This document shows positions 1-55,493 of a DNA stretch of 55,493 bases, one piece after another; position 1 is the first letter of the stretch, and each line of letters starts with the position of its first letter. The position numbers and the translations under genes were made by a program. The notes under the pieces were generated by a model that did no database searches, was not told where the DNA came from, and saw nothing but the letters and a program-made list of their open reading frames with translations. This DNA comes from a virus (taxonomy: Duplodnaviria > Heunggongvirae > Uroviricota > Caudoviricetes): the IMG/VR virus record IMGVR_UViG_2663763400_000006. One strand, 5' to 3'.

Positions 1-1164
1 TTACGCCTTCTTTATATCCTCCATAATTCCAGAGTGGGACATATTTGGGACATTATCACCAAAAATGTCGTCTATTTTCCTCGCATGCTCTGTCAAATGA
101 TTAGGCGCAAGGTGAGCATACCTACGAACCATTTCTATGGACTCCCATCCGCCCATTTCCTGAAGCACTGATAATGGGACGCCTGACTGAATCAGCCAGC
201 TTGCCCAGGTGTGTCTGAGGTCATGGAAACGGAAATCTTCAATTCCTGCACGACGACAAGCTGATAGCCATGATGTCTTGCTGTCGATGCGCATCTTCCT
301 GACCGCAGGCGTTGATGTTCCATCTGCTCGCTTAGCCGCCTTGGTATGTACAAACACCCATTTGTGATGCTTGCCTATTTGATCACGCAACACTTTACAG
401 GCGGTATCGTTCAGCGCCACACCAATGGCGCGGTTTGATTTGCTCTCTTCTGGATTCACCCAGGCAACTCGTCGCTGCATGTCGATTTGTTGCCATTCCA
501 GATTTATGATGTTCGACTTTCTCAGACCAGTTGCCAGCGCAAACTTGACGACAGATTTCAGTGGTTCGGGGCACTCATCAATAAGGCGTTTTGCTTCCTC
601 CTTTTCCAGCCATCTGACTCGCTTGTTTCTGACCGCTGGTATCTTGATGACAGGCGCTTTTTCCAGCCACTTCCAGTCGCGTTCTGCAGCACGGAGAATG
701 GCCTTTATCATGGCAAGATGCTTTGCCTTTGTCTGAGTTGATACTGGCTTTGGTTCATAAACAGGCGGTTCTTTACCTTTCCTGATGGCGGCCTGAACTT
801 TCTGTTTCCATATTTCTTTCGTCTTTCTGTTATGCATTCTGCTTACAGCAGAGTAAATCTTTGCCTCCGAGATATCTTTAAGCCTTATACCCTCAAAATG
901 TTCAAGCCAGAACTCAATCCGGCTTTTATCTGAATCGAGAGATTTTTTATCAGCTTTTTCCTCAAGCCATCTTAGGCAGGCCTCTTCAAAAGTGACATCA
1001 GGTAAATCCCCTAGCTTTTCTACTCGCCAGAGTTCTGCTTTTCGCTTGTCGTGCAACTCCTGAGCTTGCCGCTTGTCCTTTGTGCCAAGAGATTCCTTAA
1101 TTCGTTTCCCGCCCGGGAGCGAATACGAGGCATACCATATTTCATTTCTGCGGAAGAGTGACAT
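1..1164 (-). CDS. int: Phage tyrosine integrase
   Basis: 387-aa ORF with C-terminal tyrosine-recombinase motifs (HDLRHTWAS...LGGW...VRRYAHL); first gene of the leftward early operon, followed by xis-like ORF. Confidence 0.9.
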
Positions 1165-1391
1165 TTTCTTTCCTCTGTTATGCCATCACCCGCGCTCACC
1201 TGGACAGTATGCAGCGGAGACTGAAGCGCCGCAATGCAGGCTTGCCGTGTTGTGAGGTAAGGAGATTTTGGCTTGGTTGGATCTTTACGTGTTGCCTGTA
1301 GGCGGCCTGTTCGTATCCAGTTGGTGGCGGTTGGTCTGGATATCTTAAGAAACTGACAGGCCTCATCGAGTGTGAGGCTGTATGATTCCAT
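1020..1391 (-). CDS. xis: Excisionase-like DNA-binding protein; 3' end overlaps int
   Basis: Probable start [31 protein letters not shown] inside the 1020..1421 ORF; HTH excisionase/AlpA-like pattern; position immediately upstream of int. Confidence 0.55.
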
Positions 1392-1641
1392 GGTTACCTC
1401 TGCTTTTTGAACGCATGTCACGTAACTTCTTAATGTGTTCTGCCGTTTCGATCTCTTCTGCTATCCGATCTGCATCAGCTTTATTCACAGGTTCAAAGTC
1501 ATGATTAAAGCGGAACATGCTGGCGATACATGTTCTGCCTTTTCGGATGTAGTGAACTTTGTTGTGGGTAGAACGCAGGATTTTGCAGGGAGTGCCGTGG
1601 TGGTCGACGTACCAGGTGTTAGGAAAAATGATTCTGAACAT
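1363..1641 (-). CDS. Hypothetical small early-left protein
   Basis: 92-aa ORF on the same strand as the early-left operon; no recognisable motif. Confidence 0.3.
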   Translation of the reverse strand: MFRIIFPNTWYVDHHGTPCKILRSTHNKVHYIRKGRTCIASMFRFNHDFEPVNKADADRIAEEIETAEHIKKLRDMRSKSRGNHGIIQPHTR

Positions 1642-1688
1642 TTTTACACCTCAGTTGGACGATGTTGAAATTTGCTGCTTTGAGGCCA

Positions 1689-1907
1689 TCACAGTCCCCA
1701 TTGTTTGTTCTTAAGTTCGATCTCCTCCTGGCAACTCGCACAAGTCCGACAACCCTGAACAGCCAGGCGTCTTCGCTCATCTATCGGATCGCCACACTCA
1801 CAACAATGAGTTGCGGATACAGTCTGGTAGTTCAGACGACGCATTTTTATTGCTGTATTGCGCTGTAATTCTTCGATTTCTGATGCTGAATCAATGATGT
1901 CTGCCAT
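1689..1907 (-). CDS. TraR/DksA-family C4 zinc-finger protein
   Basis: 72 aa with CCECGDPIDERR...CRTCASCQ four-cysteine motif typical of phage TraR/DksA-like proteins. Confidence 0.6.
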   Translation of the reverse strand: MADIIDSASEIEELQRNTAIKMRRLNYQTVSATHCCECGDPIDERRRLAVQGCRTCASCQEEIELKNKQWGL

Positions 1908-2005
1908 CTTTCATTAATCCCTGAATTGTTGGTTAATACGCTTGAGGGTAAATGCGAATAATAAAAAAGGAGCCTGTAGCTCCCTGATGATTTTGCTTTT
2001 CATGT

Positions 2006-2287
2006 TCACCGTTCCTTAAAGACGCCGTTCAACATGCCGATCGCCAGGCTTAAATGAGTCGGTGTGAATCCCATCAGCGTTACCGTTTCGCGGTGCTTCT
2101 TTAGTACGCTACGGCAAATGTCATCGACGTTTTTATCCGGAAAATGCTGTCTGGCTTTTTTGATTTCAGAATTAGCCTGACGGGCAATGCTGCGAAGGGC
2201 GTTTTCTTGCTGAGGTGTCATTGAACAAGCCCCATGTCGGCAAGCATAAGCACACAGAATATGAAGCCCGCTGCCAGAAAAATGCAT
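2006..2287 (-). CDS. Hypothetical small phage protein
   Basis: 93-aa ORF (likely internal start MTPQQENALRS) in the early-left operon. Confidence 0.3.
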   Translation of the reverse strand: MHFSGSGLHILCAYACRHGACSMTPQQENALRSIARQANSEIKKARQHFPDKNVDDICRSVLKKHRETVTLMGFTPTHLSLAIGMLNGVFKER

Positions 2288-2297
2288 TCAGTGGTTG

Positions 2298-2489
2298 TCA
2301 TACCTGGTCTCTCTCATCTGCTTCTGCTTTCGCCACCATCATTTCCAGCTTTTGTGAAAGGGATGTGGCTAACGTATGAAATTCTTCGTCTGTTTCTGCT
2401 GGTATTGGCACAAACCTGACTCCAATTTGAGCAAGGCTATGTGCCATCTCAATACTCGTTCTTAACTCAACAGGAGATGCTTTGTGCAT
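2298..2489 (-). CDS. Hypothetical small phage protein
   Basis: 63-aa ORF in the early-left operon; overlaps the next ORF in another frame, so one of the two may be spurious. Confidence 0.25.
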   Translation of the reverse strand: MHKASPVELRTSIEMAHSLAQIGVRFVPIPAETDEEFHTLATSLSQKLEMMVAKAEADERDQV

Positions 2490-2644
2490 ACCGCCTCCCG
2501 TTTATTATTTATCTTCTCAGCCAGCCGCTGTGCTTTCAGTGGATTTCTGATAACAGAAAGGCCGGGAAATACCCAGCCTCGCTTTGTAACGGAGTAGACG
2601 AAAGTGATCGCGCCTACCCGGATATTATCGTGAGGATGCGTCAT
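2462..2644 (-). CDS. Lambda orf60a-like small protein
   Basis: [43 protein letters not shown] resembles the small ORF just downstream of exo in lambda, as recalled; 4-bp overlap with exo stop. Confidence 0.4.
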
Positions 2645-3321
2645 CGCCATTGCTCCCCAAATACAAAACCAATTTCAGCCAGTGCCTCGTCCATTTTTTC
2701 GATGAACTCCGGCACCATCTCGTCAAAACTCGCCATGTACTTTTCATTCCGCTCAATCACGACATAATGCAGGCCTTCACGCTTCATGCGCGGGTCATAG
2801 TTGGCAAAGTACCAGGCATCTTTTCGCGTCACCCACATGCTGTACTGCACCTGGGCCATGTAAGCCGATTTTATTGCCTCGAAACCACCGAGCCGGAATT
2901 TCATGAAATCCCGGGAGGTAAACGGGCATTTCAGTTCAAGGCCGTTGCCGTCACTGCATAAACCATCGGGAGAGCAGGCGGTGCGCATACTTTCGTCGCG
3001 ATAGATGATCGGGGATTCAGTAATATTCACGCCGGAAGTGAATTCAAACAGGGTTCTGGCGTCGTTCTCGTACTGTTTTCCCCAGGCCAGCGCCTTAGCA
3101 TTAACTTCCGGAGCCACACCGGTGCAAACCTCAGCCAGCAGGGTGTGGAAGTAGGACATTTTCATGTCAGGCCACTTCTTTCCTGAGCGGGGCTTTGCTA
3201 TCACGTTGTGAACTTCTGAAGCGGTGATGACGCCGAGCCGTAATTTGTGCCATGCATCATCCCCCTGTTCGACAGCTCTCACGTCGATCCCGGTACGCTG
3301 CAGGATAATGTCCGGTATCAT
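2641..3321 (-). CDS. exo: Lambda-type 5'-3' exonuclease (Red alpha)
   Basis: 226 aa, near-identical over its length to lambda Exo as recalled ([40 protein letters not shown]...). Confidence 0.95.
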
Positions 3322-4103
3322 GCTGCCACCTTCTGCTCAGTGGCTTTCTGTTTCAGGAATCCAAGAGCTTTCACTGCTTCGGCCTGTGTCAGTTCTGACG
3401 AGGCGCGAATGTCGCGGCGAAATATCTGGGAACAGAGCGGCAATAAGTCGTCATCCCATGTTTTATCCAGGGCGATCAGCAGAGTGTTAATCTCCTGCAT
3501 GGTTTCATCGTTAACCGGAGTGATGTCGCGTTCCGGCTGACGTTCTGCAGTGTATGCAGTATTTTCGACAATGCGCTCGGCTTCATCCTTGTCATAGATA
3601 CCAGCAAATCCGAAGGCCAGACGGGCACACTGAATCATGGCTTTATGCCGTAACATCCGTTTGGGATGCGACTGCCACGGCCCCGTGATTTCTCTGCCTT
3701 CGCGAGTTTTGAATGGTTCGCGGCGGCATTCATCCATCCATTCGGTAACGCAGATCGGATGATTACGGTCCTTGCGGTAAATCCGGCATGTACAGGATTC
3801 ATTGTCCTGCTCAAAGTCCATGCCATCAAACTGCTGGTTTTCATTGATGATGCGGGACCAGCCATCAACGCCCACCACCGGAACGATGCCGTTCTGCTTA
3901 TCAGGGAAGGCGTAAATTTCTTTCGTCCACGGATTAAGGCCGTACTGGTTGGCGACGATCAACAATGCGATGAACTGCGCATCGCTGGCATCACCTTTAA
4001 ATGCCGTCTGGCGAAGAGTGGTGATCAGTTCCTGTGGGTCGACAGAATCCATGCCGACACGTTCAGCCAGCTTCCCAGCCAGCGTTGCGAGTGCTGTACT
4101 CAT
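3318..4103 (-). CDS. bet: Single-strand annealing protein Bet (Red beta)
   Basis: 261 aa, matches lambda Bet as recalled ([48 protein letters not shown]...); 4-bp overlap with exo. Confidence 0.95.
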
Positions 4104-4108
4104 CCGTT

Positions 4109-4405
4109 TTATACCTCTGAATCAATATCAACCTGGTGGTGAGCAATGGTTTCAACCATGTACCGGATGTGTTCTGCCATGCGCTCCTGAAACTCAACAT
4201 CGTCATCAAACGCACGGGTAATGGCTTTTTTGCTGGCCCCGTGGCGTTGCAAATGATCGATGCATAGCGATTCAAACAGGTGCTGGGGCAGGCCTTTTTC
4301 CATGTCGTCTGCCAGTTCTGCCTCTTTCTCTTCACGGGCGATCTGCTGGTAGTGACGCGCCCAGCTCTGAGCCTCAAGACGATCCTGAATGTAATAAGCG
4401 TTCAT
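4109..4405 (-). CDS. gam: Gam, host RecBCD inhibitor (short form)
   Basis: 98 aa, [60 protein letters not shown]... matches the C-terminal 98 aa of lambda Gam; no long-form N-terminal extension is open upstream. Confidence 0.9.
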
Positions 4406-4543
4406 GGATAAACTCCTGAAATTTTGATGTGCGGATCCAGACAGTGCGTTAACTGCATAGTTGTTTGAATGAACTCGCTTGATTAATCAAAATGTTGGAT
4501 CACACTATGTCTTGCTCAAAATCTGATAAATAAGGTGTCTAGA

Positions 4544-4849
4544 ATGCTGATTGATAAGTTAAAGTCTTCTCCGATGTACCCAACCGCAGAAATGGGTAAG
4601 CAGTCGAAAAAGAATCATTGGTATGTAAGGGAAAAGGGGAGTGATCAACCGCAAGACCAGACCTGGAGAGCTTGGTGGGAATCTCGCTCGCTTGGCAAAG
4701 GCCATATCAATTGGAGATCTACATGCGTAGCAGAAAATGTACTCGATCCATTCAATCCGCCATCTCGGTTTGAGGTTGATTTCAAAGCCCCTGATGGGAG
4801 TATCTACAACCTTGAATTTGCTTTGGCTCCACACGGCCCAAACAAGTGA
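4544..4849 (+). CDS. Hypothetical protein (possible moron, opposite to early-left transcription)
   Basis: ORF with ATG at 4544 preceded by AAGGTG Shine-Dalgarno (the ORF-track start at 4535 is GTG); no recognisable domain. Confidence 0.4.
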   Translation: MLIDKLKSSPMYPTAEMGKQSKKNHWYVREKGSDQPQDQTWRAWWESRSLGKGHINWRSTCVAENVLDPFNPPSRFEVDFKAPDGSIYNLEFALAPHGPNK

Positions 4850-4853
4850 GTAG

Positions 4854-5144
4854 TTAGTGGCTCAGACCACCGCCAGTACCATTCAGGTAAACCTCCACGA
4901 GCAAATCTTTTGTGTACGTTCGTTCGATGCCGCGATGCAAGTAAAGCCGACCGCGCAAATTAGCTGATGCCGTCCAGGTACCATCTTTGTGTTTAACCAG
5001 CATACCTGGCCGGACGGCACCGCGATTAACGGTCTGAGTTCCGTAATGTTGATGAACCATAAAAACTCCTGCCCGTAAGCTGGGCTGCTGAACATATAGA
5101 GACTTCTGCGCGTATTCAGGCGGTGGATGGCCGCCGGTTGTCAT
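4854..5144 (-). CDS. Hypothetical protein, first ORF downstream of the putative pL/OL
   Basis: 96-aa ORF in the position where lambda has N, but it lacks an arginine-rich N-terminal motif. Confidence 0.3.
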   Translation of the reverse strand: MTTGGHPPPEYAQKSLYVQQPSLRAGVFMVHQHYGTQTVNRGAVRPGMLVKHKDGTWTASANLRGRLYLHRGIERTYTKDLLVEVYLNGTGGGLSH

Positions 5145-5340
5145 AACTAAGCCGCCTCGTTGAAGCGACTGAGGTATGAAGTGTTGAGTTGATTTCAGCT
5201 GGTCACACCGACGTTAACGCGTCCGCTTCACCCCTCGCACTCCCCGGAGCCTGCTGAAATTCAAGCTGCGGATCTAAGCGGTCATCGCAACGGCGAATCA
5301 GGTGGTTGCCGTATCGTTGTGTTGTTGCGACATGGTGATA

Positions 5341-5385
5341 ATAGCTATTGCTATTAGTGATATCAATACTTATTGCTATTGATTG
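5341..5385. promoter_or_regulatory. Putative OL operator/pL region
   Basis: Clustered TTGCTATT / ATAGCTATT motifs (atagctattgctattagtga...tattgctattg); the same motif recurs in the cI-cro intergenic region. Confidence 0.4.
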
Positions 5386-5504
5386 ATGCATTTTGATATT
5401 AACTGTTTGATAGCAAAAGGAATTAATTTTGTGACTTGCATCGCATAGCGATAACTGAAGCGGGGGTTATGGTGGTTTTTTGAACGGTGTGTGATGAGGG
5501 GAGG

Positions 5505-5535
5505 CAAAAGAAAACCCGGCACGACGGCCGGGGAA
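5505..5535 (-). terminator. Rho-independent terminator ending the cI operon
   Basis: Inverted repeat cccggc/gccggg with a U-rich tail when read on the minus strand, immediately 3' of the 287-aa gene. Confidence 0.5.
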
Positions 5536-5536
5536 A

Positions 5537-6400
5537 TCATTTCGCATCTACAATAAATAACCTGTTTATCTGGCCTTTTTTAACAGTAGCCTTTGCGGTT
5601 ATAGTGAATACTGCAGATGGATCACCTTTGGTTGATATATATGCACTAAGAGCTCTAATATACGGGTTATTCTTCTTTCCTGCAGCTGGATCGCTAATTT
5701 CAGCAGTGATTCTCTTTTTTGAGTCATCACCATCTAAAATTATTTTAGCTGTCATATTTTGTGCATCAAATTCTGTAAGAAAAGCACGATACTCACGAAG
5801 ACCGAGAACTTCATCATCATCAAGCCTATCAATTTCAGCTTTATCTCTCTCATTAACTTTTAGAAGGCAGCCGTCAACATTTGTTGCAACACTTATCTGA
5901 TCGCAAGTATTACCAATAGGTGATACTGCCTGCCTTACAGAGGGGCGAAGCTCTACAGCCATTCGGTCAATCAAAGAGATCAACTTATCAATGGTTCCAG
6001 CATCCTTGTTTCCTAGTGCCTCTATGGCCTTTTCAAGTGACTGCTGCAAAGCTTTCATTTCATCTTTCTTGTTAGAATTTCTCGCAAAAATATATTGTAG
6101 TATTGCGCCAAGTATAGTTGCGGCGATCCCCGAGAACAACTGGTTCTGAGTGGCGAAGTTAAGAACTGCTTCAAGAGTAAAGCAGTTAGCTTTTGCTTCG
6201 CGTGCGTAAACCTTAACTTCCTGATAATTAATGTATTTACTATATTTTTGTGTAACAGAGAAAGAAGCTGCTGTTGAGAGAACTTTAGAAAAACCCTTTA
6301 GGGATTCTCCTAGGCAGTTCAAATCTATTTCATGATTTAAAGCATCTTTTCCGTCATACCTAAGAGAGATTTTTATATCCTGTAAAGCGTCACAATCCAT
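5537..6400 (-). CDS. Unknown 287-aa protein with one central hydrophobic segment, in the rexAB position
   Basis: ATG at 6400; AT-rich codon usage unlike flanking phage genes; hydrophobic segment [19 protein letters not shown]; co-directional with and 3' of cI, followed by a terminator. Confidence 0.6.
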
Positions 6401-6466
6401 AAATCGCTCTCGTCTAATTCTAATTAAATTTACTATCCCCTAAACGACTCATCAGCACAGTGCTGA

Positions 6467-7159
6467 TTATCCATGTTTCCTGTACGTCTGGGGCATGCTC
6501 CCAATAACCTTACCGAAGATGAACACCCGGTTCATCTCGTCTTTCTCGATCGGGTCCCACGGTGAGTAGCTCTTGTTATCAGAGATAACCAGCAGCTTAT
6601 CCTTCATCATTTGCAGGCGCTTTACATGGGCGGTGTCGTCGTACAGAAACGCATAGATGCCATCACCGTCGAAAGATTTAACCGTGATATCAACGAACAG
6701 CAGATCACCTGGTTCGATCGTTCCTGACATGCTGTCACCACGCACGTTAATGATGCGGATATTTTCCGCCTTCCTGCCATCGAACATGTGACGAGCATCG
6801 TCAAACGAGTACTCAACCGAGCGTAGGACTTCTACAAACTCACGGTTGATGACTCCCGGCCCAGCACTGACTTCTATATCAAGAACGTCAATCTTGAAGT
6901 ATTTGGAATGGTTGACAGTAGGCTTCCCTGATTGTTGACCGTCATTTCTCATCGGGCCTATGCCTGATGAGAGCCACTCTGTTCGAACACCCAATGCATT
7001 AGCTATTTCAACAATTTTTGTTGAGCCGCGCGCGTTGCCGCTTGTCAGTCTCCAGATTGTGGGTTGAGCTACGCCAGACGCCTTTGCAAGAGCGCCTTGA
7101 GACATCCCAGATTGTTCCATCGCTAGGTTTAAGCGATCAGCAAGAGTTTCTTTTTTCAT
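6467..7159 (-). CDS. cI: CI-type repressor (XRE helix-turn-helix plus S24 LexA-like autopeptidase)
   Basis: N-terminal HTH (MSQGALAKASGVAQPTIWRL), C-terminal peptidase motifs (VRGDSMSGTIEPGDLLFVD ... HVKRL); start taken at MKKETL (7159), the ORF could extend to 7216. Confidence 0.85.
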   Translation of the reverse strand: MKKETLADRLNLAMEQSGMSQGALAKASGVAQPTIWRLTSGNARGSTKIVEIANALGVRTEWLSSGIGPMRNDGQQSGKPTVNHSKYFKIDVLDIEVSAGPGVINREFVEVLRSVEYSFDDARHMFDGRKAENIRIINVRGDSMSGTIEPGDLLFVDITVKSFDGDGIYAFLYDDTAHVKRLQMMKDKLLVISDNKSYSPWDPIEKDEMNRVFIFGKVIGSMPQTYRKHG

Positions 7160-7170
7160 AAGTTTTAATT

Positions 7171-7240
7171 TATACGCTTGCGTATTGATGGTCAAAACAC
7201 GTTTTGCTATTGCCATGGTTAATACGCATTGCTATTATTC
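7171..7240. promoter_or_regulatory. Putative OR operators with divergent pRM/pR
   Basis: cI-cro intergenic region holding repeated ATACGC..GCGTAT and TTGCTATT motifs shared with the putative OL. Confidence 0.45.
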
Positions 7241-7269
7241 ATTCATTGTAATACCAATAGGAATTGATA

Positions 7270-7497
7270 ATGACAAATCAAACCATTCAACTCGCAATCA
7301 GTATTACAGGTAGTCAAAAACGACTGGCAGATCTATGCGGTGTAGCCCAGCCCACTGTTTGGCGTTGGCTACACGGTGGCGGAATTGATGCCCGCTATGT
7401 AATGAAAATTGTCTCAGCCACTGGTGGAAAGATTAAGCCAGCAGATATTCGTCCCGACCTCGCACCATTGTTTAACGCGAGTAATTCTGCCGCCTAA
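7270..7497 (+). CDS. cro: Cro-like HTH repressor
   Basis: Small HTH protein (LADLCGVAQPTVWRWLHGG) divergent from cI; ATG at 7270 with AGGA Shine-Dalgarno. Confidence 0.7.
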   Translation: MTNQTIQLAISITGSQKRLADLCGVAQPTVWRWLHGGGIDARYVMKIVSATGGKIKPADIRPDLAPLFNASNSAA

Positions 7498-7521
7498 TCT
7501 GCGGCGTTAACTGATAAGGCG

Positions 7522-8067
7522 ATGATTATGCAACCACTTACATACCAACAGACTAGCGGATTTAGCCCGACTGCGGTGATAAATCGTTCTCAAATAAAAC
7601 AGGTGCCAGGCCACGAAAAAATTCGTGATGCCGTCCGCGCCTGGTCTGCTGAAGATAATCAGGATGTAGTTGCCGCACTCATTGTGAATGAGTATCGAGC
7701 ACAGGGCGGCGGCACCATCGATTTTCCTGATGATGTCAGTCGTGCACGCCAGAAGCTGTTCCGCTTCCTCGATAACAAATTCGATTCTGAAAAATACCGA
7801 AATAACGTGCGTGAACTGACCCCGGCAATTCTGGCGGTACTACCGCTGGAATATCGCGGCCACCTGGTTGAGCAGGATAGCTTCATGGCTCGGCTGGCTG
7901 AAATGGAAAAGGAACTCAGTGAGGCAAAGCAGGCGGTCATTCTCAACGCACCACGCCACCAGAAACTGAAGGAGATGAGTGAAGGCATTGTGTCGATGTT
8001 TCGAGTGGACCCGGATCTGGCTGGTCCATTGATGGCGATGGTCACCACCATGCTGGGGGCAATATGA
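7522..8067 (+). CDS. CII-position regulatory protein, possibly YdaT/DUF1019-like
   Basis: 181-aa ORF directly after cro and before O; family assignment is from recollection only. Confidence 0.35.
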   Translation: MIMQPLTYQQTSGFSPTAVINRSQIKQVPGHEKIRDAVRAWSAEDNQDVVAALIVNEYRAQGGGTIDFPDDVSRARQKLFRFLDNKFDSEKYRNNVRELTPAILAVLPLEYRGHLVEQDSFMARLAEMEKELSEAKQAVILNAPRHQKLKEMSEGIVSMFRVDPDLAGPLMAMVTTMLGAI

Positions 8068-8153
8068 CAGGTTCAAAAATGGCGAAAGTCGGTCTGCGGG
8101 AACAGAACCGACTTTCAGGTGCAAATCGTAACACACTCATTGCGGGAGGAATT

Positions 8154-9083
8154 ATGGCAAACACTGCTGAGATATTCAATTTTCCAGTGCCGGATGCGGC
8201 ACAAAAGGAGCCGCGCGTGGCAGATCTCGATGATGGTTATACGCGCATTGCAAATGAGTTGCTGGAAGCTGTAATGCTGGCCGGATTAACACAGCACCAG
8301 CTTCTGGTCTTCCTGGCTGTCATGCGCAAAACATATGGCTTTAATAAAAAACTGGATTGGGTGAGCAACGAGCAACTTTCCGAGTTGACCGGGATATTGC
8401 CGCACAAGTGTTCTGCTGCAAAAAGTGTTCTGGTAAAGCGTGGGATTTTTATTCAGAGCGGGCGGAATATCGGCATTAATAATGTGGTCAGTGAATGGTC
8501 AACATTACCCGAATCAGGTAAGAAAAATAAAGTTTACCTGAAAGAGGTAAATTTACCTGAATCAGGTAAAAAAAGTTTACCCAAATCAGGTAAAGACGTT
8601 TACCCGAATCAGGTAAACACAAAAGACAAACTAACAAAAGACAATATAAAACCTTTTTCGTCCGAGAATTCTGGCGAATCCTCTGACCAGCCAGAAAACG
8701 ACCTTCCTGTGGAGAAACCAGATGCTGCAATTCAGAGCGGCAGCAGGTGGGGGACAGCAGAAGACCTGACCGCCGCAGAGTGGATGTTTGACATGGTGAA
8801 GACCATCGCGCCATCAGCCAGAAAACCGAATTTTGCAGGGTGGGCTAACGATATCCGCCTGATGCGTGAACGTGACGGACGTAACCACCGCGACATGTGC
8901 GTGCTGTTCCGCTGGGCATGCCAGGACAACTTCTGGTCCGGTAACGTGCTAAGTCCGGCCAAACTCCGCGACAAGTGGACCCAACTCGAAATCAACCGTA
9001 ACAAGCAACAGGCAGGCGTGACAGCTAGCAAACCAAAACTCGACCTGACAAACACAGACTGGATTTACGGGGTGGATTTATGA
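8154..9083 (+). CDS. O: Replication initiator O
   Basis: C-terminal two-thirds near-identical to lambda O as recalled (SENSGESSDQPENDL...FAGWANDIRLMRERDGRNHRDMCVLFRWACQDNFWSGNVLSPAKLRDKWTQLEINRNK); ATG 8154 with GGGAGGA Shine-Dalgarno. Confidence 0.9.
   Translation: MANTAEIFNFPVPDAAQKEPRVADLDDGYTRIANELLEAVMLAGLTQHQLLVFLAVMRKTYGFNKKLDWVSNEQLSELTGILPHKCSAAKSVLVKRGIFIQSGRNIGINNVVSEWSTLPESGKKNKVYLKEVNLPESGKKSLPKSGKDVYPNQVNTKDKLTKDNIKPFSSENSGESSDQPENDLPVEKPDAAIQSGSRWGTAEDLTAAEWMFDMVKTIAPSARKPNFAGWANDIRLMRERDGRNHRDMCVLFRWACQDNFWSGNVLSPAKLRDKWTQLEINRNKQQAGVTASKPKLDLTNTDWIYGVDL
8505..8600. repeat. Origin iterons inside O (ori-lambda-like)
   Basis: Four direct repeats of the form atcaggtaa...tttacc(c/t)gaa inside the O coding sequence, followed by an A-rich tract. 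Confidence 0.8.
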
Positions 9084-9781
9084 AAAACATCGCCGCACAG
9101 ATGATTAACTTTGACCGTGAGCAGATGCGTCGGATCGCCAACAACATGCCGGAACAGTACGACGAAAAGCCTCAGGTACAGCAGGTAGCGCAGATCATCA
9201 ATGGTGTGTTCAGCCAGTTACTGGCAACTTTCCCGGCGAGCCTGGCTAACCGGGACCAGAACGAACTGAACGAAATCCGCCGCCAGTGGGTTCTGGCTTT
9301 CCGGGAAAACGGGATCACCACAATGGAACAGGTTAACGCAGGAATGCGCGTAGCCCGTCGGCAGAATCGACCATTCCTGCCATCACCCGGGCAGTTTGTT
9401 GCATGGTGCCGTGAAGAAGCATCCGTTATTGCCGGACTGCCAAACGCCAGCGAGCTGGTTGATATGGTTTACGAGTATTGCCGGAAGCGTGGCCTGTATC
9501 CGGATGCAGAGTCTTATCCGTGGAAATCAAACGCGCACTACTGGCTGGTTACTAGCCTGTACCAGAATATGCGGGCCAATGCGCTTACTGATACGGAATT
9601 ACGGCGCAAGGCTGCCGATGAACTGACTTGTATGACCGCGCGAATTAACCGTGGTGAGGCGATCCCTGAACCAGTAAAACAACTTCCTGTTATGGGCGGT
9701 AGACCTCTAAATCGTGCACAGGCTCTGGCGAAGATCGCAGAAATTAAAGCTAAGTTCGGACTGAAAGGAGCAAGTGTATGA
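9080..9781 (+). CDS. P: Replication protein P (helicase loader)
   Basis: 233 aa, matches lambda P as recalled; overlaps O stop. Confidence 0.9.
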   Translation: MKNIAAQMINFDREQMRRIANNMPEQYDEKPQVQQVAQIINGVFSQLLATFPASLANRDQNELNEIRRQWVLAFRENGITTMEQVNAGMRVARRQNRPFLPSPGQFVAWCREEASVIAGLPNASELVDMVYEYCRKRGLYPDAESYPWKSNAHYWLVTSLYQNMRANALTDTELRRKAADELTCMTARINRGEAIPEPVKQLPVMGGRPLNRAQALAKIAEIKAKFGLKGASV

Positions 9782-10080
9782 CGGGCAAAGAGGCAATTAT
9801 TCATTACCTGGGGACGCATAAGAGCTTCTGTGCACAGGACGTTGCCGCGGTAACAGGCGCAACCGTAACCAGCATAAATCAGGCTGCGGCTAAAATGGCG
9901 CGGGCAGGAATCCTGGTCGTTGATGGTAAGGTCTGGCGAACGGTGTATTACCGGTTCGCTACCAGAGAAGAACGGGAAGGAAAGGTGAGCACGAATCTGA
10001 TTTTTAAGGAGTGTCGCCAGAGTGCCGCGATGAAACGCTTATTGAGGGTATATAAAAGAACATCAATGGGTACACAATGA
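9778..10080 (+). CDS. ren: Ren
   Basis: MTGKEAIIHYLGTHKSFCAQDVAAVTGATVTSINQAAAKMARAGILVVDGKVWRTVYYRFATREEREGK matches lambda Ren as recalled. Confidence 0.85.
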   Translation: MTGKEAIIHYLGTHKSFCAQDVAAVTGATVTSINQAAAKMARAGILVVDGKVWRTVYYRFATREEREGKVSTNLIFKECRQSAAMKRLLRVYKRTSMGTQ

Positions 10081-10147
10081 TGAAACAGGTGAGTTGATTT
10101 CAAACTGTAGTACAATTCTCTCCAGTTTGAACAGGAAAGAATATGCT

Positions 10148-10480
10148 ATGAACCCTTATATTTATCTTGGTGGTGCAATACTTGCAGAGGTCATTGGTAC
10201 AACCTTAATGAAGTTTTCAGAAGGTTTTACACGGTTATGGCCATCTGTTGGTACAATTATTTGTTATTGTGCATCATTCTGGTTATTAGCTCAGACGCTG
10301 GCTTATATTCCTACAGGGATTGCTTATGCTATCTGGTCAGGAGTCGGTATTGTCCTGATTAGCTTACTGTCATGGGGATTTTTCGGCCAACGGCTGGACC
10401 TGCCAGCCATTATAGGCATGATGTTGATTTGTGCCGGTGTGTTGGTTATTAATTTATTGTCACGAAGCACACCACATTAA
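10148..10480 (+). CDS. emrE: Small multidrug resistance efflux transporter EmrE
   Basis: 110 aa starting MNPYIYLGGAILAEVIGTTLMKFSEGF, four TM helices, matches E. coli EmrE of DLP12 as recalled. Confidence 0.9.
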   Translation: MNPYIYLGGAILAEVIGTTLMKFSEGFTRLWPSVGTIICYCASFWLLAQTLAYIPTGIAYAIWSGVGIVLISLLSWGFFGQRLDLPAIIGMMLICAGVLVINLLSRSTPH

Positions 10481-10736
10481 AAATAATTTGTTTCTAAACG
10501 ACTAAAATATGGAGGCTCTTATATTTATATGAGCCTCGTTTTATGCTTTTTGTTAATGTCTTTATTTTTTTATGTATTCTTTTGTGCTTTCAAGATTATG
10601 GCGTAAGAAAATTGCAATACGATTATTGTTGTATATTCAAGATAATGTGACCTTAATTGTCTTTTTAAATAAAAATTAAACAAAAATTATATCTCACCAC
10701 TAAGGTTTATAAAAGCATACGTTAGCAGGTGTCACC

Positions 10737-12263
10737 ATGAAAAAAGCCATAGCATATATGCGATTTTCATCACCAGGTCAGATGTCTGGCGACTCATTAA
10801 ACCGACAGAGAAGACTTATTGCTGAATGGTTAAAGGTAAATAGTGATTATTATCTTGATACCATAACATATGAAGATTTAGGATTAAGTGCATTCAAAGG
10901 AAAGCATGCACAATCAGGAGCTTTTTCGGAATTTTTAGATGCTATAGAGCATGGTTATATATTGCCAGGAACTACATTGTTAGTTGAAAGTCTGGACAGA
11001 CTTTCAAGAGAAAAAGTCGGTGAAGCGATTGAGCGTCTGAAATTGATTTTGAATCACGGTATTGATGTTATAACTCTTTGCGATAATACAGTCTATAATA
11101 TTGACTCTTTGAATGATCCATATTCATTAATAAAAGCCATACTTATAGCACAAAGGGCAAATGAAGAAAGCGAGATAAAGTCAAGTCGGGTTAAATTATC
11201 ATGGAAGAAAAAACGGCAGGATGCACTGGAGTCAGGCACGATTATGACGGCGTCTTGTCCGAGATGGCTCTCCTTAGATGACAAAAGAACGGCTTTTGTT
11301 CCAGACCCCGACAGGGTGAAAACTATTGAGCTAATTTTTAAACTCAGGATGGAAAGGCGCTCATTGAATGCAATAGCCAAGTATTTAAATGATCATGCTG
11401 TAAAGAATTTCTCAGGAAAAGAAAGTGCATGGGGACCTTCTGTAATTGAAAAATTATTAGCGAATAAAGCTCTGATAGGTATATGCGTACCTTCATATCG
11501 TGCAAGAGGTAAAGGAATAAGTGAAATCGCTGGCTATTATCCCAGAATCATATCAGATGATTTGTTTTACGCTGTGCAGGAAATTCGGTTGGCACCTTTT
11601 GGTATTAGCAATAGTAGCAAAAATCCTATGTTGATAAATCTACTTCGAACAGTTATGAAGTGCGAGGCTTGTGGTAATACCATGATTGTTCATGCGGTAT
11701 CTGGAAGTTTGCATGGCTATTATGTTTGTCCGATGAGAAGACTGCATCGATGTGACAGGCCATCAATAAAGAGAGATTTGGTTGATTATAATATCATTAA
11801 TGAGTTGCTTTTTAATTGTAGTAAAATCCAACCAGTTGAAAACAAGAAAGATGCTAATGAAACTTTAGAGTTGAAAATTATTGAGCTCCAGATGAAAATT
11901 AATAATTTAATTGCTGCATTATCTGTTGCGCCTGAAGTTACCGCTATAGCAGAAAAAATCAGAGTATTAGATAAGGAATTACGAAGGGCTTCTGTATCAT
12001 TAAAAACTTTGAAGAGTAAAGCGGTGAGCTCACTTGGTGATTTTCATGCTATTGACTTAACCAGTAAAAATGGGCGAGAGCTATGTCGTACACTTGCCTA
12101 TAAAACATTCGAAAAAATCATAATCAATACAGATAATAAAACCTGTGATATCTATTTTATGAATGGCATTGTTTTTAAACACTATCCTTTAATGAAAACA
12201 ATATCCGCCCAGCAGGCGATAAGTACTCTCAAATATATGGTTGATGGTGAGGTTTATTTTTGA
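10737..12263 (+). CDS. Large serine recombinase (DLP12 YbcK-like)
   Basis: 508 aa with N-terminal resolvase/invertase catalytic domain (AYMRFSSPGQ...SLNRQ) and a Cys-rich recombinase region (CEACGNTMIVH...YYVCPMRRLHRC); AT-rich. Confidence 0.85.
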   Translation: MKKAIAYMRFSSPGQMSGDSLNRQRRLIAEWLKVNSDYYLDTITYEDLGLSAFKGKHAQSGAFSEFLDAIEHGYILPGTTLLVESLDRLSREKVGEAIERLKLILNHGIDVITLCDNTVYNIDSLNDPYSLIKAILIAQRANEESEIKSSRVKLSWKKKRQDALESGTIMTASCPRWLSLDDKRTAFVPDPDRVKTIELIFKLRMERRSLNAIAKYLNDHAVKNFSGKESAWGPSVIEKLLANKALIGICVPSYRARGKGISEIAGYYPRIISDDLFYAVQEIRLAPFGISNSSKNPMLINLLRTVMKCEACGNTMIVHAVSGSLHGYYVCPMRRLHRCDRPSIKRDLVDYNIINELLFNCSKIQPVENKKDANETLELKIIELQMKINNLIAALSVAPEVTAIAEKIRVLDKELRRASVSLKTLKSKAVSSLGDFHAIDLTSKNGRELCRTLAYKTFEKIIINTDNKTCDIYFMNGIVFKHYPLMKTISAQQAISTLKYMVDGEVYF

Positions 12264-12374
12264 GTAATAATCACTTTTTCAACCGTGCTATAGTAAGAAA
12301 GTTAGGTAAGTACAATAAAATTATCTATCCTGAACGAAGCGTCCTGAGCTATGGTTTTACTATAGGGACTGCCA

Positions 12375-12692
12375 ATGGATGCTGGCGTTCTCGTTCTAGC
12401 AGTTCAACAATCCCCAATCACAAAACAATTCACTGATAACGAACTTTGCACACTCGCCTGGTTATGGCGAGCAGGGAATGTGATGTTAATTGCCTACCAG
12501 AACGTTACTCATCTTCTTCAGGATGCGGAGCATGGTGAAGCTGGTCACTTCACTTCCATCGAGCAAGAATATCCCCAGATACTCAACAGAGCGCGAGCAA
12601 TCCTCGTCCGAGAAACGGCACATGTAAAACTTCAGCCGTGGCAGGATGATAAGTGGAGTCGAGTATTGCCGTATTTGCGTCAAATCTGTTAG
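12375..12692 (+). CDS. Hypothetical protein
   Basis: 105-aa ORF with no recognisable motif; coding status uncertain. Confidence 0.25.
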   Translation: MDAGVLVLAVQQSPITKQFTDNELCTLAWLWRAGNVMLIAYQNVTHLLQDAEHGEAGHFTSIEQEYPQILNRARAILVRETAHVKLQPWQDDKWSRVLPYLRQIC

Positions 12693-12881
12693 GAGTATAG
12701 CCGCCAGCCATGAGTGTTGTATTAAAACAAGGATGTCTATATATGGGATAGCGAGAGTATGAATATCAGTTATTTTGAGAGTTAACTGATTGTGAAATTA
12801 GTTTTTTTCACAAACGAGTGGGGTTACTATGATGAGTGTTCTAATGCATAGGGAACACCTAATTTTTTCAATGAATTCAAA

Positions 12882-13826
12882 TTGATAGGATCAAAAATGG
12901 CACAACAGAGAACTACCTCCCTCAGATCCATACCTTTAGACTTAGATGTTAAGCAAGAGGCTGTCATTAACGGTATAGAAATGGGGGTACTCGATAACGG
13001 AATTCCGTACCTTACTCAGAATGGGTTGGCAAATGTTTGTGGTGTTCAGCGTTTGCGAATCAAGGAAATTACCGATGAGTGGGCTCAATCTGTTGAGAAC
13101 GGTATTTTCAAAAAAGGAAGAATGACTTTTATTGGTACATATCTTCTTAATGAAGGTTTTACAGATGAAAAACTTTATATACCAATAATTCGAAATGGTG
13201 TTGAGTACCATGCTTATCCAGATGTTGTATGCATGGCTATACTTGAATACTATGCCTTTGAAGCAAAACAAGCAGAAAGTGAGACTGCAATTAGATCTTA
13301 CAGAGAGCTTGCTAAAAAAGGCCTCAAGACATTTATATACGAGGCGCTAAAATATCAACCGGAGGACCCGTGGAGGCATTACCATGACAGAGTATCTTTA
13401 TTAAAAGATAAGGGAACCATACCTGATGGGTATTTCATTATATTTAATGAAATTGCAGGTATGATGGTAGATCTCATCAATGCTGGATTAGCGATTAATC
13501 AGCATACCGTACCTGATGGCAGTGTTGGTTCTTGCTGGGCGCGTCACTGGAAAGCAAAGGGGTTAGCAACAGAATTTGGAGAAAGAGTAGACTGTGAGCA
13601 TTATTACCCTGAAGATTTTCTTCAGGCAAGTTCCAATCCTCAGATCATTAATGCCTATCCTGATTCTGCATTGTCAGAGTTTCGTAGATGGTTTAAGCAT
13701 GAATATTTAACCACAAAGTTCCCACCGTATATTCTTAAAAAATCAAACGTGCTTCCTGGTGGTACAGAAGATGCTAATCGTCTGATAGAAGCTTTCAAAA
13801 AATCAGAGCTAGAAAATAAACCATAA
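12882..13826 (+). CDS. Hypothetical 314-aa protein (accessory gene in the nin region)
   Basis: Long AT-rich ORF with an upstream AT-rich leader; no domain I can assign with confidence. Confidence 0.5.
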   Translation: MIGSKMAQQRTTSLRSIPLDLDVKQEAVINGIEMGVLDNGIPYLTQNGLANVCGVQRLRIKEITDEWAQSVENGIFKKGRMTFIGTYLLNEGFTDEKLYIPIIRNGVEYHAYPDVVCMAILEYYAFEAKQAESETAIRSYRELAKKGLKTFIYEALKYQPEDPWRHYHDRVSLLKDKGTIPDGYFIIFNEIAGMMVDLINAGLAINQHTVPDGSVGSCWARHWKAKGLATEFGERVDCEHYYPEDFLQASSNPQIINAYPDSALSEFRRWFKHEYLTTKFPPYILKKSNVLPGGTEDANRLIEAFKKSELENKP

Positions 13827-14022
13827 TTGTTTTTTGGCTTTTGATTTTACATAATCATTTTGCCATAATCATGTCATCGGAGCCTGAACAACTCCGGTGA
13901 CTTCTGCGCTAAACGGGGACGTTTATGCGCACATACAATCCAAACTCTCTTCTCCCTTCACAGATGCAGAGATGCACCTGCGATTTTTTGCATCCAGCGT
14001 TTGACCTCTGCGGAGGTGAAGC

Positions 14023-14478
14023 GTGAATCTCCCACAAGATGGCATCAAATTACATCGCGGTAACTTCACCGCTATCGGTCGGCAGATCCAGCCTTATCTG
14101 GAGGAGGGCAAATGCTTTCGCATGGTGCTTAAACCGTGGCGTGAGAAACGCAGTCTTTCCCAGAATGCACTCAGCCACATGTGGTACAGCGAAATCAGTG
14201 AATACCTCATCAACAGGGGTAAAACGTTCGCCACTCCAGCTTGGGTAAAAGATGCTCTCAAACACACATATCTCGGTTATGAAACCAAAGACCTGGTTGA
14301 TGTCGTAACCGGTGATATCACCACTATCCAGTCGTTACGCCATACCTCCGATCTTGATACCGGAGAGATGTATGTCTTCCTGTGTAAGGTTGAAGCCTGG
14401 GCGGTGAATATTGGCTGCCACCTGACTATTCCGCAGAGCTGCGAGTTCCAGCTGCTCCGTGACAAGCAGGAGGCGTAA
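14023..14478 (+). CDS. ybcN: YbcN/NinB-like protein
   Basis: 151 aa (GTG start with GGAGG Shine-Dalgarno); matches DLP12 YbcN as recalled and occupies the NinB position. Confidence 0.6.
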
Positions 14479-14648
14479 TGGCTACACCGCTTATTCGTGT
14501 CATGAACGGACACATCTACAGAGTATCAAATCGTCGTAAGCGTAAGCCTGAGCCGAAGCCATCCGAAATACCAACACTGCTCGGATATACCGCTAGCCTG
14601 GTTGATAAAAAATGGTTGCGACTGGCAGCAAGGAGGAATCATGGCTGA
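14478..14648 (+). CDS. ninE: NinE
   Basis: 56-aa [35 protein letters not shown]... read from the sequence (too short for the ORF track); start overlaps the ybcN stop. Confidence 0.55.
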   Translation: MATPLIRVMNGHIYRVSNRRKRKPEPKPSEIPTLLGYTASLVDKKWLRLAARRNHG

Positions 14649-14931
14649 TTTGAGAAAAGCAGCGCGTGGTCGGGAATGCCAGGTAAGAATCCCTGGCGTA
14701 TGTAATGGCAATTCTGAAACGTCTGTACTGGCACATATCCGGCTGGCTGGATTGTGCGGTACCGGTATCAAACCGCCAGACCTGATTGCCACCATTGCAT
14801 GTTCTGCCTGCCACGACGAAATCGACCGCCGCACACATTTTGTCGATGCTGCATATGCAAAAGAATGCGCGCTGGAAGGTATGGCGAGAACACAGGTTAT
14901 CTGGCTGAAAGAGGGGGTTATTAAGGCGTGA
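14641..14931 (+). CDS. ybcO: YbcO-like protein (DUF1364, putative nuclease)
   Basis: Cys-rich protein ([11 protein letters not shown]...CSACHDEID); ATG at 14641 overlapping ninE. Confidence 0.55.
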
Positions 14932-15290
14932 ATACCTACAGTATCACATTACCCTGGCCGCCGAGCAATAATCGCTATTACCGCCATAATCGCGGGCGCA
15001 CGCACGTCAGCGCAGAGGGGCAGGCATACCGCGATAACGTCGCCCGAATCATTAAAAACGCAATGCTGGATATCGGCCTAGCTATGCCTGTGAAAATCCG
15101 CATTGAGTGCCACATGCCGGATCGCCGTCGCCGTGACCTGGATAATCTGCAAAAAGCCGCTTTTGACGCACTCACTAAAGCAGGTTTCTGGCTGGATGAT
15201 GCTCAGGTCGTTGATTACCGCGTTGTGAAGATGCCTGTTACCAAAGGTGGGAGGCTGGAACTGACCATCACCGAAATGGGGAATGAATGA
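14928..15290 (+). CDS. rusA: Holliday junction resolvase RusA
   Basis: 120 aa, [42 protein letters not shown]... matches E. coli RusA as recalled. Confidence 0.9.
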
Positions 15291-15427
15291 TGTTTGAGTT
15301 TAATATGGCAGAATTTCTTCGCCACCGCTGGGGGCGTCTGCGCTTATATCGTTTCCCCGGTTCTGTTTTGACCGATTACCGAATACTGAAGAATTACGCC
15401 AAAACCCTGACAGGAGCAGGAGTATGA
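15287..15427 (+). CDS. ylcG: YlcG-like small protein
   Basis: 46-aa [26 protein letters not shown]... read from the sequence, overlapping the rusA stop. Confidence 0.4.
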
Positions 15428-15511
15428 AGTCAGAGATAACAATCAACTAATACTGTTTTGTTGATTTTTGCTTGTAATTGGCGTTCTGGCCTGATTTTGT
15501 GGAGAAAGTTG

Positions 15512-15868
15512 ATGCGTGATATGTATGAAGTAATGGATCGTTGGGGAGCTTGGGCTGCTTCAGACAATAGCGGAGTGGACTGGCAGCCGATAGCGGCTGG
15601 TTTCAAGGGACTTTTACCTCATGGCAAAAAGTCACGGATTCAGTGTGATGATGACGAAGGCATCATGATAGACAGTTGTGTGGCTCGGTTGAGAAGGTAT
15701 AAACCAGAGGAATATGAGCTCATCATCGCCCACTTTGTTATCGGTATCTCATTACGCACTATTGCGAAGAAGAGAAAATGCTCTGATGGCACAATTAGGA
15801 AGGAACTGCAAACTGCAATGGGGTTTGTTGACGGCTGTTTAGCAATGTTAGCTTATAGTATGGCATAA
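15512..15868 (+). CDS. Q: Late-gene antiterminator Q (phage 82/21-type)
   Basis: MRDMYEVMDRWGAWAASDNSGVDWQPIAAGFKGLLP... with Cys/His-rich core; position after rusA. Confidence 0.7.
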   Translation: MRDMYEVMDRWGAWAASDNSGVDWQPIAAGFKGLLPHGKKSRIQCDDDEGIMIDSCVARLRRYKPEEYELIIAHFVIGISLRTIAKKRKCSDGTIRKELQTAMGFVDGCLAMLAYSMA

Positions 15869-17062
15869 AAAATAAAATAGATTTACTGCCGATTTTTCAA
15901 AAAAGACTGGGAACTGTTTATATCCAACGTAAATAAGGCCTCCATAAAACATGGCTGATGCGAGATATTTAACAGTTCTCATCCTTTTTTTAGCTTTATC
16001 AATCAAACCTGTAATGCTACTCTTAATACTATCTGCATTATCTTTGATTTCTTTATTTTCTTCAAACTTTAAATACTTATCGAAAGCGGACTCCACTCGA
16101 GAACGTAAGTTGTCGAATGTTTCATTGAATATCTCAATAGAAATGTAATTGACTTTTTTTATCATCCAAAGTCCTGCGATAATCAATATTGCTTCGGTTG
16201 TTTCATTAGCCTTCACTAAGCCACCAGCTGCTATTAATGCACCGGGAATAGTCAATGCTTTTGTCTGATTAGATGATATGAATTCGTTAATTTTACTCGT
16301 GAACTCAAGATTTTTCTCATCGAGTTCGTTAAGAATTTTATTTACAGAAAACCTCTTTGTGTAAATCTCATATAGTTCATCATATTTTTTCCTGACGAGT
16401 TCAGTAGAGTTAAGCAAGTCAAAGAAATTGAACGTACCATTTGCTTTAAATACTTCGTTTATGGCTGAGCGTATAACGAGCTTGCGCTCGCTTTTGTGTA
16501 AATCATTGATTTTTATTGTGTCGAGAAGCTCCTTTATAATTTCATATTTAAGAGACGAGTTCGATAAGCGATTAATCTCGCTATATTGTAAAAAATGCGT
16601 GAGTTCGACTGTATAACTTTTGTCTTCATTGGTGAAAAATAAGACAGAGCAGTCACTGTTATGATGATCAGCAATTAATGAAAGGATATCTTTCCACATA
16701 AAGAAAATATGGATTTTTTCGATGCTTTCATTCTTAGAAGTAGGGAGTATTAACGGCGTTCCGATGATATAATTTTTCGGAAGAGCGTTTTGGGTGTTTA
16801 CTCTAGACCAAAAAGACTCAACATTCTCATAAATTATAGCATCATCCCAAGATGAAGCTTGGCGATCTAGCCAAATTTCATTATTTTCGATGCAGGTTGT
16901 TGCCTTTTTATAACCTATAGATTGTAACAGTCTAATTATTTCAGAACTATTTACAATAACAATGCTTTCTTCAAGACTTATGACAGTGTAGTAGCCCTCA
17001 ACTCTGCTTGAGGCTCCGTTAATAATCTGCGCTAATCTTGATAAGTCATCAGCAATTGTCAT
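15848..17062 (-). CDS. Unknown 404-aa protein with C-terminal transmembrane helices (cassette gene 2)
   Basis: ATG at 17062, 2 bp after the upstream gene stop; strongly AT-rich; hydrophobic helices near the C-terminus (LTIPGALIAAGGLV, AILIIAGLWMI, YLASAMFYGGLIYVGY). Confidence 0.6.
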   Translation of the reverse strand: MTIADDLSRLAQIINGASSRVEGYYTVISLEESIVIVNSSEIIRLLQSIGYKKATTCIENNEIWLDRQASSWDDAIIYENVESFWSRVNTQNALPKNYIIGTPLILPTSKNESIEKIHIFFMWKDILSLIADHHNSDCSVLFFTNEDKSYTVELTHFLQYSEINRLSNSSLKYEIIKELLDTIKINDLHKSERKLVIRSAINEVFKANGTFNFFDLLNSTELVRKKYDELYEIYTKRFSVNKILNELDEKNLEFTSKINEFISSNQTKALTIPGALIAAGGLVKANETTEAILIIAGLWMIKKVNYISIEIFNETFDNLRSRVESAFDKYLKFEENKEIKDNADSIKSSITGLIDKAKKRMRTVKYLASAMFYGGLIYVGYKQFPVFFEKSAVNLFYFLCHTIS

Positions 17063-17064
17063 TA

Positions 17065-18240
17065 TTAGCTGTCTCTATATCTTTTGAGTTCATCATAATT
17101 TGCCTGACTCAATTTTATCACAATTTCGCATTTGTTGTCAGTGAGAATTACAGGCTTATTTGACTTTTCGTCTCCAATAGCTCCACGCATTATTTTCAAC
17201 TTAAAATTATTGTCGTTATCTGCCACTTCAATTGTAAGCGCGCTTTCAGCTGCTTTAGGAGTTGGTTCAAATTGAGGGTCAATCTGGAAACCATTAAGAT
17301 TAACAAAATCGACAAACGTTCCCTTACATTTGTGTGAATCAGTCAGGCATGAGTCAATTATTTTTGAAATATCCTCTATCTTAACGGACTTATTTCCGTG
17401 TTTATCTTTTGATTTTTTTTCCAGTAAGGATTTAACTTCATTGTCAATAGTATCACGCAGTACACGACCGAGTGAGTTTTTACTAGCAAAAATATCTATA
17501 GCACTGAATAATTGCTGAATGCTTCTTTTATTGTCCGAATCATGTCGGCAACCTAATGAGTCTTTGAAAAAATCGCTTTTAGATTTACCTTGCAAGAAAT
17601 GTACATATGAGTCACCCTTGTTTTCTGGATAACTGGCTTCGAATAAAGTTAAATCGAACATCGCAGCCTGCCGTAAGGCATCGGTATTAATTGGATTTAA
17701 TCTTGTTGGGGTCAACTTATCCGAATCAAAGTCATAGGCGCTTTGTTTATCAACCATTACGATTAGAAGTTTCCCCAAATCCTCTGGTTCGGTAGACTTA
17801 TAGTGGATGAAAACAACGCTCCCCCCCTGAAGTTGGGCAACTCTCGATTCGTTATTAGCATTATGTTTAAGCTTCTCTATTATAGCTCTAGATAAATCAA
17901 TGAATTCATTATTCTTATTAATGTATTTTTTTAGGATCGTAGGAATGGATGAAGGGTTGTGATCTGAGTCTAGGAAGTTATGAAATTTGTTTTTTCGGCT
18001 AAATTTTTTCTCAATTCTGGTTATGAATTCAGATGTGACTTCATTTTTTAGATCCCAAACTTCACCTAATCGATAATCAAATGCTCTTGAATCATTTTTT
18101 TCAAGATTTGCTGTTACAGCACCAATAGGAAAGTACGATTGTTTGCCCAGCACTACAACATGAGGCGTGGCACCGCATTTATCGCAAGCTACAGTTGGGT
18201 CGTCAAGAACATTGCCACATTCTAAACAAGTTATATCCAT
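17065..18240 (-). CDS. Zn-ribbon plus YejK/NdpA-like (NA37 nucleoid-associated family) protein (cassette gene 1)
   Basis: N-terminal CLECG...CDKCG zinc ribbon; motifs GGSVVFIHYK and YVHFLQGKSKSDFFKDSLG resemble YejK ([32 protein letters not shown]) as recalled; AT-rich. Confidence 0.55.
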   Translation of the reverse strand: MDITCLECGNVLDDPTVACDKCGATPHVVVLGKQSYFPIGAVTANLEKNDSRAFDYRLGEVWDLKNEVTSEFITRIEKKFSRKNKFHNFLDSDHNPSSIPTILKKYINKNNEFIDLSRAIIEKLKHNANNESRVAQLQGGSVVFIHYKSTEPEDLGKLLIVMVDKQSAYDFDSDKLTPTRLNPINTDALRQAAMFDLTLFEASYPENKGDSYVHFLQGKSKSDFFKDSLGCRHDSDNKRSIQQLFSAIDIFASKNSLGRVLRDTIDNEVKSLLEKKSKDKHGNKSVKIEDISKIIDSCLTDSHKCKGTFVDFVNLNGFQIDPQFEPTPKAAESALTIEVADNDNNFKLKIMRGAIGDEKSNKPVILTDNKCEIVIKLSQANYDELKRYRDS

Positions 18241-18357
18241 TATATATCCCGAATTATAAGAATGAATTTTTATGTGGCTGAAAATTCTATCAAAACACTA
18301 ACGCGTACGCAAAAAATATCGTAATCTGTTAAGTGTGCTCACTTCGCCACACAGCTT

Positions 18358-18390
18358 AAACCCGCCATCGAGCGGGTTTTGTCGTTTCTG
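18358..18390 (+). terminator. tR'-like terminator of the late leader transcript
   Basis: Hairpin cccgccatcgagcggg followed by a T-tract, upstream of the holin gene. Confidence 0.45.
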
Positions 18391-18531
18391 GGTCTGGGGA
18401 TTCCTTGGTCCTAGCCTATCCCGCAGTTATCCATTGACTCGGCTTCTTTGACGTTTCCGCTTCTGATTTGCGGTACATGATGTTTCCTCAATTTGCACCT
18501 GCTGTATCAGCGAGGTGAGAGATAACTACAA

Positions 18532-18858
18532 ATGCCTCATAACCCAAATACATGGCTGGAGTTGGTCCAGAGCTGGTGGCGTGGAGACACACCGCTGGGC
18601 GCAGTGATTATGTCGATTGTTATGGCTGGTTTACGTATTGCCTATTTTGGCGGTGGTGGCGGCTGGAAGCGAAAAACACTCGAAATTCTACTCTGTGGCG
18701 CTCTGACGCTGACTTTTGCATCCGCTCTTGAGTATGTCGGATGGCCTAAATCACTATCTGTTGCCATTGGTGGTGGGGTGGGGCTGATCGGTGTTGATGC
18801 TATTCGTGGGGCTGCAATGAGAGTAATCGGTAACAAGTTTGGTGGCTCTAAGGAGTAA
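18532..18858 (+). CDS. Putative holin (not lambda S-like)
   Basis: 108-aa ORF with hydrophobic helices and a charged C-terminus, directly upstream of the endolysin. Confidence 0.6.
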   Translation: MPHNPNTWLELVQSWWRGDTPLGAVIMSIVMAGLRIAYFGGGGGWKRKTLEILLCGALTLTFASALEYVGWPKSLSVAIGGGVGLIGVDAIRGAAMRVIGNKFGGSKE

Positions 18859-18861
18859 TTT

Positions 18862-19338
18862 ATGCAGGTACTAAATTCCCAGCGTAAAGCTTTCCTTGAT
18901 ATGGTGGCATGGTCAGAGGGAACGGATAACGGGCGACAACCGACACGTAACCACGGTTATGACGTTATTGTCGGTGGAGAACTCTTCACTGATTACTCCG
19001 ATCACCCTCGCAAACTTGTCACGCTAAACCCGAAACTCAAATCAACAGCTGCAGGCCGTTATCAACTTCTTTCACGCTGGTGGGTTGCTTACCGCAAGCA
19101 GCTTGGCCTGAAAGACTTCTCTCCGAAAAGCCAGGACGCTGTGGCACTGCAACAGATTAAAGAGCGTGGCGCTTTACCGATGATTGATCGCGGTGATATT
19201 CGTCAGGCTATCGACCGTTGCAGCAATATCTGGGCTTCACTTCCGGGCGCTGGTTATGGTCAGTTCGAGCATAAGGCTGACAGCCTGATTGCAAAATTCA
19301 AAGAAGCGGGCGGAATGGTCAGAGAGATTGAGGTATGA
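18862..19338 (+). CDS. R: Endolysin R (lytic transglycosylase)
   Basis: 158 aa, matches lambda R as recalled ([49 protein letters not shown]...). Confidence 0.95.
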
Positions 19339-19796
19339 ACAGATTAACCGCGATTATCTCCGCTCTGGTTATCTGCATCATCGTCTGTCTGTCATGGGCG
19401 GTTAATCATTACCGTGATAACGCCATTACCTACAAAGCCCAGCGCGACAAAAATGCCAGAGAACTGAAGCTGGCGAACGCGGCAATTACTGACATGCAGA
19501 TGCGTCAGCGTGATGTTGCTGCGCTCGATGCAAAATACACGAAGGAGTTAGCTGATGCGAAAGCTGAAAATGATGCTCTGCGTGATGATGTTGCCGCTGG
19601 TCGTCGTCGGTTGCACATCAAAGCAGTCTGTCAGTCAGTGCGTGAAGCCACCACCGCCTCCGGCGTGGATAATGCAGCCTCCCCCCGACTGGCAGACACC
19701 GCTGAACGGGATTATTTCACCCTCAGAGAGAGGCTGATCACTATGCAAAAACAACTGGAAGGAACCCAGAAGTATATTAATGAGCAGTGCAGATAG
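19335..19796 (+). CDS. Rz: Rz i-spanin
   Basis: 153 aa with N-terminal TM helix and coiled-coil region; matches lambda Rz as recalled. Confidence 0.9.
19555..19737 (+). CDS. Rz1: Rz1 o-spanin lipoprotein, embedded in Rz in another frame
   Basis: 60 aa with lipobox LVVVGC and proline-rich stretch [15 protein letters not shown]; matches lambda Rz1 as recalled. Confidence 0.85.
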
Positions 19797-19827
19797 AGCT
19801 GCCCATATCGATGGGCAACTCATGCAA

Positions 19828-20121
19828 TTATTGTGAGCAATACACACGCGCTTCCAGCGGAGTATAAATGCCTAAAGTAATAAAACCGAGCAATCCATTT
19901 ACGAATGTTTGCTGGGTTTCTGTTTTAACAACATTTTCTGCGCCGCCACAAATTTTTGCTGCATCGACAGTTTTCTTCTGTCCAATTCCCGAAACGAAGA
20001 AGTGATGGGTGATGGTTTCCTTTGGTGTTACTGCTGTAGGTTTGTTTCCAACAGTAAACGTCTGTTGAGCACATCCTGTAATAAGCATTGCCAGAGCGGC
20101 AGAAAACAACATTTTTTTCAT
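19828..20121 (-). CDS. bor: Bor lipoprotein (serum-resistance factor)
   Basis: Start MKKMLFSAALAMLITGCAQQTFTV... matches lambda Bor as recalled; lipobox ITGC. Confidence 0.9.
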   Translation of the reverse strand: MKKMLFSAALAMLITGCAQQTFTVGNKPTAVTPKETITHHFFVSGIGQKKTVDAAKICGGAENVVKTETQQTFVNGLLGFITLGIYTPLEARVYCSQ

Positions 20122-20483
20122 CTTATTATCCTGCATTGTTAAAAACGGCAGAATCCTATGTGACAACAATTAAACGATAGTTAAATGGATTGATGAAAAT
20201 TAAAACTATATAGGTGTACGCTCAGACTATTGGAGGAAGTTGGGGACACTCAGAATCCTGTGGAATGAAATAAACCGGTCTATCCGTCTATTACCCTTTT
20301 AGCTGCGCTGTATCGTCGCCGTATTCCCGCATTAACCATGACCGTAGCCCGACGGGGAATTCCTTCTGCGTGAGTGTGCGGGAATAATCAAAAACGATGC
20401 ACACCGGGTTTTACTGTGCTGACAGACGCAGGGTTACCCTCATAGTCGCTTTTCCGGTGCGATGGTGGAAGAAACCGGGATGT

Positions 20484-20678
20484 TCATCCATCATCACTTT
20501 GGATTGATGTATATGCTCTCTTTTCTGACGTTAGTCTCCGACGGCAGGCTTCAATGACCCAGGCTGAGAAATTCCCGGACCCTTTTTGCTCAAGAGCGAT
20601 GTTAATTTGTTCAATCATTTGGTTAGGAAAGCGGATGTTGCGGGTTGTTGTTCTGCGGGTTCTGTTCTTCGTTGACAT
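20484..20678 (-). CDS. Small conserved prophage protein (DUF3950/YlcI-like)
   Basis: 64-aa basic ORF in the segment between bor and cos, which resembles the lambda right end as recalled. Confidence 0.45.
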   Translation of the reverse strand: MSTKNRTRRTTTRNIRFPNQMIEQINIALEQKGSGNFSAWVIEACRRRLTSEKRAYTSIQSDDG

Positions 20679-20839
20679 GAGGTTGCCCCGTATTCAGTGT
20701 CGCTGATTTGTATTGTCTGAAGTTGTTTTTACGTTAAGTTGATGCAGATCAATTAATACGATACCTGCGTCATAATTGATTATTTGACGTGGTTTGATGG
20801 CGTAGATGCACGTTGTGACATGTAGATGATAATTATTAT

Positions 20840-21060
20840 CATTTTGCGGGTCCTTTCCGGCGATCCGACAGGTTACGGGGCGGCGACCTCGCGGGTTTTC
20901 GCTATTTATGAAAATTTTCCGGTTTAAGGTGTTTCCGTTCTTCTTCGCCGTAACCTAATGTTTTTATTTAAAACACCCCCTGAAAAGAAAGGAAACGACA
21001 GGTGCTGAAAGCGAGCTTTTTGGCCTCTGTCGTTTCCTTTCTCTGTTTTTGTCCGTGGAA
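20840..21060. other. Phage cos site (cosQ-cosN-cosB)
   Basis: GGGCGGCGACCT cohesive-end sequence at about 20878-20889 inside gggtcctttccggcgatcc...cgggttttcgctatttatga, directly upstream of Nu1; lambda-like as recalled. Confidence 0.85.
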
Positions 21061-21066
21061 TGAGCA

Positions 21067-21586
21067 ATGGAAGTCAACAAAAAGCAGCTGGCTGACATTT
21101 TCGGTGCGAGTATCCGTACCATTCAGAACTGGCAGGAACAGGGAATGCCCGTTCTGCGAGGCGGTGGCAAGGGTAATGAGGTGCTTTATGACTCTGCCGC
21201 CGTCATAAAATGGTATGCCGAAAGGGATGCTGAAATTGAGAACGAAAAGCTGCGCCGGGAGGTTGAAGAACTGCTGCAGGCCAGCGAGACAGATCTCCAG
21301 CCAGGGACTATTGAGTACGAACGCCATCGACTTACGCGTGCGCAGGCCGACGCACAGGAGCTGAAAAATGCCAGAGACTCCGCTGAAGTGGTGGAAACCG
21401 CATTCTGTACTTTCGTGCTGTCGCGTATCGCAGGTGAAATTGCCAGTATTCTCGACGGGATCCCCCTGTCGGTGCAGCGGCGTTTTCCGGAACTGGAAAA
21501 CCGACATGTTGATTTCCTGAAACGGGATATCATCAAAGCCATGAACAAAGCAGCCGCGCTGGATGAACTGATACCGGGGTTGCTGA

Positions 21587-21612
<26 letters not shown>
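21067..21612 (+). CDS. nu1: Terminase small subunit Nu1
   Basis: 181 aa, MEVNKKQLADIFGASIRTIQNWQEQGMPVLRGGGKGNEVLYD... matches lambda Nu1 as recalled. Confidence 0.95.
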
Positions 21613-25293
<3,681 letters not shown>

Positions 25294-25313
<20 letters not shown>

Positions 25314-26613
25314 TCTCCCGCATATTGCCAGCATGGCCTTTAATGAGCCGCTGATGCTTGAACCCGCCTATGCGCGGGTTTTCTTTTGTGCGCTTGCAGG
25401 CCAGCTTGGGATCAGCCGCCTGACGGATGCGGTGTCCGGCGACAGCCTGACTGCCCAGGAGGCACTCGCGACGCTGGCATTATCCGGTGATGATGACGGA
25501 CCACGACAGGCCCGCAGTTATCAGGTCATGAACGGCATCGCCGTGCTGCCGGTGTCCGGCACGCTGGTCAGCCGGACGCGGGCGCTGCAGCCGTACTCGG
25601 GGATGACCGGTTACAACGGCATTATCGCCCGTCTGCAACAGGCCGCCAGCGACCCGATGGTGGACGGCATTCTGCTCGATATGGACACGCCAGGCGGAAT
25701 GGTGGCGGGGGCATTTGACTGCGCTGACATCATCGCCCGTGTGCGTGACATAAAACCGGTATGGGCGCTGGCCAACGACATGAACTGCAGTGCAGGTCAG
25801 CTGCTTGCCAGTGCCGCCTCCCGGCGTCTGGTCACGCAGACCGCCCGGACAGGCTCCATCGGCGTCATGATGGCTCACAGTAATTACGGTGCTGCCCTGG
25901 AGAAACAGGGCGTGGAAATCACGCTGATTTACAGCGGCAGCCATAAGGTGGATGGCACTCCTTACAGCCATCTTCCGGATGACGTCCGGGAGACACTGCA
26001 GTCCCGGATGGACGCAACCCGCCGGATGTTTGCGCAGAAGGTGTCGGCATATACCGGCCTGTCTGTGCAGGCTGTGCTGGATACCGAGGCTGCAGTGTAC
26101 AGCGGTCAGGAGGCCATTGATGCCGGACTGGCTGATGAACTTGTTAACAGCACCGATGCGATCACCGTCATGCGTGATGCACTGGATGCACATAAATCCC
26201 GTCTCTCAGGAGGGCGAATGACCAAAGAGACTCAATCAACAACTGTTTCAGCCACTGCTTCGCAGGCTGACGTTACTGAGGTGGTGCCAGCGACGGAGGG
26301 CGAAAACGCCAGCGCGGCGCAGCCGGACGTGAACGCGCAGATCACTGCAGCGGTTGCGGCAGAAAACAGCCGCATTATGGGGATCCTCAACTGTGAGGAG
26401 GCTCACGGACGCGAAGAACAGGCGCGCGTTCTGGCAGAAACCCCCGGTATGACCGTGGAAACGGCCCGCCGCATTCTGGCCGCAGCACCACAGAGTGCAC
26501 AGGCGCGCAGTGACACTGCGCTGGATCGTCTGATGCAGGGTGCACCGGCACCGCTGGCTGCAGGTAACCCGGCATCTGATGCCGTTAACGATTTGCTGAA
26601 CACACCAGTGTAA
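25294..26613 (+). CDS. C: Head protease/scaffold C (with nested Nu3)
   Basis: Matches lambda C from TAELRNLPHIASMAFNEPLMLEP...; start appears to be GTG at 25294, the ORF is open further upstream within the B overlap. Confidence 0.85.
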
Positions 26614-26622
26614 GGGATGTTT

Positions 26623-26955
26623 ATGACGAGCAAAGAAACCTTTACCCATTACCAGCCGCTGGGCAACAGTGACCCGGCTCATACCGCAACCGCGCCAGGC
26701 GGATTGAGTGCGAAAGCGCCTGCAATGACCCCGCTGATGCTGGACACCTCCACCCGTAAGCTGGTTGCGTGGGATGGCACCACCGACGGTGCTGCCGTTG
26801 GCATTCTTGCTGTTGCTGCTGACCAGACCAGCACCACGCTGACGTTCTACAAGTCCGGCACGTTCCGTTATGAGGATGTGCTCTGGCCGGAGGCTGCCAG
26901 CGACGAGACGAAAAAACGGACCGCGTTTGCCGGAACGGCAATCAGCATCGTTTAA
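26623..26955 (+). CDS. D: Head decoration protein D
   Basis: [43 protein letters not shown]... matches lambda D as recalled; AAGGGA Shine-Dalgarno. Confidence 0.9.
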
Positions 26956-26959
26956 CCTT

Positions 26960-26995
26960 ACCCTTCATCACTAAAGGCCGCCTGTGCGGCTTTTT
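26960..26995 (+). terminator. Hairpin plus T-tract between D and E
   Basis: ggccgcctgtgcggc followed by ttttttt. Confidence 0.4.
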
Positions 26996-27010
26996 TTACG
27001 GGATTTTTTT

Positions 27011-27256
27011 ATGTCGATGTACACAACCGCCCAGCTGCTGGCGGCAAATGAGCAGAAATTTAAGTTTGATCCGCTGTTTCTGCGTCTCTTTTTCCGTGAG
27101 AGCTATCCCTTCACCACGGAGAAAGTCTATCTCTCACAAATTCCGGGGCTGGTAAACATGGCGCTGTACGTTTCGCCGATTGTTTCCGGTGAGGTTATCC
27201 GCTCCCGTGGCGGCTCCACCTCTGAATTTACGCCGGGATATGTCAAGCCGAAGCAC
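27011..27256 (+). pseudogene. E: Major capsid protein E, 5' fragment truncated by an insertion
   Basis: MSMYTTAQLLAANEQKFKFDPLFLRLFFRESYPFTTEKVYLSQIPGLVNMALYVSPIVSGEVIRSRGGSTSEFTPGYVKPKH then diverges into 9 unrelated codons and a stop at 27286. Confidence 0.85.
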
Positions 27257-27365
27257 TTAGCATGGCTTTCTGAGGCTTTCGTGTAGTTGCTGGTTTTTAC
27301 ACTTAATCTTTTGATAATAAAGAATAAGTTTATCTGGTGCTTTCACTGAATTTTCCTCGTTATCT

Positions 27366-27403
27366 GTGTGTTGCAATCATCTCTGTATTGCAGCTTGTAT
27401 TGC
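27366..27403. repeat. TGTATTGCA-type direct repeats upstream of the island integrase (possible arm sites)
   Basis: ctgtgtgttgcaatcatctctgtattgcagcttgtattgc; a similar pair occurs near the right end at about 38014-38040. Confidence 0.4.
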
Positions 27404-27418
27404 TTTTTGGGGCTAAAA

Positions 27419-28654
27419 ATGGCTGGCGAGAACAAACTGAGCGACAAAGCGCTTAAAGGATATCTGGGGAAACCCAGAGAAAAGCAGATCACCATTGCTG
27501 ATGGAAAGGGGCTTTCTATTCGTGTGAGTACTAAAGGGGCTGTGAGCTTTGTTTTCTTCTACAGGTTAGCAGGTGGCCGGGCTGCTCCGGTCTGGCTAAC
27601 GTTGGGTAAATATCCTGATATGTCACTCAAACAGGCAAGGGAAAAGCGCGACGAGTGCCGTGGTTGGTTGGCTGACAAACGTGATCCGCGTATCCAGATT
27701 AAGATTCAGGCTGAAGAACGCTTAAAGCCGGTCACTGTGGAGGATGCACTAAATTACTGGTATGAAAATTACTGTAAGGTGCGTCGTAAAACTCATGCTG
27801 TAACGCTTGGCAGATTTCGAAAGCATATCTTTCCCTATATCGGTCATTTGCCCGTAAATGACACTCACCTATATGAATGGCTGGACTGTTTTGACCGAAT
27901 TAAACGTAATGCACCAGTTATGGCGGCGTATGTTTTTTCTGACACTAAATTAGCTCTTCGTTTTTGTCGGGTACGCCAGTACGCGACGTGTGATGCTTTA
28001 AAGGATTTGCGCATGAGTGATGTGGGGCAGATTGCAGGTAAGCGGGATCGGGTTCTGGATGAAGCCGAACTCGGCCAGCTCTGGAAGGCAATTTTTGTCG
28101 AGCCTGATTTAAAACTAATGTCTGAATACACGCGAAAAATGTTTGTGCTTTGTACAGTATTTGGATGTCGAATGAGTGAAGCCCGATTATCAGAATGGAG
28201 CGAATGGGATCTCGAAAGTTGGGTTTGGACTGTACCAAAAGATCACTCAAAAACTGGTGTTGAAATCGTCAGACCAGTACCTGAAATTCTACGACAGTGG
28301 GTAACGGATGTTCACGAAGAGACAAAACATACTGGTTATGTGCTGGGAAGTCTGCGAATTAGAGAAAGCGTAAGCAAGATTGGGGGGAAAATCGGTAAAC
28401 GTTTGGGCCATGAAAAACAATGGTCACTACACGACCTTAGAAGAACGCTATCTACTCATCTAAGTGATCTCGGTGTTGAATTTTATGTAGTAGAACAACT
28501 GTTAGGCCATGCGCTACCTGGCGTGGCAGGTGTTTACAACCGGAGTAAGTTTATGGCTAAAAAACTGGATGCTCTGGAACTCTGGACTACATATCTCAAT
28601 AGCATCGCAGGTGCTGATTCAAAAGTGACAATCCTCAAACAAAAGGTTGGTTAA
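27419..28654 (+). CDS. int: Island tyrosine integrase (P4/CP4-57 type)
   Basis: MAGENKLSDKALKG...GKGLSIRVSTKG N-terminus typical of P4-family integrases; C-terminal HDLRRT...LGHA...YNRSK catalytic motifs. Confidence 0.85.
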   Translation: MAGENKLSDKALKGYLGKPREKQITIADGKGLSIRVSTKGAVSFVFFYRLAGGRAAPVWLTLGKYPDMSLKQAREKRDECRGWLADKRDPRIQIKIQAEERLKPVTVEDALNYWYENYCKVRRKTHAVTLGRFRKHIFPYIGHLPVNDTHLYEWLDCFDRIKRNAPVMAAYVFSDTKLALRFCRVRQYATCDALKDLRMSDVGQIAGKRDRVLDEAELGQLWKAIFVEPDLKLMSEYTRKMFVLCTVFGCRMSEARLSEWSEWDLESWVWTVPKDHSKTGVEIVRPVPEILRQWVTDVHEETKHTGYVLGSLRIRESVSKIGGKIGKRLGHEKQWSLHDLRRTLSTHLSDLGVEFYVVEQLLGHALPGVAGVYNRSKFMAKKLDALELWTTYLNSIAGADSKVTILKQKVG

Positions 28655-28655
28655 C

Positions 28656-28883
28656 ATGAAAAAAATGGCAATTGTTGATAAAAAGGGTCTGGAGTACATT
28701 CCTAACATTGACCGAATGATCCGTGAGAAAGAATGTCGGGAGCTAACCACTCTTGCGAACAGCACACGCTGGAAGCTGGAGAAGGAAGGAAAATTTCCTA
28801 AGCGGATCAAGATTGGTTCCACTGCTGTTGCATATCGTCTTTCAGAAGTGCAGGCATGGATTCGAGGTGAGTGGGTAGTTTAA
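28656..28883 (+). CDS. alpA: AlpA-family excisionase/transcriptional regulator
   Basis: MKKMAIVDKKGLEYIPNIDRMIREKECRELTTLANSTRWKLEKEGKFPKRIKIGSTAVAYRLSEVQAWI, AlpA-like HTH; directly follows the integrase. Confidence 0.7.
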   Translation: MKKMAIVDKKGLEYIPNIDRMIREKECRELTTLANSTRWKLEKEGKFPKRIKIGSTAVAYRLSEVQAWIRGEWVV

Positions 28884-28952
28884 ATTATCTCAGAATAAAA
28901 TATTATGAATTACTGATTTGAGAATTTGTACTCAAATCAGTAATAACATTCT

Positions 28953-29489
28953 TTATAAGAGATTAAATCCAAATAAAGAGTAATCATATACCGGGGTGCA
29001 TTGCATTCCACTGAATATGCTGATGTTTTTTTCTGTTTCTATCCTTTTTTCAATAAGTTGTTGTATATTTTTACAGTACAATTTGTGTGTGATGTTATTA
29101 TCGTAAGCCTGATATAGCAACGTCAATGTTGACGCTAGGAAACATACAGATAAAATTAAAGTAACATATGCGGTTTTTTTATTTTTTGTCCATGATCTAT
29201 TTGTTTGTGAAATATAAAGAATTCTGATGTGGATAATGGTGAGAGACAATAGCAGGCCACTCAATAAAATAAGTATTGGGTTTGCGTATTTTATTAATGG
29301 TTGAGAGCAAAAAACTATTATAGCTCCTGTGACTGCGTATGAGAAAAAGGAGTAATTAAACTTCTTACTCCTTCTCTCAAGTATTTTAATTTCATCTTGT
29401 GTGGGGGTTTTAGATGCCTCTAATATAAGTTTATTGAATGTTTCTGTTATCTTGTTTTTTGTGTTTGTGGCTATTTTTTTTAGATTCAT
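28953..29489 (-). CDS. Unknown multi-pass membrane protein (island cargo)
   Basis: 178-aa ORF, extremely AT-rich, three to four hydrophobic helices; antisense to int and alpA. Confidence 0.5.
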   Translation of the reverse strand: MNLKKIATNTKNKITETFNKLILEASKTPTQDEIKILERRSKKFNYSFFSYAVTGAIIVFCSQPLIKYANPILILLSGLLLSLTIIHIRILYISQTNRSWTKNKKTAYVTLILSVCFLASTLTLLYQAYDNNITHKLYCKNIQQLIEKRIETEKNISIFSGMQCTPVYDYSLFGFNLL

Positions 29490-29839
29490 AGCATTCTAAC
29501 TCCCTTAACTTATTTATTACTTTCTCTTTATGATAAGAGAGGGGAATGACTTGGTAAAGTGATTTGTCATTAATAATGATAATCCTTGCGATAAATATTT
29601 CTGCAAGTTATTTATCTGTTTGTTGCTATCTTGTTAAGCGTTGGGTGTGGTTTATGTTTGGAGCGACTTTATTTAATCGTGATTTTATGGATTTATATTT
29701 ATATCCTGTAAGATAAGCGCATGTTAGTTCAGGAGTAGTGTCAGATAAAATTATTCGGAGTAGAACTACCTTTTCTGTTTATTGCCAGTATTTACATAGC
29801 AATGCGCCGTAGTTACTCACATCACGGCGCTGATACTAA

Positions 29840-30142
29840 TTATTCAGATTCTTTGGCTTTACGCCGCTGGAGTTCTTCACGAGCGACGGCTACGAGTTGC
29901 CCGATTTCCTCCGCTGCCTTGATGCCGATTTGTTCGACCTTAGCTAAGGCATCCAGTGAAGACACGAGGGGATTTTCTCCGCTTCCTTCTGCCTGGCGGC
30001 GGGCGATCTCACCGCGCATGGCGGTTACTATGAATCCGGCGTTGCTCTCGCCGTCCAGTTTTACGGATTCCATGCCCTCCATAACATCGTGGGGAACCCT
30101 GATCGTTGTCATTTGCGATTTTGCATTTTTGTATACAGACAT
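29840..30142 (-). CDS. Putative ribbon-helix-helix regulator (candidate island repressor)
   Basis: 100-aa ORF (MTTIRVPHDVMEGMESVKL...), divergent from the rightward island operon across a repeat-containing intergenic region. Confidence 0.4.
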   Translation of the reverse strand: MSVYKNAKSQMTTIRVPHDVMEGMESVKLDGESNAGFIVTAMRGEIARRQAEGSGENPLVSSLDALAKVEQIGIKAAEEIGQLVAVAREELQRRKAKESE

Positions 30143-30149
30143 AGTTAAT

Positions 30150-30260
30150 CACCAATTTGTTATGTGTATATCACTATACACAAAAGTGATATATAAAAAC
30201 ACTTGCAATGTATATCACCACAATATAATGTATATCTCACATTATGGTCGCTATGTATCT
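30150..30260. promoter_or_regulatory. Island divergent promoter/operator region with TGTATATCAC-type repeats
   Basis: tgtgtatatcactatacacaaaagtgatatataaaaacacttgcaatgtatatcaccacaatataatgtatatctcaca: four or more copies of TGTATATC(A/T)C in both orientations. Confidence 0.45.
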
Positions 30261-30350
30261 CACAATGATCGATTCATAAAAACGACGAAACCCGGCAGTG
30301 CGCGAACACTAACCGGGCTTCTAACCAAACCGTTAAACGAGGTAACGATT

Positions 30351-30716
30351 ATGGCTGGAACACAGCATACCCAAACTCACCCTAAATTTATATACACCTT
30401 TCTGGCACTACACCACGACCGCATGGCAGATGGAGCAACTACGGTACATGTAGCCGCTGACACGCTGGTTGATGCCCGCAAGATGGTTAAGGAGATGGGC
30501 TATACTGCGGCTTTCTGGAAAGGGCGTGAAGAAAACACGCTGTTTATTCAGAAATGCGAAAACAATTTCATCTGGCGTTTTATCGCCCTGAGTACGGCAC
30601 AACCGCGCGTGATTCACATCGTGGCCACCAGCGAACAGGAAGCCCGCCAGCAATCCCCGGCTGGTTGCGTGAGGGTATTCGCCGCCCGTATTCGTCAGGA
30701 GGTATGCCGTGCTTAA
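30351..30716 (+). CDS. Hypothetical protein, first gene of the rightward island operon
   Basis: 121-aa ORF beginning MAGTQHTQTHPKF; the ORF-track entry 29802..30716 is this gene with a spurious upstream extension. Confidence 0.4.
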   Translation: MAGTQHTQTHPKFIYTFLALHHDRMADGATTVHVAADTLVDARKMVKEMGYTAAFWKGREENTLFIQKCENNFIWRFIALSTAQPRVIHIVATSEQEARQQSPAGCVRVFAARIRQEVCRA

Positions 30717-30894
30717 AACCTTCCGTGTATTTGCCCGAGCGGTTAACCCACGAGGCCACACAATTGGTATCACTCAGAACGTGAAGGCTGTTAATGTTCA
30801 GACGGCTATTGCTGTGGTGAGAAGCGAATCATCAGAATATGGCTTATCACAAGTCATTATTTCAGCAGTGTATGAATTAAAAGAGGTGCATTAA
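30709..30894 (+). CDS. Hypothetical small protein
   Basis: 61-aa ORF, tightly packed with neighbours. Confidence 0.3.
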   Translation: MLKTFRVFARAVNPRGHTIGITQNVKAVNVQTAIAVVRSESSEYGLSQVIISAVYELKEVH

Positions 30895-31085
30895 TGCAGG
30901 AAATTACATTACACGAAGCCGCTGAACGTGCGCACCAGACAGAAATTATTTGCCGCCTTCTTGAGGTATACCCGAACAAAATTACAGATGCTGATATATC
31001 CGCACTGGCGAGCCTACTGGCGCGTCTTTCGGGAAGTGTCGCTAGTTTTTTGATTGAGGAAGAAAGTAAGCTGGTGGGGGATTAA
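30894..31085 (+). CDS. Hypothetical small protein
   Basis: 63-aa ORF, start overlaps the previous stop. Confidence 0.3.
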   Translation: MQEITLHEAAERAHQTEIICRLLEVYPNKITDADISALASLLARLSGSVASFLIEEESKLVGD

Positions 31086-31307
31086 ATGAATACAGAACGG
31101 GAAGTCTTTTTTAAATTGTTAGCATGTGCAGAAAGTTCATTAACTTTAAATAATTCAGCAAAAGCAATATTAAATATGTGGCTTGATTGCATAAATGACA
31201 ATGAAGATGCAAATATTGCTTATGGCCTGTTGTCACTTATTGATGAAGCAGCAGAAAAACTCAATGACGCAATAAATAGTGCCCTGTTATCAAATAAGTC
31301 GAGTTAA
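31086..31307 (+). CDS. Hypothetical small protein
   Basis: 73-aa acidic ORF. Confidence 0.3.
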   Translation: MNTEREVFFKLLACAESSLTLNNSAKAILNMWLDCINDNEDANIAYGLLSLIDEAAEKLNDAINSALLSNKSS

Positions 31308-31324
31308 GTCGAGGAATAAATAAT

Positions 31325-31624
31325 ATGGAAATGAAAAATTCTGGCTTTATTGCCAGCGGCCCCGCTCGGCCTGAATTTATGAACGGCGATATTTACCGCG
31401 ATAAATACGGCGGCACGGTAACGATTAAAGGCGTGGCAGAACGGCGCATCACTTACCGCCGTGAGGGGTATAGCTATGACTGCGTGATGCCTGTTTATCA
31501 GTTCCGGCGTGATTTTTCCCTGGTATATGCCGCACCTCGCAGTAAGCCCACCAGCAGGGAAAAAGCGCGGGGAAACATCCAGAAAATGAAAAGCATGATT
31601 AACGCATTCAGGGGCAAAAAATGA
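31325..31624 (+). CDS. Hypothetical small protein
   Basis: 99-aa ORF overlapping the primase start. Confidence 0.3.
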   Translation: MEMKNSGFIASGPARPEFMNGDIYRDKYGGTVTIKGVAERRITYRREGYSYDCVMPVYQFRRDFSLVYAAPRSKPTSREKARGNIQKMKSMINAFRGKK

Positions 31625-33372
31625 AACTGGCACCGAACTTAAAAAAACAGCCACGCGACAGACTGACAGAGGTAATCATCTTTGCAGGTAGTGATGCGTG
31701 GAGCCATGCGAAAGAGTGGCAGGAATGGGCGGGTAAACATATTGCCGCCGACGATGTGCCGCCTGTCGTGCTGGCTGATGAGCAACTGAAAAACATCATC
31801 GATTACCGGATCATTGATGAAGATCGTCAGTGTGTGCGTGTTTACCGCGCAGGACATATCACAGAGCACAGCATGACGCAGATTGTTACGTTACTGGCTG
31901 TGGCTGGAGTGAAGACCGTACACGAATACGCGGGGATTACTGACACCAGCCCCGTGGATTTATCCGACCAGTTGCCGCGACTCAAAGAGGAATGCGAGCG
32001 TGGGGAAAGTCTGGTGCTTAATCTTCCGACGAAGCAAAAGGCGCAACTTTCACAGATGGCAGACAGTGAACGTGCACAACTACTTGCCGATCGCTTTGAT
32101 GGTGTGTGTGTTCATGCAGAAAGTGAAATCGTCCACGTATGGCGCGGCGGGGTATGGTGTCCGGTCAGCACAATGGAGCTGAGCCGCGAAATGGTGGCGA
32201 TCTATTCAGAGCACAGGGCCACGTTCAGCAAACGTGTAATCAATAACGCCGTGGAAGCGTTAAAAGTTATTGCCGACCCCATGGGGGAGCCGTCCGGTGA
32301 TTTACTACCGTTCACTAATGGTGTGCTTAACCTGAAAACGGGGGATTTTTCTCCGCACTTACCGGAGCACTGGAGCACCACGCACAATGGCATTGAGTAC
32401 ACGCCACCAGTAGCAGGGGAAAACATCCGCGATAATGCGCCAAATTTCCATAAATGGCTTGAACATGCTGCAGGAAAAGACCCGCGCAAGATGATGCGTA
32501 TATGTGCCGCGTTATACATGATTATGGCGAACCGCTACGACTGGCAGATGTTCATTGAGGCCACCGGAGACGGGGGAAGCGGTAAGAGTACATTTACCCA
32601 TATTGCCACCCTGCTTGCTGGCAAACAGAACACCGTAAGCGCAGAGATGACATCACTCGATGATGCAGGAGGGCGCGCGCAGGTTGTCGGGAGTCGTCTT
32701 ATCGTCCTTGCCGATCAGCTGAAATATACGGGGGAAGGCACGGGCATCAAGAAAATCACGGGAGGCGATCCCGTTGAAATTAACCCGAAATATGAGAAGC
32801 GATTCACGACGATAATAAGGGCGGTGGTACTGGCAACCAATAACGACCCGATGATCTTTACCGAACGGGCCGGAGGTGTGTCACGCCGTCGGGTGATTTT
32901 CCGGTTCGACAACATTGTAAGGGAGGACGAAAAAGACAAGGAATTACCGGAAAAGATAGCGGCAGAAATCCCCGTAATTATCCGCCGCTTGCTGGCTAAT
33001 TTTGCTGACCCTGAAAAGGCACGGGCTTTATTACTGGAACAGCGTGACGGTGATGAAGCTCTGGCAATAAAGCAGCAAACGGATCCGGTTGTTGAGCTTT
33101 GCGCGGCGCTGGAGTTTCTGGAGGAAGCTCGTGGGCTAATGATGGGCGGTGGTGGTGACACCGTGAAGTACACGACCAGAAACAGCCTTTACCGTGTCTA
33201 TATGGCCTTCATGGCATATACAGGAAAGGGGAAATGTTTGAGCGTGAATGAGTTCGGAAAGGCTATGAGGTCAGCGGCGAAAGTTTACGGATATGAATAT
33301 ATTACGCGAAAAGTTAAGGGAGTCACGCAGACCAACGCAACGACTACTGATGATTGCGATGCGTTTTTATAA
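31621..33372 (+). CDS. Primase-helicase replication protein (D5_N / P4 alpha-like)
   Basis: 583 aa with Walker A GDGGSGKST and downstream helicase-like motifs. Confidence 0.8.
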   Translation: MKLAPNLKKQPRDRLTEVIIFAGSDAWSHAKEWQEWAGKHIAADDVPPVVLADEQLKNIIDYRIIDEDRQCVRVYRAGHITEHSMTQIVTLLAVAGVKTVHEYAGITDTSPVDLSDQLPRLKEECERGESLVLNLPTKQKAQLSQMADSERAQLLADRFDGVCVHAESEIVHVWRGGVWCPVSTMELSREMVAIYSEHRATFSKRVINNAVEALKVIADPMGEPSGDLLPFTNGVLNLKTGDFSPHLPEHWSTTHNGIEYTPPVAGENIRDNAPNFHKWLEHAAGKDPRKMMRICAALYMIMANRYDWQMFIEATGDGGSGKSTFTHIATLLAGKQNTVSAEMTSLDDAGGRAQVVGSRLIVLADQLKYTGEGTGIKKITGGDPVEINPKYEKRFTTIIRAVVLATNNDPMIFTERAGGVSRRRVIFRFDNIVREDEKDKELPEKIAAEIPVIIRRLLANFADPEKARALLLEQRDGDEALAIKQQTDPVVELCAALEFLEEARGLMMGGGGDTVKYTTRNSLYRVYMAFMAYTGKGKCLSVNEFGKAMRSAAKVYGYEYITRKVKGVTQTNATTTDDCDAFL

Positions 33373-33389
33373 AAAATGGCAATGGTTAT

Positions 33390-33640
33390 CTACCTTGTCT
33401 ACCTGACTGAAATAAAATACTTTTATTTCAATGTATTAATGCAGGTAGATAACTATTTTTCACTGTCTACCTGTTATCTACCTTATCTACCCATTTTTGT
33501 AGACAGGTAAGGAGACGGGTAGAGATGAGGTAGACAGCTATTTGGGGCTGTCTACCTCCCTGAAACCCGCGCCATTACTGGCCTGATAACTAATCAGGTA
33601 GACAAGGTAGACAAGGTGGTGGTGCACAAAAAACTTTTTA
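33390..33640. repeat. Island replication origin iterons
   Basis: Ten or more copies of GGTAGACA / TGTCTACC in both orientations immediately downstream of the primase-helicase gene. Confidence 0.65.
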
Positions 33641-33661
33641 AACGAGGGGGTAAAAATAAAA

Positions 33662-33904
33662 ATGCACACATCAGGAAAACTGAACAAACATATAAAGCCA
33701 CATTACCGCGCCCTTGATATGGCTGAACACTGGCTAAGGGTGGCGATTAAGGCAATAGACCGCAACGCCGGGGAAGGATACGCGAAAGCACATCCCGAAC
33801 TGATAAGCGCATTCATGACAACGGCGGCTGCAAACTTTGCCACGCTGACCGAACGGGAGATTGCCGAAGCGGAGGAAGTGACAACCATCAATATTAAGTC
33901 CTGA
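33662..33904 (+). CDS. Hypothetical protein
   Basis: 80-aa ORF between the origin and ssb. Confidence 0.3.
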   Translation: MHTSGKLNKHIKPHYRALDMAEHWLRVAIKAIDRNAGEGYAKAHPELISAFMTTAAANFATLTEREIAEAEEVTTINIKS

Positions 33905-33915
33905 GAGCAGGCAGC

Positions 33916-34365
33916 ATGACGGCGCAAATAGCAGCTTACGGGCGGCTGGTGGACGACCCACAGGTAAAACATACCAGCAAGGGAACACCCATGACACTGG
34001 CACGGATGGCGGTATCTTTGCCATGCAGCCAGGCAGATGACGGAACGGCGACGATGTGGTTATCTGTGCTGGCGTTTGGCAGACAAGCCGACGCGCTGGC
34101 AAAGCATCACAAAGGCGAACTCCTGAGCGTGGCGGGTAATATGCAGGTGAGCCAGTGGAGCGGACAGAACGGGGAAACGCGGCAGGGCTGGCAGGTTATC
34201 GCAGACAGCGTAATCAGTGCCAGAACGGTGCGACCGGGCGGCAAAAAAGGTCAACAGGGGCAGGCTACTGATGCACTGAACAGAGCAAAACAACAGGCAG
34301 ATCAGCAAGGAAGCCATCCACCAGTGGGAGATAATGAGCAATGGGGAGATGATATTCCGTTTTAA
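33916..34365 (+). CDS. ssb: Single-stranded DNA-binding protein
   Basis: OB-fold-like N-terminal domain and Gly/Gln-rich tail ending in the acidic motif DDIPF. Confidence 0.7.
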   Translation: MTAQIAAYGRLVDDPQVKHTSKGTPMTLARMAVSLPCSQADDGTATMWLSVLAFGRQADALAKHHKGELLSVAGNMQVSQWSGQNGETRQGWQVIADSVISARTVRPGGKKGQQGQATDALNRAKQQADQQGSHPPVGDNEQWGDDIPF

Positions 34366-34575
34366 ATATTGCCAATAAAAAAGGCCGGAAAAAATATATT
34401 TTCCGGCATGCTACATAAATCCCGACCAAAGGGAGTGAAGATATTAACACTAATTATCCGCGCTGAAGTTGTCATCCCAAAACTTTATACAACATTGCAC
34501 TCGGTTGCATGTGTTAGCATGACAAATATCGGTGATAGCATATATCCACAATTATTTTTAATGAATGTAAAGAGG

Positions 34576-35622
34576 ATGAGTATGGTTGATTTATATTCGC
34601 CTGCCCAGCTTGTGCAGGTGGCTAATGCAGAAGAGGTGCAAAAAAAATTAAATGCATTGTTTACCAGTTTGTTTTTCACTCGCTCGGTAATGTTTGAATC
34701 AAGAGACATTATTCTTGATACAATCGACGATCCAAATATCCCAATTGCAGCGTTTTGTTCTCCTATGGTGGGTAGTAAAGTTTCACGTGACGAAGGGTAC
34801 GAATCAAAGACAATTCGTCCAGGCTATATGAAGCCGAAAAGCAGCATTGATCCAAATAAGTTAGCTGTGCGCCCTGCTGGTGTATCACCTGAGCAATACA
34901 ATGCTTTTGGAGCGCGTAATATTAAAGTTAAACAGGCGATTGTAAATCAGGCTAAAGCTATTCGTGCACGTATTGAATGGCTTGCCGTTCAGGCAATCAC
35001 AACGGGGAAAAATATCATTGAGGGCGATGGCATTGAACGCTATGAACTGGACTGGAATATAAAACCACAAAATATTATCACGCAGTCCGGCGGTGCTGAG
35101 TGGTCAGGTAAGGATAAAGAAACTTTTGATCCAAATGATGATATTGAGAGCTACGCAGAATTTAGTGAGGGCGTCACTAATATCATCATTATGGGCGGTA
35201 ATGTATGGAAGAAATACCGTTCATTCAGAGCGATAAAAGAGGCTCTGGATACCCGTCGTGGTTCTAATTCCGAACTGGAAACGGCCCTTAAAGACCTTGG
35301 TGATTCGGTGAGTTTTAAAGGGTATATGGGCGATGTTGCGATTGTTGTATACAGCGGGCGTTATACCGACGAGGACGGAACTGAAAAACATTTCCTTGAT
35401 CCTGATTTGATGGTGCTTGGCAATACGGCTCTTCAGGGGATTGTCGCCTATGGCGGTATTCAGGATCCGGAGCTAATCCGAATGGGGCTGACTAAAGCCG
35501 AACTTGCACCGAAAAACTATATTGTGCCTGGTGATCCGGCTATTGAATATGTGCAGACACATTCAGCACCACAGCCAATACCGGCCCGCATCAATCGTTT
35601 TGTTACCGTTCGCATTGGCTAA
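34576..35622 (+). CDS. Island-encoded major capsid protein homologue (divergent gpE)
   Basis: TQSGGAEWSGKDKETFDPNDDIESYAEF...RSFRAIKEALDTRRGSNSELETALKDLG...YMGDVAIVVYSG aligns with lambda E (TQSGGTEWSKRDKSTYDPTDDIEAYAL...FRSFKAVKEKLDTRRGS.SELETAVKDLG...GDVAIVVYSG); ATG 34576 with AAGAGG Shine-Dalgarno. Confidence 0.8.
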   Translation: MSMVDLYSPAQLVQVANAEEVQKKLNALFTSLFFTRSVMFESRDIILDTIDDPNIPIAAFCSPMVGSKVSRDEGYESKTIRPGYMKPKSSIDPNKLAVRPAGVSPEQYNAFGARNIKVKQAIVNQAKAIRARIEWLAVQAITTGKNIIEGDGIERYELDWNIKPQNIITQSGGAEWSGKDKETFDPNDDIESYAEFSEGVTNIIIMGGNVWKKYRSFRAIKEALDTRRGSNSELETALKDLGDSVSFKGYMGDVAIVVYSGRYTDEDGTEKHFLDPDLMVLGNTALQGIVAYGGIQDPELIRMGLTKAELAPKNYIVPGDPAIEYVQTHSAPQPIPARINRFVTVRIG

Positions 35623-35631
35623 GGGGGAGCA

Positions 35632-35973
35632 ATGGCTACTCATTACACTGAACTCATGGCTGGCACTGAAGCACTGGTGACTACGCTGGGGATATTTTCA
35701 GCTAATAAAGGGGTAATTCCTGCATTTACGCCACTGATGCAGGAAGATGCAACAGGTGCACTGGTGGTATGGGATGGTTCGAGCGTAGGTAAAGCGGTTT
35801 ATGTTTCCGCTGTACAAATCGACACCGCGAAAAAAACACAGGCTCAGGTCTATAAGACAGGTGTCTTAAATGTTGATGCTCTGAACTGGCCTGAGTCTGT
35901 AAAAGAACTGTCAGTAAAGATTGCAGCGTTTGTTGGCTCAGGTATTTCTGTTCAGCCGCTGGCTCGTGTGTAA
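35632..35973 (+). CDS. Island-encoded decoration protein homologue (gpD-like)
   Basis: FTPLMQEDATGALVVWDGSSVGKAV and VYKTGVLNVDALNWPE align with lambda D ([41 protein letters not shown]). Confidence 0.65.
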   Translation: MATHYTELMAGTEALVTTLGIFSANKGVIPAFTPLMQEDATGALVVWDGSSVGKAVYVSAVQIDTAKKTQAQVYKTGVLNVDALNWPESVKELSVKIAAFVGSGISVQPLARV

Positions 35974-35984
35974 AGGGGGATACA

Positions 35985-36368
35985 ATGCAGAATCATTACA
36001 ATGACCTTAAGCCAATTGCCGAAATGATGTATCCGGATCCAGCAGTAGAGGAATTAAAGGCTATTGCTGACAAAATGCGTTTAAGCGAGCGTCTTGTTGA
36101 TATGAATCAGGTGATGGAACTTACAACCCTGAGTCGTCGTACACTGCTAAACCTTGAAGCACGTGGAGAGTTCCCCGAACGCGTGCAGGTTACGGAAGGG
36201 CGTAAGGCCTGGTATTTAAGCGAAGTGATCGACTGGATAAACAATATTCCGCGCGCTTCTGAATATTGCCGCGTACCTGTCCCAAAAAAGCCAGATGCGG
36301 CGCTATGCCTCAAGATTGAGCGTGTACGCCGCAATGCGCGGGATGGTCGCTATAAGCTGATTGGTTGA
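35985..36368 (+). CDS. AlpA-like HTH protein (second copy in the island)
   Basis: LTTLSRRTLLNLEARGEFPERVQVTEGRKAWYLSEVIDWI resembles the AlpA-family HTH signature. Confidence 0.45.
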   Translation: MQNHYNDLKPIAEMMYPDPAVEELKAIADKMRLSERLVDMNQVMELTTLSRRTLLNLEARGEFPERVQVTEGRKAWYLSEVIDWINNIPRASEYCRVPVPKKPDAALCLKIERVRRNARDGRYKLIG

Positions 36369-36379
36369 TGAAATTAGGG

Positions 36380-36470
36380 CCCGTTCTGGCTGGCGGGTCC
36401 TTTCCGGCGATCCAGAACGTTACGGGGCGGCGACCTCGCGGGTTTTCGCTATTTATGAGCATTTTTAGGG
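36380..36470. other. Second cos site (island), cosN conserved with the prophage cos
   Basis: gggtcctttccggcgatccagaacgttacggggcggcgacctcgcgggttttcgctatttatga is nearly identical to 20840-20910; downstream (cosB) sequence differs. Confidence 0.75.
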
Positions 36471-36584
36471 GACTGGTGGTGGTTTTGTTGTTCGCTATAT
36501 CTGTATGAATAATAAGAGAAAAACACAATCAACACACCAACCTGAAACAGTAATTAAGTTGTGGTATCAATGAAATTGCACCTG

Positions 36585-37112
36585 ATGAACAAAAAAAACA
36601 TGGCAAAAAGTTGCCGTGTAAGCGCCACTGCGTTCGATAAGTGGGGAGTGATTCCCGTCGAGCGTAAGGGCCGCGAGGCGTTTTATGATGTCGCCAGTGT
36701 AATAGATAATCGGGTTAACAATGCAATCAGCCAGATTACAAACGAAACGGGCGAGATTGATGATGATGAACTCCTACGAGTCAGGATCAGATTGCTGACA
36801 GCACAGGCAGAGGCGCAGGAGCTTAAAAACGAGCGCGAACGCGGCGACGTTATTGATACAGCGTTTTGTATATACGTGCTTTCAAAACTGGCGAGTCAGA
36901 TTTCTTCAATCATGGACAGCCTGCCGCTTGCCATGACAAGGAAGTTTCCCGACATGAAGCCGTCTATGCTGGATGGACTGAAAAAAGAAGTTATCAGAGC
37001 CTGTAACGCATGCGCAAAACTTGACGAAAACATACCGCTGATGCTGTCCGATTATCTGATGGAAACTGCCGGAAACGTACCGGATAAGTTGCAGCTGAAT
37101 AAAGATAAGTAA
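36585..37112 (+). CDS. Island small terminase homologue (Nu1-like)
   Basis: LLTAQAEAQELKNERERGDVIDTAFCIYVLSKLASQISSIMDSLPLAMTRKFPDMK aligns with prophage Nu1 LTRAQADAQELKNARDSAEVVETAFCTFVLSRIAGEIASILDGIPLSVQRRFPELE; start taken at MNKKNMAK. Confidence 0.75.
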   Translation: MNKKNMAKSCRVSATAFDKWGVIPVERKGREAFYDVASVIDNRVNNAISQITNETGEIDDDELLRVRIRLLTAQAEAQELKNERERGDVIDTAFCIYVLSKLASQISSIMDSLPLAMTRKFPDMKPSMLDGLKKEVIRACNACAKLDENIPLMLSDYLMETAGNVPDKLQLNKDK

Positions 37113-37123
37113 CGTAGTACGCT

Positions 37124-37405
37124 ATGACTGAATCCGAAATACTGCGATTAATCCGCCGTGCTTGTGGAATCAGCAAGCAGCATGACGAACAGGCCACGCA
37201 GCCGGACAGCGTGATCGCCGAAAATTACGCGCGTGTTGTTGCTGATGTGATGCGCCGTGATGGTATTGAGCTTAACGGCGTGGATATGCGCGACATACGG
37301 ATCAGATTCCTTGAGTTGCTGGCATACCGTCGCCGTTCTCAACAACGAAGGGAGAGCGCGAAAAACACTTATCAGTGGAAGAAGCCGGAACGGTTGCGGC
37401 GGTAG
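37124..37405 (+). CDS. Hypothetical protein
   Basis: 93-aa basic ORF following the terS-like gene. Confidence 0.3.
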   Translation: MTESEILRLIRRACGISKQHDEQATQPDSVIAENYARVVADVMRRDGIELNGVDMRDIRIRFLELLAYRRRSQQRRESAKNTYQWKKPERLRR

Positions 37406-38141
37406 ATTCCTGATATTCAGGAAAACCACGAATCCGGGGGTTTTACTGGCGCGGTGTACACGGTGGAACGTATAGCGTTACCTGACTTATTGCATTGTAA
37501 AAAGTTGAAAGGCACGGCCTGTAAGATGGGATGTGGTGAGTAGTTTAAAGCTACCCGCAAATTCTTTCGTTGTGCTGGCACAGGCGGTTAAACCGTCGGT
37601 AACTGGATAATCCCCACTGGGGGAAAAGCTGGCTACATCCCTCACATCTGAGGACTGATAACGCAAAATTGCGTTGGCTGGCAGAGTGCAAATTTGCACG
37701 ATGGCCTAACCCATTGATTCTTTCGAAAACCCCCATTGGGGGAGAACGGGGGAATAAACCTGACTCATTGATTTTTCCACAATCCTTAATTTGAGGAAGC
37801 TGGATAGTTGCACTACCCAAAAAGTGCAGTACCCACATAGCTGCTTAATAGCGTTTATTTTTTCCGCACACCTCAAATCTGAGAAGGCCGGAATGATGAC
37901 ATGGCAGGATTATGATTCCTTGATTTCAAGGAGTCCTCCAGTGTGAAAATGAAATTATCTGGGCTGGTGGGTGAGTTGCTGATCTGCAACTCGGCTATGA
38001 AACTTAATAATCGAACAGCATGTAAATTCATTTCTGTGTATTGCAGCATGTATTGCAACATAGTCATTCTGGTAGAGATTATGCTCTATTTTTCCTCTTA
38101 TATCATTCACATACTTACGTCATTGACTCATGTAGCCGAAG

Positions 38142-38924
38142 CATGAGGTGAATCCGCAGATGACCCTGCGTCGCCTGCCGGATGAAGATCCGCAGAATCT
38201 GGCGGACCCGGCTTACCGCCGCCGTCGCATCATTATGCAGAACATGCGTGACGAAGAGCTGGCCATTGCCCAGGTCGAAGAGATGCAGGCAGTTTCTGCC
38301 GTGCTTAAGGGCAAATACACCATGACCGGTGAAGCTTTCGATCCGGTTGAGGTGGATATGGGCCGCAGTGCGGCCAACAACATCACGCAGTCCGGCGGCA
38401 CGGAGTGGAGCAAGCGTGACAAGTCCACGTATGACCCGACCGACGATATCGAAGCCTACGCGCTGAACGCCAGCGGAGTGGTGAATATCATCGTGTTTGA
38501 TCCGAAAGGCTGGGCGCTGTTCCGTTCCTTCAAAGCCGTCAAGGAGAAGCTGGATACTCGTCGCGGCTCTCATTCCGAGCTGGAGACAGCGGTGAAAGAC
38601 CTGGGCAAAGCGGTGTCCTACAAGGGGATGTATGGCGATGTGGCCATCGTCGTGTATTCCGGACAGTACGTGGAAAACGGCGTCAAAAAGAACTTCCTGC
38701 CGGACAACACGATGGTGCTGGGGAACACTCAGGCACGCGGTCTGCGCACCTATGGCTGCATTCAGGATGCGGACGCACAGCGCGAAGGCATTAACGCCTC
38801 TGCCCGTTACCCGAAAAACTGGGTGACCACCGGCGATCCGGCGCGTGAGTTCACCATGATTCAGTCAGCACCGCTGATGCTGCTGGCTGATCCTGATGAG
38901 TTCGTGTCTGTACAACTGGCGTAA
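38142..38924 (+). pseudogene. E: Major capsid protein E, 3' fragment
   Basis: HEVNPQMTLRRLPDEDPQNLADPAYRRRRIIMQNMRDEE... to the lambda E C-terminus; continues the 5' fragment exactly once the insert is removed. Confidence 0.85.
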
Positions 38925-38965
38925 TCATGGCCCTTCGGGGCCATTTTCTCTCTGTGGAGGAGTTC

Positions 38966-39364
38966 ATGACGAAAGATGAACTGATTGCCCGTCTTCAGGA
39001 GCTGGGTGAGCAACTGAACCGCGATGTCAGTTTGACGGGAACGAAAGAAGAACTGGCGCTTCGTGTGGCAGAGCTGGAAGAAGAGCTTGATGACACGGAT
39101 GAAACTGCCGGTCAGGACACCCCTCTCAGCCGGGAAAATGTGCTGACCGGGCATGAAAATGAGGTGGTATCAGCGCAGCCGGATACCGTGATTCAGGATA
39201 CGGCTGAACTGGTCACGGTTGTGGCACTGGTGACGCTGCATACTGATGCACTTCACGCCACGCGGGATGAACCTGTGGCATTTGTGCTGCCGGGAACGGC
39301 GTTCCGTGTCTCTGCCGGTGTGGCAGCTGAAATGACAGAGCGCGGCCTGGCCAGAATGCAATAA
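38966..39364 (+). CDS. FI: DNA packaging protein FI
   Basis: MTKDELIARLQELGEQLNRDVSLTGTKEELALRVAELEEELDDTDE... matches lambda FI as recalled. Confidence 0.85.
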   Translation: MTKDELIARLQELGEQLNRDVSLTGTKEELALRVAELEEELDDTDETAGQDTPLSRENVLTGHENEVVSAQPDTVIQDTAELVTVVALVTLHTDALHATRDEPVAFVLPGTAFRVSAGVAAEMTERGLARMQ

Positions 39365-39375
39365 CGGGAGGCGCT

Positions 39376-39729
39376 GTGGCTGATTTCGATAACCTGTTCG
39401 ATGCTGCCATTGCCCGCGCCGATGAAACGATACGCGGGTACATGGGAACGTCAGCCACCATGACATCCGGTGAGCAGTCCGGTGCTGTGATACGTGGTGT
39501 TTTTGATGACCCTGAAAATATCAGCTATGCCGGACAGGGCGTGCGCGTTGAAGGCTCCAGCCCGTCCCTGTTTGTCCGGACTGATGATGTGCGGCAGCTG
39601 CGGCGCGGCGACACGCTGACCATCGGTGAGGAAAACTTCTGGATAGACCGGATTTCGCCGGATGATGGCGGAAGCTGTCATCTCTGGCTTGGGCGGGGCG
39701 TACCGCCTGCCGTTAACCGTCGCCGCTGA
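39376..39729 (+). CDS. FII: Head-tail connector FII
   Basis: 117 aa, matches lambda FII as recalled. Confidence 0.9.
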   Translation: MADFDNLFDAAIARADETIRGYMGTSATMTSGEQSGAVIRGVFDDPENISYAGQGVRVEGSSPSLFVRTDDVRQLRRGDTLTIGEENFWIDRISPDDGGSCHLWLGRGVPPAVNRRR

Positions 39730-39740
39730 AAGGGGGATGT

Positions 39741-40319
39741 ATGGCCATAAAAGGTCTTGAGCAGGCCGTTGAAAACCTCAGCCGTATCAGCAGAACGGCG
39801 GTGCCCGGTGCCGCCGCAATGGCCATTAACCGCGTTGCTTCATCCGCGATATCGCAGTCGGCGTCACAGGTTGCCCGTGAGACAAAGGTACGCCGGAAAC
39901 TGGTAAAGGAAAGGGCCAGGCTGAAAAGGGCCACGGTCAAAAATCCGCAGGCCAGAATCAAGGTTAACCGGGGGGATTTGCCCGTAATCAGGCTGGGTAA
40001 CGCGCGGGTTGTCCTGTCCCGACGCAGGCGTCGTAAAAAGGGGCAGCGTTCATCCCTGAAAGGTGGCGGCAGCGTGCTTGTGGTGGGAAACCGTCGTATT
40101 CCCGGCGCGTTTATTCAGCAACTGAAAAATGGCCGGTGGCATGTCATGCAGCGTGTGGCCGGGAAAAACCGTTACCCCATTGATGTGGTGAAAATCCCGA
40201 TGGCGGTGCCGCTGACCACGGCGTTTAAACAGAATATTGAGCGGATACGGCGTGAGCGTCTTCCGAAAGAGCTGGGCTATGCGCTGCAGCATCAACTGAG
40301 AATGGTAATAAAGCGATGA
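39741..40319 (+). CDS. Z: Tail completion protein Z
   Basis: 192 aa, matches lambda Z as recalled. Confidence 0.9.
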   Translation: MAIKGLEQAVENLSRISRTAVPGAAAMAINRVASSAISQSASQVARETKVRRKLVKERARLKRATVKNPQARIKVNRGDLPVIRLGNARVVLSRRRRRKKGQRSSLKGGGSVLVVGNRRIPGAFIQQLKNGRWHVMQRVAGKNRYPIDVVKIPMAVPLTTAFKQNIERIRRERLPKELGYALQHQLRMVIKR

Positions 40320-40711
40320 AACATACTGAACTCCGTGCAGCCGTACTGGATGCACTGGAGAAGCATGACACCGGGGCGACGCTTTTTGATGGTCGCCCTG
40401 CTGTTTTTGATGAGGAAGATTTTCCGGCAATTGCCGTTTATCTCACCGGCGCTGAATACACGGGCGAAGAGCTGGACAGCGATACCTGGCAGGCGGAGCT
40501 GCATATTGAAGTTTTCCTGCCTGCTCAGGTGCCGGATTCAGAGCTGGATTCGTGGATGGAGTCCCGGATTTATCCGGTGATGAGCGATATCCCGGCACTG
40601 TCAGATTTGATCACCAGTATGGTGGCCAGTGGCTATGACTACCGGCGCGACGATGATGCGGGCCTGTGGAGTTCAGCCGATCTGACTTATGTCATTACCT
40701 ATGAAATGTGA
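40316..40711 (+). CDS. U: Tail terminator U
   Basis: 131 aa, matches lambda U as recalled. Confidence 0.9.
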
Positions 40712-40718
40712 GGACGAT

Positions 40719-41459
40719 ATGCCAACACCAAATCCTCTGGCACCGGTGAAAGGGGCCGGGACCACACTGTGGGTTTATAACGGGAGCGGCGACCCTTATG
40801 CAAACCCGCTTTCAGACAATGACTGGTCGCGTCTGGCAAAGGTTAAAGACCTGACGCCCGGCGAACTGACCGCTGAGTCCTATGACGACAGTTATCTCGA
40901 TGATGAAGATGCGGACTGGACCGCGACCGGGCAGGGGCAGAAATCCGCCGGAGATACCAGCTTCACGCTGGCGTGGATGCCCGGAGAGCAGGGGCAGCAG
41001 GCGCTGCTGGCGTGGTTTAATGAAGGTGATACCCGTGCCTATAAAATCCGCTTCCCGAACGGCACGGTCGATGTGTTCCGTGGCTGGGTCAGCAGTATCG
41101 GTAAGGCGGTGACGGCGAAGGAAGTGATCACCCGTACGGTGAAGGTCACCAATGTGGGCCGTCCGTCAATGGCAGAAGATCGCAGTACGGTGACGGCGGC
41201 AACCGGTATGACCGTGACGCCTGCCAGCTCCTCGGTGGTGAAAGGGCAGAGCACCACGCTGACCGTGGCCTTCCAGCCGGAGGGCGCAACTGACAAGAGC
41301 TTCCGTGCGGTGTCAGCGGATAAAACAAAAGCCACCGTGTCGGTCAGTGGTATGACCATCACCGTGAACGGCGTTGCTGCAGGCAAGGTCAACATTCCGG
41401 TTGTATCCGGTAATGGTGAACTTGCTGCGGTTGCAGAAATCACTGTCACCGACAGTTAA
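40719..41459 (+). CDS. V: Major tail tube protein V
   Basis: [45 protein letters not shown]... matches lambda V as recalled. Confidence 0.9.
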
Positions 41460-41474
41460 TCCGGAGAGTCAGCG

Positions 41475-41897
41475 ATGTTCCTGAAAACCGAATCATTTGA
41501 ACATAACGGCGTGACCGTCACGCTTTCTGAACTGTCAGCCCTGCAGCGTATTGAGCATCTCGCCCTGATGAAACAGCAGGCAGAACAGGCGGAGTCAGAC
41601 AGCAACCGGCAGGTTACTGTGGAAGACGCCATCAGAACCGGTGCTTTTGTGGTGGCGATGTCCCTGTGGCATAACCATCCGCAGAAGACAAAGCAGCCTT
41701 CCATGAATGAAGCCGTTAAACAGATTGAGCAGGAAGTGCTTACCACCTGGCCCGCGGAGGCAATTTCTCATGCTGAAAACGTGGTGTACCGGCTGTCCGG
41801 TATGTATGGGTTTGTGGTGAATGATGCCCCTGACCAGGCAGAGGACTCCGGGCCTGCAGAGCCTGTTTCTGCGGGAAAGCGTTCGACGGTGAGCTGA
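41475..41897 (+). CDS. G: Tail assembly chaperone G
   Basis: 140 aa, matches lambda G as recalled. Confidence 0.9.
   Translation: MFLKTESFEHNGVTVTLSELSALQRIEHLALMKQQAEQAESDSNRQVTVEDAIRTGAFVVAMSLWHNHPQKTKQPSMNEAVKQIEQEVLTTWPAEAISHAENVVYRLSGMYGFVVNDAPDQAEDSGPAEPVSAGKRSTVS
41883..41889 (+). promoter_or_regulatory. Programmed -1 frameshift slippery site for G-T
   Basis: GGGAAAG heptamer near the 3' end of G, followed by the -1 frame T ORF. Confidence 0.7.
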
Positions 41898-41923
41898 GTT
41901 TTGCCCTGAAACTGGCGCGTGAG

Positions 41924-42313
41924 ATGGGGCGACCCGACTGGCGTGCCATGCTTGCCGGGATGTCATCCACGGAGTATGCCGACTGGCACCGCTTTTACAG
42001 TACCCATTATTTTCATGATGTTCTGCTGGATATGCACTTTTCCGGGCTGACGTACACCGTGCTCAGCCTGTTTTTCAGCGATCCGGATATGCATCCGCTG
42101 GATTTCAGTCTGCTGAACCGGCGCGAGGCTGACGAAGAGCCTGAAGATGATGTGCTGATGCAGAAAGCGGCAGGGCTTGCCGGAGGTGTCCGCTTTGGCC
42201 CGGACGGGAATGAAGTTATCCCTACTTCCCCGGATGTGGCGGACATGACGGAGGATGACGTAATGCTGATGACAGTATCAGAAGGGATCGCAGGAGGAGT
42301 CCGGTATGGCTGA
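41924..42313 (+). CDS. T: Tail assembly protein T (made as G-T fusion by -1 frameshift)
   Basis: ORF in the -1 frame relative to G, ending just inside H; lambda gpGT architecture. Confidence 0.8.
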   Translation: MGRPDWRAMLAGMSSTEYADWHRFYSTHYFHDVLLDMHFSGLTYTVLSLFFSDPDMHPLDFSLLNRREADEEPEDDVLMQKAAGLAGGVRFGPDGNEVIPTSPDVADMTEDDVMLMTVSEGIAGGVRYG

Positions 42314-44867
42314 ACCGGTAGGCGATCTGGTCGTTGATTTGAGTCTGGATGCGGCCAGATTTGACGAGCAGATGGCCAGAGTCAGGCGTCATTTTTCCGG
42401 TACGGAAAGTGATGCGAAAAAAACAGCGGCAGTCGTTGAACAGTCGCTGAGCCGACAGGCGCTGGCTGCACAGAAAGCGGGGATTTCCGTCGGGCAGTAT
42501 AAAGCTGCCATGCGTATGCTGCCTGCGCAGTTCACTGACGTGGCCACGCAGCTTGCAGGCGGGCAAAGTCCGTGGCTGATCCTGCTGCAACAGGGTGGTC
42601 AGGTGAAGGACTCCTTCGGCGGGATGATCCCCATGTTCAGGGGGCTTGCCGGTGCGCTCACCCTGCCGATGGTCGGGGCCACCTCGCTGGCGGTGGCGAC
42701 CGGTGCGCTGGCGTATGCCTGGTATCAGGGCAACTCAACCCTGTCCGATTTCAACAAAACGCTGGTCCTTTCCGGCAATCAGTCGGGGCTGACGGCAGAT
42801 CGCATGCTGGTCCTGTCCAGAGCCGGGCAGGCGGCAGGGCTGACGTTTGACCAGACCAGCGAGTCACTCAGCGCACTGGTTAAGGCGGGGGGAAGCGGTG
42901 AGGCTCAGATTGCGTCCATCAGCCAGAGTGTGGCGCGTTTCTCCTCTGCATCCAGCGTGGAGGTGGACAAGGTCGCTGAAGCCTTCGGGAAGCTGACCAC
43001 AGACCCGACGTCGGGGCTGACGGCGATGGCACGCCAGTTCCATAACGTGACGGCGGAGCAGATTGCGTATGTTGCTCAGTTGCAGCGTTCCGGCGATGAA
43101 GCCGGGGCATTGCAGGCGGCGAACGAGGCCGCAACGAAAGGGTTTGATGACCAGACCCGCCGCCTGAAAGAGAACATGGGCACGCTGGAGACCTGGGCAG
43201 ACAGGACTGCGCGGGCATTCAAATCCATGTGGGATGCGGTGCTGGATATTGGTCGTCCTGATACCGCGCAGGAGATGCTGATTAAGGCAGAGGCTGCGTT
43301 TAAGAAAGCAGACGACATCTGGAATCTGCGCAAGGATGATTATTTTGTTAACGATGAAGCGCGGGCGCGTTACTGGGATGACCGTGAAAAGGCCCGTCTT
43401 GCGCTTGAAGCCGCCCGAAAGAAGGCTGAGCAGCAGACTCAACAGGACAAAAATGCGCAGCAGCAGAGCGATACCGAAGCGTCACGGCTGAAATATACCG
43501 AAGAGGCGCAGAAGGCTTACGAACGGCTGCAGACGCCGCTGGAGAAATATACCGCCCGTCAGGAAGAACTGAACAAGGCACTGAAAGACGGGAAAATCCT
43601 GCAGGCGGATTACAACACGCTGATGGCGGCGGCGAAAAAGGATTATGAAGCGACGCTGAAAAAGCCGAAACAGTCCGGCGTGAAGGTGTCTGCGGGCGAT
43701 CGTCAGGAAGACAGTGCTCATGCTGCTCTGCTGACGCTTCAGGCAGAACTCCGGACGCTGGAGAAGCATGCCGGAGCAAATGAGAAAATCAGCCAGCAGC
43801 GCCGGGATTTGTGGAAGGCGGAGAGTCAGTTCGCGGTACTGGAGGAGGCGGCGCAACGTCGCCAGCTGTCTGCACAGGAGAAATCCCTGCTGGCGCATAA
43901 AGATGAGACGCTGGAGTACAAACGCCAGCTGGCTGCGCTTGGCGACAAGGTTACGTATCAGGAGCGCCTGAACGCGCTGGCGCAGCAGGCGGATAAATTC
44001 GCACAGCAGCAACGGGCAAAACGGGCCGCCATTGATGCGAAAAGCCGGGGGCTGACTGACCGGCAGGCAGAACGGGAAGCCACGGAACAGCGCCTGAAGG
44101 AACAGTATGGCGATAATCCGCTGGCGCTGAATAACGTCATGTCAGAGCAGAAAAAGACCTGGGCGGCTGAAGACCAGCTTCGCGGGAACTGGATGGCAGG
44201 CCTGAAGTCCGGCTGGAGTGAGTGGGAAGAGAGCGCCACGGACAGTATGTCGCAGGTAAAAAGTGCAGCCACGCAGACCTTTGATGGTATTGCACAGAAT
44301 ATGGCGGCGATGCTGACCGGCAGTGAGCAGAACTGGCGCAGCTTCACCCGTTCCGTGCTGTCCATGATGACAGAAATTCTGCTTAAGCAGGCAATGGTGG
44401 GGATTGTCGGGAGTATCGGCAGCGCCATTGGCGGGGCTGTTGGTGGCGGCGCATCCGCGTCAGGCGGTACAGCCATTCAGGCCGCTGCGGCGAAATTCCA
44501 TTTTGCAACCGGAGGATTTACGGGAACCGGCGGCAAATATGAGCCAGCGGGGATTGTTCACCGTGGTGAGTTTGTCTTCACGAAGGAGGCAACCAGCCGG
44601 ATTGGCGTGGGGAATCTTTACCGGCTGATGCGCGGCTATGCCACCGGCGGTTATGTCGGTACACCGGGCAGCATGGCAGACAGCCGGTCGCAGGCGTCCG
44701 GGACGTTTGAGCAGAATAACCATGTGGTGATTAACAACGACGGCACGAACGGGCAGATAGGTCCGGCCGCTCTGAAGGCGGTGTATGACATGGCCCGCAA
44801 GGGTGCCCGTGATGAAATTCAGACACAGATGCGTGATGGTGGCCTGTTCTCCGGAGGTGGACGATGA
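42306..44867 (+). CDS. H: Tape measure protein H
   Basis: 853 aa, alpha-helical and Ala/Gln-rich, matches lambda H as recalled. Confidence 0.9.
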   Translation: MAEPVGDLVVDLSLDAARFDEQMARVRRHFSGTESDAKKTAAVVEQSLSRQALAAQKAGISVGQYKAAMRMLPAQFTDVATQLAGGQSPWLILLQQGGQVKDSFGGMIPMFRGLAGALTLPMVGATSLAVATGALAYAWYQGNSTLSDFNKTLVLSGNQSGLTADRMLVLSRAGQAAGLTFDQTSESLSALVKAGGSGEAQIASISQSVARFSSASSVEVDKVAEAFGKLTTDPTSGLTAMARQFHNVTAEQIAYVAQLQRSGDEAGALQAANEAATKGFDDQTRRLKENMGTLETWADRTARAFKSMWDAVLDIGRPDTAQEMLIKAEAAFKKADDIWNLRKDDYFVNDEARARYWDDREKARLALEAARKKAEQQTQQDKNAQQQSDTEASRLKYTEEAQKAYERLQTPLEKYTARQEELNKALKDGKILQADYNTLMAAAKKDYEATLKKPKQSGVKVSAGDRQEDSAHAALLTLQAELRTLEKHAGANEKISQQRRDLWKAESQFAVLEEAAQRRQLSAQEKSLLAHKDETLEYKRQLAALGDKVTYQERLNALAQQADKFAQQQRAKRAAIDAKSRGLTDRQAEREATEQRLKEQYGDNPLALNNVMSEQKKTWAAEDQLRGNWMAGLKSGWSEWEESATDSMSQVKSAATQTFDGIAQNMAAMLTGSEQNWRSFTRSVLSMMTEILLKQAMVGIVGSIGSAIGGAVGGGASASGGTAIQAAAAKFHFATGGFTGTGGKYEPAGIVHRGEFVFTKEATSRIGVGNLYRLMRGYATGGYVGTPGSMADSRSQASGTFEQNNHVVINNDGTNGQIGPAALKAVYDMARKGARDEIQTQMRDGGLFSGGGR

Positions 44868-45193
44868 AGACCTTCCGCTGGAAAGTGAAACCCGGTATGG
44901 ATGTGACATCGGCTCCTTCCGTCAGGGAGGTGCGCTTTGGTGATGGCTATTCCCAGCGTGCGCCTGCCGGGCTGAACGCTGACCTGAAAACGTACAGCGT
45001 GACGCTGTCTGTCTCCCGTGAGGAGGCCACGGCGCTGGAGTCGTTTCTGGCTGAGCACGGGGGCTGGAAGGCCTTTCTGTGGACGCCGCCTTATGGTTAC
45101 AGGCAGATAAAGGTGACCTGCGCAAAATGGTCGTCGCAGGTCAGTATGTTGCGTGTTGAGTTCAGCGCAGAGTTTAAACAGGTGGTGAACTGA
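44864..45193 (+). CDS. M: Minor tail protein M
   Basis: 109 aa, matches lambda M as recalled. Confidence 0.9.
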   Translation: MKTFRWKVKPGMDVTSAPSVREVRFGDGYSQRAPAGLNADLKTYSVTLSVSREEATALESFLAEHGGWKAFLWTPPYGYRQIKVTCAKWSSQVSMLRVEFSAEFKQVVN

Positions 45194-45891
45194 TGCAGGA
45201 TATCCGGCAGGAAACACTGAATGAATGCACCCGTGCGGAGCAGTCGGCCAGCGTGGTGCTCTGGGAAATCGATCTGACAGAGGTTGGTGGAGAACGTTAT
45301 TTTTTCTGTAATGAGCAGAACGAAAAAGGTGAGCCGGTCACCTGGCAGGGGCGGCAGTATCAGGCGTATCCCATTCAGGGGAGTGGTTTTGAACTGAATG
45401 GCAAAGGCACCAGTACGCGCCCCACGCTGACGGTTTCTAACCTGTACGGCATGGTCACCGGGATGGCGGAAGATCTGCAGAGTCTGGTCGGCGGAACGGT
45501 GGTCAGGCGTAAGGTTTACGCCCGTTTTCTGGATGCGGTGAACTTCGTCAACGGAAACAGAGACGCCGATCCGGAGCAGGAGGTGATCAGCCGCTGGCGC
45601 ATTGAGCAGTGCAGCGAACTGAGCGCGGTCAGTGCCTCCTTTGTACTGTCCACGCCGACGGAAACGGACGGCGCTGTTTTTCCGGGACGTATCATGCTGG
45701 CCAACACCTGCACCTGGACCTATCGCGGCGATGAGTGCGGTTATCACGGTCCGGCGGTCGCGGATGAATATGACCAGCCAACGTCCGATATCACGAAGGA
45801 TAAATGCAGCAAATGCCTGAGCGGTTGTAAGTTCCGCAATAACGTCGGCAACTTTGGCGGCTTCCTTTCCATTAACAAACTTTCGCAGTAA
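45193..45891 (+). CDS. L: Minor tail protein L
   Basis: 232 aa, matches lambda L as recalled. Confidence 0.9.
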   Translation: MQDIRQETLNECTRAEQSASVVLWEIDLTEVGGERYFFCNEQNEKGEPVTWQGRQYQAYPIQGSGFELNGKGTSTRPTLTVSNLYGMVTGMAEDLQSLVGGTVVRRKVYARFLDAVNFVNGNRDADPEQEVISRWRIEQCSELSAVSASFVLSTPTETDGAVFPGRIMLANTCTWTYRGDECGYHGPAVADEYDQPTSDITKDKCSKCLSGCKFRNNVGNFGGFLSINKLSQ

Positions 45892-45895
45892 TCCC

Positions 45896-46639
45896 ATGAC
45901 AGAGACAGAATCAGCGATTCTGGCGCACGCCCGGCGATGTGCGCCAGCGGAGTCGTGCGGCTTCGTGGTAAGCACGCCGGAGGGGGAAAGATATTTCCCC
46001 TGCGTGAATATCTCCGGTGAGCCGGAGGATTATTTCCGGATGGCTCCGGAGGACTGGCTGCAGGCAGAAATGCAGGGTGAGATTGTGGCGCTGGTCCACA
46101 GCCACCCCGGTGGTCTGCCCTGGCTGAGTGAGGCTGACCGGCGGCTGCAGGTGCAGAGTGATTTGCCGTGGTTGCTGGTCTGCCGGGGGGCGATTCATAA
46201 GTTCCGCTGTGTGCCGCATCTCACCGGGCGGCGCTTTGAGCACGGGGTGACGGACTGTTACACGCTGTTCCGGGATGCTTATCATCTGGCGGGGATTGAG
46301 ATGCCGGATTTTCATCGCGAGGATGACTGGTGGCGTCACGATCAGAATCTCTATCTGGATAATCTGGAGGCCACAGGGCTGTATCAGGTGCCGTTGTCAT
46401 CAGCACAACCGGGCGATGTGCTGCTGTGCTGTTTTGGTTCATCGGTGCCGAATCATGCCGCCATTTACTGTGGTGATGGCGAGCTGCTGCACCATATTCC
46501 TGAACAACTGAGCAAACGAGAGAGGTATACCGACAAATGGCAGCGACGCACACACTCCCTCTGGCGTCACCGGGCATGGCGCGCATCTGCCTTTACGGGG
46601 ATTTACAACGATTTGGTCGCCGCATCGACCTTCGTGTGA
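45896..46639 (+). CDS. K: Tail tip assembly protein K (NlpC/P60-like)
   Basis: MTETESAILAHARRCAPAESCGFVVSTPEGERYFPCVNIS... matches lambda K as recalled. Confidence 0.85.
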   Translation: MTETESAILAHARRCAPAESCGFVVSTPEGERYFPCVNISGEPEDYFRMAPEDWLQAEMQGEIVALVHSHPGGLPWLSEADRRLQVQSDLPWLLVCRGAIHKFRCVPHLTGRRFEHGVTDCYTLFRDAYHLAGIEMPDFHREDDWWRHDQNLYLDNLEATGLYQVPLSSAQPGDVLLCCFGSSVPNHAAIYCGDGELLHHIPEQLSKRERYTDKWQRRTHSLWRHRAWRASAFTGIYNDLVAASTFV

Positions 46640-47178
46640 AAACGGGGGCTGAAGCCATCCGGGCGCTGGCCACACAGCTCCCGGCGTTTCGTCAGAAACT
46701 GAGCGACGGCTGGTATCAGGTACGGATTGCCGGGCGTGATACAGGTGAAACGGAATTATCAGCCCGTCTTAATGAACCGCTGGCAAATGGTGCTGTGATC
46801 CATATCGTGCCGCGTCTGGCAGGAGCCAAAAGTGGCGGTGTGTTTCAGGCTGTGCTGGGGGCGGCTGTTATGGCGGTTGCTATATGGATGCCGGGGGTAG
46901 GAATTATGGCGAGTAATCTGCTGTTTTCTCTCGGTGCCAGTATGACGCTTGGCGGTGTTGCACAGATGCTGGCCCCTAAACCCAAAACCCCCCGCACACA
47001 GACAACGGATAACGGCAAACAGAACACCTATTTTTCTTCACTGGATAATATGGTTGCCCAGGGCAATGTTCTGCCCGTTCTGTACGGTGAAATGCGCGTG
47101 GGATCACGTGTGGTATCTCAGGAGATCAGCACAGCAGATGAAGGTGATGGTGGTCAGGTTGTGGTGATTGGTCGCTGA
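46537..47178 (+). CDS. I: Tail tip assembly protein I
   Basis: 213 aa, matches lambda I at both ends with a variable central region. Confidence 0.85.
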   Translation: MAATHTLPLASPGMARICLYGDLQRFGRRIDLRVKTGAEAIRALATQLPAFRQKLSDGWYQVRIAGRDTGETELSARLNEPLANGAVIHIVPRLAGAKSGGVFQAVLGAAVMAVAIWMPGVGIMASNLLFSLGASMTLGGVAQMLAPKPKTPRTQTTDNGKQNTYFSSLDNMVAQGNVLPVLYGEMRVGSRVVSQEISTADEGDGGQVVVIGR

Positions 47179-47235
47179 TGAAAAACGTTTTATGTGAAAC
47201 CGCCTCCGGGCGGTTTTATCGTTTATGGAGCATGA

Positions 47236-50719
<3,484 letters not shown>

Positions 50720-50738
50720 ATTTTATAACCCAGATACG

Positions 50739-50770
50739 GGCACCAGAAATGGTGCCTTTTTTATTGCAGA
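50739..50770 (+). terminator. Hairpin plus T-tract after J
   Basis: ggcaccagaaatggtgcc followed by tttttt. Confidence 0.45.
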
Positions 50771-50786
50771 AAAGCGAGAGGTAATT

Positions 50787-51386
50787 ATGCGTAAATTATG
50801 TGCTGTTATTCTGTCCGCAGTAGTCTGGCTGGTTGCCGCTGGTACGCCAGCGAGCGCAGCAGAGCATCAGTCCACACTAAGCGCCGGGTATCTTCAGACC
50901 CATACTGATATGCCAGGCAGTGATGACCTGAAGGGCATTAACGTGAAATACCGTTATGAATTTACGGACACGCTGGGGCTGGTGACGTCATTCAGTTATG
51001 CCAATGCCAAAGATGAGCAAAGAACGCATTACAGCGATACCCGCTGGCATGAAGATTCAGTGCGTAACCGCTGGTTCAGCATGATGGCGGGGCCATCTGT
51101 ACGCGTGAATGAATGGTTCAGTGCTTATGCGATGGCAGGTGTGGCTTACAGCCGTGTTTCGACGTTCTCCGGGGATTATCTCCGCGTAACTGACAACAAG
51201 GGGAAAACGCACGATGTGCTGACCGGAAGTGATGACGATCGCCACAGCAACACGTCTCTGGCGTGGGGAGCTGGCGTGCAGTTTAACCCGACCGAATCCG
51301 TGGCCATTGATATTGCTTATGAAGGCTCCGGCAGTGGCGACTGGCGCACTGACGGTTTCATCGTGGGTGTCGGTTATAAGTTCTGA
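50787..51386 (+). CDS. lom: Outer membrane protein Lom (Ail/Lom family)
   Basis: 199 aa with signal peptide; matches lambda Lom as recalled. Confidence 0.9.
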   Translation: MRKLCAVILSAVVWLVAAGTPASAAEHQSTLSAGYLQTHTDMPGSDDLKGINVKYRYEFTDTLGLVTSFSYANAKDEQRTHYSDTRWHEDSVRNRWFSMMAGPSVRVNEWFSAYAMAGVAYSRVSTFSGDYLRVTDNKGKTHDVLTGSDDDRHSNTSLAWGAGVQFNPTESVAIDIAYEGSGSGDWRTDGFIVGVGYKF

Positions 51387-51407
51387 TTAGCCAGGTAACA
51401 CAGTGTT

Positions 51408-51440
51408 ATGACAGCCCGCCGGTTCAGGCGGGCTTTTTTG
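51408..51440 (+). terminator. Rho-independent terminator after lom
   Basis: agcccgccggttcaggcgggct followed by tttttt. Confidence 0.55.
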
Positions 51441-51450
51441 TGGAGTGGAT

Positions 51451-53826
51451 ATGGCAGCAGTAAAAATCTCAGGTGTGCTGAAAGATGGTGCGGGAAAACC
51501 AATACAGAACTGCACTATTCAACTGAAGGCAAAGCGTAACAGCACCACGGTACTGGTGAACACGGTGGCTTCTGAAAATCCGGATGAAGCCGGACGTTAC
51601 AGCATGGATGTTGAGTATGGCCAGTACAGCGTCACCCTGCTGGTTGAAGGTTTTCCGCCTTCACATGCCGGGACCATTACCGTCTATGAAGGCTCCAGAC
51701 CAGGTACGCTGAATGATTTTCTCGGTGCCATGACGGAAGATGATGTCATGCCGGAGGCATTGCGTCGTTTTGAGGAAATGGTGGAAGAAGCGGCACGCAA
51801 CGCTGAAGCCGCCTCTCAGAGCGCAGCGGCGGCAAAGAAATCCGAAACTGCAGCGGCATCATCGAAGAACGCGGCGAAAACCTCAGAAACGAATGCAGCT
51901 AATAGTGCACAGGCGGCAGCGACCTCAAAGACTGCATCGGCAAACTCCGCGACAGCAGCCAAAAAATCAGAAACCAACGCGAAAAATAGCGAGACAGCCG
52001 CAAAGACGAGCGAAACCAACGCAAAGTCCAGCCAGACGGCAGCGAAAACCAGCGAAACGAATGCCAAAGCCAGTGAAACTGCGGCAAAAAACAGCCAGGT
52101 TGCAGCAGCCCAAAGCGAGAGCGCGGCAGCCGGTTCTGCGACTTCAGCAGCTGGATCAGCAACTGCTGCGGCTAACAGCCAGAAAGCTGCGAAGACGAGT
52201 GAAACTAACGCAAAGTCCAGCCAGACGGCAGCGAAGACCAGCGAAACGAATGCCAAAGCCAGCGAAACTGCGGCGAAAAACAGTCAGGATGCAGCAGCCC
52301 AAAGCGAGAGTGCTGCAGCTGGTTCTGCAAGCGCGGCGGCTGCTTCTGCCACTGCATCAGCCAACAGTCAAAAAGCAGCAAAAACCAGTGAAACCAATGC
52401 AAAGACAAGCGAGACTGCAGCGGCGAACTCGGCGAAAGCATCGGCAGCAAGCCAGACAGCAGCTAAAGCAAGTGAAGACGCAGCCAGAGAGTATGCAAGT
52501 CAGGCAGCAGAGCCGTATAAATATGTCTTACAGCCGCTGCCTGATGTGTGGATACCATTTAACGATTCGCTGGATATGATTACGGGCTTTTCGCCATCAT
52601 ATAAAAAAATTGTTATTGGTGACGATGAAATAACGATGCCTGGCGACAAGATTGTTAAGTTTAAACGTGCATCGAAAGCAACCTATATTAACAAATCTGG
52701 TGTGCTGACAGAGGCTGCCATTGACGAGCCACGATTTGAACGTGATGGCCTGCTTATTGAGGGGCAAAGAACAAACTACATGCTCAATTCGGAAAGCCCT
52801 GCAAGTTGGGGGCGATCATCAAATATGGATGTGCCCGAAACAGGGACGGATAATTTTGGTTTTACCTATGGAAAGTTTGTCTGCAACGATTCTCTGATTG
52901 GGCAAACCTCAGCCATTAATATGGCATCAATTGCTGCAACAAAGTCAGTTGATGTCTCAGGCGATAATAAACACGTGACAACCTCATGTCGTTTTAAAAC
53001 AGAACTGCAGGTAAGGTTGCGTATCCGGTTTGATAAATATGACGGTAGCACAACAACTTTTCTTGGTGATGCGTATATTGATACACAAACGCTTGAAATT
53101 AATATGACAGGCGGTGCTGCCTCAAGAATTACAGCGAGAGTCAGAAAGGACGAAGCTACCGGATGGATTTTTGCAGAGGCAACAATTCAGGCAATTGATG
53201 GGGAGTTAAAAATAGGCTCTCAGATACAGTATTCTCCTAAGCAGAGCGGGGCAACCGTATCTGGTGACTATATTTATCTGGCCACCCCACAAGTAGAAGA
53301 TGGGCCTTGTGTATCATCTTTTATTATATCAGGAGCGACGGCGGCGACCCGCGCAAGCGATATAGTTACAGTTCCAATTAAGAATAATCTTTATAATCTT
53401 CCTTTTACTGTTCTTTGTGAGGTACATAAGAACTGGTATAAAACGCCAAATGCAGCGCCACGTGTTTTTGATACCGGCGGTCATCAAACCGGAGCGGCTA
53501 TTATTCTTGGCTTCGGTCGTTCAACAGATTACGACGGATTTCCTTATTGCGATATTGGAGGAGCTAACAGACGGGTAAACGAAAACGCATCGCTTGAAAA
53601 AATGGTTATGGGGATGCGTGTAAAGTCAGAGCAGTCTACGTGCTCAGTAAGTAACGGGCATATATCCAGCGAAACAAAAACCACATGGTCCTGTATTCAG
53701 AACACCGCAATTATCCGTATTGGAGGCCAGACTACAGCCGGGTTACGTCATTTATTTGGTCATGTCAGGAATTTCAGAATATGGCACAAGGCATTGACTG
53801 ATGCTCAGGTGGGGGAGTCAATCTAA
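51451..53826 (+). CDS. stf: Side tail fibre Stf with divergent lectin-like C-terminal domain
   Basis: N-terminus MAAVKISGVLKDGAGKPIQNCTIQLKAKRNSTTVLVNTV matches lambda Stf; central Ala-rich tandem repeats; C-terminal third differs from lambda and ends in a LamG/ConA-like pattern (...LRHLFGHVRNFRIWHKALTDAQV). Confidence 0.85.
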   Translation: MAAVKISGVLKDGAGKPIQNCTIQLKAKRNSTTVLVNTVASENPDEAGRYSMDVEYGQYSVTLLVEGFPPSHAGTITVYEGSRPGTLNDFLGAMTEDDVMPEALRRFEEMVEEAARNAEAASQSAAAAKKSETAAASSKNAAKTSETNAANSAQAAATSKTASANSATAAKKSETNAKNSETAAKTSETNAKSSQTAAKTSETNAKASETAAKNSQVAAAQSESAAAGSATSAAGSATAAANSQKAAKTSETNAKSSQTAAKTSETNAKASETAAKNSQDAAAQSESAAAGSASAAAASATASANSQKAAKTSETNAKTSETAAANSAKASAASQTAAKASEDAAREYASQAAEPYKYVLQPLPDVWIPFNDSLDMITGFSPSYKKIVIGDDEITMPGDKIVKFKRASKATYINKSGVLTEAAIDEPRFERDGLLIEGQRTNYMLNSESPASWGRSSNMDVPETGTDNFGFTYGKFVCNDSLIGQTSAINMASIAATKSVDVSGDNKHVTTSCRFKTELQVRLRIRFDKYDGSTTTFLGDAYIDTQTLEINMTGGAASRITARVRKDEATGWIFAEATIQAIDGELKIGSQIQYSPKQSGATVSGDYIYLATPQVEDGPCVSSFIISGATAATRASDIVTVPIKNNLYNLPFTVLCEVHKNWYKTPNAAPRVFDTGGHQTGAAIILGFGRSTDYDGFPYCDIGGANRRVNENASLEKMVMGMRVKSEQSTCSVSNGHISSETKTTWSCIQNTAIIRIGGQTTAGLRHLFGHVRNFRIWHKALTDAQVGESI
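51790..52500 (+). repeat. Tandem in-frame repeats encoding the SETNAK/SQTAAKTSE stf shaft
   Basis: Repeated units such as gcgaaaaccagcgaaacgaatgccaaagccagtgaaactgcggc recur with small variations; they encode AAKTSETNAKSSQTAAKTSETNAKASETAAKNSQ repeats. Confidence 0.7.
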
Positions 53827-54107
53827 TGAAAGATTTAACACTCAAATTTGCCGACAGGGCCGACTTTTCGGCCTTTATGGAGAGTATTGGCTATTATGAT
53901 GACGAGTCGATGCAGGATGATATTCTTATTGACGTGATAGGTAACGCGTACAAAGAAACCGGAGAACTGACTGAAGATGGCGAACCGGTATGTGTTAAGG
54001 AAGACGGATATTTTGTAAACGTGCGCATCATTAATGATTCGCAAATATCGTCATTATTCGATGAATACGTGGTTGCTGTTGAGCATCAACTTCGTGGCTG
54101 GATGTGA
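53826..54107 (+). CDS. Hypothetical acidic protein (not lambda Tfa-like)
   Basis: 93-aa ORF starting at the stf stop. Confidence 0.3.
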   Translation: MKDLTLKFADRADFSAFMESIGYYDDESMQDDILIDVIGNAYKETGELTEDGEPVCVKEDGYFVNVRIINDSQISSLFDEYVVAVEHQLRGWM

Positions 54108-54116
54108 GGAAGAAAA

Positions 54117-55154
54117 ATGGCTACATCGACAGTAATTCCTGATGACATCAAAACGCTAAAATCCGACGTTAGCAAATTAAAAAACGATCAAGGAAGCTAC
54201 GCAACAAAATTATATGTAGACAGCAAAGATGAAATCGTTGGTGACTGGTCTGCTTCATGGTATCAGCAGGTATTGCCAACTAGCGGAGCTATATTTGGGA
54301 GAAAACTCCGCTCAACTCACAGGACGGCAGGTGTTGAGGATGCGTATTGCGAACTATACCTCAAAAAATGGATAGACAGTCCAGGTAACGCAATGGCGCG
54401 CCTTAACCTGAACGATAACGGGACAAACATTTGCTGGGACTCTACCAACCTTTATGGCGGTACGATGATTTTTCCCGGTGACAGCGGATACCTCAAAATG
54501 GGTAACTGCCTTATGTCATACAGCAAGCGTGGAAGTAACGCGCTTATTAAATTTGATTACACCGACACATTACAGATCAAATATGCCAATCATGGGTCAA
54601 CCATGACATTAAACACACAGGGAACCGCTTATGCTGGTGTTACTGCTCAATTGTGGGGCAACTCCAGCCGTCCTGTTGTTTATGAAGTCGGTGTTGATGG
54701 TGGCGCTTATATGTTCTATGCGCAGAAAAATACCGATAACACCTATATGTTAAGCGTTAATGGTGCATGTCATGCCACCACATTTAACCAGCATTCCGAC
54801 CGGGATCTGAAAGACAACATTCAGGTGATCGATAATGCAACCGACCGCATCCGTAAAATGAACGGCTATACATACACGCTTAAAGAAAACGGTATCCCCT
54901 ATGCTGGTGTCATTGCACAGGAAGCTCTGGAAGCAATCCCAGAAGTTGTAGGTTCCGCAATGAAATATCAGGACGGTGCAAGCGGATCGGAAGGTGAAGA
55001 AGGTGAACGTTATTACACAGTAGATTATTCTGGTGTTACTGGCTTGCTTGTTCAGGTAGCCAGAGAGTCAGACGACAGGATAACAGCACTGGAAGAAGAA
55101 AACGCAGAATTAAGACAAAGATTATCTGCAATTGAGGCGGCGCTTGCGTCTTAA
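54117..55154 (+). CDS. Tail fibre/tailspike protein with C-terminal S74-type intramolecular chaperone domain
   Basis: C-terminal SDRDLKDNIQVIDNATDRIRKMNGYTYTLKENGIPYAGVIAQEALEAIPEVV resembles the self-cleaving chaperone domain of endosialidase-type fibres, followed by a coiled-coil tail. Confidence 0.65.
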   Translation: MATSTVIPDDIKTLKSDVSKLKNDQGSYATKLYVDSKDEIVGDWSASWYQQVLPTSGAIFGRKLRSTHRTAGVEDAYCELYLKKWIDSPGNAMARLNLNDNGTNICWDSTNLYGGTMIFPGDSGYLKMGNCLMSYSKRGSNALIKFDYTDTLQIKYANHGSTMTLNTQGTAYAGVTAQLWGNSSRPVVYEVGVDGGAYMFYAQKNTDNTYMLSVNGACHATTFNQHSDRDLKDNIQVIDNATDRIRKMNGYTYTLKENGIPYAGVIAQEALEAIPEVVGSAMKYQDGASGSEGEEGERYYTVDYSGVTGLLVQVARESDDRITALEEENAELRQRLSAIEAALAS

Positions 55155-55193
55155 TAATATTAAGGGGTCGAGCGCCCCGTTTTATTGGGTAGG

Positions 55194-55493
55194 ATGAAAA
55201 TGGATATAACACCTTTCCTTCATGCGCTTTGTGCTGTGGCTGCGCAGCTACTGATTGGTCTTTTTACCGGGAACTGGGCTTACGGGGCGATAGCCGGTTG
55301 TACGTTCTTCATTGCGCGTGAACACACCCAGGCAGAATATCGCTGGATTGAAATGTTCGGGCATGGCAAGCGAATGAATATGCCGTGGTGGGGCGGTTTT
55401 GATCCGCGCGCGTGGGATGTAGCAAGTCTGATGGATTTTGCTGTGCCGGTGGTGGCGTGTCTGCTGGTCTGGCTGTTGGTTAATCGTGGGTGA
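55194..55493 (+). CDS. Hypothetical small membrane protein
   Basis: ORF with two hydrophobic helices (HALCAVAAQLLIGLF, FAVPVVACLLVWLLV); start taken at MKMDITPF. Confidence 0.4.
   Translation: MKMDITPFLHALCAVAAQLLIGLFTGNWAYGAIAGCTFFIAREHTQAEYRWIEMFGHGKRMNMPWWGGFDPRAWDVASLMDFAVPVVACLLVWLLVNRG

What the first reader, a model, noticed from the sequence alone, without database searches (positions are those of the whole stretch)
37410..38133. Roughly 700 bp palindrome-rich non-coding right end of the island
No convincing ORF in the coding direction. The region contains several perfect palindromes (ccccactggggg, cccccattggggg, tgcaaatttgca) and a TGTATTGCA repeat pair (about 38014-38040) that echoes repeats upstream of the integrase (27366-27403). 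It could hold attR arm sites, a structured RNA, or both.
Basis: seen in the sequence. Interest (0 to 1): 0.45.

Follow-up and report, generated by a model that had tools for sequence, protein, structure and literature searches.

The report
Satellite attR arm plus Roi-box array
This is the non-coding right end of a phage satellite that sits inside its helper prophage's capsid gene: it holds the satellite's already published integrase arm repeats and, further in, a short array of palindrome-plus-IHF-site modules that match a stretch inside phage roi regulator genes, so it most likely works as protein-binding DNA, not as an RNA gene.

Summary
Bases 37410-38133 have no credible ORF and hold the densest cluster of palindromes in the window: 8 against a mean of 1.3, reached by 0 of 500 shuffles.

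The island is a 10,888-bp helper-embedded PICI satellite of the '11capE' type (Tommasini et al. 2023). It splits the lambda-like capsid gene E at a 10-bp core, AGCCGAAGCA. Removing it in silico restores a 341-aa E.

The TGTATTGCA pairs are that paper's doubled attP motif, at the published distances from the core (81 and 132 bp).

The satellite cos site lies elsewhere, at 36395-36470.

The inner 400 bp is shared with hundreds of E. coli satellites, including the model EcCICFT073. It is a mosaic of Bro-family gene fragments and a tandem array of about 54-bp units. Each unit is a 13-bp palindrome, 10 nt, then an IHF consensus. The same module lies inside the roi genes of HK022, HK629/VT2-Sakai and 933W-like phages, where each allele has its own palindrome.

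My best reading is an array of Roi-operator/IHF sites that acts as DNA. Whether it works as a decoy, a sensor or a roadblock is unproven.

Nothing supports a structured RNA. The att part is already known. I did not find the array described in the literature I could search.

The parts
38134..38143 (+). attR core (10-bp identity block AGCCGAAGCA). Its partner, the attL core, is at 27246-27255.
   Evidence: Read directly from the sequence. Joining 27011-27255 to 38144-38924 restores an uninterrupted 341-aa lambda-E-like ORF. This matches the 10-bp block described for 11capE (PMC10111431).
38035..38057 (+). P-arm doubled motif tgTGTATTGCAgcaTGTATTGCA, the presumed integrase arm-type sites.
   Evidence: It ends 81 bp before the core centre (38138.5), against a published 81 +/- 2 bp. 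It is conserved in the portal-type HE-PICIs L007 and L009, and it is duplicated in L132.
27367..27404 (+). P'-arm doubled motif (TGTATTGCAgctTGTATTGCT at 27384-27404) plus a degenerate half-site TGTGTTGCA at 27367. It lies 15 bp before the int start codon at 27419.
   Evidence: The motif with its 2-base prefix starts at 27382, 132 bp after the core centre (27250.5), against a published 132 +/- 2 bp.
27304..27316 (-). IHF consensus TATCAAAAGATTA between the attL core and the P' motif. Candidate architectural site of attP.
   Evidence: One of only 5 matches to WATCAANNNNTTR in the whole window, both strands counted. Binding was not tested.
37704..37759 (-). Array unit a, read in roi-sense (minus strand): palindrome CCCCCAATGGGGG (37730-37742), 10-nt spacer (37720-37729), IHF consensus AATCAATGGGTTA (37707-37719).
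   Evidence: Same architecture as HK629/VT2-Sakai roi codons 42-56: CCCCCAATGGTGG-TTTTCGAAAA-AATCAATAACTTA. It is present in EcCICFT073 and many other satellites.
37760..37806 (-). Array unit c: palindrome CCTCAAATTAAGG (37784-37796, one mismatch), 10-nt spacer, IHF-like AATCAATGAGTCA (37761-37773, one consensus position off).
   Evidence: Bases 37755-37806 (which run 5 nt into unit a) are 88% identical over 52 nt to the 5' part of real roi/KilAC genes: the E2348/69 prophage and phages Lahn2, JLK-2012 and phi330. Both elements are perfect in L002, L006, L007 and L012.
37655..37703 (.). Two perfect palindromes, AACGCAAAATTGCGTT (37660-37675) and GTGCAAATTTGCAC (37686-37699), 10 nt apart. This is the most widely conserved block, directly flanking the array. 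Operator-like, partner unknown.
   Evidence: The block running from here to about 37798 (query positions 255-393) recurs among the weaker matches, out of 845 genomes of 5426 with any match to 37406-37830. It is conserved in 20 distinct arrays and has no match in phage genomes.
37419..37477 (+). Fragment of a KilA-N gene (decayed).
   Evidence: 88% identical to HK620 hkbK and other KilA-N genes. PGAP calls the equivalent stretch a partial KilA-N pseudogene in strain S1-KEN-03-A.
37524..37567 (-). Fragment of an ORF6N-domain (Bro-network) gene (decayed).
   Evidence: 93% identical at the DNA level, and KNLRVALNYSPHPI against KELRVALNYSQNPI at the protein level.
37606..37653 (.). Further short modules: CCCCACTGGGG (37612-37622), which is roi-unit-like but has no IHF site, and CCTCACATCTGAGG (37640-37653). 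The second recurs at 37868-37885 and several times in L002.
37812..38030 (.). Outer P-arm segment specific to this integrase/att type. It carries palindromes TGCACT..AGTGCA (37812-37831), TCCTTGATTTCAAGGA (37917-37932) and GAGTTGC..GCAACTC (37973-37992). Candidate sites for the AlpA-type directionality factor; unproven.
   Evidence: Found only in the 5 genomes with this att type. It is about 85% conserved in the capsid-type variant L132, where both palindromes are kept and are even longer.
36395..36470 (+). Satellite cos site (cosQ-like sequence, then cosN GGGCGGCGACCT at 36425-36436). It lies outside the finding and is listed to show where packaging recognition sits.
   Evidence: The cosN is identical to the helper's at 20878-20889. 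It matches EcCICFT073 cos1 and cos2 (92% and 85% identity). There is no second cosN in 37410-38133 at up to 2 mismatches.

Best explanation
Bases 37410-38133 are the non-coding, attR-proximal end of a 10.9-kb helper-embedded PICI satellite inserted in gene E of a lambda-like prophage. The region works as DNA, in three layers.

1. Bases ~38030-38143 are the P arm of the satellite's attP. A doubled TGTATTGCA arm-type motif lies 81 bp from the AGCCGAAGCA crossover core. Together with the P' motif in front of int, it assembles the integrase for integration and excision. This layer is shown by geometry and by the published description.

2. Bases ~37655-37806 are a cassette shared by many enterobacterial satellites. 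It has two perfect palindromes followed by a tandem array of about 54-bp units. Each unit is a 13-bp palindrome, 10 nt, then an IHF consensus. This module is the same as one that lies inside the DNA-binding-domain coding part of phage roi genes, where each roi allele has its own palindrome. As I recall the literature, HK022 Roi binds a site inside its own gene next to an IHF site. I infer that the array binds host IHF and Roi-type (Rha/KilAC) regulators of helper or competing lambdoid phages. It would form a phased nucleoprotein block next to attP, acting as a sink or sensor for Roi or as a roadblock. The binding and its consequence are inferred, not shown.

3. Bases 37419-37650 are decayed fragments of other Bro-network genes (KilA-N, ORF6N), probably inert.
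For: Island and att:
- Split E gene, 10-bp core, and E restored by in-silico excision.
- Integrase with Arm-DNA-bind_3 and Phage_integrase domains.
- PGAP annotation of the near-identical element.
- The published doubled motif and its distances are reproduced.

Shared cassette:
- 845 of 5426 E. coli genomes match part of 37406-37830. In every satellite locus I fetched, the match lay between the last satellite gene and attR, whatever the integration site.

Module identity:
- HK022 roi carries CCTGCATTGCAGC + 10 nt + AATCAATGATTTA. The E2348-type carries CCTCAAATTGAGG + 10 nt + AATCAATGGGTTA. The HK629/VT2-Sakai type carries CCCCCAATGGTGG + 10 nt + AATCAATAACTTA.
- This is the only IHF consensus in HK022 roi.
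- It sits in a hypervariable cassette, 43-73% identical between alleles (up to 83% at its edge) against mostly 86-100% in the rest of the gene. That cassette encodes the Rha-like N-terminal domain.

Satellite units:
- 24 distinct variants. Twenty have exactly a 10-nt spacer (two have 9, two have 11). Five main palindrome types, mostly perfect. The IHF consensus is kept in 19 of 24.
- At the orthologous first unit, four different palindromes replace each other in a constant backbone. All 8 fully specified IHF positions are invariant, while 11 of 21 other positions vary (one-sided Fisher p=0.01).
- The HK022-type palindrome occurs in satellites without HK022 flanks. The palindrome itself is therefore what is swapped.
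- Copy number runs from 1 to 3, and the orientation is reversed in some islands. That fits a site that works in either orientation.
- In satellites the palindrome is perfect (GGGGG) where the coding copy in HK629 is imperfect (GGTGG).
Against: - Binding of Roi or IHF was not tested and cannot be tested here.
- The statement that HK022 Roi binds inside roi next to an IHF site is my recollection of Clerget & Boccard 1996 (PMID 8763934). I could confirm the citation but could not read the paper.
- Neither the island nor the part of the helper prophage in this window encodes a Roi.
- Lambda is reported to mobilise EcCICFT073 (PMC6092414). From memory, lambda has no roi, so the array cannot be essential for basic transfer.
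- In this island, unit c is slightly degenerate, with one mismatch in the palindrome and one in the IHF consensus. That suggests weak constraint.
- Perfect palindromes can be maintained by hairpin-templated (quasipalindrome) mutation without any selection.
- The samples are small: 13 to 24 distinct variants. They were partly picked with patterns that include the features being scored.
Confidence: 0.55

Rival explanations
1. Inert debris. The inner 400 bp is only the decayed remains of roi, KilA-N and ORF6N genes once carried or captured by the satellite. It looks conserved because the satellites are recently related and recombine. It has no present function. The palindromes are inherited from the coding sequences and kept perfect by template-switch mutation.
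For: - The fragments match real phage genes at 88-93% over only 44-60 nt, on both strands.
- PGAP labels one of them a partial pseudogene.
- The 37421-37654 block is missing from many satellites.
- Unit c is degenerate in this island.
- No cognate Roi is encoded nearby.
Against: - Only the 54-nt palindrome/IHF segment of roi is retained. It is repeated in tandem, with palindromes matching those of different alleles placed in one constant backbone.
- The spacing is fixed at 10 nt in 20 of 24 variants.
- IHF consensus positions are invariant while neighbouring positions vary.
- The cassette is found at the same place in satellites with unrelated integrases and integration sites.
Confidence: 0.3
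2. RNA-level function. The region is transcribed as the 3' end of the satellite late operon. It would act either as a structured non-coding RNA or as an antisense RNA against helper roi mRNA, since the units are antisense to roi in this island.
For: - The plus-strand fold has a z-score of -3.0.
- The units lie antisense to roi relative to the satellite's late operon in the window and in most loci.
- The consensus scan found only one weak terminator-like site between the last gene and the array.
Against: - There is no Rfam match.
- The stability comes from local palindromes that fold equally on both strands.
- Module order, copy number and orientation differ between satellites.
- The HK022-type unit shares only its 13-nt palindrome with HK022 roi, which is too short for antisense pairing.
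- Substitutions spare the IHF consensus positions rather than preserving overall complementarity to roi.
Confidence: 0.07
3. Transcription terminator or insulator. The GC hairpins followed by T-runs on the minus strand (for example CCCCCAATGGGGG-TTTTCGAAAG) would stop transcription entering the island from the flank. In inverted copies they would end the satellite's own operon.
For: - Unit a and its counterpart in L007 have a 5-6-bp GC stem followed by TTTTCGAAA on the minus strand.
- In L006 and L008 the cassette lies just 3' of the last gene, in that orientation.
Against: - The stems are very short, with 1-3-nt loops and only 4 T residues.
- Units with the ATTGTGGAAG spacer have no T-run at all.
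- The scanner found no terminator-like site at these hairpins.
- This idea does not explain the fixed IHF consensus.
Confidence: 0.05
4. Packaging site. The region would be a second cos (like cos2 of EcCICFT073) or the pac/cosB recognition region for the satellite's Nu1-like protein.
For: - EcCICFT073 has two cos sites near its right end (PMC6092414).
- IHF sites are part of lambda cosB (PMC9026076).
Against: - cosN occurs once in the satellite, at 36425-36436, 1.0-1.7 kb to the left of the finding. There is none in 37410-38133 at up to 2 mismatches.
- Neither EcCICFT073 cos1 nor cos2 matches the region.
- In EcCICFT073 both cos sites lie left of the last gene, whereas the roi-like modules lie right of it.
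Confidence: 0.02

Closest known systems
Helper-embedded PICI Eco567.11capE in prophage 50icd of E. coli NRG857c (Tommasini, Mageeney & Williams 2023, PMC10111431)
   Same: - About 11 kb, integrated in and co-oriented with the lambda-E-type capsid gene of a lambdoid prophage.
- A 10-bp identity block.
- Its own E and D homologues.
- The doubled TGTATTGCA attP motif at -81 and +132.
- The four-zone gene order.
   Different: - 11capE is described as lacking terS and as sharing 258 bp (90% identity) with its helper's cos region. This element has a Nu1-like gene, and its cos shares little beyond cosQ/cosN with the helper's.
- NRG857c is not among the 5 genomes that match the whole finding.
- The paper does not mention roi, Rha or palindromes, and mentions IHF only to say the doubled motif does not resemble an IHF site. 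So the roi-like array is not described there.
EcCICFT073, the model Gram-negative cos PICI (Fillol-Salom et al. 2018, 2019; PMC6092414, PMC6739421)
   Same: - Same late-zone order: capsid E-like, D-like, cos followed by an rpp-position gene, a conserved 93-aa last gene (79% nt identity), then about 550 bp of non-coding DNA before attR.
- That non-coding DNA also carries palindrome + 10 nt + IHF modules: two that fit the pattern fully (CCCCCAATGGGGG and TCGCCGCTGGCGA) plus two further related palindromes.
   Different: - A different integrase and a chromosomal att site (between roxA/ycfD and phoQ).
- Two cos sites.
- Only about 42 nt of the finding aligns directly.
- I found no mention of this non-coding end in the passages of those papers that I read.
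The Roi binding site with adjacent IHF site inside gene roi of phage HK022 (Clerget & Boccard 1996, J Bacteriol 178:4077; recalled from memory). Related: the rha genes of phi80 and P22, which inhibit phage growth in IHF mutants (Henthorn & Friedman 1995; also from memory).
   Same: A palindrome, 10 nt, then the IHF consensus, at codons 42-56 of roi in HK022 and in two other alleles. The satellite units have the same architecture and, for three types, the same palindromes.
   Different: - In phages the module is single and embedded in coding sequence.
- In satellites it is non-coding, tandemly repeated 1-3 times, mixes palindromes matching those of different alleles, has perfected palindromes, and has no adjacent roi gene.
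Lambda attP (arm-type Int sites plus IHF/Xis/Fis sites flanking a core)
   Same: Arm-type repeats on both sides of a short crossover core. An integrase with an arm-binding N-terminal domain. An IHF consensus in the P' arm.
   Different: The arm repeat sequence, the spacing and the integrase clade all differ. The roi-like array lies 340-430 bp from the core, outside a lambda-sized attP.
BIME/RIP-type intergenic repeats of E. coli (palindromic units flanking an IHF site)
   Same: A short palindrome next to an IHF consensus, in mosaic and variable arrangements.
   Different: No resemblance to the REP consensus as I remember it (no alignment was run). Low copy number: median 1 place per genome, 6 at most. 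In the loci I examined, confined to satellite ends and roi genes.

Membership tests
Helper-embedded PICI (HE-PICI) | [quoted passage not shown] | tested here: met
   Gene E is split at 27255/38144. Island genes and E are both on the plus strand. A stop codon lies in the E frame immediately before the attR core. Excision in silico restores a 341-aa E.
Helper-embedded PICI (HE-PICI) | Doubled TGTATTGC motif, two copies per attP, 81 +/- 2 bp upstream and 132 +/- 2 bp downstream of the attP centre. | tested here: met
   38035-38057 ends 81.5 bp before the centre. 27382 begins 131.5 bp after it.
Helper-embedded PICI (HE-PICI) | Integrase belongs to the single HE-PICI phylogenetic clade, capsid-site subclade. 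| not tested
   Only the domain architecture was checked (Arm-DNA-bind_3, SAM-like, Phage_integrase). No phylogeny was made.
Helper-embedded PICI (HE-PICI) | Four-zone PICI organisation: int-alpA, then Bro/immunity, then pri-ori, then late zone. | tested here: met
   int 27419-28654, alpA-type HTH 28647-28883, icd-like/YlcI zone, primase 31621-33372 with iterons after it, ssb, E-like, D-like, HTH, cos, Nu1-like.
Gram-negative cos PICI | Carries cosQ/cosN like the helper's, but a different cosB, next to an rpp-type gene. | tested here: met
   The cosN at 36425-36436 is identical to the helper's. The flanks diverge after about 36470. A Nu1-like gene follows. This feature lies outside the finding's coordinates.
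Roi operator / IHF module of roi genes | A 13-bp palindrome, 10 nt, then WATCAANNNNTTR, as found at codons 42-56 of roi. | tested here: met
   Unit a at 37707-37742 is perfect. Unit c at 37761-37796 has one mismatch in each element. Compared with HK022, E2348-type and HK629/VT2-Sakai roi.
Roi operator / IHF module of roi genes | Bound by Roi, with IHF stabilising the complex. | not testable with these tools
   This needs EMSA, footprinting or ChIP. The primary paper could not be read here.
Described structured RNA (any Rfam 15 family) | A covariance-model match at or near the gathering score. | tested here: not met
   cmscan of 26500-39000 at E<=1 gave no hit inside 37410-38133. The only hit was a sub-threshold symR-like match at 30284-30356.
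Intrinsic terminator | A GC-rich stem-loop followed by a U-tract, placed at the end of a transcription unit. | tested here: inconclusive
   The scan reports one weak plus-strand site at 37699-37716 and none at the array hairpins. Minus-strand CCCCCAATGGGGG-TTTT is terminator-like but minimal.

The most novel reading that the evidence does not exclude
Enterobacterial phage satellites keep, beside attP, a multi-specificity array of optimised Roi operators with phased IHF sites. These sites match the module inside the DNA-binding-domain coding region of different roi alleles. The array would capture Roi-type regulators of helper or rival lambdoid phages, including Stx phages. That would time or bias the satellite's excision and expression, or sabotage the phage. 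If so, it is a cis-acting protein-trap element of a kind not yet described for satellites.
Probability: 0.25. Interest if true: 0.65.

Novelty: new variant of a known kind. Interest (0 to 1): 0.4.

Why it matters
Most of the finding turns out to be ordinary and already published. It is the attR side of a helper-embedded PICI with its integrase arm repeats.

What is left is a testable lead. A conserved, unannotated cassette at the end of hundreds of E. coli satellites, including the laboratory model EcCICFT073, is built from the palindrome/IHF module found inside phage roi genes. From memory, Roi/Rha proteins are phage regulators whose effect on lytic growth depends on IHF, and how they work remains obscure. 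Roi is carried by many Stx phages (PMC3430580).

If satellites use these sites to bind Roi, three things would follow:
- a new route of satellite-phage cross-talk;
- a handle on what Roi does;
- a possible influence of satellites on Stx-phage induction.

The roi genes also illustrate a neat arrangement. The presumed operator lies inside the hypervariable segment that encodes the protein's own recognition domain, so the site and its specificity would be inherited together.

Tried and rejected
- cos site in the region: rejected. cosN is at 36425-36436, and EcCICFT073 cos1 and cos2 match only there and at the helper cos.
- Similarity to the helper cos region, as reported for 11capE: none for 37300-38200.
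- tRNA or tmRNA as the att target: none in the window.
- Rfam: nothing in the region.
- Hidden protein gene: the 95-aa and 67-aa ORFs have no Pfam hit. Six-frame translation shows stops in all frames and only 11-20-aa patches similar to Bro-network proteins.
- Replication iterons or a crr-like element: the ori iterons (TCTACC type, 33380-33620) are not repeated here, apart from a single GGTAGAT at the stop codon of the last gene (seen by reading).
- A tblastn search for a fourth roi allele that would encode the TCGCCGCTGGCGA module found nothing in the phage collection.
- Clerget & Boccard 1996 could not be retrieved by PMID or PMC id. No held paper restates the location of the Roi site.
- Co-occurrence of array type and roi allele within genomes could not be computed, because the tools list only the top hits. 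Only prevalences were obtained: the HK022-type cassette matches in 75 genomes, the HK629-type in 265 and the E2348-type in 707 of 5426. Full-length matches number 75, 170 and 85, so the partial hits may include satellite units rather than roi genes.
Full report
**1. What the region is part of**

The sequence to the right of 38134 continues the lambda major capsid protein E ('...KPKHEVNPQMTLRRLPDEDPQ...'). The first 82 codons of E lie at 27011-27255. The two halves are separated by 10,888 bp and bounded by a direct 10-bp repeat, AGCCGAAGCA, at 27246-27255 and 38134-38143. Joining 27011-27255 to 38144-38924 gives an uninterrupted 341-aa E.

The insert encodes, all on the plus strand:
- a tyrosine integrase with an arm-binding domain (27419-28654);
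- an AlpA-type regulator;
- an icd-like zone;
- a primase (31621-33372) followed by iterons;
- ssb;
- its own E and D homologues;
- a second AlpA-type HTH;
- a cos site and a Nu1-like gene;
- a 93-aa last gene ending at 37405.

The surrounding DNA is a lambda-like prophage with Nu1, A, portal, protease, D, the split E, and FI through J.

This arrangement has been described. [quoted passage not shown] So the finding really is the right end of an island.

**2. The observation**

No gene is annotated in this stretch in five E. coli genomes that carry it at 98.9-99.9% identity, and its ORFs have no family match.

Bases 37560-37850 contain 8 perfect inverted repeats. Dinucleotide shuffles give a mean of 1.3, and none of 500 reaches 8. 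Of 570 sliding windows over the 55 kb, only the one covering this stretch reaches it.

TGTATTGCA occurs three times in the whole window: at 27384, 38037 and 38049. A fourth copy, TGTATTGCT, is at 27396.

**3. The att arm (right ~110 bp)**

Tommasini et al. report a doubled motif, tgTGTATTGCantgTGTATTGCa. It is specific to HE-PICI attPs and lies 81 +/- 2 bp upstream and 132 +/- 2 bp downstream of the attP centre. Here the right copy (38035-38057) ends 81.5 bp before the centre of the core. The left copy begins 131.5 bp after it, 15 bp ahead of the int start codon. Portal-type HE-PICIs (L007, L009) carry the same motif, and a capsid-type variant (L132) has it duplicated.

An IHF consensus at 27304-27316 lies between the core and the left motif.

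The stretch 37812-38030 goes with this att type only. It carries two palindromes that are kept, and even lengthened, in L132. Binding sites for the AlpA-type directionality factor are a reasonable guess, but untested.

**4. What it is not**

*Not the cos site.* cosN (GGGCGGCGACCT) occurs twice in the window: in the helper at 20878 and in the satellite at 36425. The published cos1 and cos2 of EcCICFT073 match only those two places. The finding has no similarity to the helper's cos region.

*Not a recognisable RNA.* Rfam gives nothing at E<=1. Folding z-scores are -3.0 (plus strand), -1.8 (minus strand) and -1.95 (the arm). Local palindromes give values like these on both strands.

**5. The inner 400 bp is a cassette shared by many satellites**

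Part of 37406-37830 is found in 845 of 5426 complete E. coli genomes. In every satellite locus I fetched it lies between the last satellite gene and attR, whatever the integration site:
- next to dinD (L002, L006, L008);
- next to yejO (L010, L011);
- next to clpS (L012, L015);
- inside a prophage portal gene (L007, L009);
- in EcCICFT073, next to phoQ (L013).

The composition is mosaic:
- 37419-37477 is a fragment of a KilA-N gene. PGAP even calls it a partial pseudogene in one strain.
- 37524-37567 is a fragment of an ORF6N gene on the other strand.
- 37755-37806 is 88% identical to the 5' part of roi/KilAC antirepressor genes, antisense.

All of these are members of the 'Bro network' of domain-swapping phage DNA-binding proteins.

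**6. The tandem units**

I lined up the cassette from about 40 loci: E. coli genomes, plus IMG/VR contigs found with two sequence patterns. This shows a tandem array of about 54-bp units directly after two perfect palindromes, AACGCAAAATTGCGTT and GTGCAAATTTGCAC. Copy number is 1, 2 or 3. In L006 and L008 (shown by annotation; L046 has the same array type) the cassette is inverted relative to the satellite's genes.

Read on the minus strand, each unit is a 13-bp palindrome, a 10-nt spacer, then a match to the IHF consensus WATCAANNNNTTR. The window has only five such matches on both strands.

Among 24 distinct unit variants:
- the spacer is 10 nt in 20 of them;
- the IHF consensus is intact in 19;
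- the palindrome is one of CCCCCAATGGGGG, CCTCAAATTGAGG, CCTGCATTGCAGG, TCGCCGCTGGCGA or CCGCAGTCTGTGG, or a one-step variant of one of these.

At the orthologous first unit (13 distinct sequences), four different palindromes replace one another in an otherwise constant backbone. The eight fully specified IHF positions never vary, while 11 of 21 other positions do (one-sided Fisher p=0.01). One caveat: the units were collected with patterns that partly include these features.

In the window:
- unit a (palindrome 37730-37742, IHF site 37707-37719) is perfect;
- unit c (palindrome 37784-37796, IHF-like site 37761-37773) has one mismatch in each element.

EcCICFT073 has two modules that fit the pattern fully, plus two related palindromes, in its own non-coding end.

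**7. Where the units match**

The roi gene of HK022, located here by homology, reads at codons 42-56: CCTGCATTGCAGC-ACACTAACAT-AATCAATGATTTA. That is the same architecture, and it is the only IHF consensus in the gene.
- The E2348/69-type allele has CCTCAAATTGAGG-ATTGTGGAAG-AATCAATGGGTTA.
- The HK629/VT2-Sakai allele has CCCCCAATGGTGG-TTTTCGAAAA-AATCAATAACTTA.

These three alleles are nearly identical except for nt 60-210. There, identity drops to 43-73% (up to 83% at the edge), against mostly 86-100% elsewhere. This segment encodes the Rha-like N-terminal domain. The C-terminal half is an ANT/KilAC domain. Among 80 further roi genes of the E2348 type, the palindrome is invariant.

So three of the satellite palindromes are those of three roi alleles. 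In satellites the HK629-type palindrome is perfected (GGGGG where the coding copy has GGTGG). The HK022-type palindrome appears without HK022 flanks. This means the palindrome alone has been exchanged.

From memory, Clerget & Boccard (1996) showed that HK022 Roi binds a site within its own gene, closely linked to an IHF site, and that IHF stabilises that binding. Also from memory, Rha/Roi proteins inhibit phage growth in IHF-deficient hosts. I could confirm the citation but could not read the paper.

**8. Most likely mechanism**

The array is best read as DNA sites for IHF and for Roi-type proteins of several specificities, placed about 340-430 bp from the attP core. In the excised circle that position is upstream of attP and int.

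What binding would achieve is open. It could titrate a phage regulator, sense the lytic cycle of a roi-carrying phage, or form a roadblock at the island boundary. I give the binding-array reading about even odds.

Points against it:
- Neither this island nor the visible part of its helper encodes a Roi.
- Lambda (which, from memory, has no roi) mobilises EcCICFT073, so the array cannot be essential for transfer.
- Unit c is slightly decayed here.
- Perfect palindromes can persist through template-switch mutation.

The main rival, at about 0.3, is that the whole cassette is debris of captured Bro-network genes. Tandem repetition of exactly the palindrome/IHF segment, the fixed spacing, the swapped palindromes and the position-specific conservation argue against pure debris.

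An antisense or structured RNA, a terminator and a packaging site are each less likely. The reasons are given under the rival explanations.

**9. Novelty**

The island type, its att core and the TGTATTGCA arm motif are published. The roi-like array is not mentioned in the HE-PICI paper. It did not turn up in the EcCICFT073 passages I read or in my literature searches. It is a new context for a cis element known from one phage gene, which makes it a moderate and testable lead rather than a surprise.

Noticed in passing
window 36395-37112: The satellite's cos site has a cosQ-like sequence and a cosN (36425-36436) identical to the helper's at 20878-20889, but a divergent cosB. It is followed by a 183-aa gene with a strong Phage_Nu1 match (1.4e-24). 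That gene sits where EcCICFT073 has rppA. The published 11capE is described as lacking terS, so this capsid-site HE-PICI may use a different packaging-redirection variant.
   Followed up: partly
window 23712-25313: The helper prophage's portal gene has an internal stop at codon 157. PGAP flags the same gene as 'internal stop' in the near-identical prophage of strain FDAARGOS_1296. The helper is probably defective, so the composite may be stranded.
   Followed up: partly
window 30284-30356 (minus strand): A sub-threshold Rfam hit to the SymR antitoxin RNA (35 bits against a gathering score of 61, E=0.0012). It lies in the satellite's Bro/immunity zone, overlapping a 304-aa mechanical ORF. It might be a P4-CI-like immunity RNA of the kind mentioned for PICI Bro zones.
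   Followed up: no
window 33380-33620: A dense set of direct and inverted iterons (TTATCTACC / TGTCTACC) immediately after the primase gene. Presumably the satellite's replication origin.
   Followed up: no
window 35077-35093 and 38382-38398: The satellite's own capsid-E homologue and the helper's E share an exact 17-mer, although they are otherwise divergent. At the att position the satellite copy differs, which would prevent the satellite integrating into its own gene, as noted in the HE-PICI paper.
   Followed up: no
L048:4656-5381, L049:778-1500, L004:949-1671: roi alleles are nearly identical except for a hypervariable cassette (nt 60-210). This cassette encodes the Rha-like DNA-binding segment and also contains the palindrome and IHF site. 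The presumed operator and the specificity determinant are therefore physically the same piece of DNA and must be inherited together.
   Followed up: partly
L002:12426-12560; L010 and L045 right ends: The right ends of other satellites hold further perfect palindromes of unknown origin, for example the 19-bp ACTACGAAATTTTCGTAGT, sometimes twice. They also hold repeated CTCA(N)ATCTGAG hairpins. In L002 and L014 an antiterminator-Q-family gene follows the cassette.
   Followed up: no
L001:6540-9128: In strain FDAARGOS_1296 the otherwise near-identical satellite has an IS66 element inserted in its primase gene. The window's copy has an intact primase.
   Followed up: no
L138:19941-20666: E. coli NRG857c is the strain in which 11capE was studied. 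It carries an HK022-type roi in its P22-like prophage at torS, not in the satellite's helper. If the array binds Roi, the relevant partner could be a rival prophage rather than the helper.
   Followed up: no

Follow-up and report, generated by a model that had tools for sequence, protein, structure and literature searches.

The window analysed here is a 55,493-nucleotide stretch of a tailed-phage genome (IMG/VR record IMGVR_UViG_2663763400_000006), and its right-hand end carries three ORFs on the plus strand between positions 51451 and 55154, where a first-pass annotation had placed them. The first encodes the side tail fibre Stf (51451-53826, 791 aa counted from the ATG), the second a protein of 93 aa (53826-54107), and the third a second fibre protein of 345 aa (54117-55154). 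The gene order upstream is J, lom (PF06316), Stf. The three genes are tightly packed: the stop codon of Stf overlaps the start of the 93-aa gene (TAATG), and the 9-nt gap that follows the latter contains a GAGGAAG ribosome-binding site. A consensus scan placed a weak terminator-like hairpin 3' of the second fibre gene (55164-55178, plus strand), and a stronger terminator-like hairpin lies upstream of Stf (51413-51434). All three reading frames are intact, both here and in the plaque-forming phages 2G7b, Tritos, HannyBb and ESCO3.

The proximal part of Stf is of lambda type, as had been claimed from the sequence. Residues 1-132 (51451-51846, plus strand) form the N-terminal collar/anchor domain, with a match to PF08400 (phage_tail_N) over residues 3-132 at E 7.3e-67 and 223.9 bits against a Pfam gathering score of 26.6, and residues 3-329 are 58.7% identical to lambda orf-401. 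The homologous part of Ur-lambda Stf makes up the tail collar (PMC12617516). An Ala/Ser/Lys-rich heptad-repeat coiled-coil shaft (residues ~105-360, 51763-52530, plus strand; Ala 35%, Ser 17%) follows, and the tandem arrays within it (51951-52422) have periods of 189, 42 and 21 nt, all multiples of a heptad. The features of a lambda-type Stf that are present here are the collar domain, the position after J and lom and the coiled-coil repeat shaft. The gp37-like distal domain and the separate Tfa (Caudo_TAP) of the lambda type are absent, and blastp returned no match to orf-314 or Tfa.

At residue 361, G+C content falls from 0.56 to 0.43 and a module of 431 aa begins, related to the head-spike fibre of the RcGTA gene transfer agent and without similarity to lambda orf-314. 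It comprises a conserved N-terminal part that opens with QPLPDVWIPF (residues 361-444, 52531-52782), a beta-sandwich that has been called a lectin-like head in a homologue and is a candidate for glycan binding (residues 445-634, 52783-53352), and a highly conserved C-terminal domain with a Laminin_G_3-like signature (residues 635-791 and stop, 53353-53826), all on the plus strand; of these parts, the central one varies most. The NCBIfam model NF048003 (GTA_spike_fiber) matches residues 435-635 with 50.3 bits (cut-off 36), and a phmmer search of PDB sequences aligned residues ~405-651 with Rcc01080 (6tb9) at E 1.1e-7. This alignment covers residues 45-286 only of Rcc01080, leaving outside it the N-terminal Ile/Leu-Gly repeat that anchors that protein to the base of the capsid spike; in the present locus, the domain is joined to the shaft of Stf. 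No internal duplication was detected by hhalign among the three sub-segments of the module.

The suggestion that Stf ends in a LamG/ConA-like domain stands in part. Pfam Laminin_G_3 (PF13385) matches residues 735-787 at E 1.3e-3 and 19.3 bits, below its gathering score of 27.6 and over profile positions 98-150 only, and sub-threshold matches to the same family occur in 22 of 37 module homologues (best E 8.3e-5). A direct Pfam scan of the central domain gave no match even at E 10. In an AlphaFold2 model of Stf residues 355-791 (single chain, 37-sequence alignment), the central domain is a confident all-beta sandwich (pLDDT 74-96), while the conserved flanks, including the C-terminal domain with the LamG signature, fall below 50. 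Foldseek comparison of the central domain with the PDB returned weak matches to CBM4 and legume lectins (E 3e-3 to 2e-2, low TM-scores), and comparison with a viral library returned matches that include phage proteins annotated as ConA-like (E 8e-7 to 8e-4). The best PDB rows, ~500-aa baseplate chains of Pa193/E217 that we suspect to be tail sheath, were dismissed on account of an rmsd of 8-12 Å and poorly matched columns. Models of homologues in print describe the head as "galectin-like" or as a "lectin-like head" (PMC11990801, PMC12143355). We regard a lectin-type or ConA-like fold as moderately supported for the Stf module, and its central beta-sandwich would probably bind a surface polysaccharide.

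The 93-aa product is an acidic protein of phrog_1361 whose homologues adjoin the module in 181 phage records, and its dN/dS of 0.06-0.30 indicates purifying selection. It has no Pfam or PDB match, a profile search of its family against PDB sequences came back empty, and its single-chain AlphaFold2 model reaches a pLDDT of only 48.7. It is most likely an assembly factor or a small subunit tied to the Stf head.

The second fibre begins with a conserved "plug" (residues 1-22, 54117-54182, plus strand; MATSTVIPDDIKTLK...), whose motif T-x-IP-x-[DE]-I-x-x-LK lies directly 3' of the 93-aa gene in six lineages. Between lineages the plug is 45-73% identical and the remainder of the protein ~25%, alleles parting ways after residue ~15-20. 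Among 80 lambdoid loci, at least two distal alleles, of 346 aa and 234 aa and both with an S74 domain, stand behind one plug. The mature body (residues 23-226, 54183-54794, plus strand; phrog_4563), presumably the receptor-binding part, is weakly similar to T4 gp34 and to P1/P2 fibre segments; most of it is common to only 13 phage records, and a direct Pfam scan of it gave no match even at E 10. The closest phages that share this body were isolated on rough K-12 strains (ESCO3 on DH5α, JenP1 on MG1655), which is uninformative as to the receptor. The C-terminal part (residues 227-345 and stop, 54795-55154, plus strand) consists of a Peptidase_S74 chaperone and a C-terminal coiled coil, confirming the endosialidase-type chaperone proposed at first pass: PF13884 matches residues 227-278 at E 7e-14 and 52.3 bits (gathering score 22), and the protein also has a match in the fibre of phage S16, in its S74-type region (PDB 6f45). 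The Ser-x4-Lys signature is intact at the start of the domain (Ser227-Asp-Arg-Asp-Leu-Lys232). In this family the corresponding residues are established as the catalytic dyad (Schulz et al. 2010), a role that Ser227 and Lys232 would have here. Self-cleavage at Ser227 is predicted. Neither Pfam nor PHROG recognised a tail-attachment domain in the 345-aa protein.

The claim that lambda tfa is missing agrees with a tblastn search of the whole window with lambda Tfa, the best match of which had E 0.2. In a prophage that carries a 100%-identical cassette (from Stf residue ~367 on, window 52550-55154), tfa pseudogene fragments start ~20 nt beyond the window end. The J protein had also been described as non-lambda at its terminus. 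Identity to lambda J is 96.6% over residues 1-833 but drops to 51% over the last ~300 aa and to about one third over the terminal 150 aa, although the divergent end still belongs to the Pfam family Ig_GpJ_C; J is frameshifted in the window and intact in 2G7b. The host-range determinants have been swapped, as was first proposed; the tip of J has diverged and tfa has been lost as part of this.

The boundaries of what has been exchanged are sharp and lie at Stf residue 361 and at about residue 20 of the second fibre. Between lineages, the shaft is 23-41% identical and Stf residues 361-444 are 71-98% identical. The unit made up of the module, its 93-aa neighbour and the opening ~20 residues of the second fibre is found in lambdoid, T1-like, T5-like, Dhillonvirus, Nonagvirus and P2-like phages, where it sits behind unrelated anchors (Nonagvirus ESCO3, Drexlerviridae tunus, T5-like IrisVonRoten, Dhillonvirus KarlBarth); across these lineages the plug has no constant companions other than the module and the 93-aa protein. 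In a P2-like prophage with the unit, the distal gene is a gp34/gp37-type fibre that carries its own Caudo_TAP chaperone. The module occurs in 230 phage records, with no Kuravirus among the matches listed, and at least 80% of the stretch between the start of the Stf module and the end of the second fibre is present in 394 complete E. coli genomes (~7%). Among GTDB species representatives, searched with narrow patterns, there were three loci, all effectively Escherichia.

The Vequintavirus EmilHeitz (rV5-like) encodes a 1478-aa myovirus fibre, probably the published RBP_10, with a C-terminal module 45% identical over 433 aa to the one described here, and next to it lies a gene for a 93-aa-protein homologue. 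A lateral fibre of this phage terminates in a "lectin-like head" (pseudo-domain D69 of the RBPseg atlas) with cryo-EM support (PMC12143355). No plug-bearing gene was found in the first 50 kb of its genome, where the annotated structural genes lie, and this suggests that the head alone can serve as the terminal receptor binder and that the module does not require a docked second fibre. A homologue search started from the EmilHeitz module recovered no rV5-type proteins and gave only a moderate gain in diversity.

Since the module, the 93-aa gene and the plug move together across at least six lineages with unrelated tails, we read the three genes as encoding one composite side tail fibre and not two independent ones, a conclusion that we consider reasonably probable. 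The same co-transfer as one cassette speaks against the first-pass description of the locus as two distinct distal tail-fibre modules. Stf trimers would attach to the tail by the lambda-type collar and extend outwards by the coiled-coil shaft. At residue 361, close to the position of the hinge in Ur-lambda Stf, the lambda distal half and Tfa have been replaced by the horizontally acquired cassette. In the resulting 431-aa head, the variable central beta-sandwich, a relative of the capsule-binding RcGTA fibre, is probably a binder of surface polysaccharide, with the conserved flanks forming the joint. Since no tail-attachment domain was recognised in the second fibre, this protein is most likely carried by Stf, where it would dock on the head by its conserved first ~20 residues as an exchangeable distal receptor-binding segment or branch. 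Its S74 domain would fold the 345-aa protein and cut itself off at Ser227; such self-chaperoning would make Tfa unnecessary. The 93-aa protein would contribute as an assembly factor or as a small head-linked subunit.

A different role for the 93-aa protein, unlikely in our judgement, would make it a structural adaptor that bridges the Stf head and the plug, i.e. a virion component and small counterpart of the T4 gp35 hinge instead of a chaperone. Its gene always lies between both fibre genes, little distance separates the start and stop codons, and the protein is under purifying selection, all of which would suit an adaptor. However, the EmilHeitz head is accompanied by a 93-aa homologue with no plug-bearing fibre in the first 50 kb, which links this protein to the head and not to the junction; moreover, no known family matches it, and its structural model is of low confidence.

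An improbable alternative is that there are two independent fibres after all, in which case Stf would have no tip besides its head and the 345-aa protein would be a separate short fibre attached elsewhere on the tail tip. The EmilHeitz fibre, which terminates in its head (PMC12143355), and the lack of a plug-bearing gene in the first 50 kb of that genome would fit such an arrangement. Against it stand the lack of a recognised attachment domain in the 345-aa protein and the spread of its N-terminus, which has accompanied the module into siphoviruses and also into a P2-like myovirus, with unrelated tail tips or baseplates, and thus makes a lineage-specific docking site on the tail unlikely. Least credible of all, and in our view very improbable, is that the downstream genes are non-functional recombination leftovers in a decaying prophage, as the J frameshift in the window, the tfa fragments of related prophages, the truncated distal genes of some related loci (90, 189 and 323 aa) and the insertion sequences that interrupt the cassette of phage 4A7 might suggest, given that the three frames are intact here and in four plaque-forming phages, that dN/dS is 0.06-0.30, that the S74 catalytic motif is preserved and that hundreds of E. 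coli genomes hold most of the region.

Within the composite-fibre interpretation, we tentatively raise a more specific possibility, namely that the Stf head (residues 361-791), the 93-aa protein acting as a clamp in the virion and the ~20-residue plug constitute a portable three-part docking standard. If this were true, any plug-bearing receptor binder, whether S74-type or Tfa-dependent, could be mounted on unrelated sipho- and myovirus tails, and each fibre would present two receptor-binding sites, one on the variable lectin head and one on the exchangeable distal fibre. In practical terms, the analysis shows what host-range hardware a common type of E. coli prophage carries, and it points to natural swap points, at Stf residue 361 and at about residue 20 of the distal fibre, that could guide the design of lambda-based delivery particles whose receptor binders can be exchanged. 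The conceptual gain is small: the cassette arrangement is real but already known from other coliphages, and the lectin-like head, the S74 chaperone and the proximal-plus-distal layout have been described for homologues in phages of the BASEL collection.

The closest relatives of the locus are gp22-gp24 of phage 2G7b (Nesevirus, NC_049954), with 99.9% nucleotide identity over the entire locus, and Tritos, HannyBb and PhiR63_1 with 98.1-98.4%; all four share with it the flanking genes, namely J, lom and a downstream small membrane protein. In those records the three genes are annotated merely as tail protein, hypothetical protein and tail fiber protein, and a literature search under the phage names 2G7b and Tritos found nothing relevant. 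Ur-lambda Stf and Tfa share with the present locus the collar, the coiled-coil shaft and the place after J and lom (PMC12617516), whereas the hinge, the gp37-like distal domain and the separate Tfa of Ur-lambda are replaced here from residue 361 onwards. The RcGTA head-spike fibre is beta-rich, lectin-like and binds capsular polysaccharide (PMC7296036, PMC10218006); Rcc01080 is, however, a stand-alone 325-aa monomer held on capsid pentons by its N-terminal Ile/Leu-Gly repeat, while here the domain is carried on a trimeric tail-fibre shaft. The LtfA/LtfB fibres of the T5-like phages DT57C and DT571/2 are alike in principle, with an anchorless second fibre borne by the first and with S74 present (PMC4728585, PMC10713586). 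Their docking elements are of the phiEco32 gp14/gp15 type, and S74 is found on both Ltf proteins, but here on the second protein only.

A close counterpart is the lateral tail fibre of the Tequintavirus IrisVonRoten (Bas32), which has the identical three-gene order of proximal Gp22, small Gp23 and T-shaped distal Gp24. Its proximal fibre is 63% identical to Stf over the C-terminal ~435 aa and its small protein 39% identical to the 93-aa protein, and its distal fibre shares the N-terminal motif and also ends in an S74 chaperone. The anchor is of T5 type in IrisVonRoten and of lambda Stf type here, and the IrisVonRoten distal fibre is 574 aa long, T-shaped and equipped with two receptor-binding domains (Gp12-like and T5-like), compared with 345 aa here; the distal bodies are ~26% identical, which is background, and have only the S74 domain in common. 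In the published AlphaFold-Multimer model of the IrisVonRoten fibre, a galectin-like domain juts out from the proximal fibre, and it is there that the distal fibre is attached (Humolli et al. 2025, PMC11990801).

Three fibre genes on the plus strand lie downstream of J and an Ail/Lom gene: the side tail fibre gene stf (51451-53826, 791 aa), a 93-aa ORF (53826-54107) and a 345-aa ORF encoding a second fibre (54117-55154), all exactly where the first-pass annotation had placed them. The stf stop and the 93-aa start overlap as TAATG, a gap of only 9 nt holding a GAGGAAG ribosome-binding site precedes the second fibre gene, and terminator-like hairpins are found on either side of the trio (51413-51434 and, weaker, 55164-55178). 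All three proteins have full-length PHROG family matches. The window itself is a prophage of the 2G7b type, beginning with 1,154 bases equal to the integrase region of 2G7b. The three-gene locus is 99.9% identical to its counterpart in Escherichia phage 2G7b (Nesevirus), and its identity to Tritos, HannyBb and PhiR63_1 is about 98%. At least 80% of 52550-55154 is present in 394 of 5,426 complete E. coli genomes. Downstream of the fibre genes, 55185-55493 encodes a 102-aa hydrophobic protein (phrog_1443, without a Pfam family), possibly a moron or membrane protein, the stop codon of which ends on the last base of the window.

The N-terminal end of Stf carries Pfam phage_tail_N (residues 3-132, E 7e-67), residues 3-329 share 58.7% identity with lambda orf-401, and the shaft (35% Ala) consists of tandem repeats 189, 42 and 21 nt long, all heptad multiples. 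Long ORFs overlapping the shaft in other frames or on the opposite strand (51740-52579, +; 51816-52450, -; up to 279 aa) coincide with the Ala/Ser/Lys repeats, a region with AT skew as high as 0.58; most likely they are not genes but artefacts of base composition.

From residue 361 (QPLPDVWIPF) onwards, no similarity to lambda orf-314 was found. Residues 435-635 of this distal module (361-791) pass the cut-off of the NCBI domain GTA_spike_fiber (50.3 vs 36 bits) and resemble in sequence the head-spike fibre Rcc01080 of the Rhodobacter gene transfer agent (E 1e-7), a flexible protein of which residues 2-10 alone were resolved, which is lectin-like in an AlphaFold model and for which capsule binding has been demonstrated (PMC7296036, PMC10218006). 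Variability is highest in the central domain of the module (455-634) and lowest in the flanks; AF2 modelling of residues 355-791 was confident for an all-beta domain at ~444-624 (pLDDT 74-96), with no confident single-chain model of the conserved flanks. Foldseek matched the model weakly to CBM4, legume lectins and a tailspike domain in the PDB (E 3e-3 to 2e-2) and, in a viral library, to homologous tail fibres and several phage proteins labelled 'Concanavalin A-like lectin/glucanases superfamily' (E 8e-7 to 8e-4). The final ~55 residues (…LFGHVRNFRIWHKALTDAQV…) match Pfam Laminin_G_3 below threshold (E 1.3e-3, 19.3 vs 27.6 bits), a match that recurs in 22 of 37 module homologues (best E 8.3e-5). 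The LamG/ConA-like tip proposed in the first-pass annotation is thus moderately supported by profile and structural resemblance, at scores under the formal family thresholds.

The S74 chaperone domain expected at the C-terminus of the second fibre is clear (Pfam Peptidase_S74, residues 227-278, E 7e-14, 52.3 vs 22 bits). It opens with a Ser227-x4-Lys232 motif, and the mature fibre would be ~226 aa long. The body is weakly similar to T4 gp34 and to P1/P2 fibre segments, most of it being common to only 13 phage records, and no recognisable tail-attachment domain was found by Pfam and PHROG searches.

The same order of genes, namely a fibre ending in a ~430-aa module, a ~92-aa gene and a second fibre gene, is found again in Nonagvirus ESCO3, Drexlerviridae phage tunus, a P2-like prophage, T5-like IrisVonRoten and Dhillonvirus KarlBarth, where the N-terminal anchors are unrelated; across phage records, tblastn found the module in 230 and the small gene in 181. 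The boundaries of this cassette are sharp. Between lineages, shafts directly upstream of residue 361 are 23-41% identical, the module 71-98% (N part) and 75-92% (C part), and the second fibre 45-73% over residues 1-22, hereafter the plug, and about 25% (background) beyond. G+C falls from 0.56 to 0.43 at the residue-361 boundary. A T-x-IP-x-[DE]-I-x-x-LK motif begins the downstream gene in all six lineages, and past it the gene is exchangeable: it may encode S74-type fibres of 346, 234, 245 or 574 aa or, in the P2-like prophage, a gp34/gp37-type fibre with its own Caudo_TAP chaperone encoded next to it, while in KarlBarth it encodes a short protein and a Phage_tail_C_2 protein comes after it. 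The dN/dS values of 0.06-0.30 show purifying selection on all three genes. In the lambdoid phage 4A7 (L087 907-5779) the cassette is broken by insertion sequences, three genes annotated 'mobile element protein' coming after a truncated Stf, then a 93-aa gene homologue and a small membrane protein, without a second fibre. The phrog_1443 gene lies 3' of the cassette both there and in 2G7b.

The 93-aa protein belongs to a narrow family, accounting for 49 clusters (50% identity) among 1.84 billion representatives; it has no relatives in Pfam or the PDB and gave no confident single-chain AF2 model. Compared with ESCO3 (L002 6296-6574), the gene (53826-54104) shows eight amino acid differences, several of them grouped at residues 71-77, and zero synonymous changes (dN 0.041, dS 0), which may be due to recombination of a short stretch or to positive selection acting locally. 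A 91%-identical copy on a 2.8-kb contig of a MAG labelled Collinsella sp. (actinobacterial) most likely belongs to a mis-binned Escherichia phage contig.

Lambda tfa is, as previously stated, absent from the window. In E. coli FDAARGOS_1296, which has a 100%-identical cassette, two tfa pseudogene fragments (L091 9964-10083 and 10956-11161) begin about 20 nt past the point corresponding to the right end of the window, and 2G7b has similar remnants, in line with an ancestral stf-tfa distal unit having been displaced. A SAM-dependent methyltransferase gene lies between the FDAARGOS_1296 fragments, with alpha/beta hydrolase, ompT, ybcH and nfrA further on; the fragments look like relics of such a lambda-type unit with moron cargo alongside.

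The region comprising the J tip, lom and distal stf is non-lambda throughout, and the proposed swap of host-range determinants holds for both the distal half of Stf and the J tip. J shares 96.6% identity with lambda J over residues 1-833, 51% over the last ~300 aa and about one third over the receptor-binding tip (last ~150 aa, 50270-50719), which argues that the central-fibre receptor is probably not LamB as in lambda; the divergent end keeps Pfam family Ig_GpJ_C, as lambda does. The Lom homologue (50787-51386) is a full-length Ail/Lom member, yet just 45% identical to lambda Lom. J itself is split into ORFs 47239-49746 and 49664-50719 by a one-base insertion in the region 49690-49790 (GAGCTGCTGGACG vs GAGCTG-TGGACG in intact gpJ), where the lambda-like 5' part meets the divergent 3' part. 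The gene is unbroken in 2G7b and FDAARGOS_1296, and no full-length match of >96.5% identity to the 401-bp stretch around the break was among the matches listed from the 5,426 complete E. coli genomes. Possible explanations are an error in sequencing, a prophage that is defective, or recombination that joined the two parts out of frame.

The first-pass annotation took the two distal modules to be distinct; its observations are confirmed and its interpretation is partly supported, the domains being right and separate fibres probably wrong. Since plug, module and small protein move together into phages with unrelated tail tips or baseplates, the only constant partners of the plug are the other two, and therefore the three genes most likely specify one composite fibre, with docking inferred from sequence. 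Stf would form the proximal segment, capped by a lectin-like head with a possible polysaccharide-binding role of its own, and the 345-aa protein would be mounted on it as an exchangeable distal receptor binder, its S74 chaperone removing the need for Tfa.

Phage EmilHeitz, in which RBPseg and cryo-EM assigned a 'lectin-like head' to a fibre (PMC12143355) that we take to be the 45%-identical module homologue found here, agrees with our reading of the Stf head. Despite its head and small-protein homologue, no plug-bearing gene was found in the first 50 kb of its genome, the part containing the annotated structural genes; the head can therefore act as a terminal binder alone, and the small protein seems tied more to the head, as chaperone or subunit, than to the junction. 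A composite fibre matches AlphaFold-Multimer models of IrisVonRoten, where distal fibre Gp24 'attaches to' proximal Gp22, which bears a protruding 'galectin-like domain' (PMC11990801). In Ur-lambda Stf the swap point has its approximate counterpart where the proximal coiled coil ends, at the hinge (residues 394-422; PMC12617516), and the branched LtfA/LtfB fibres of DT57C set a genetic precedent for mounting one fibre on another (PMC4728585, PMC10713586). The locus is an ordinary, widespread case of a fibre architecture already known from related coliphages.
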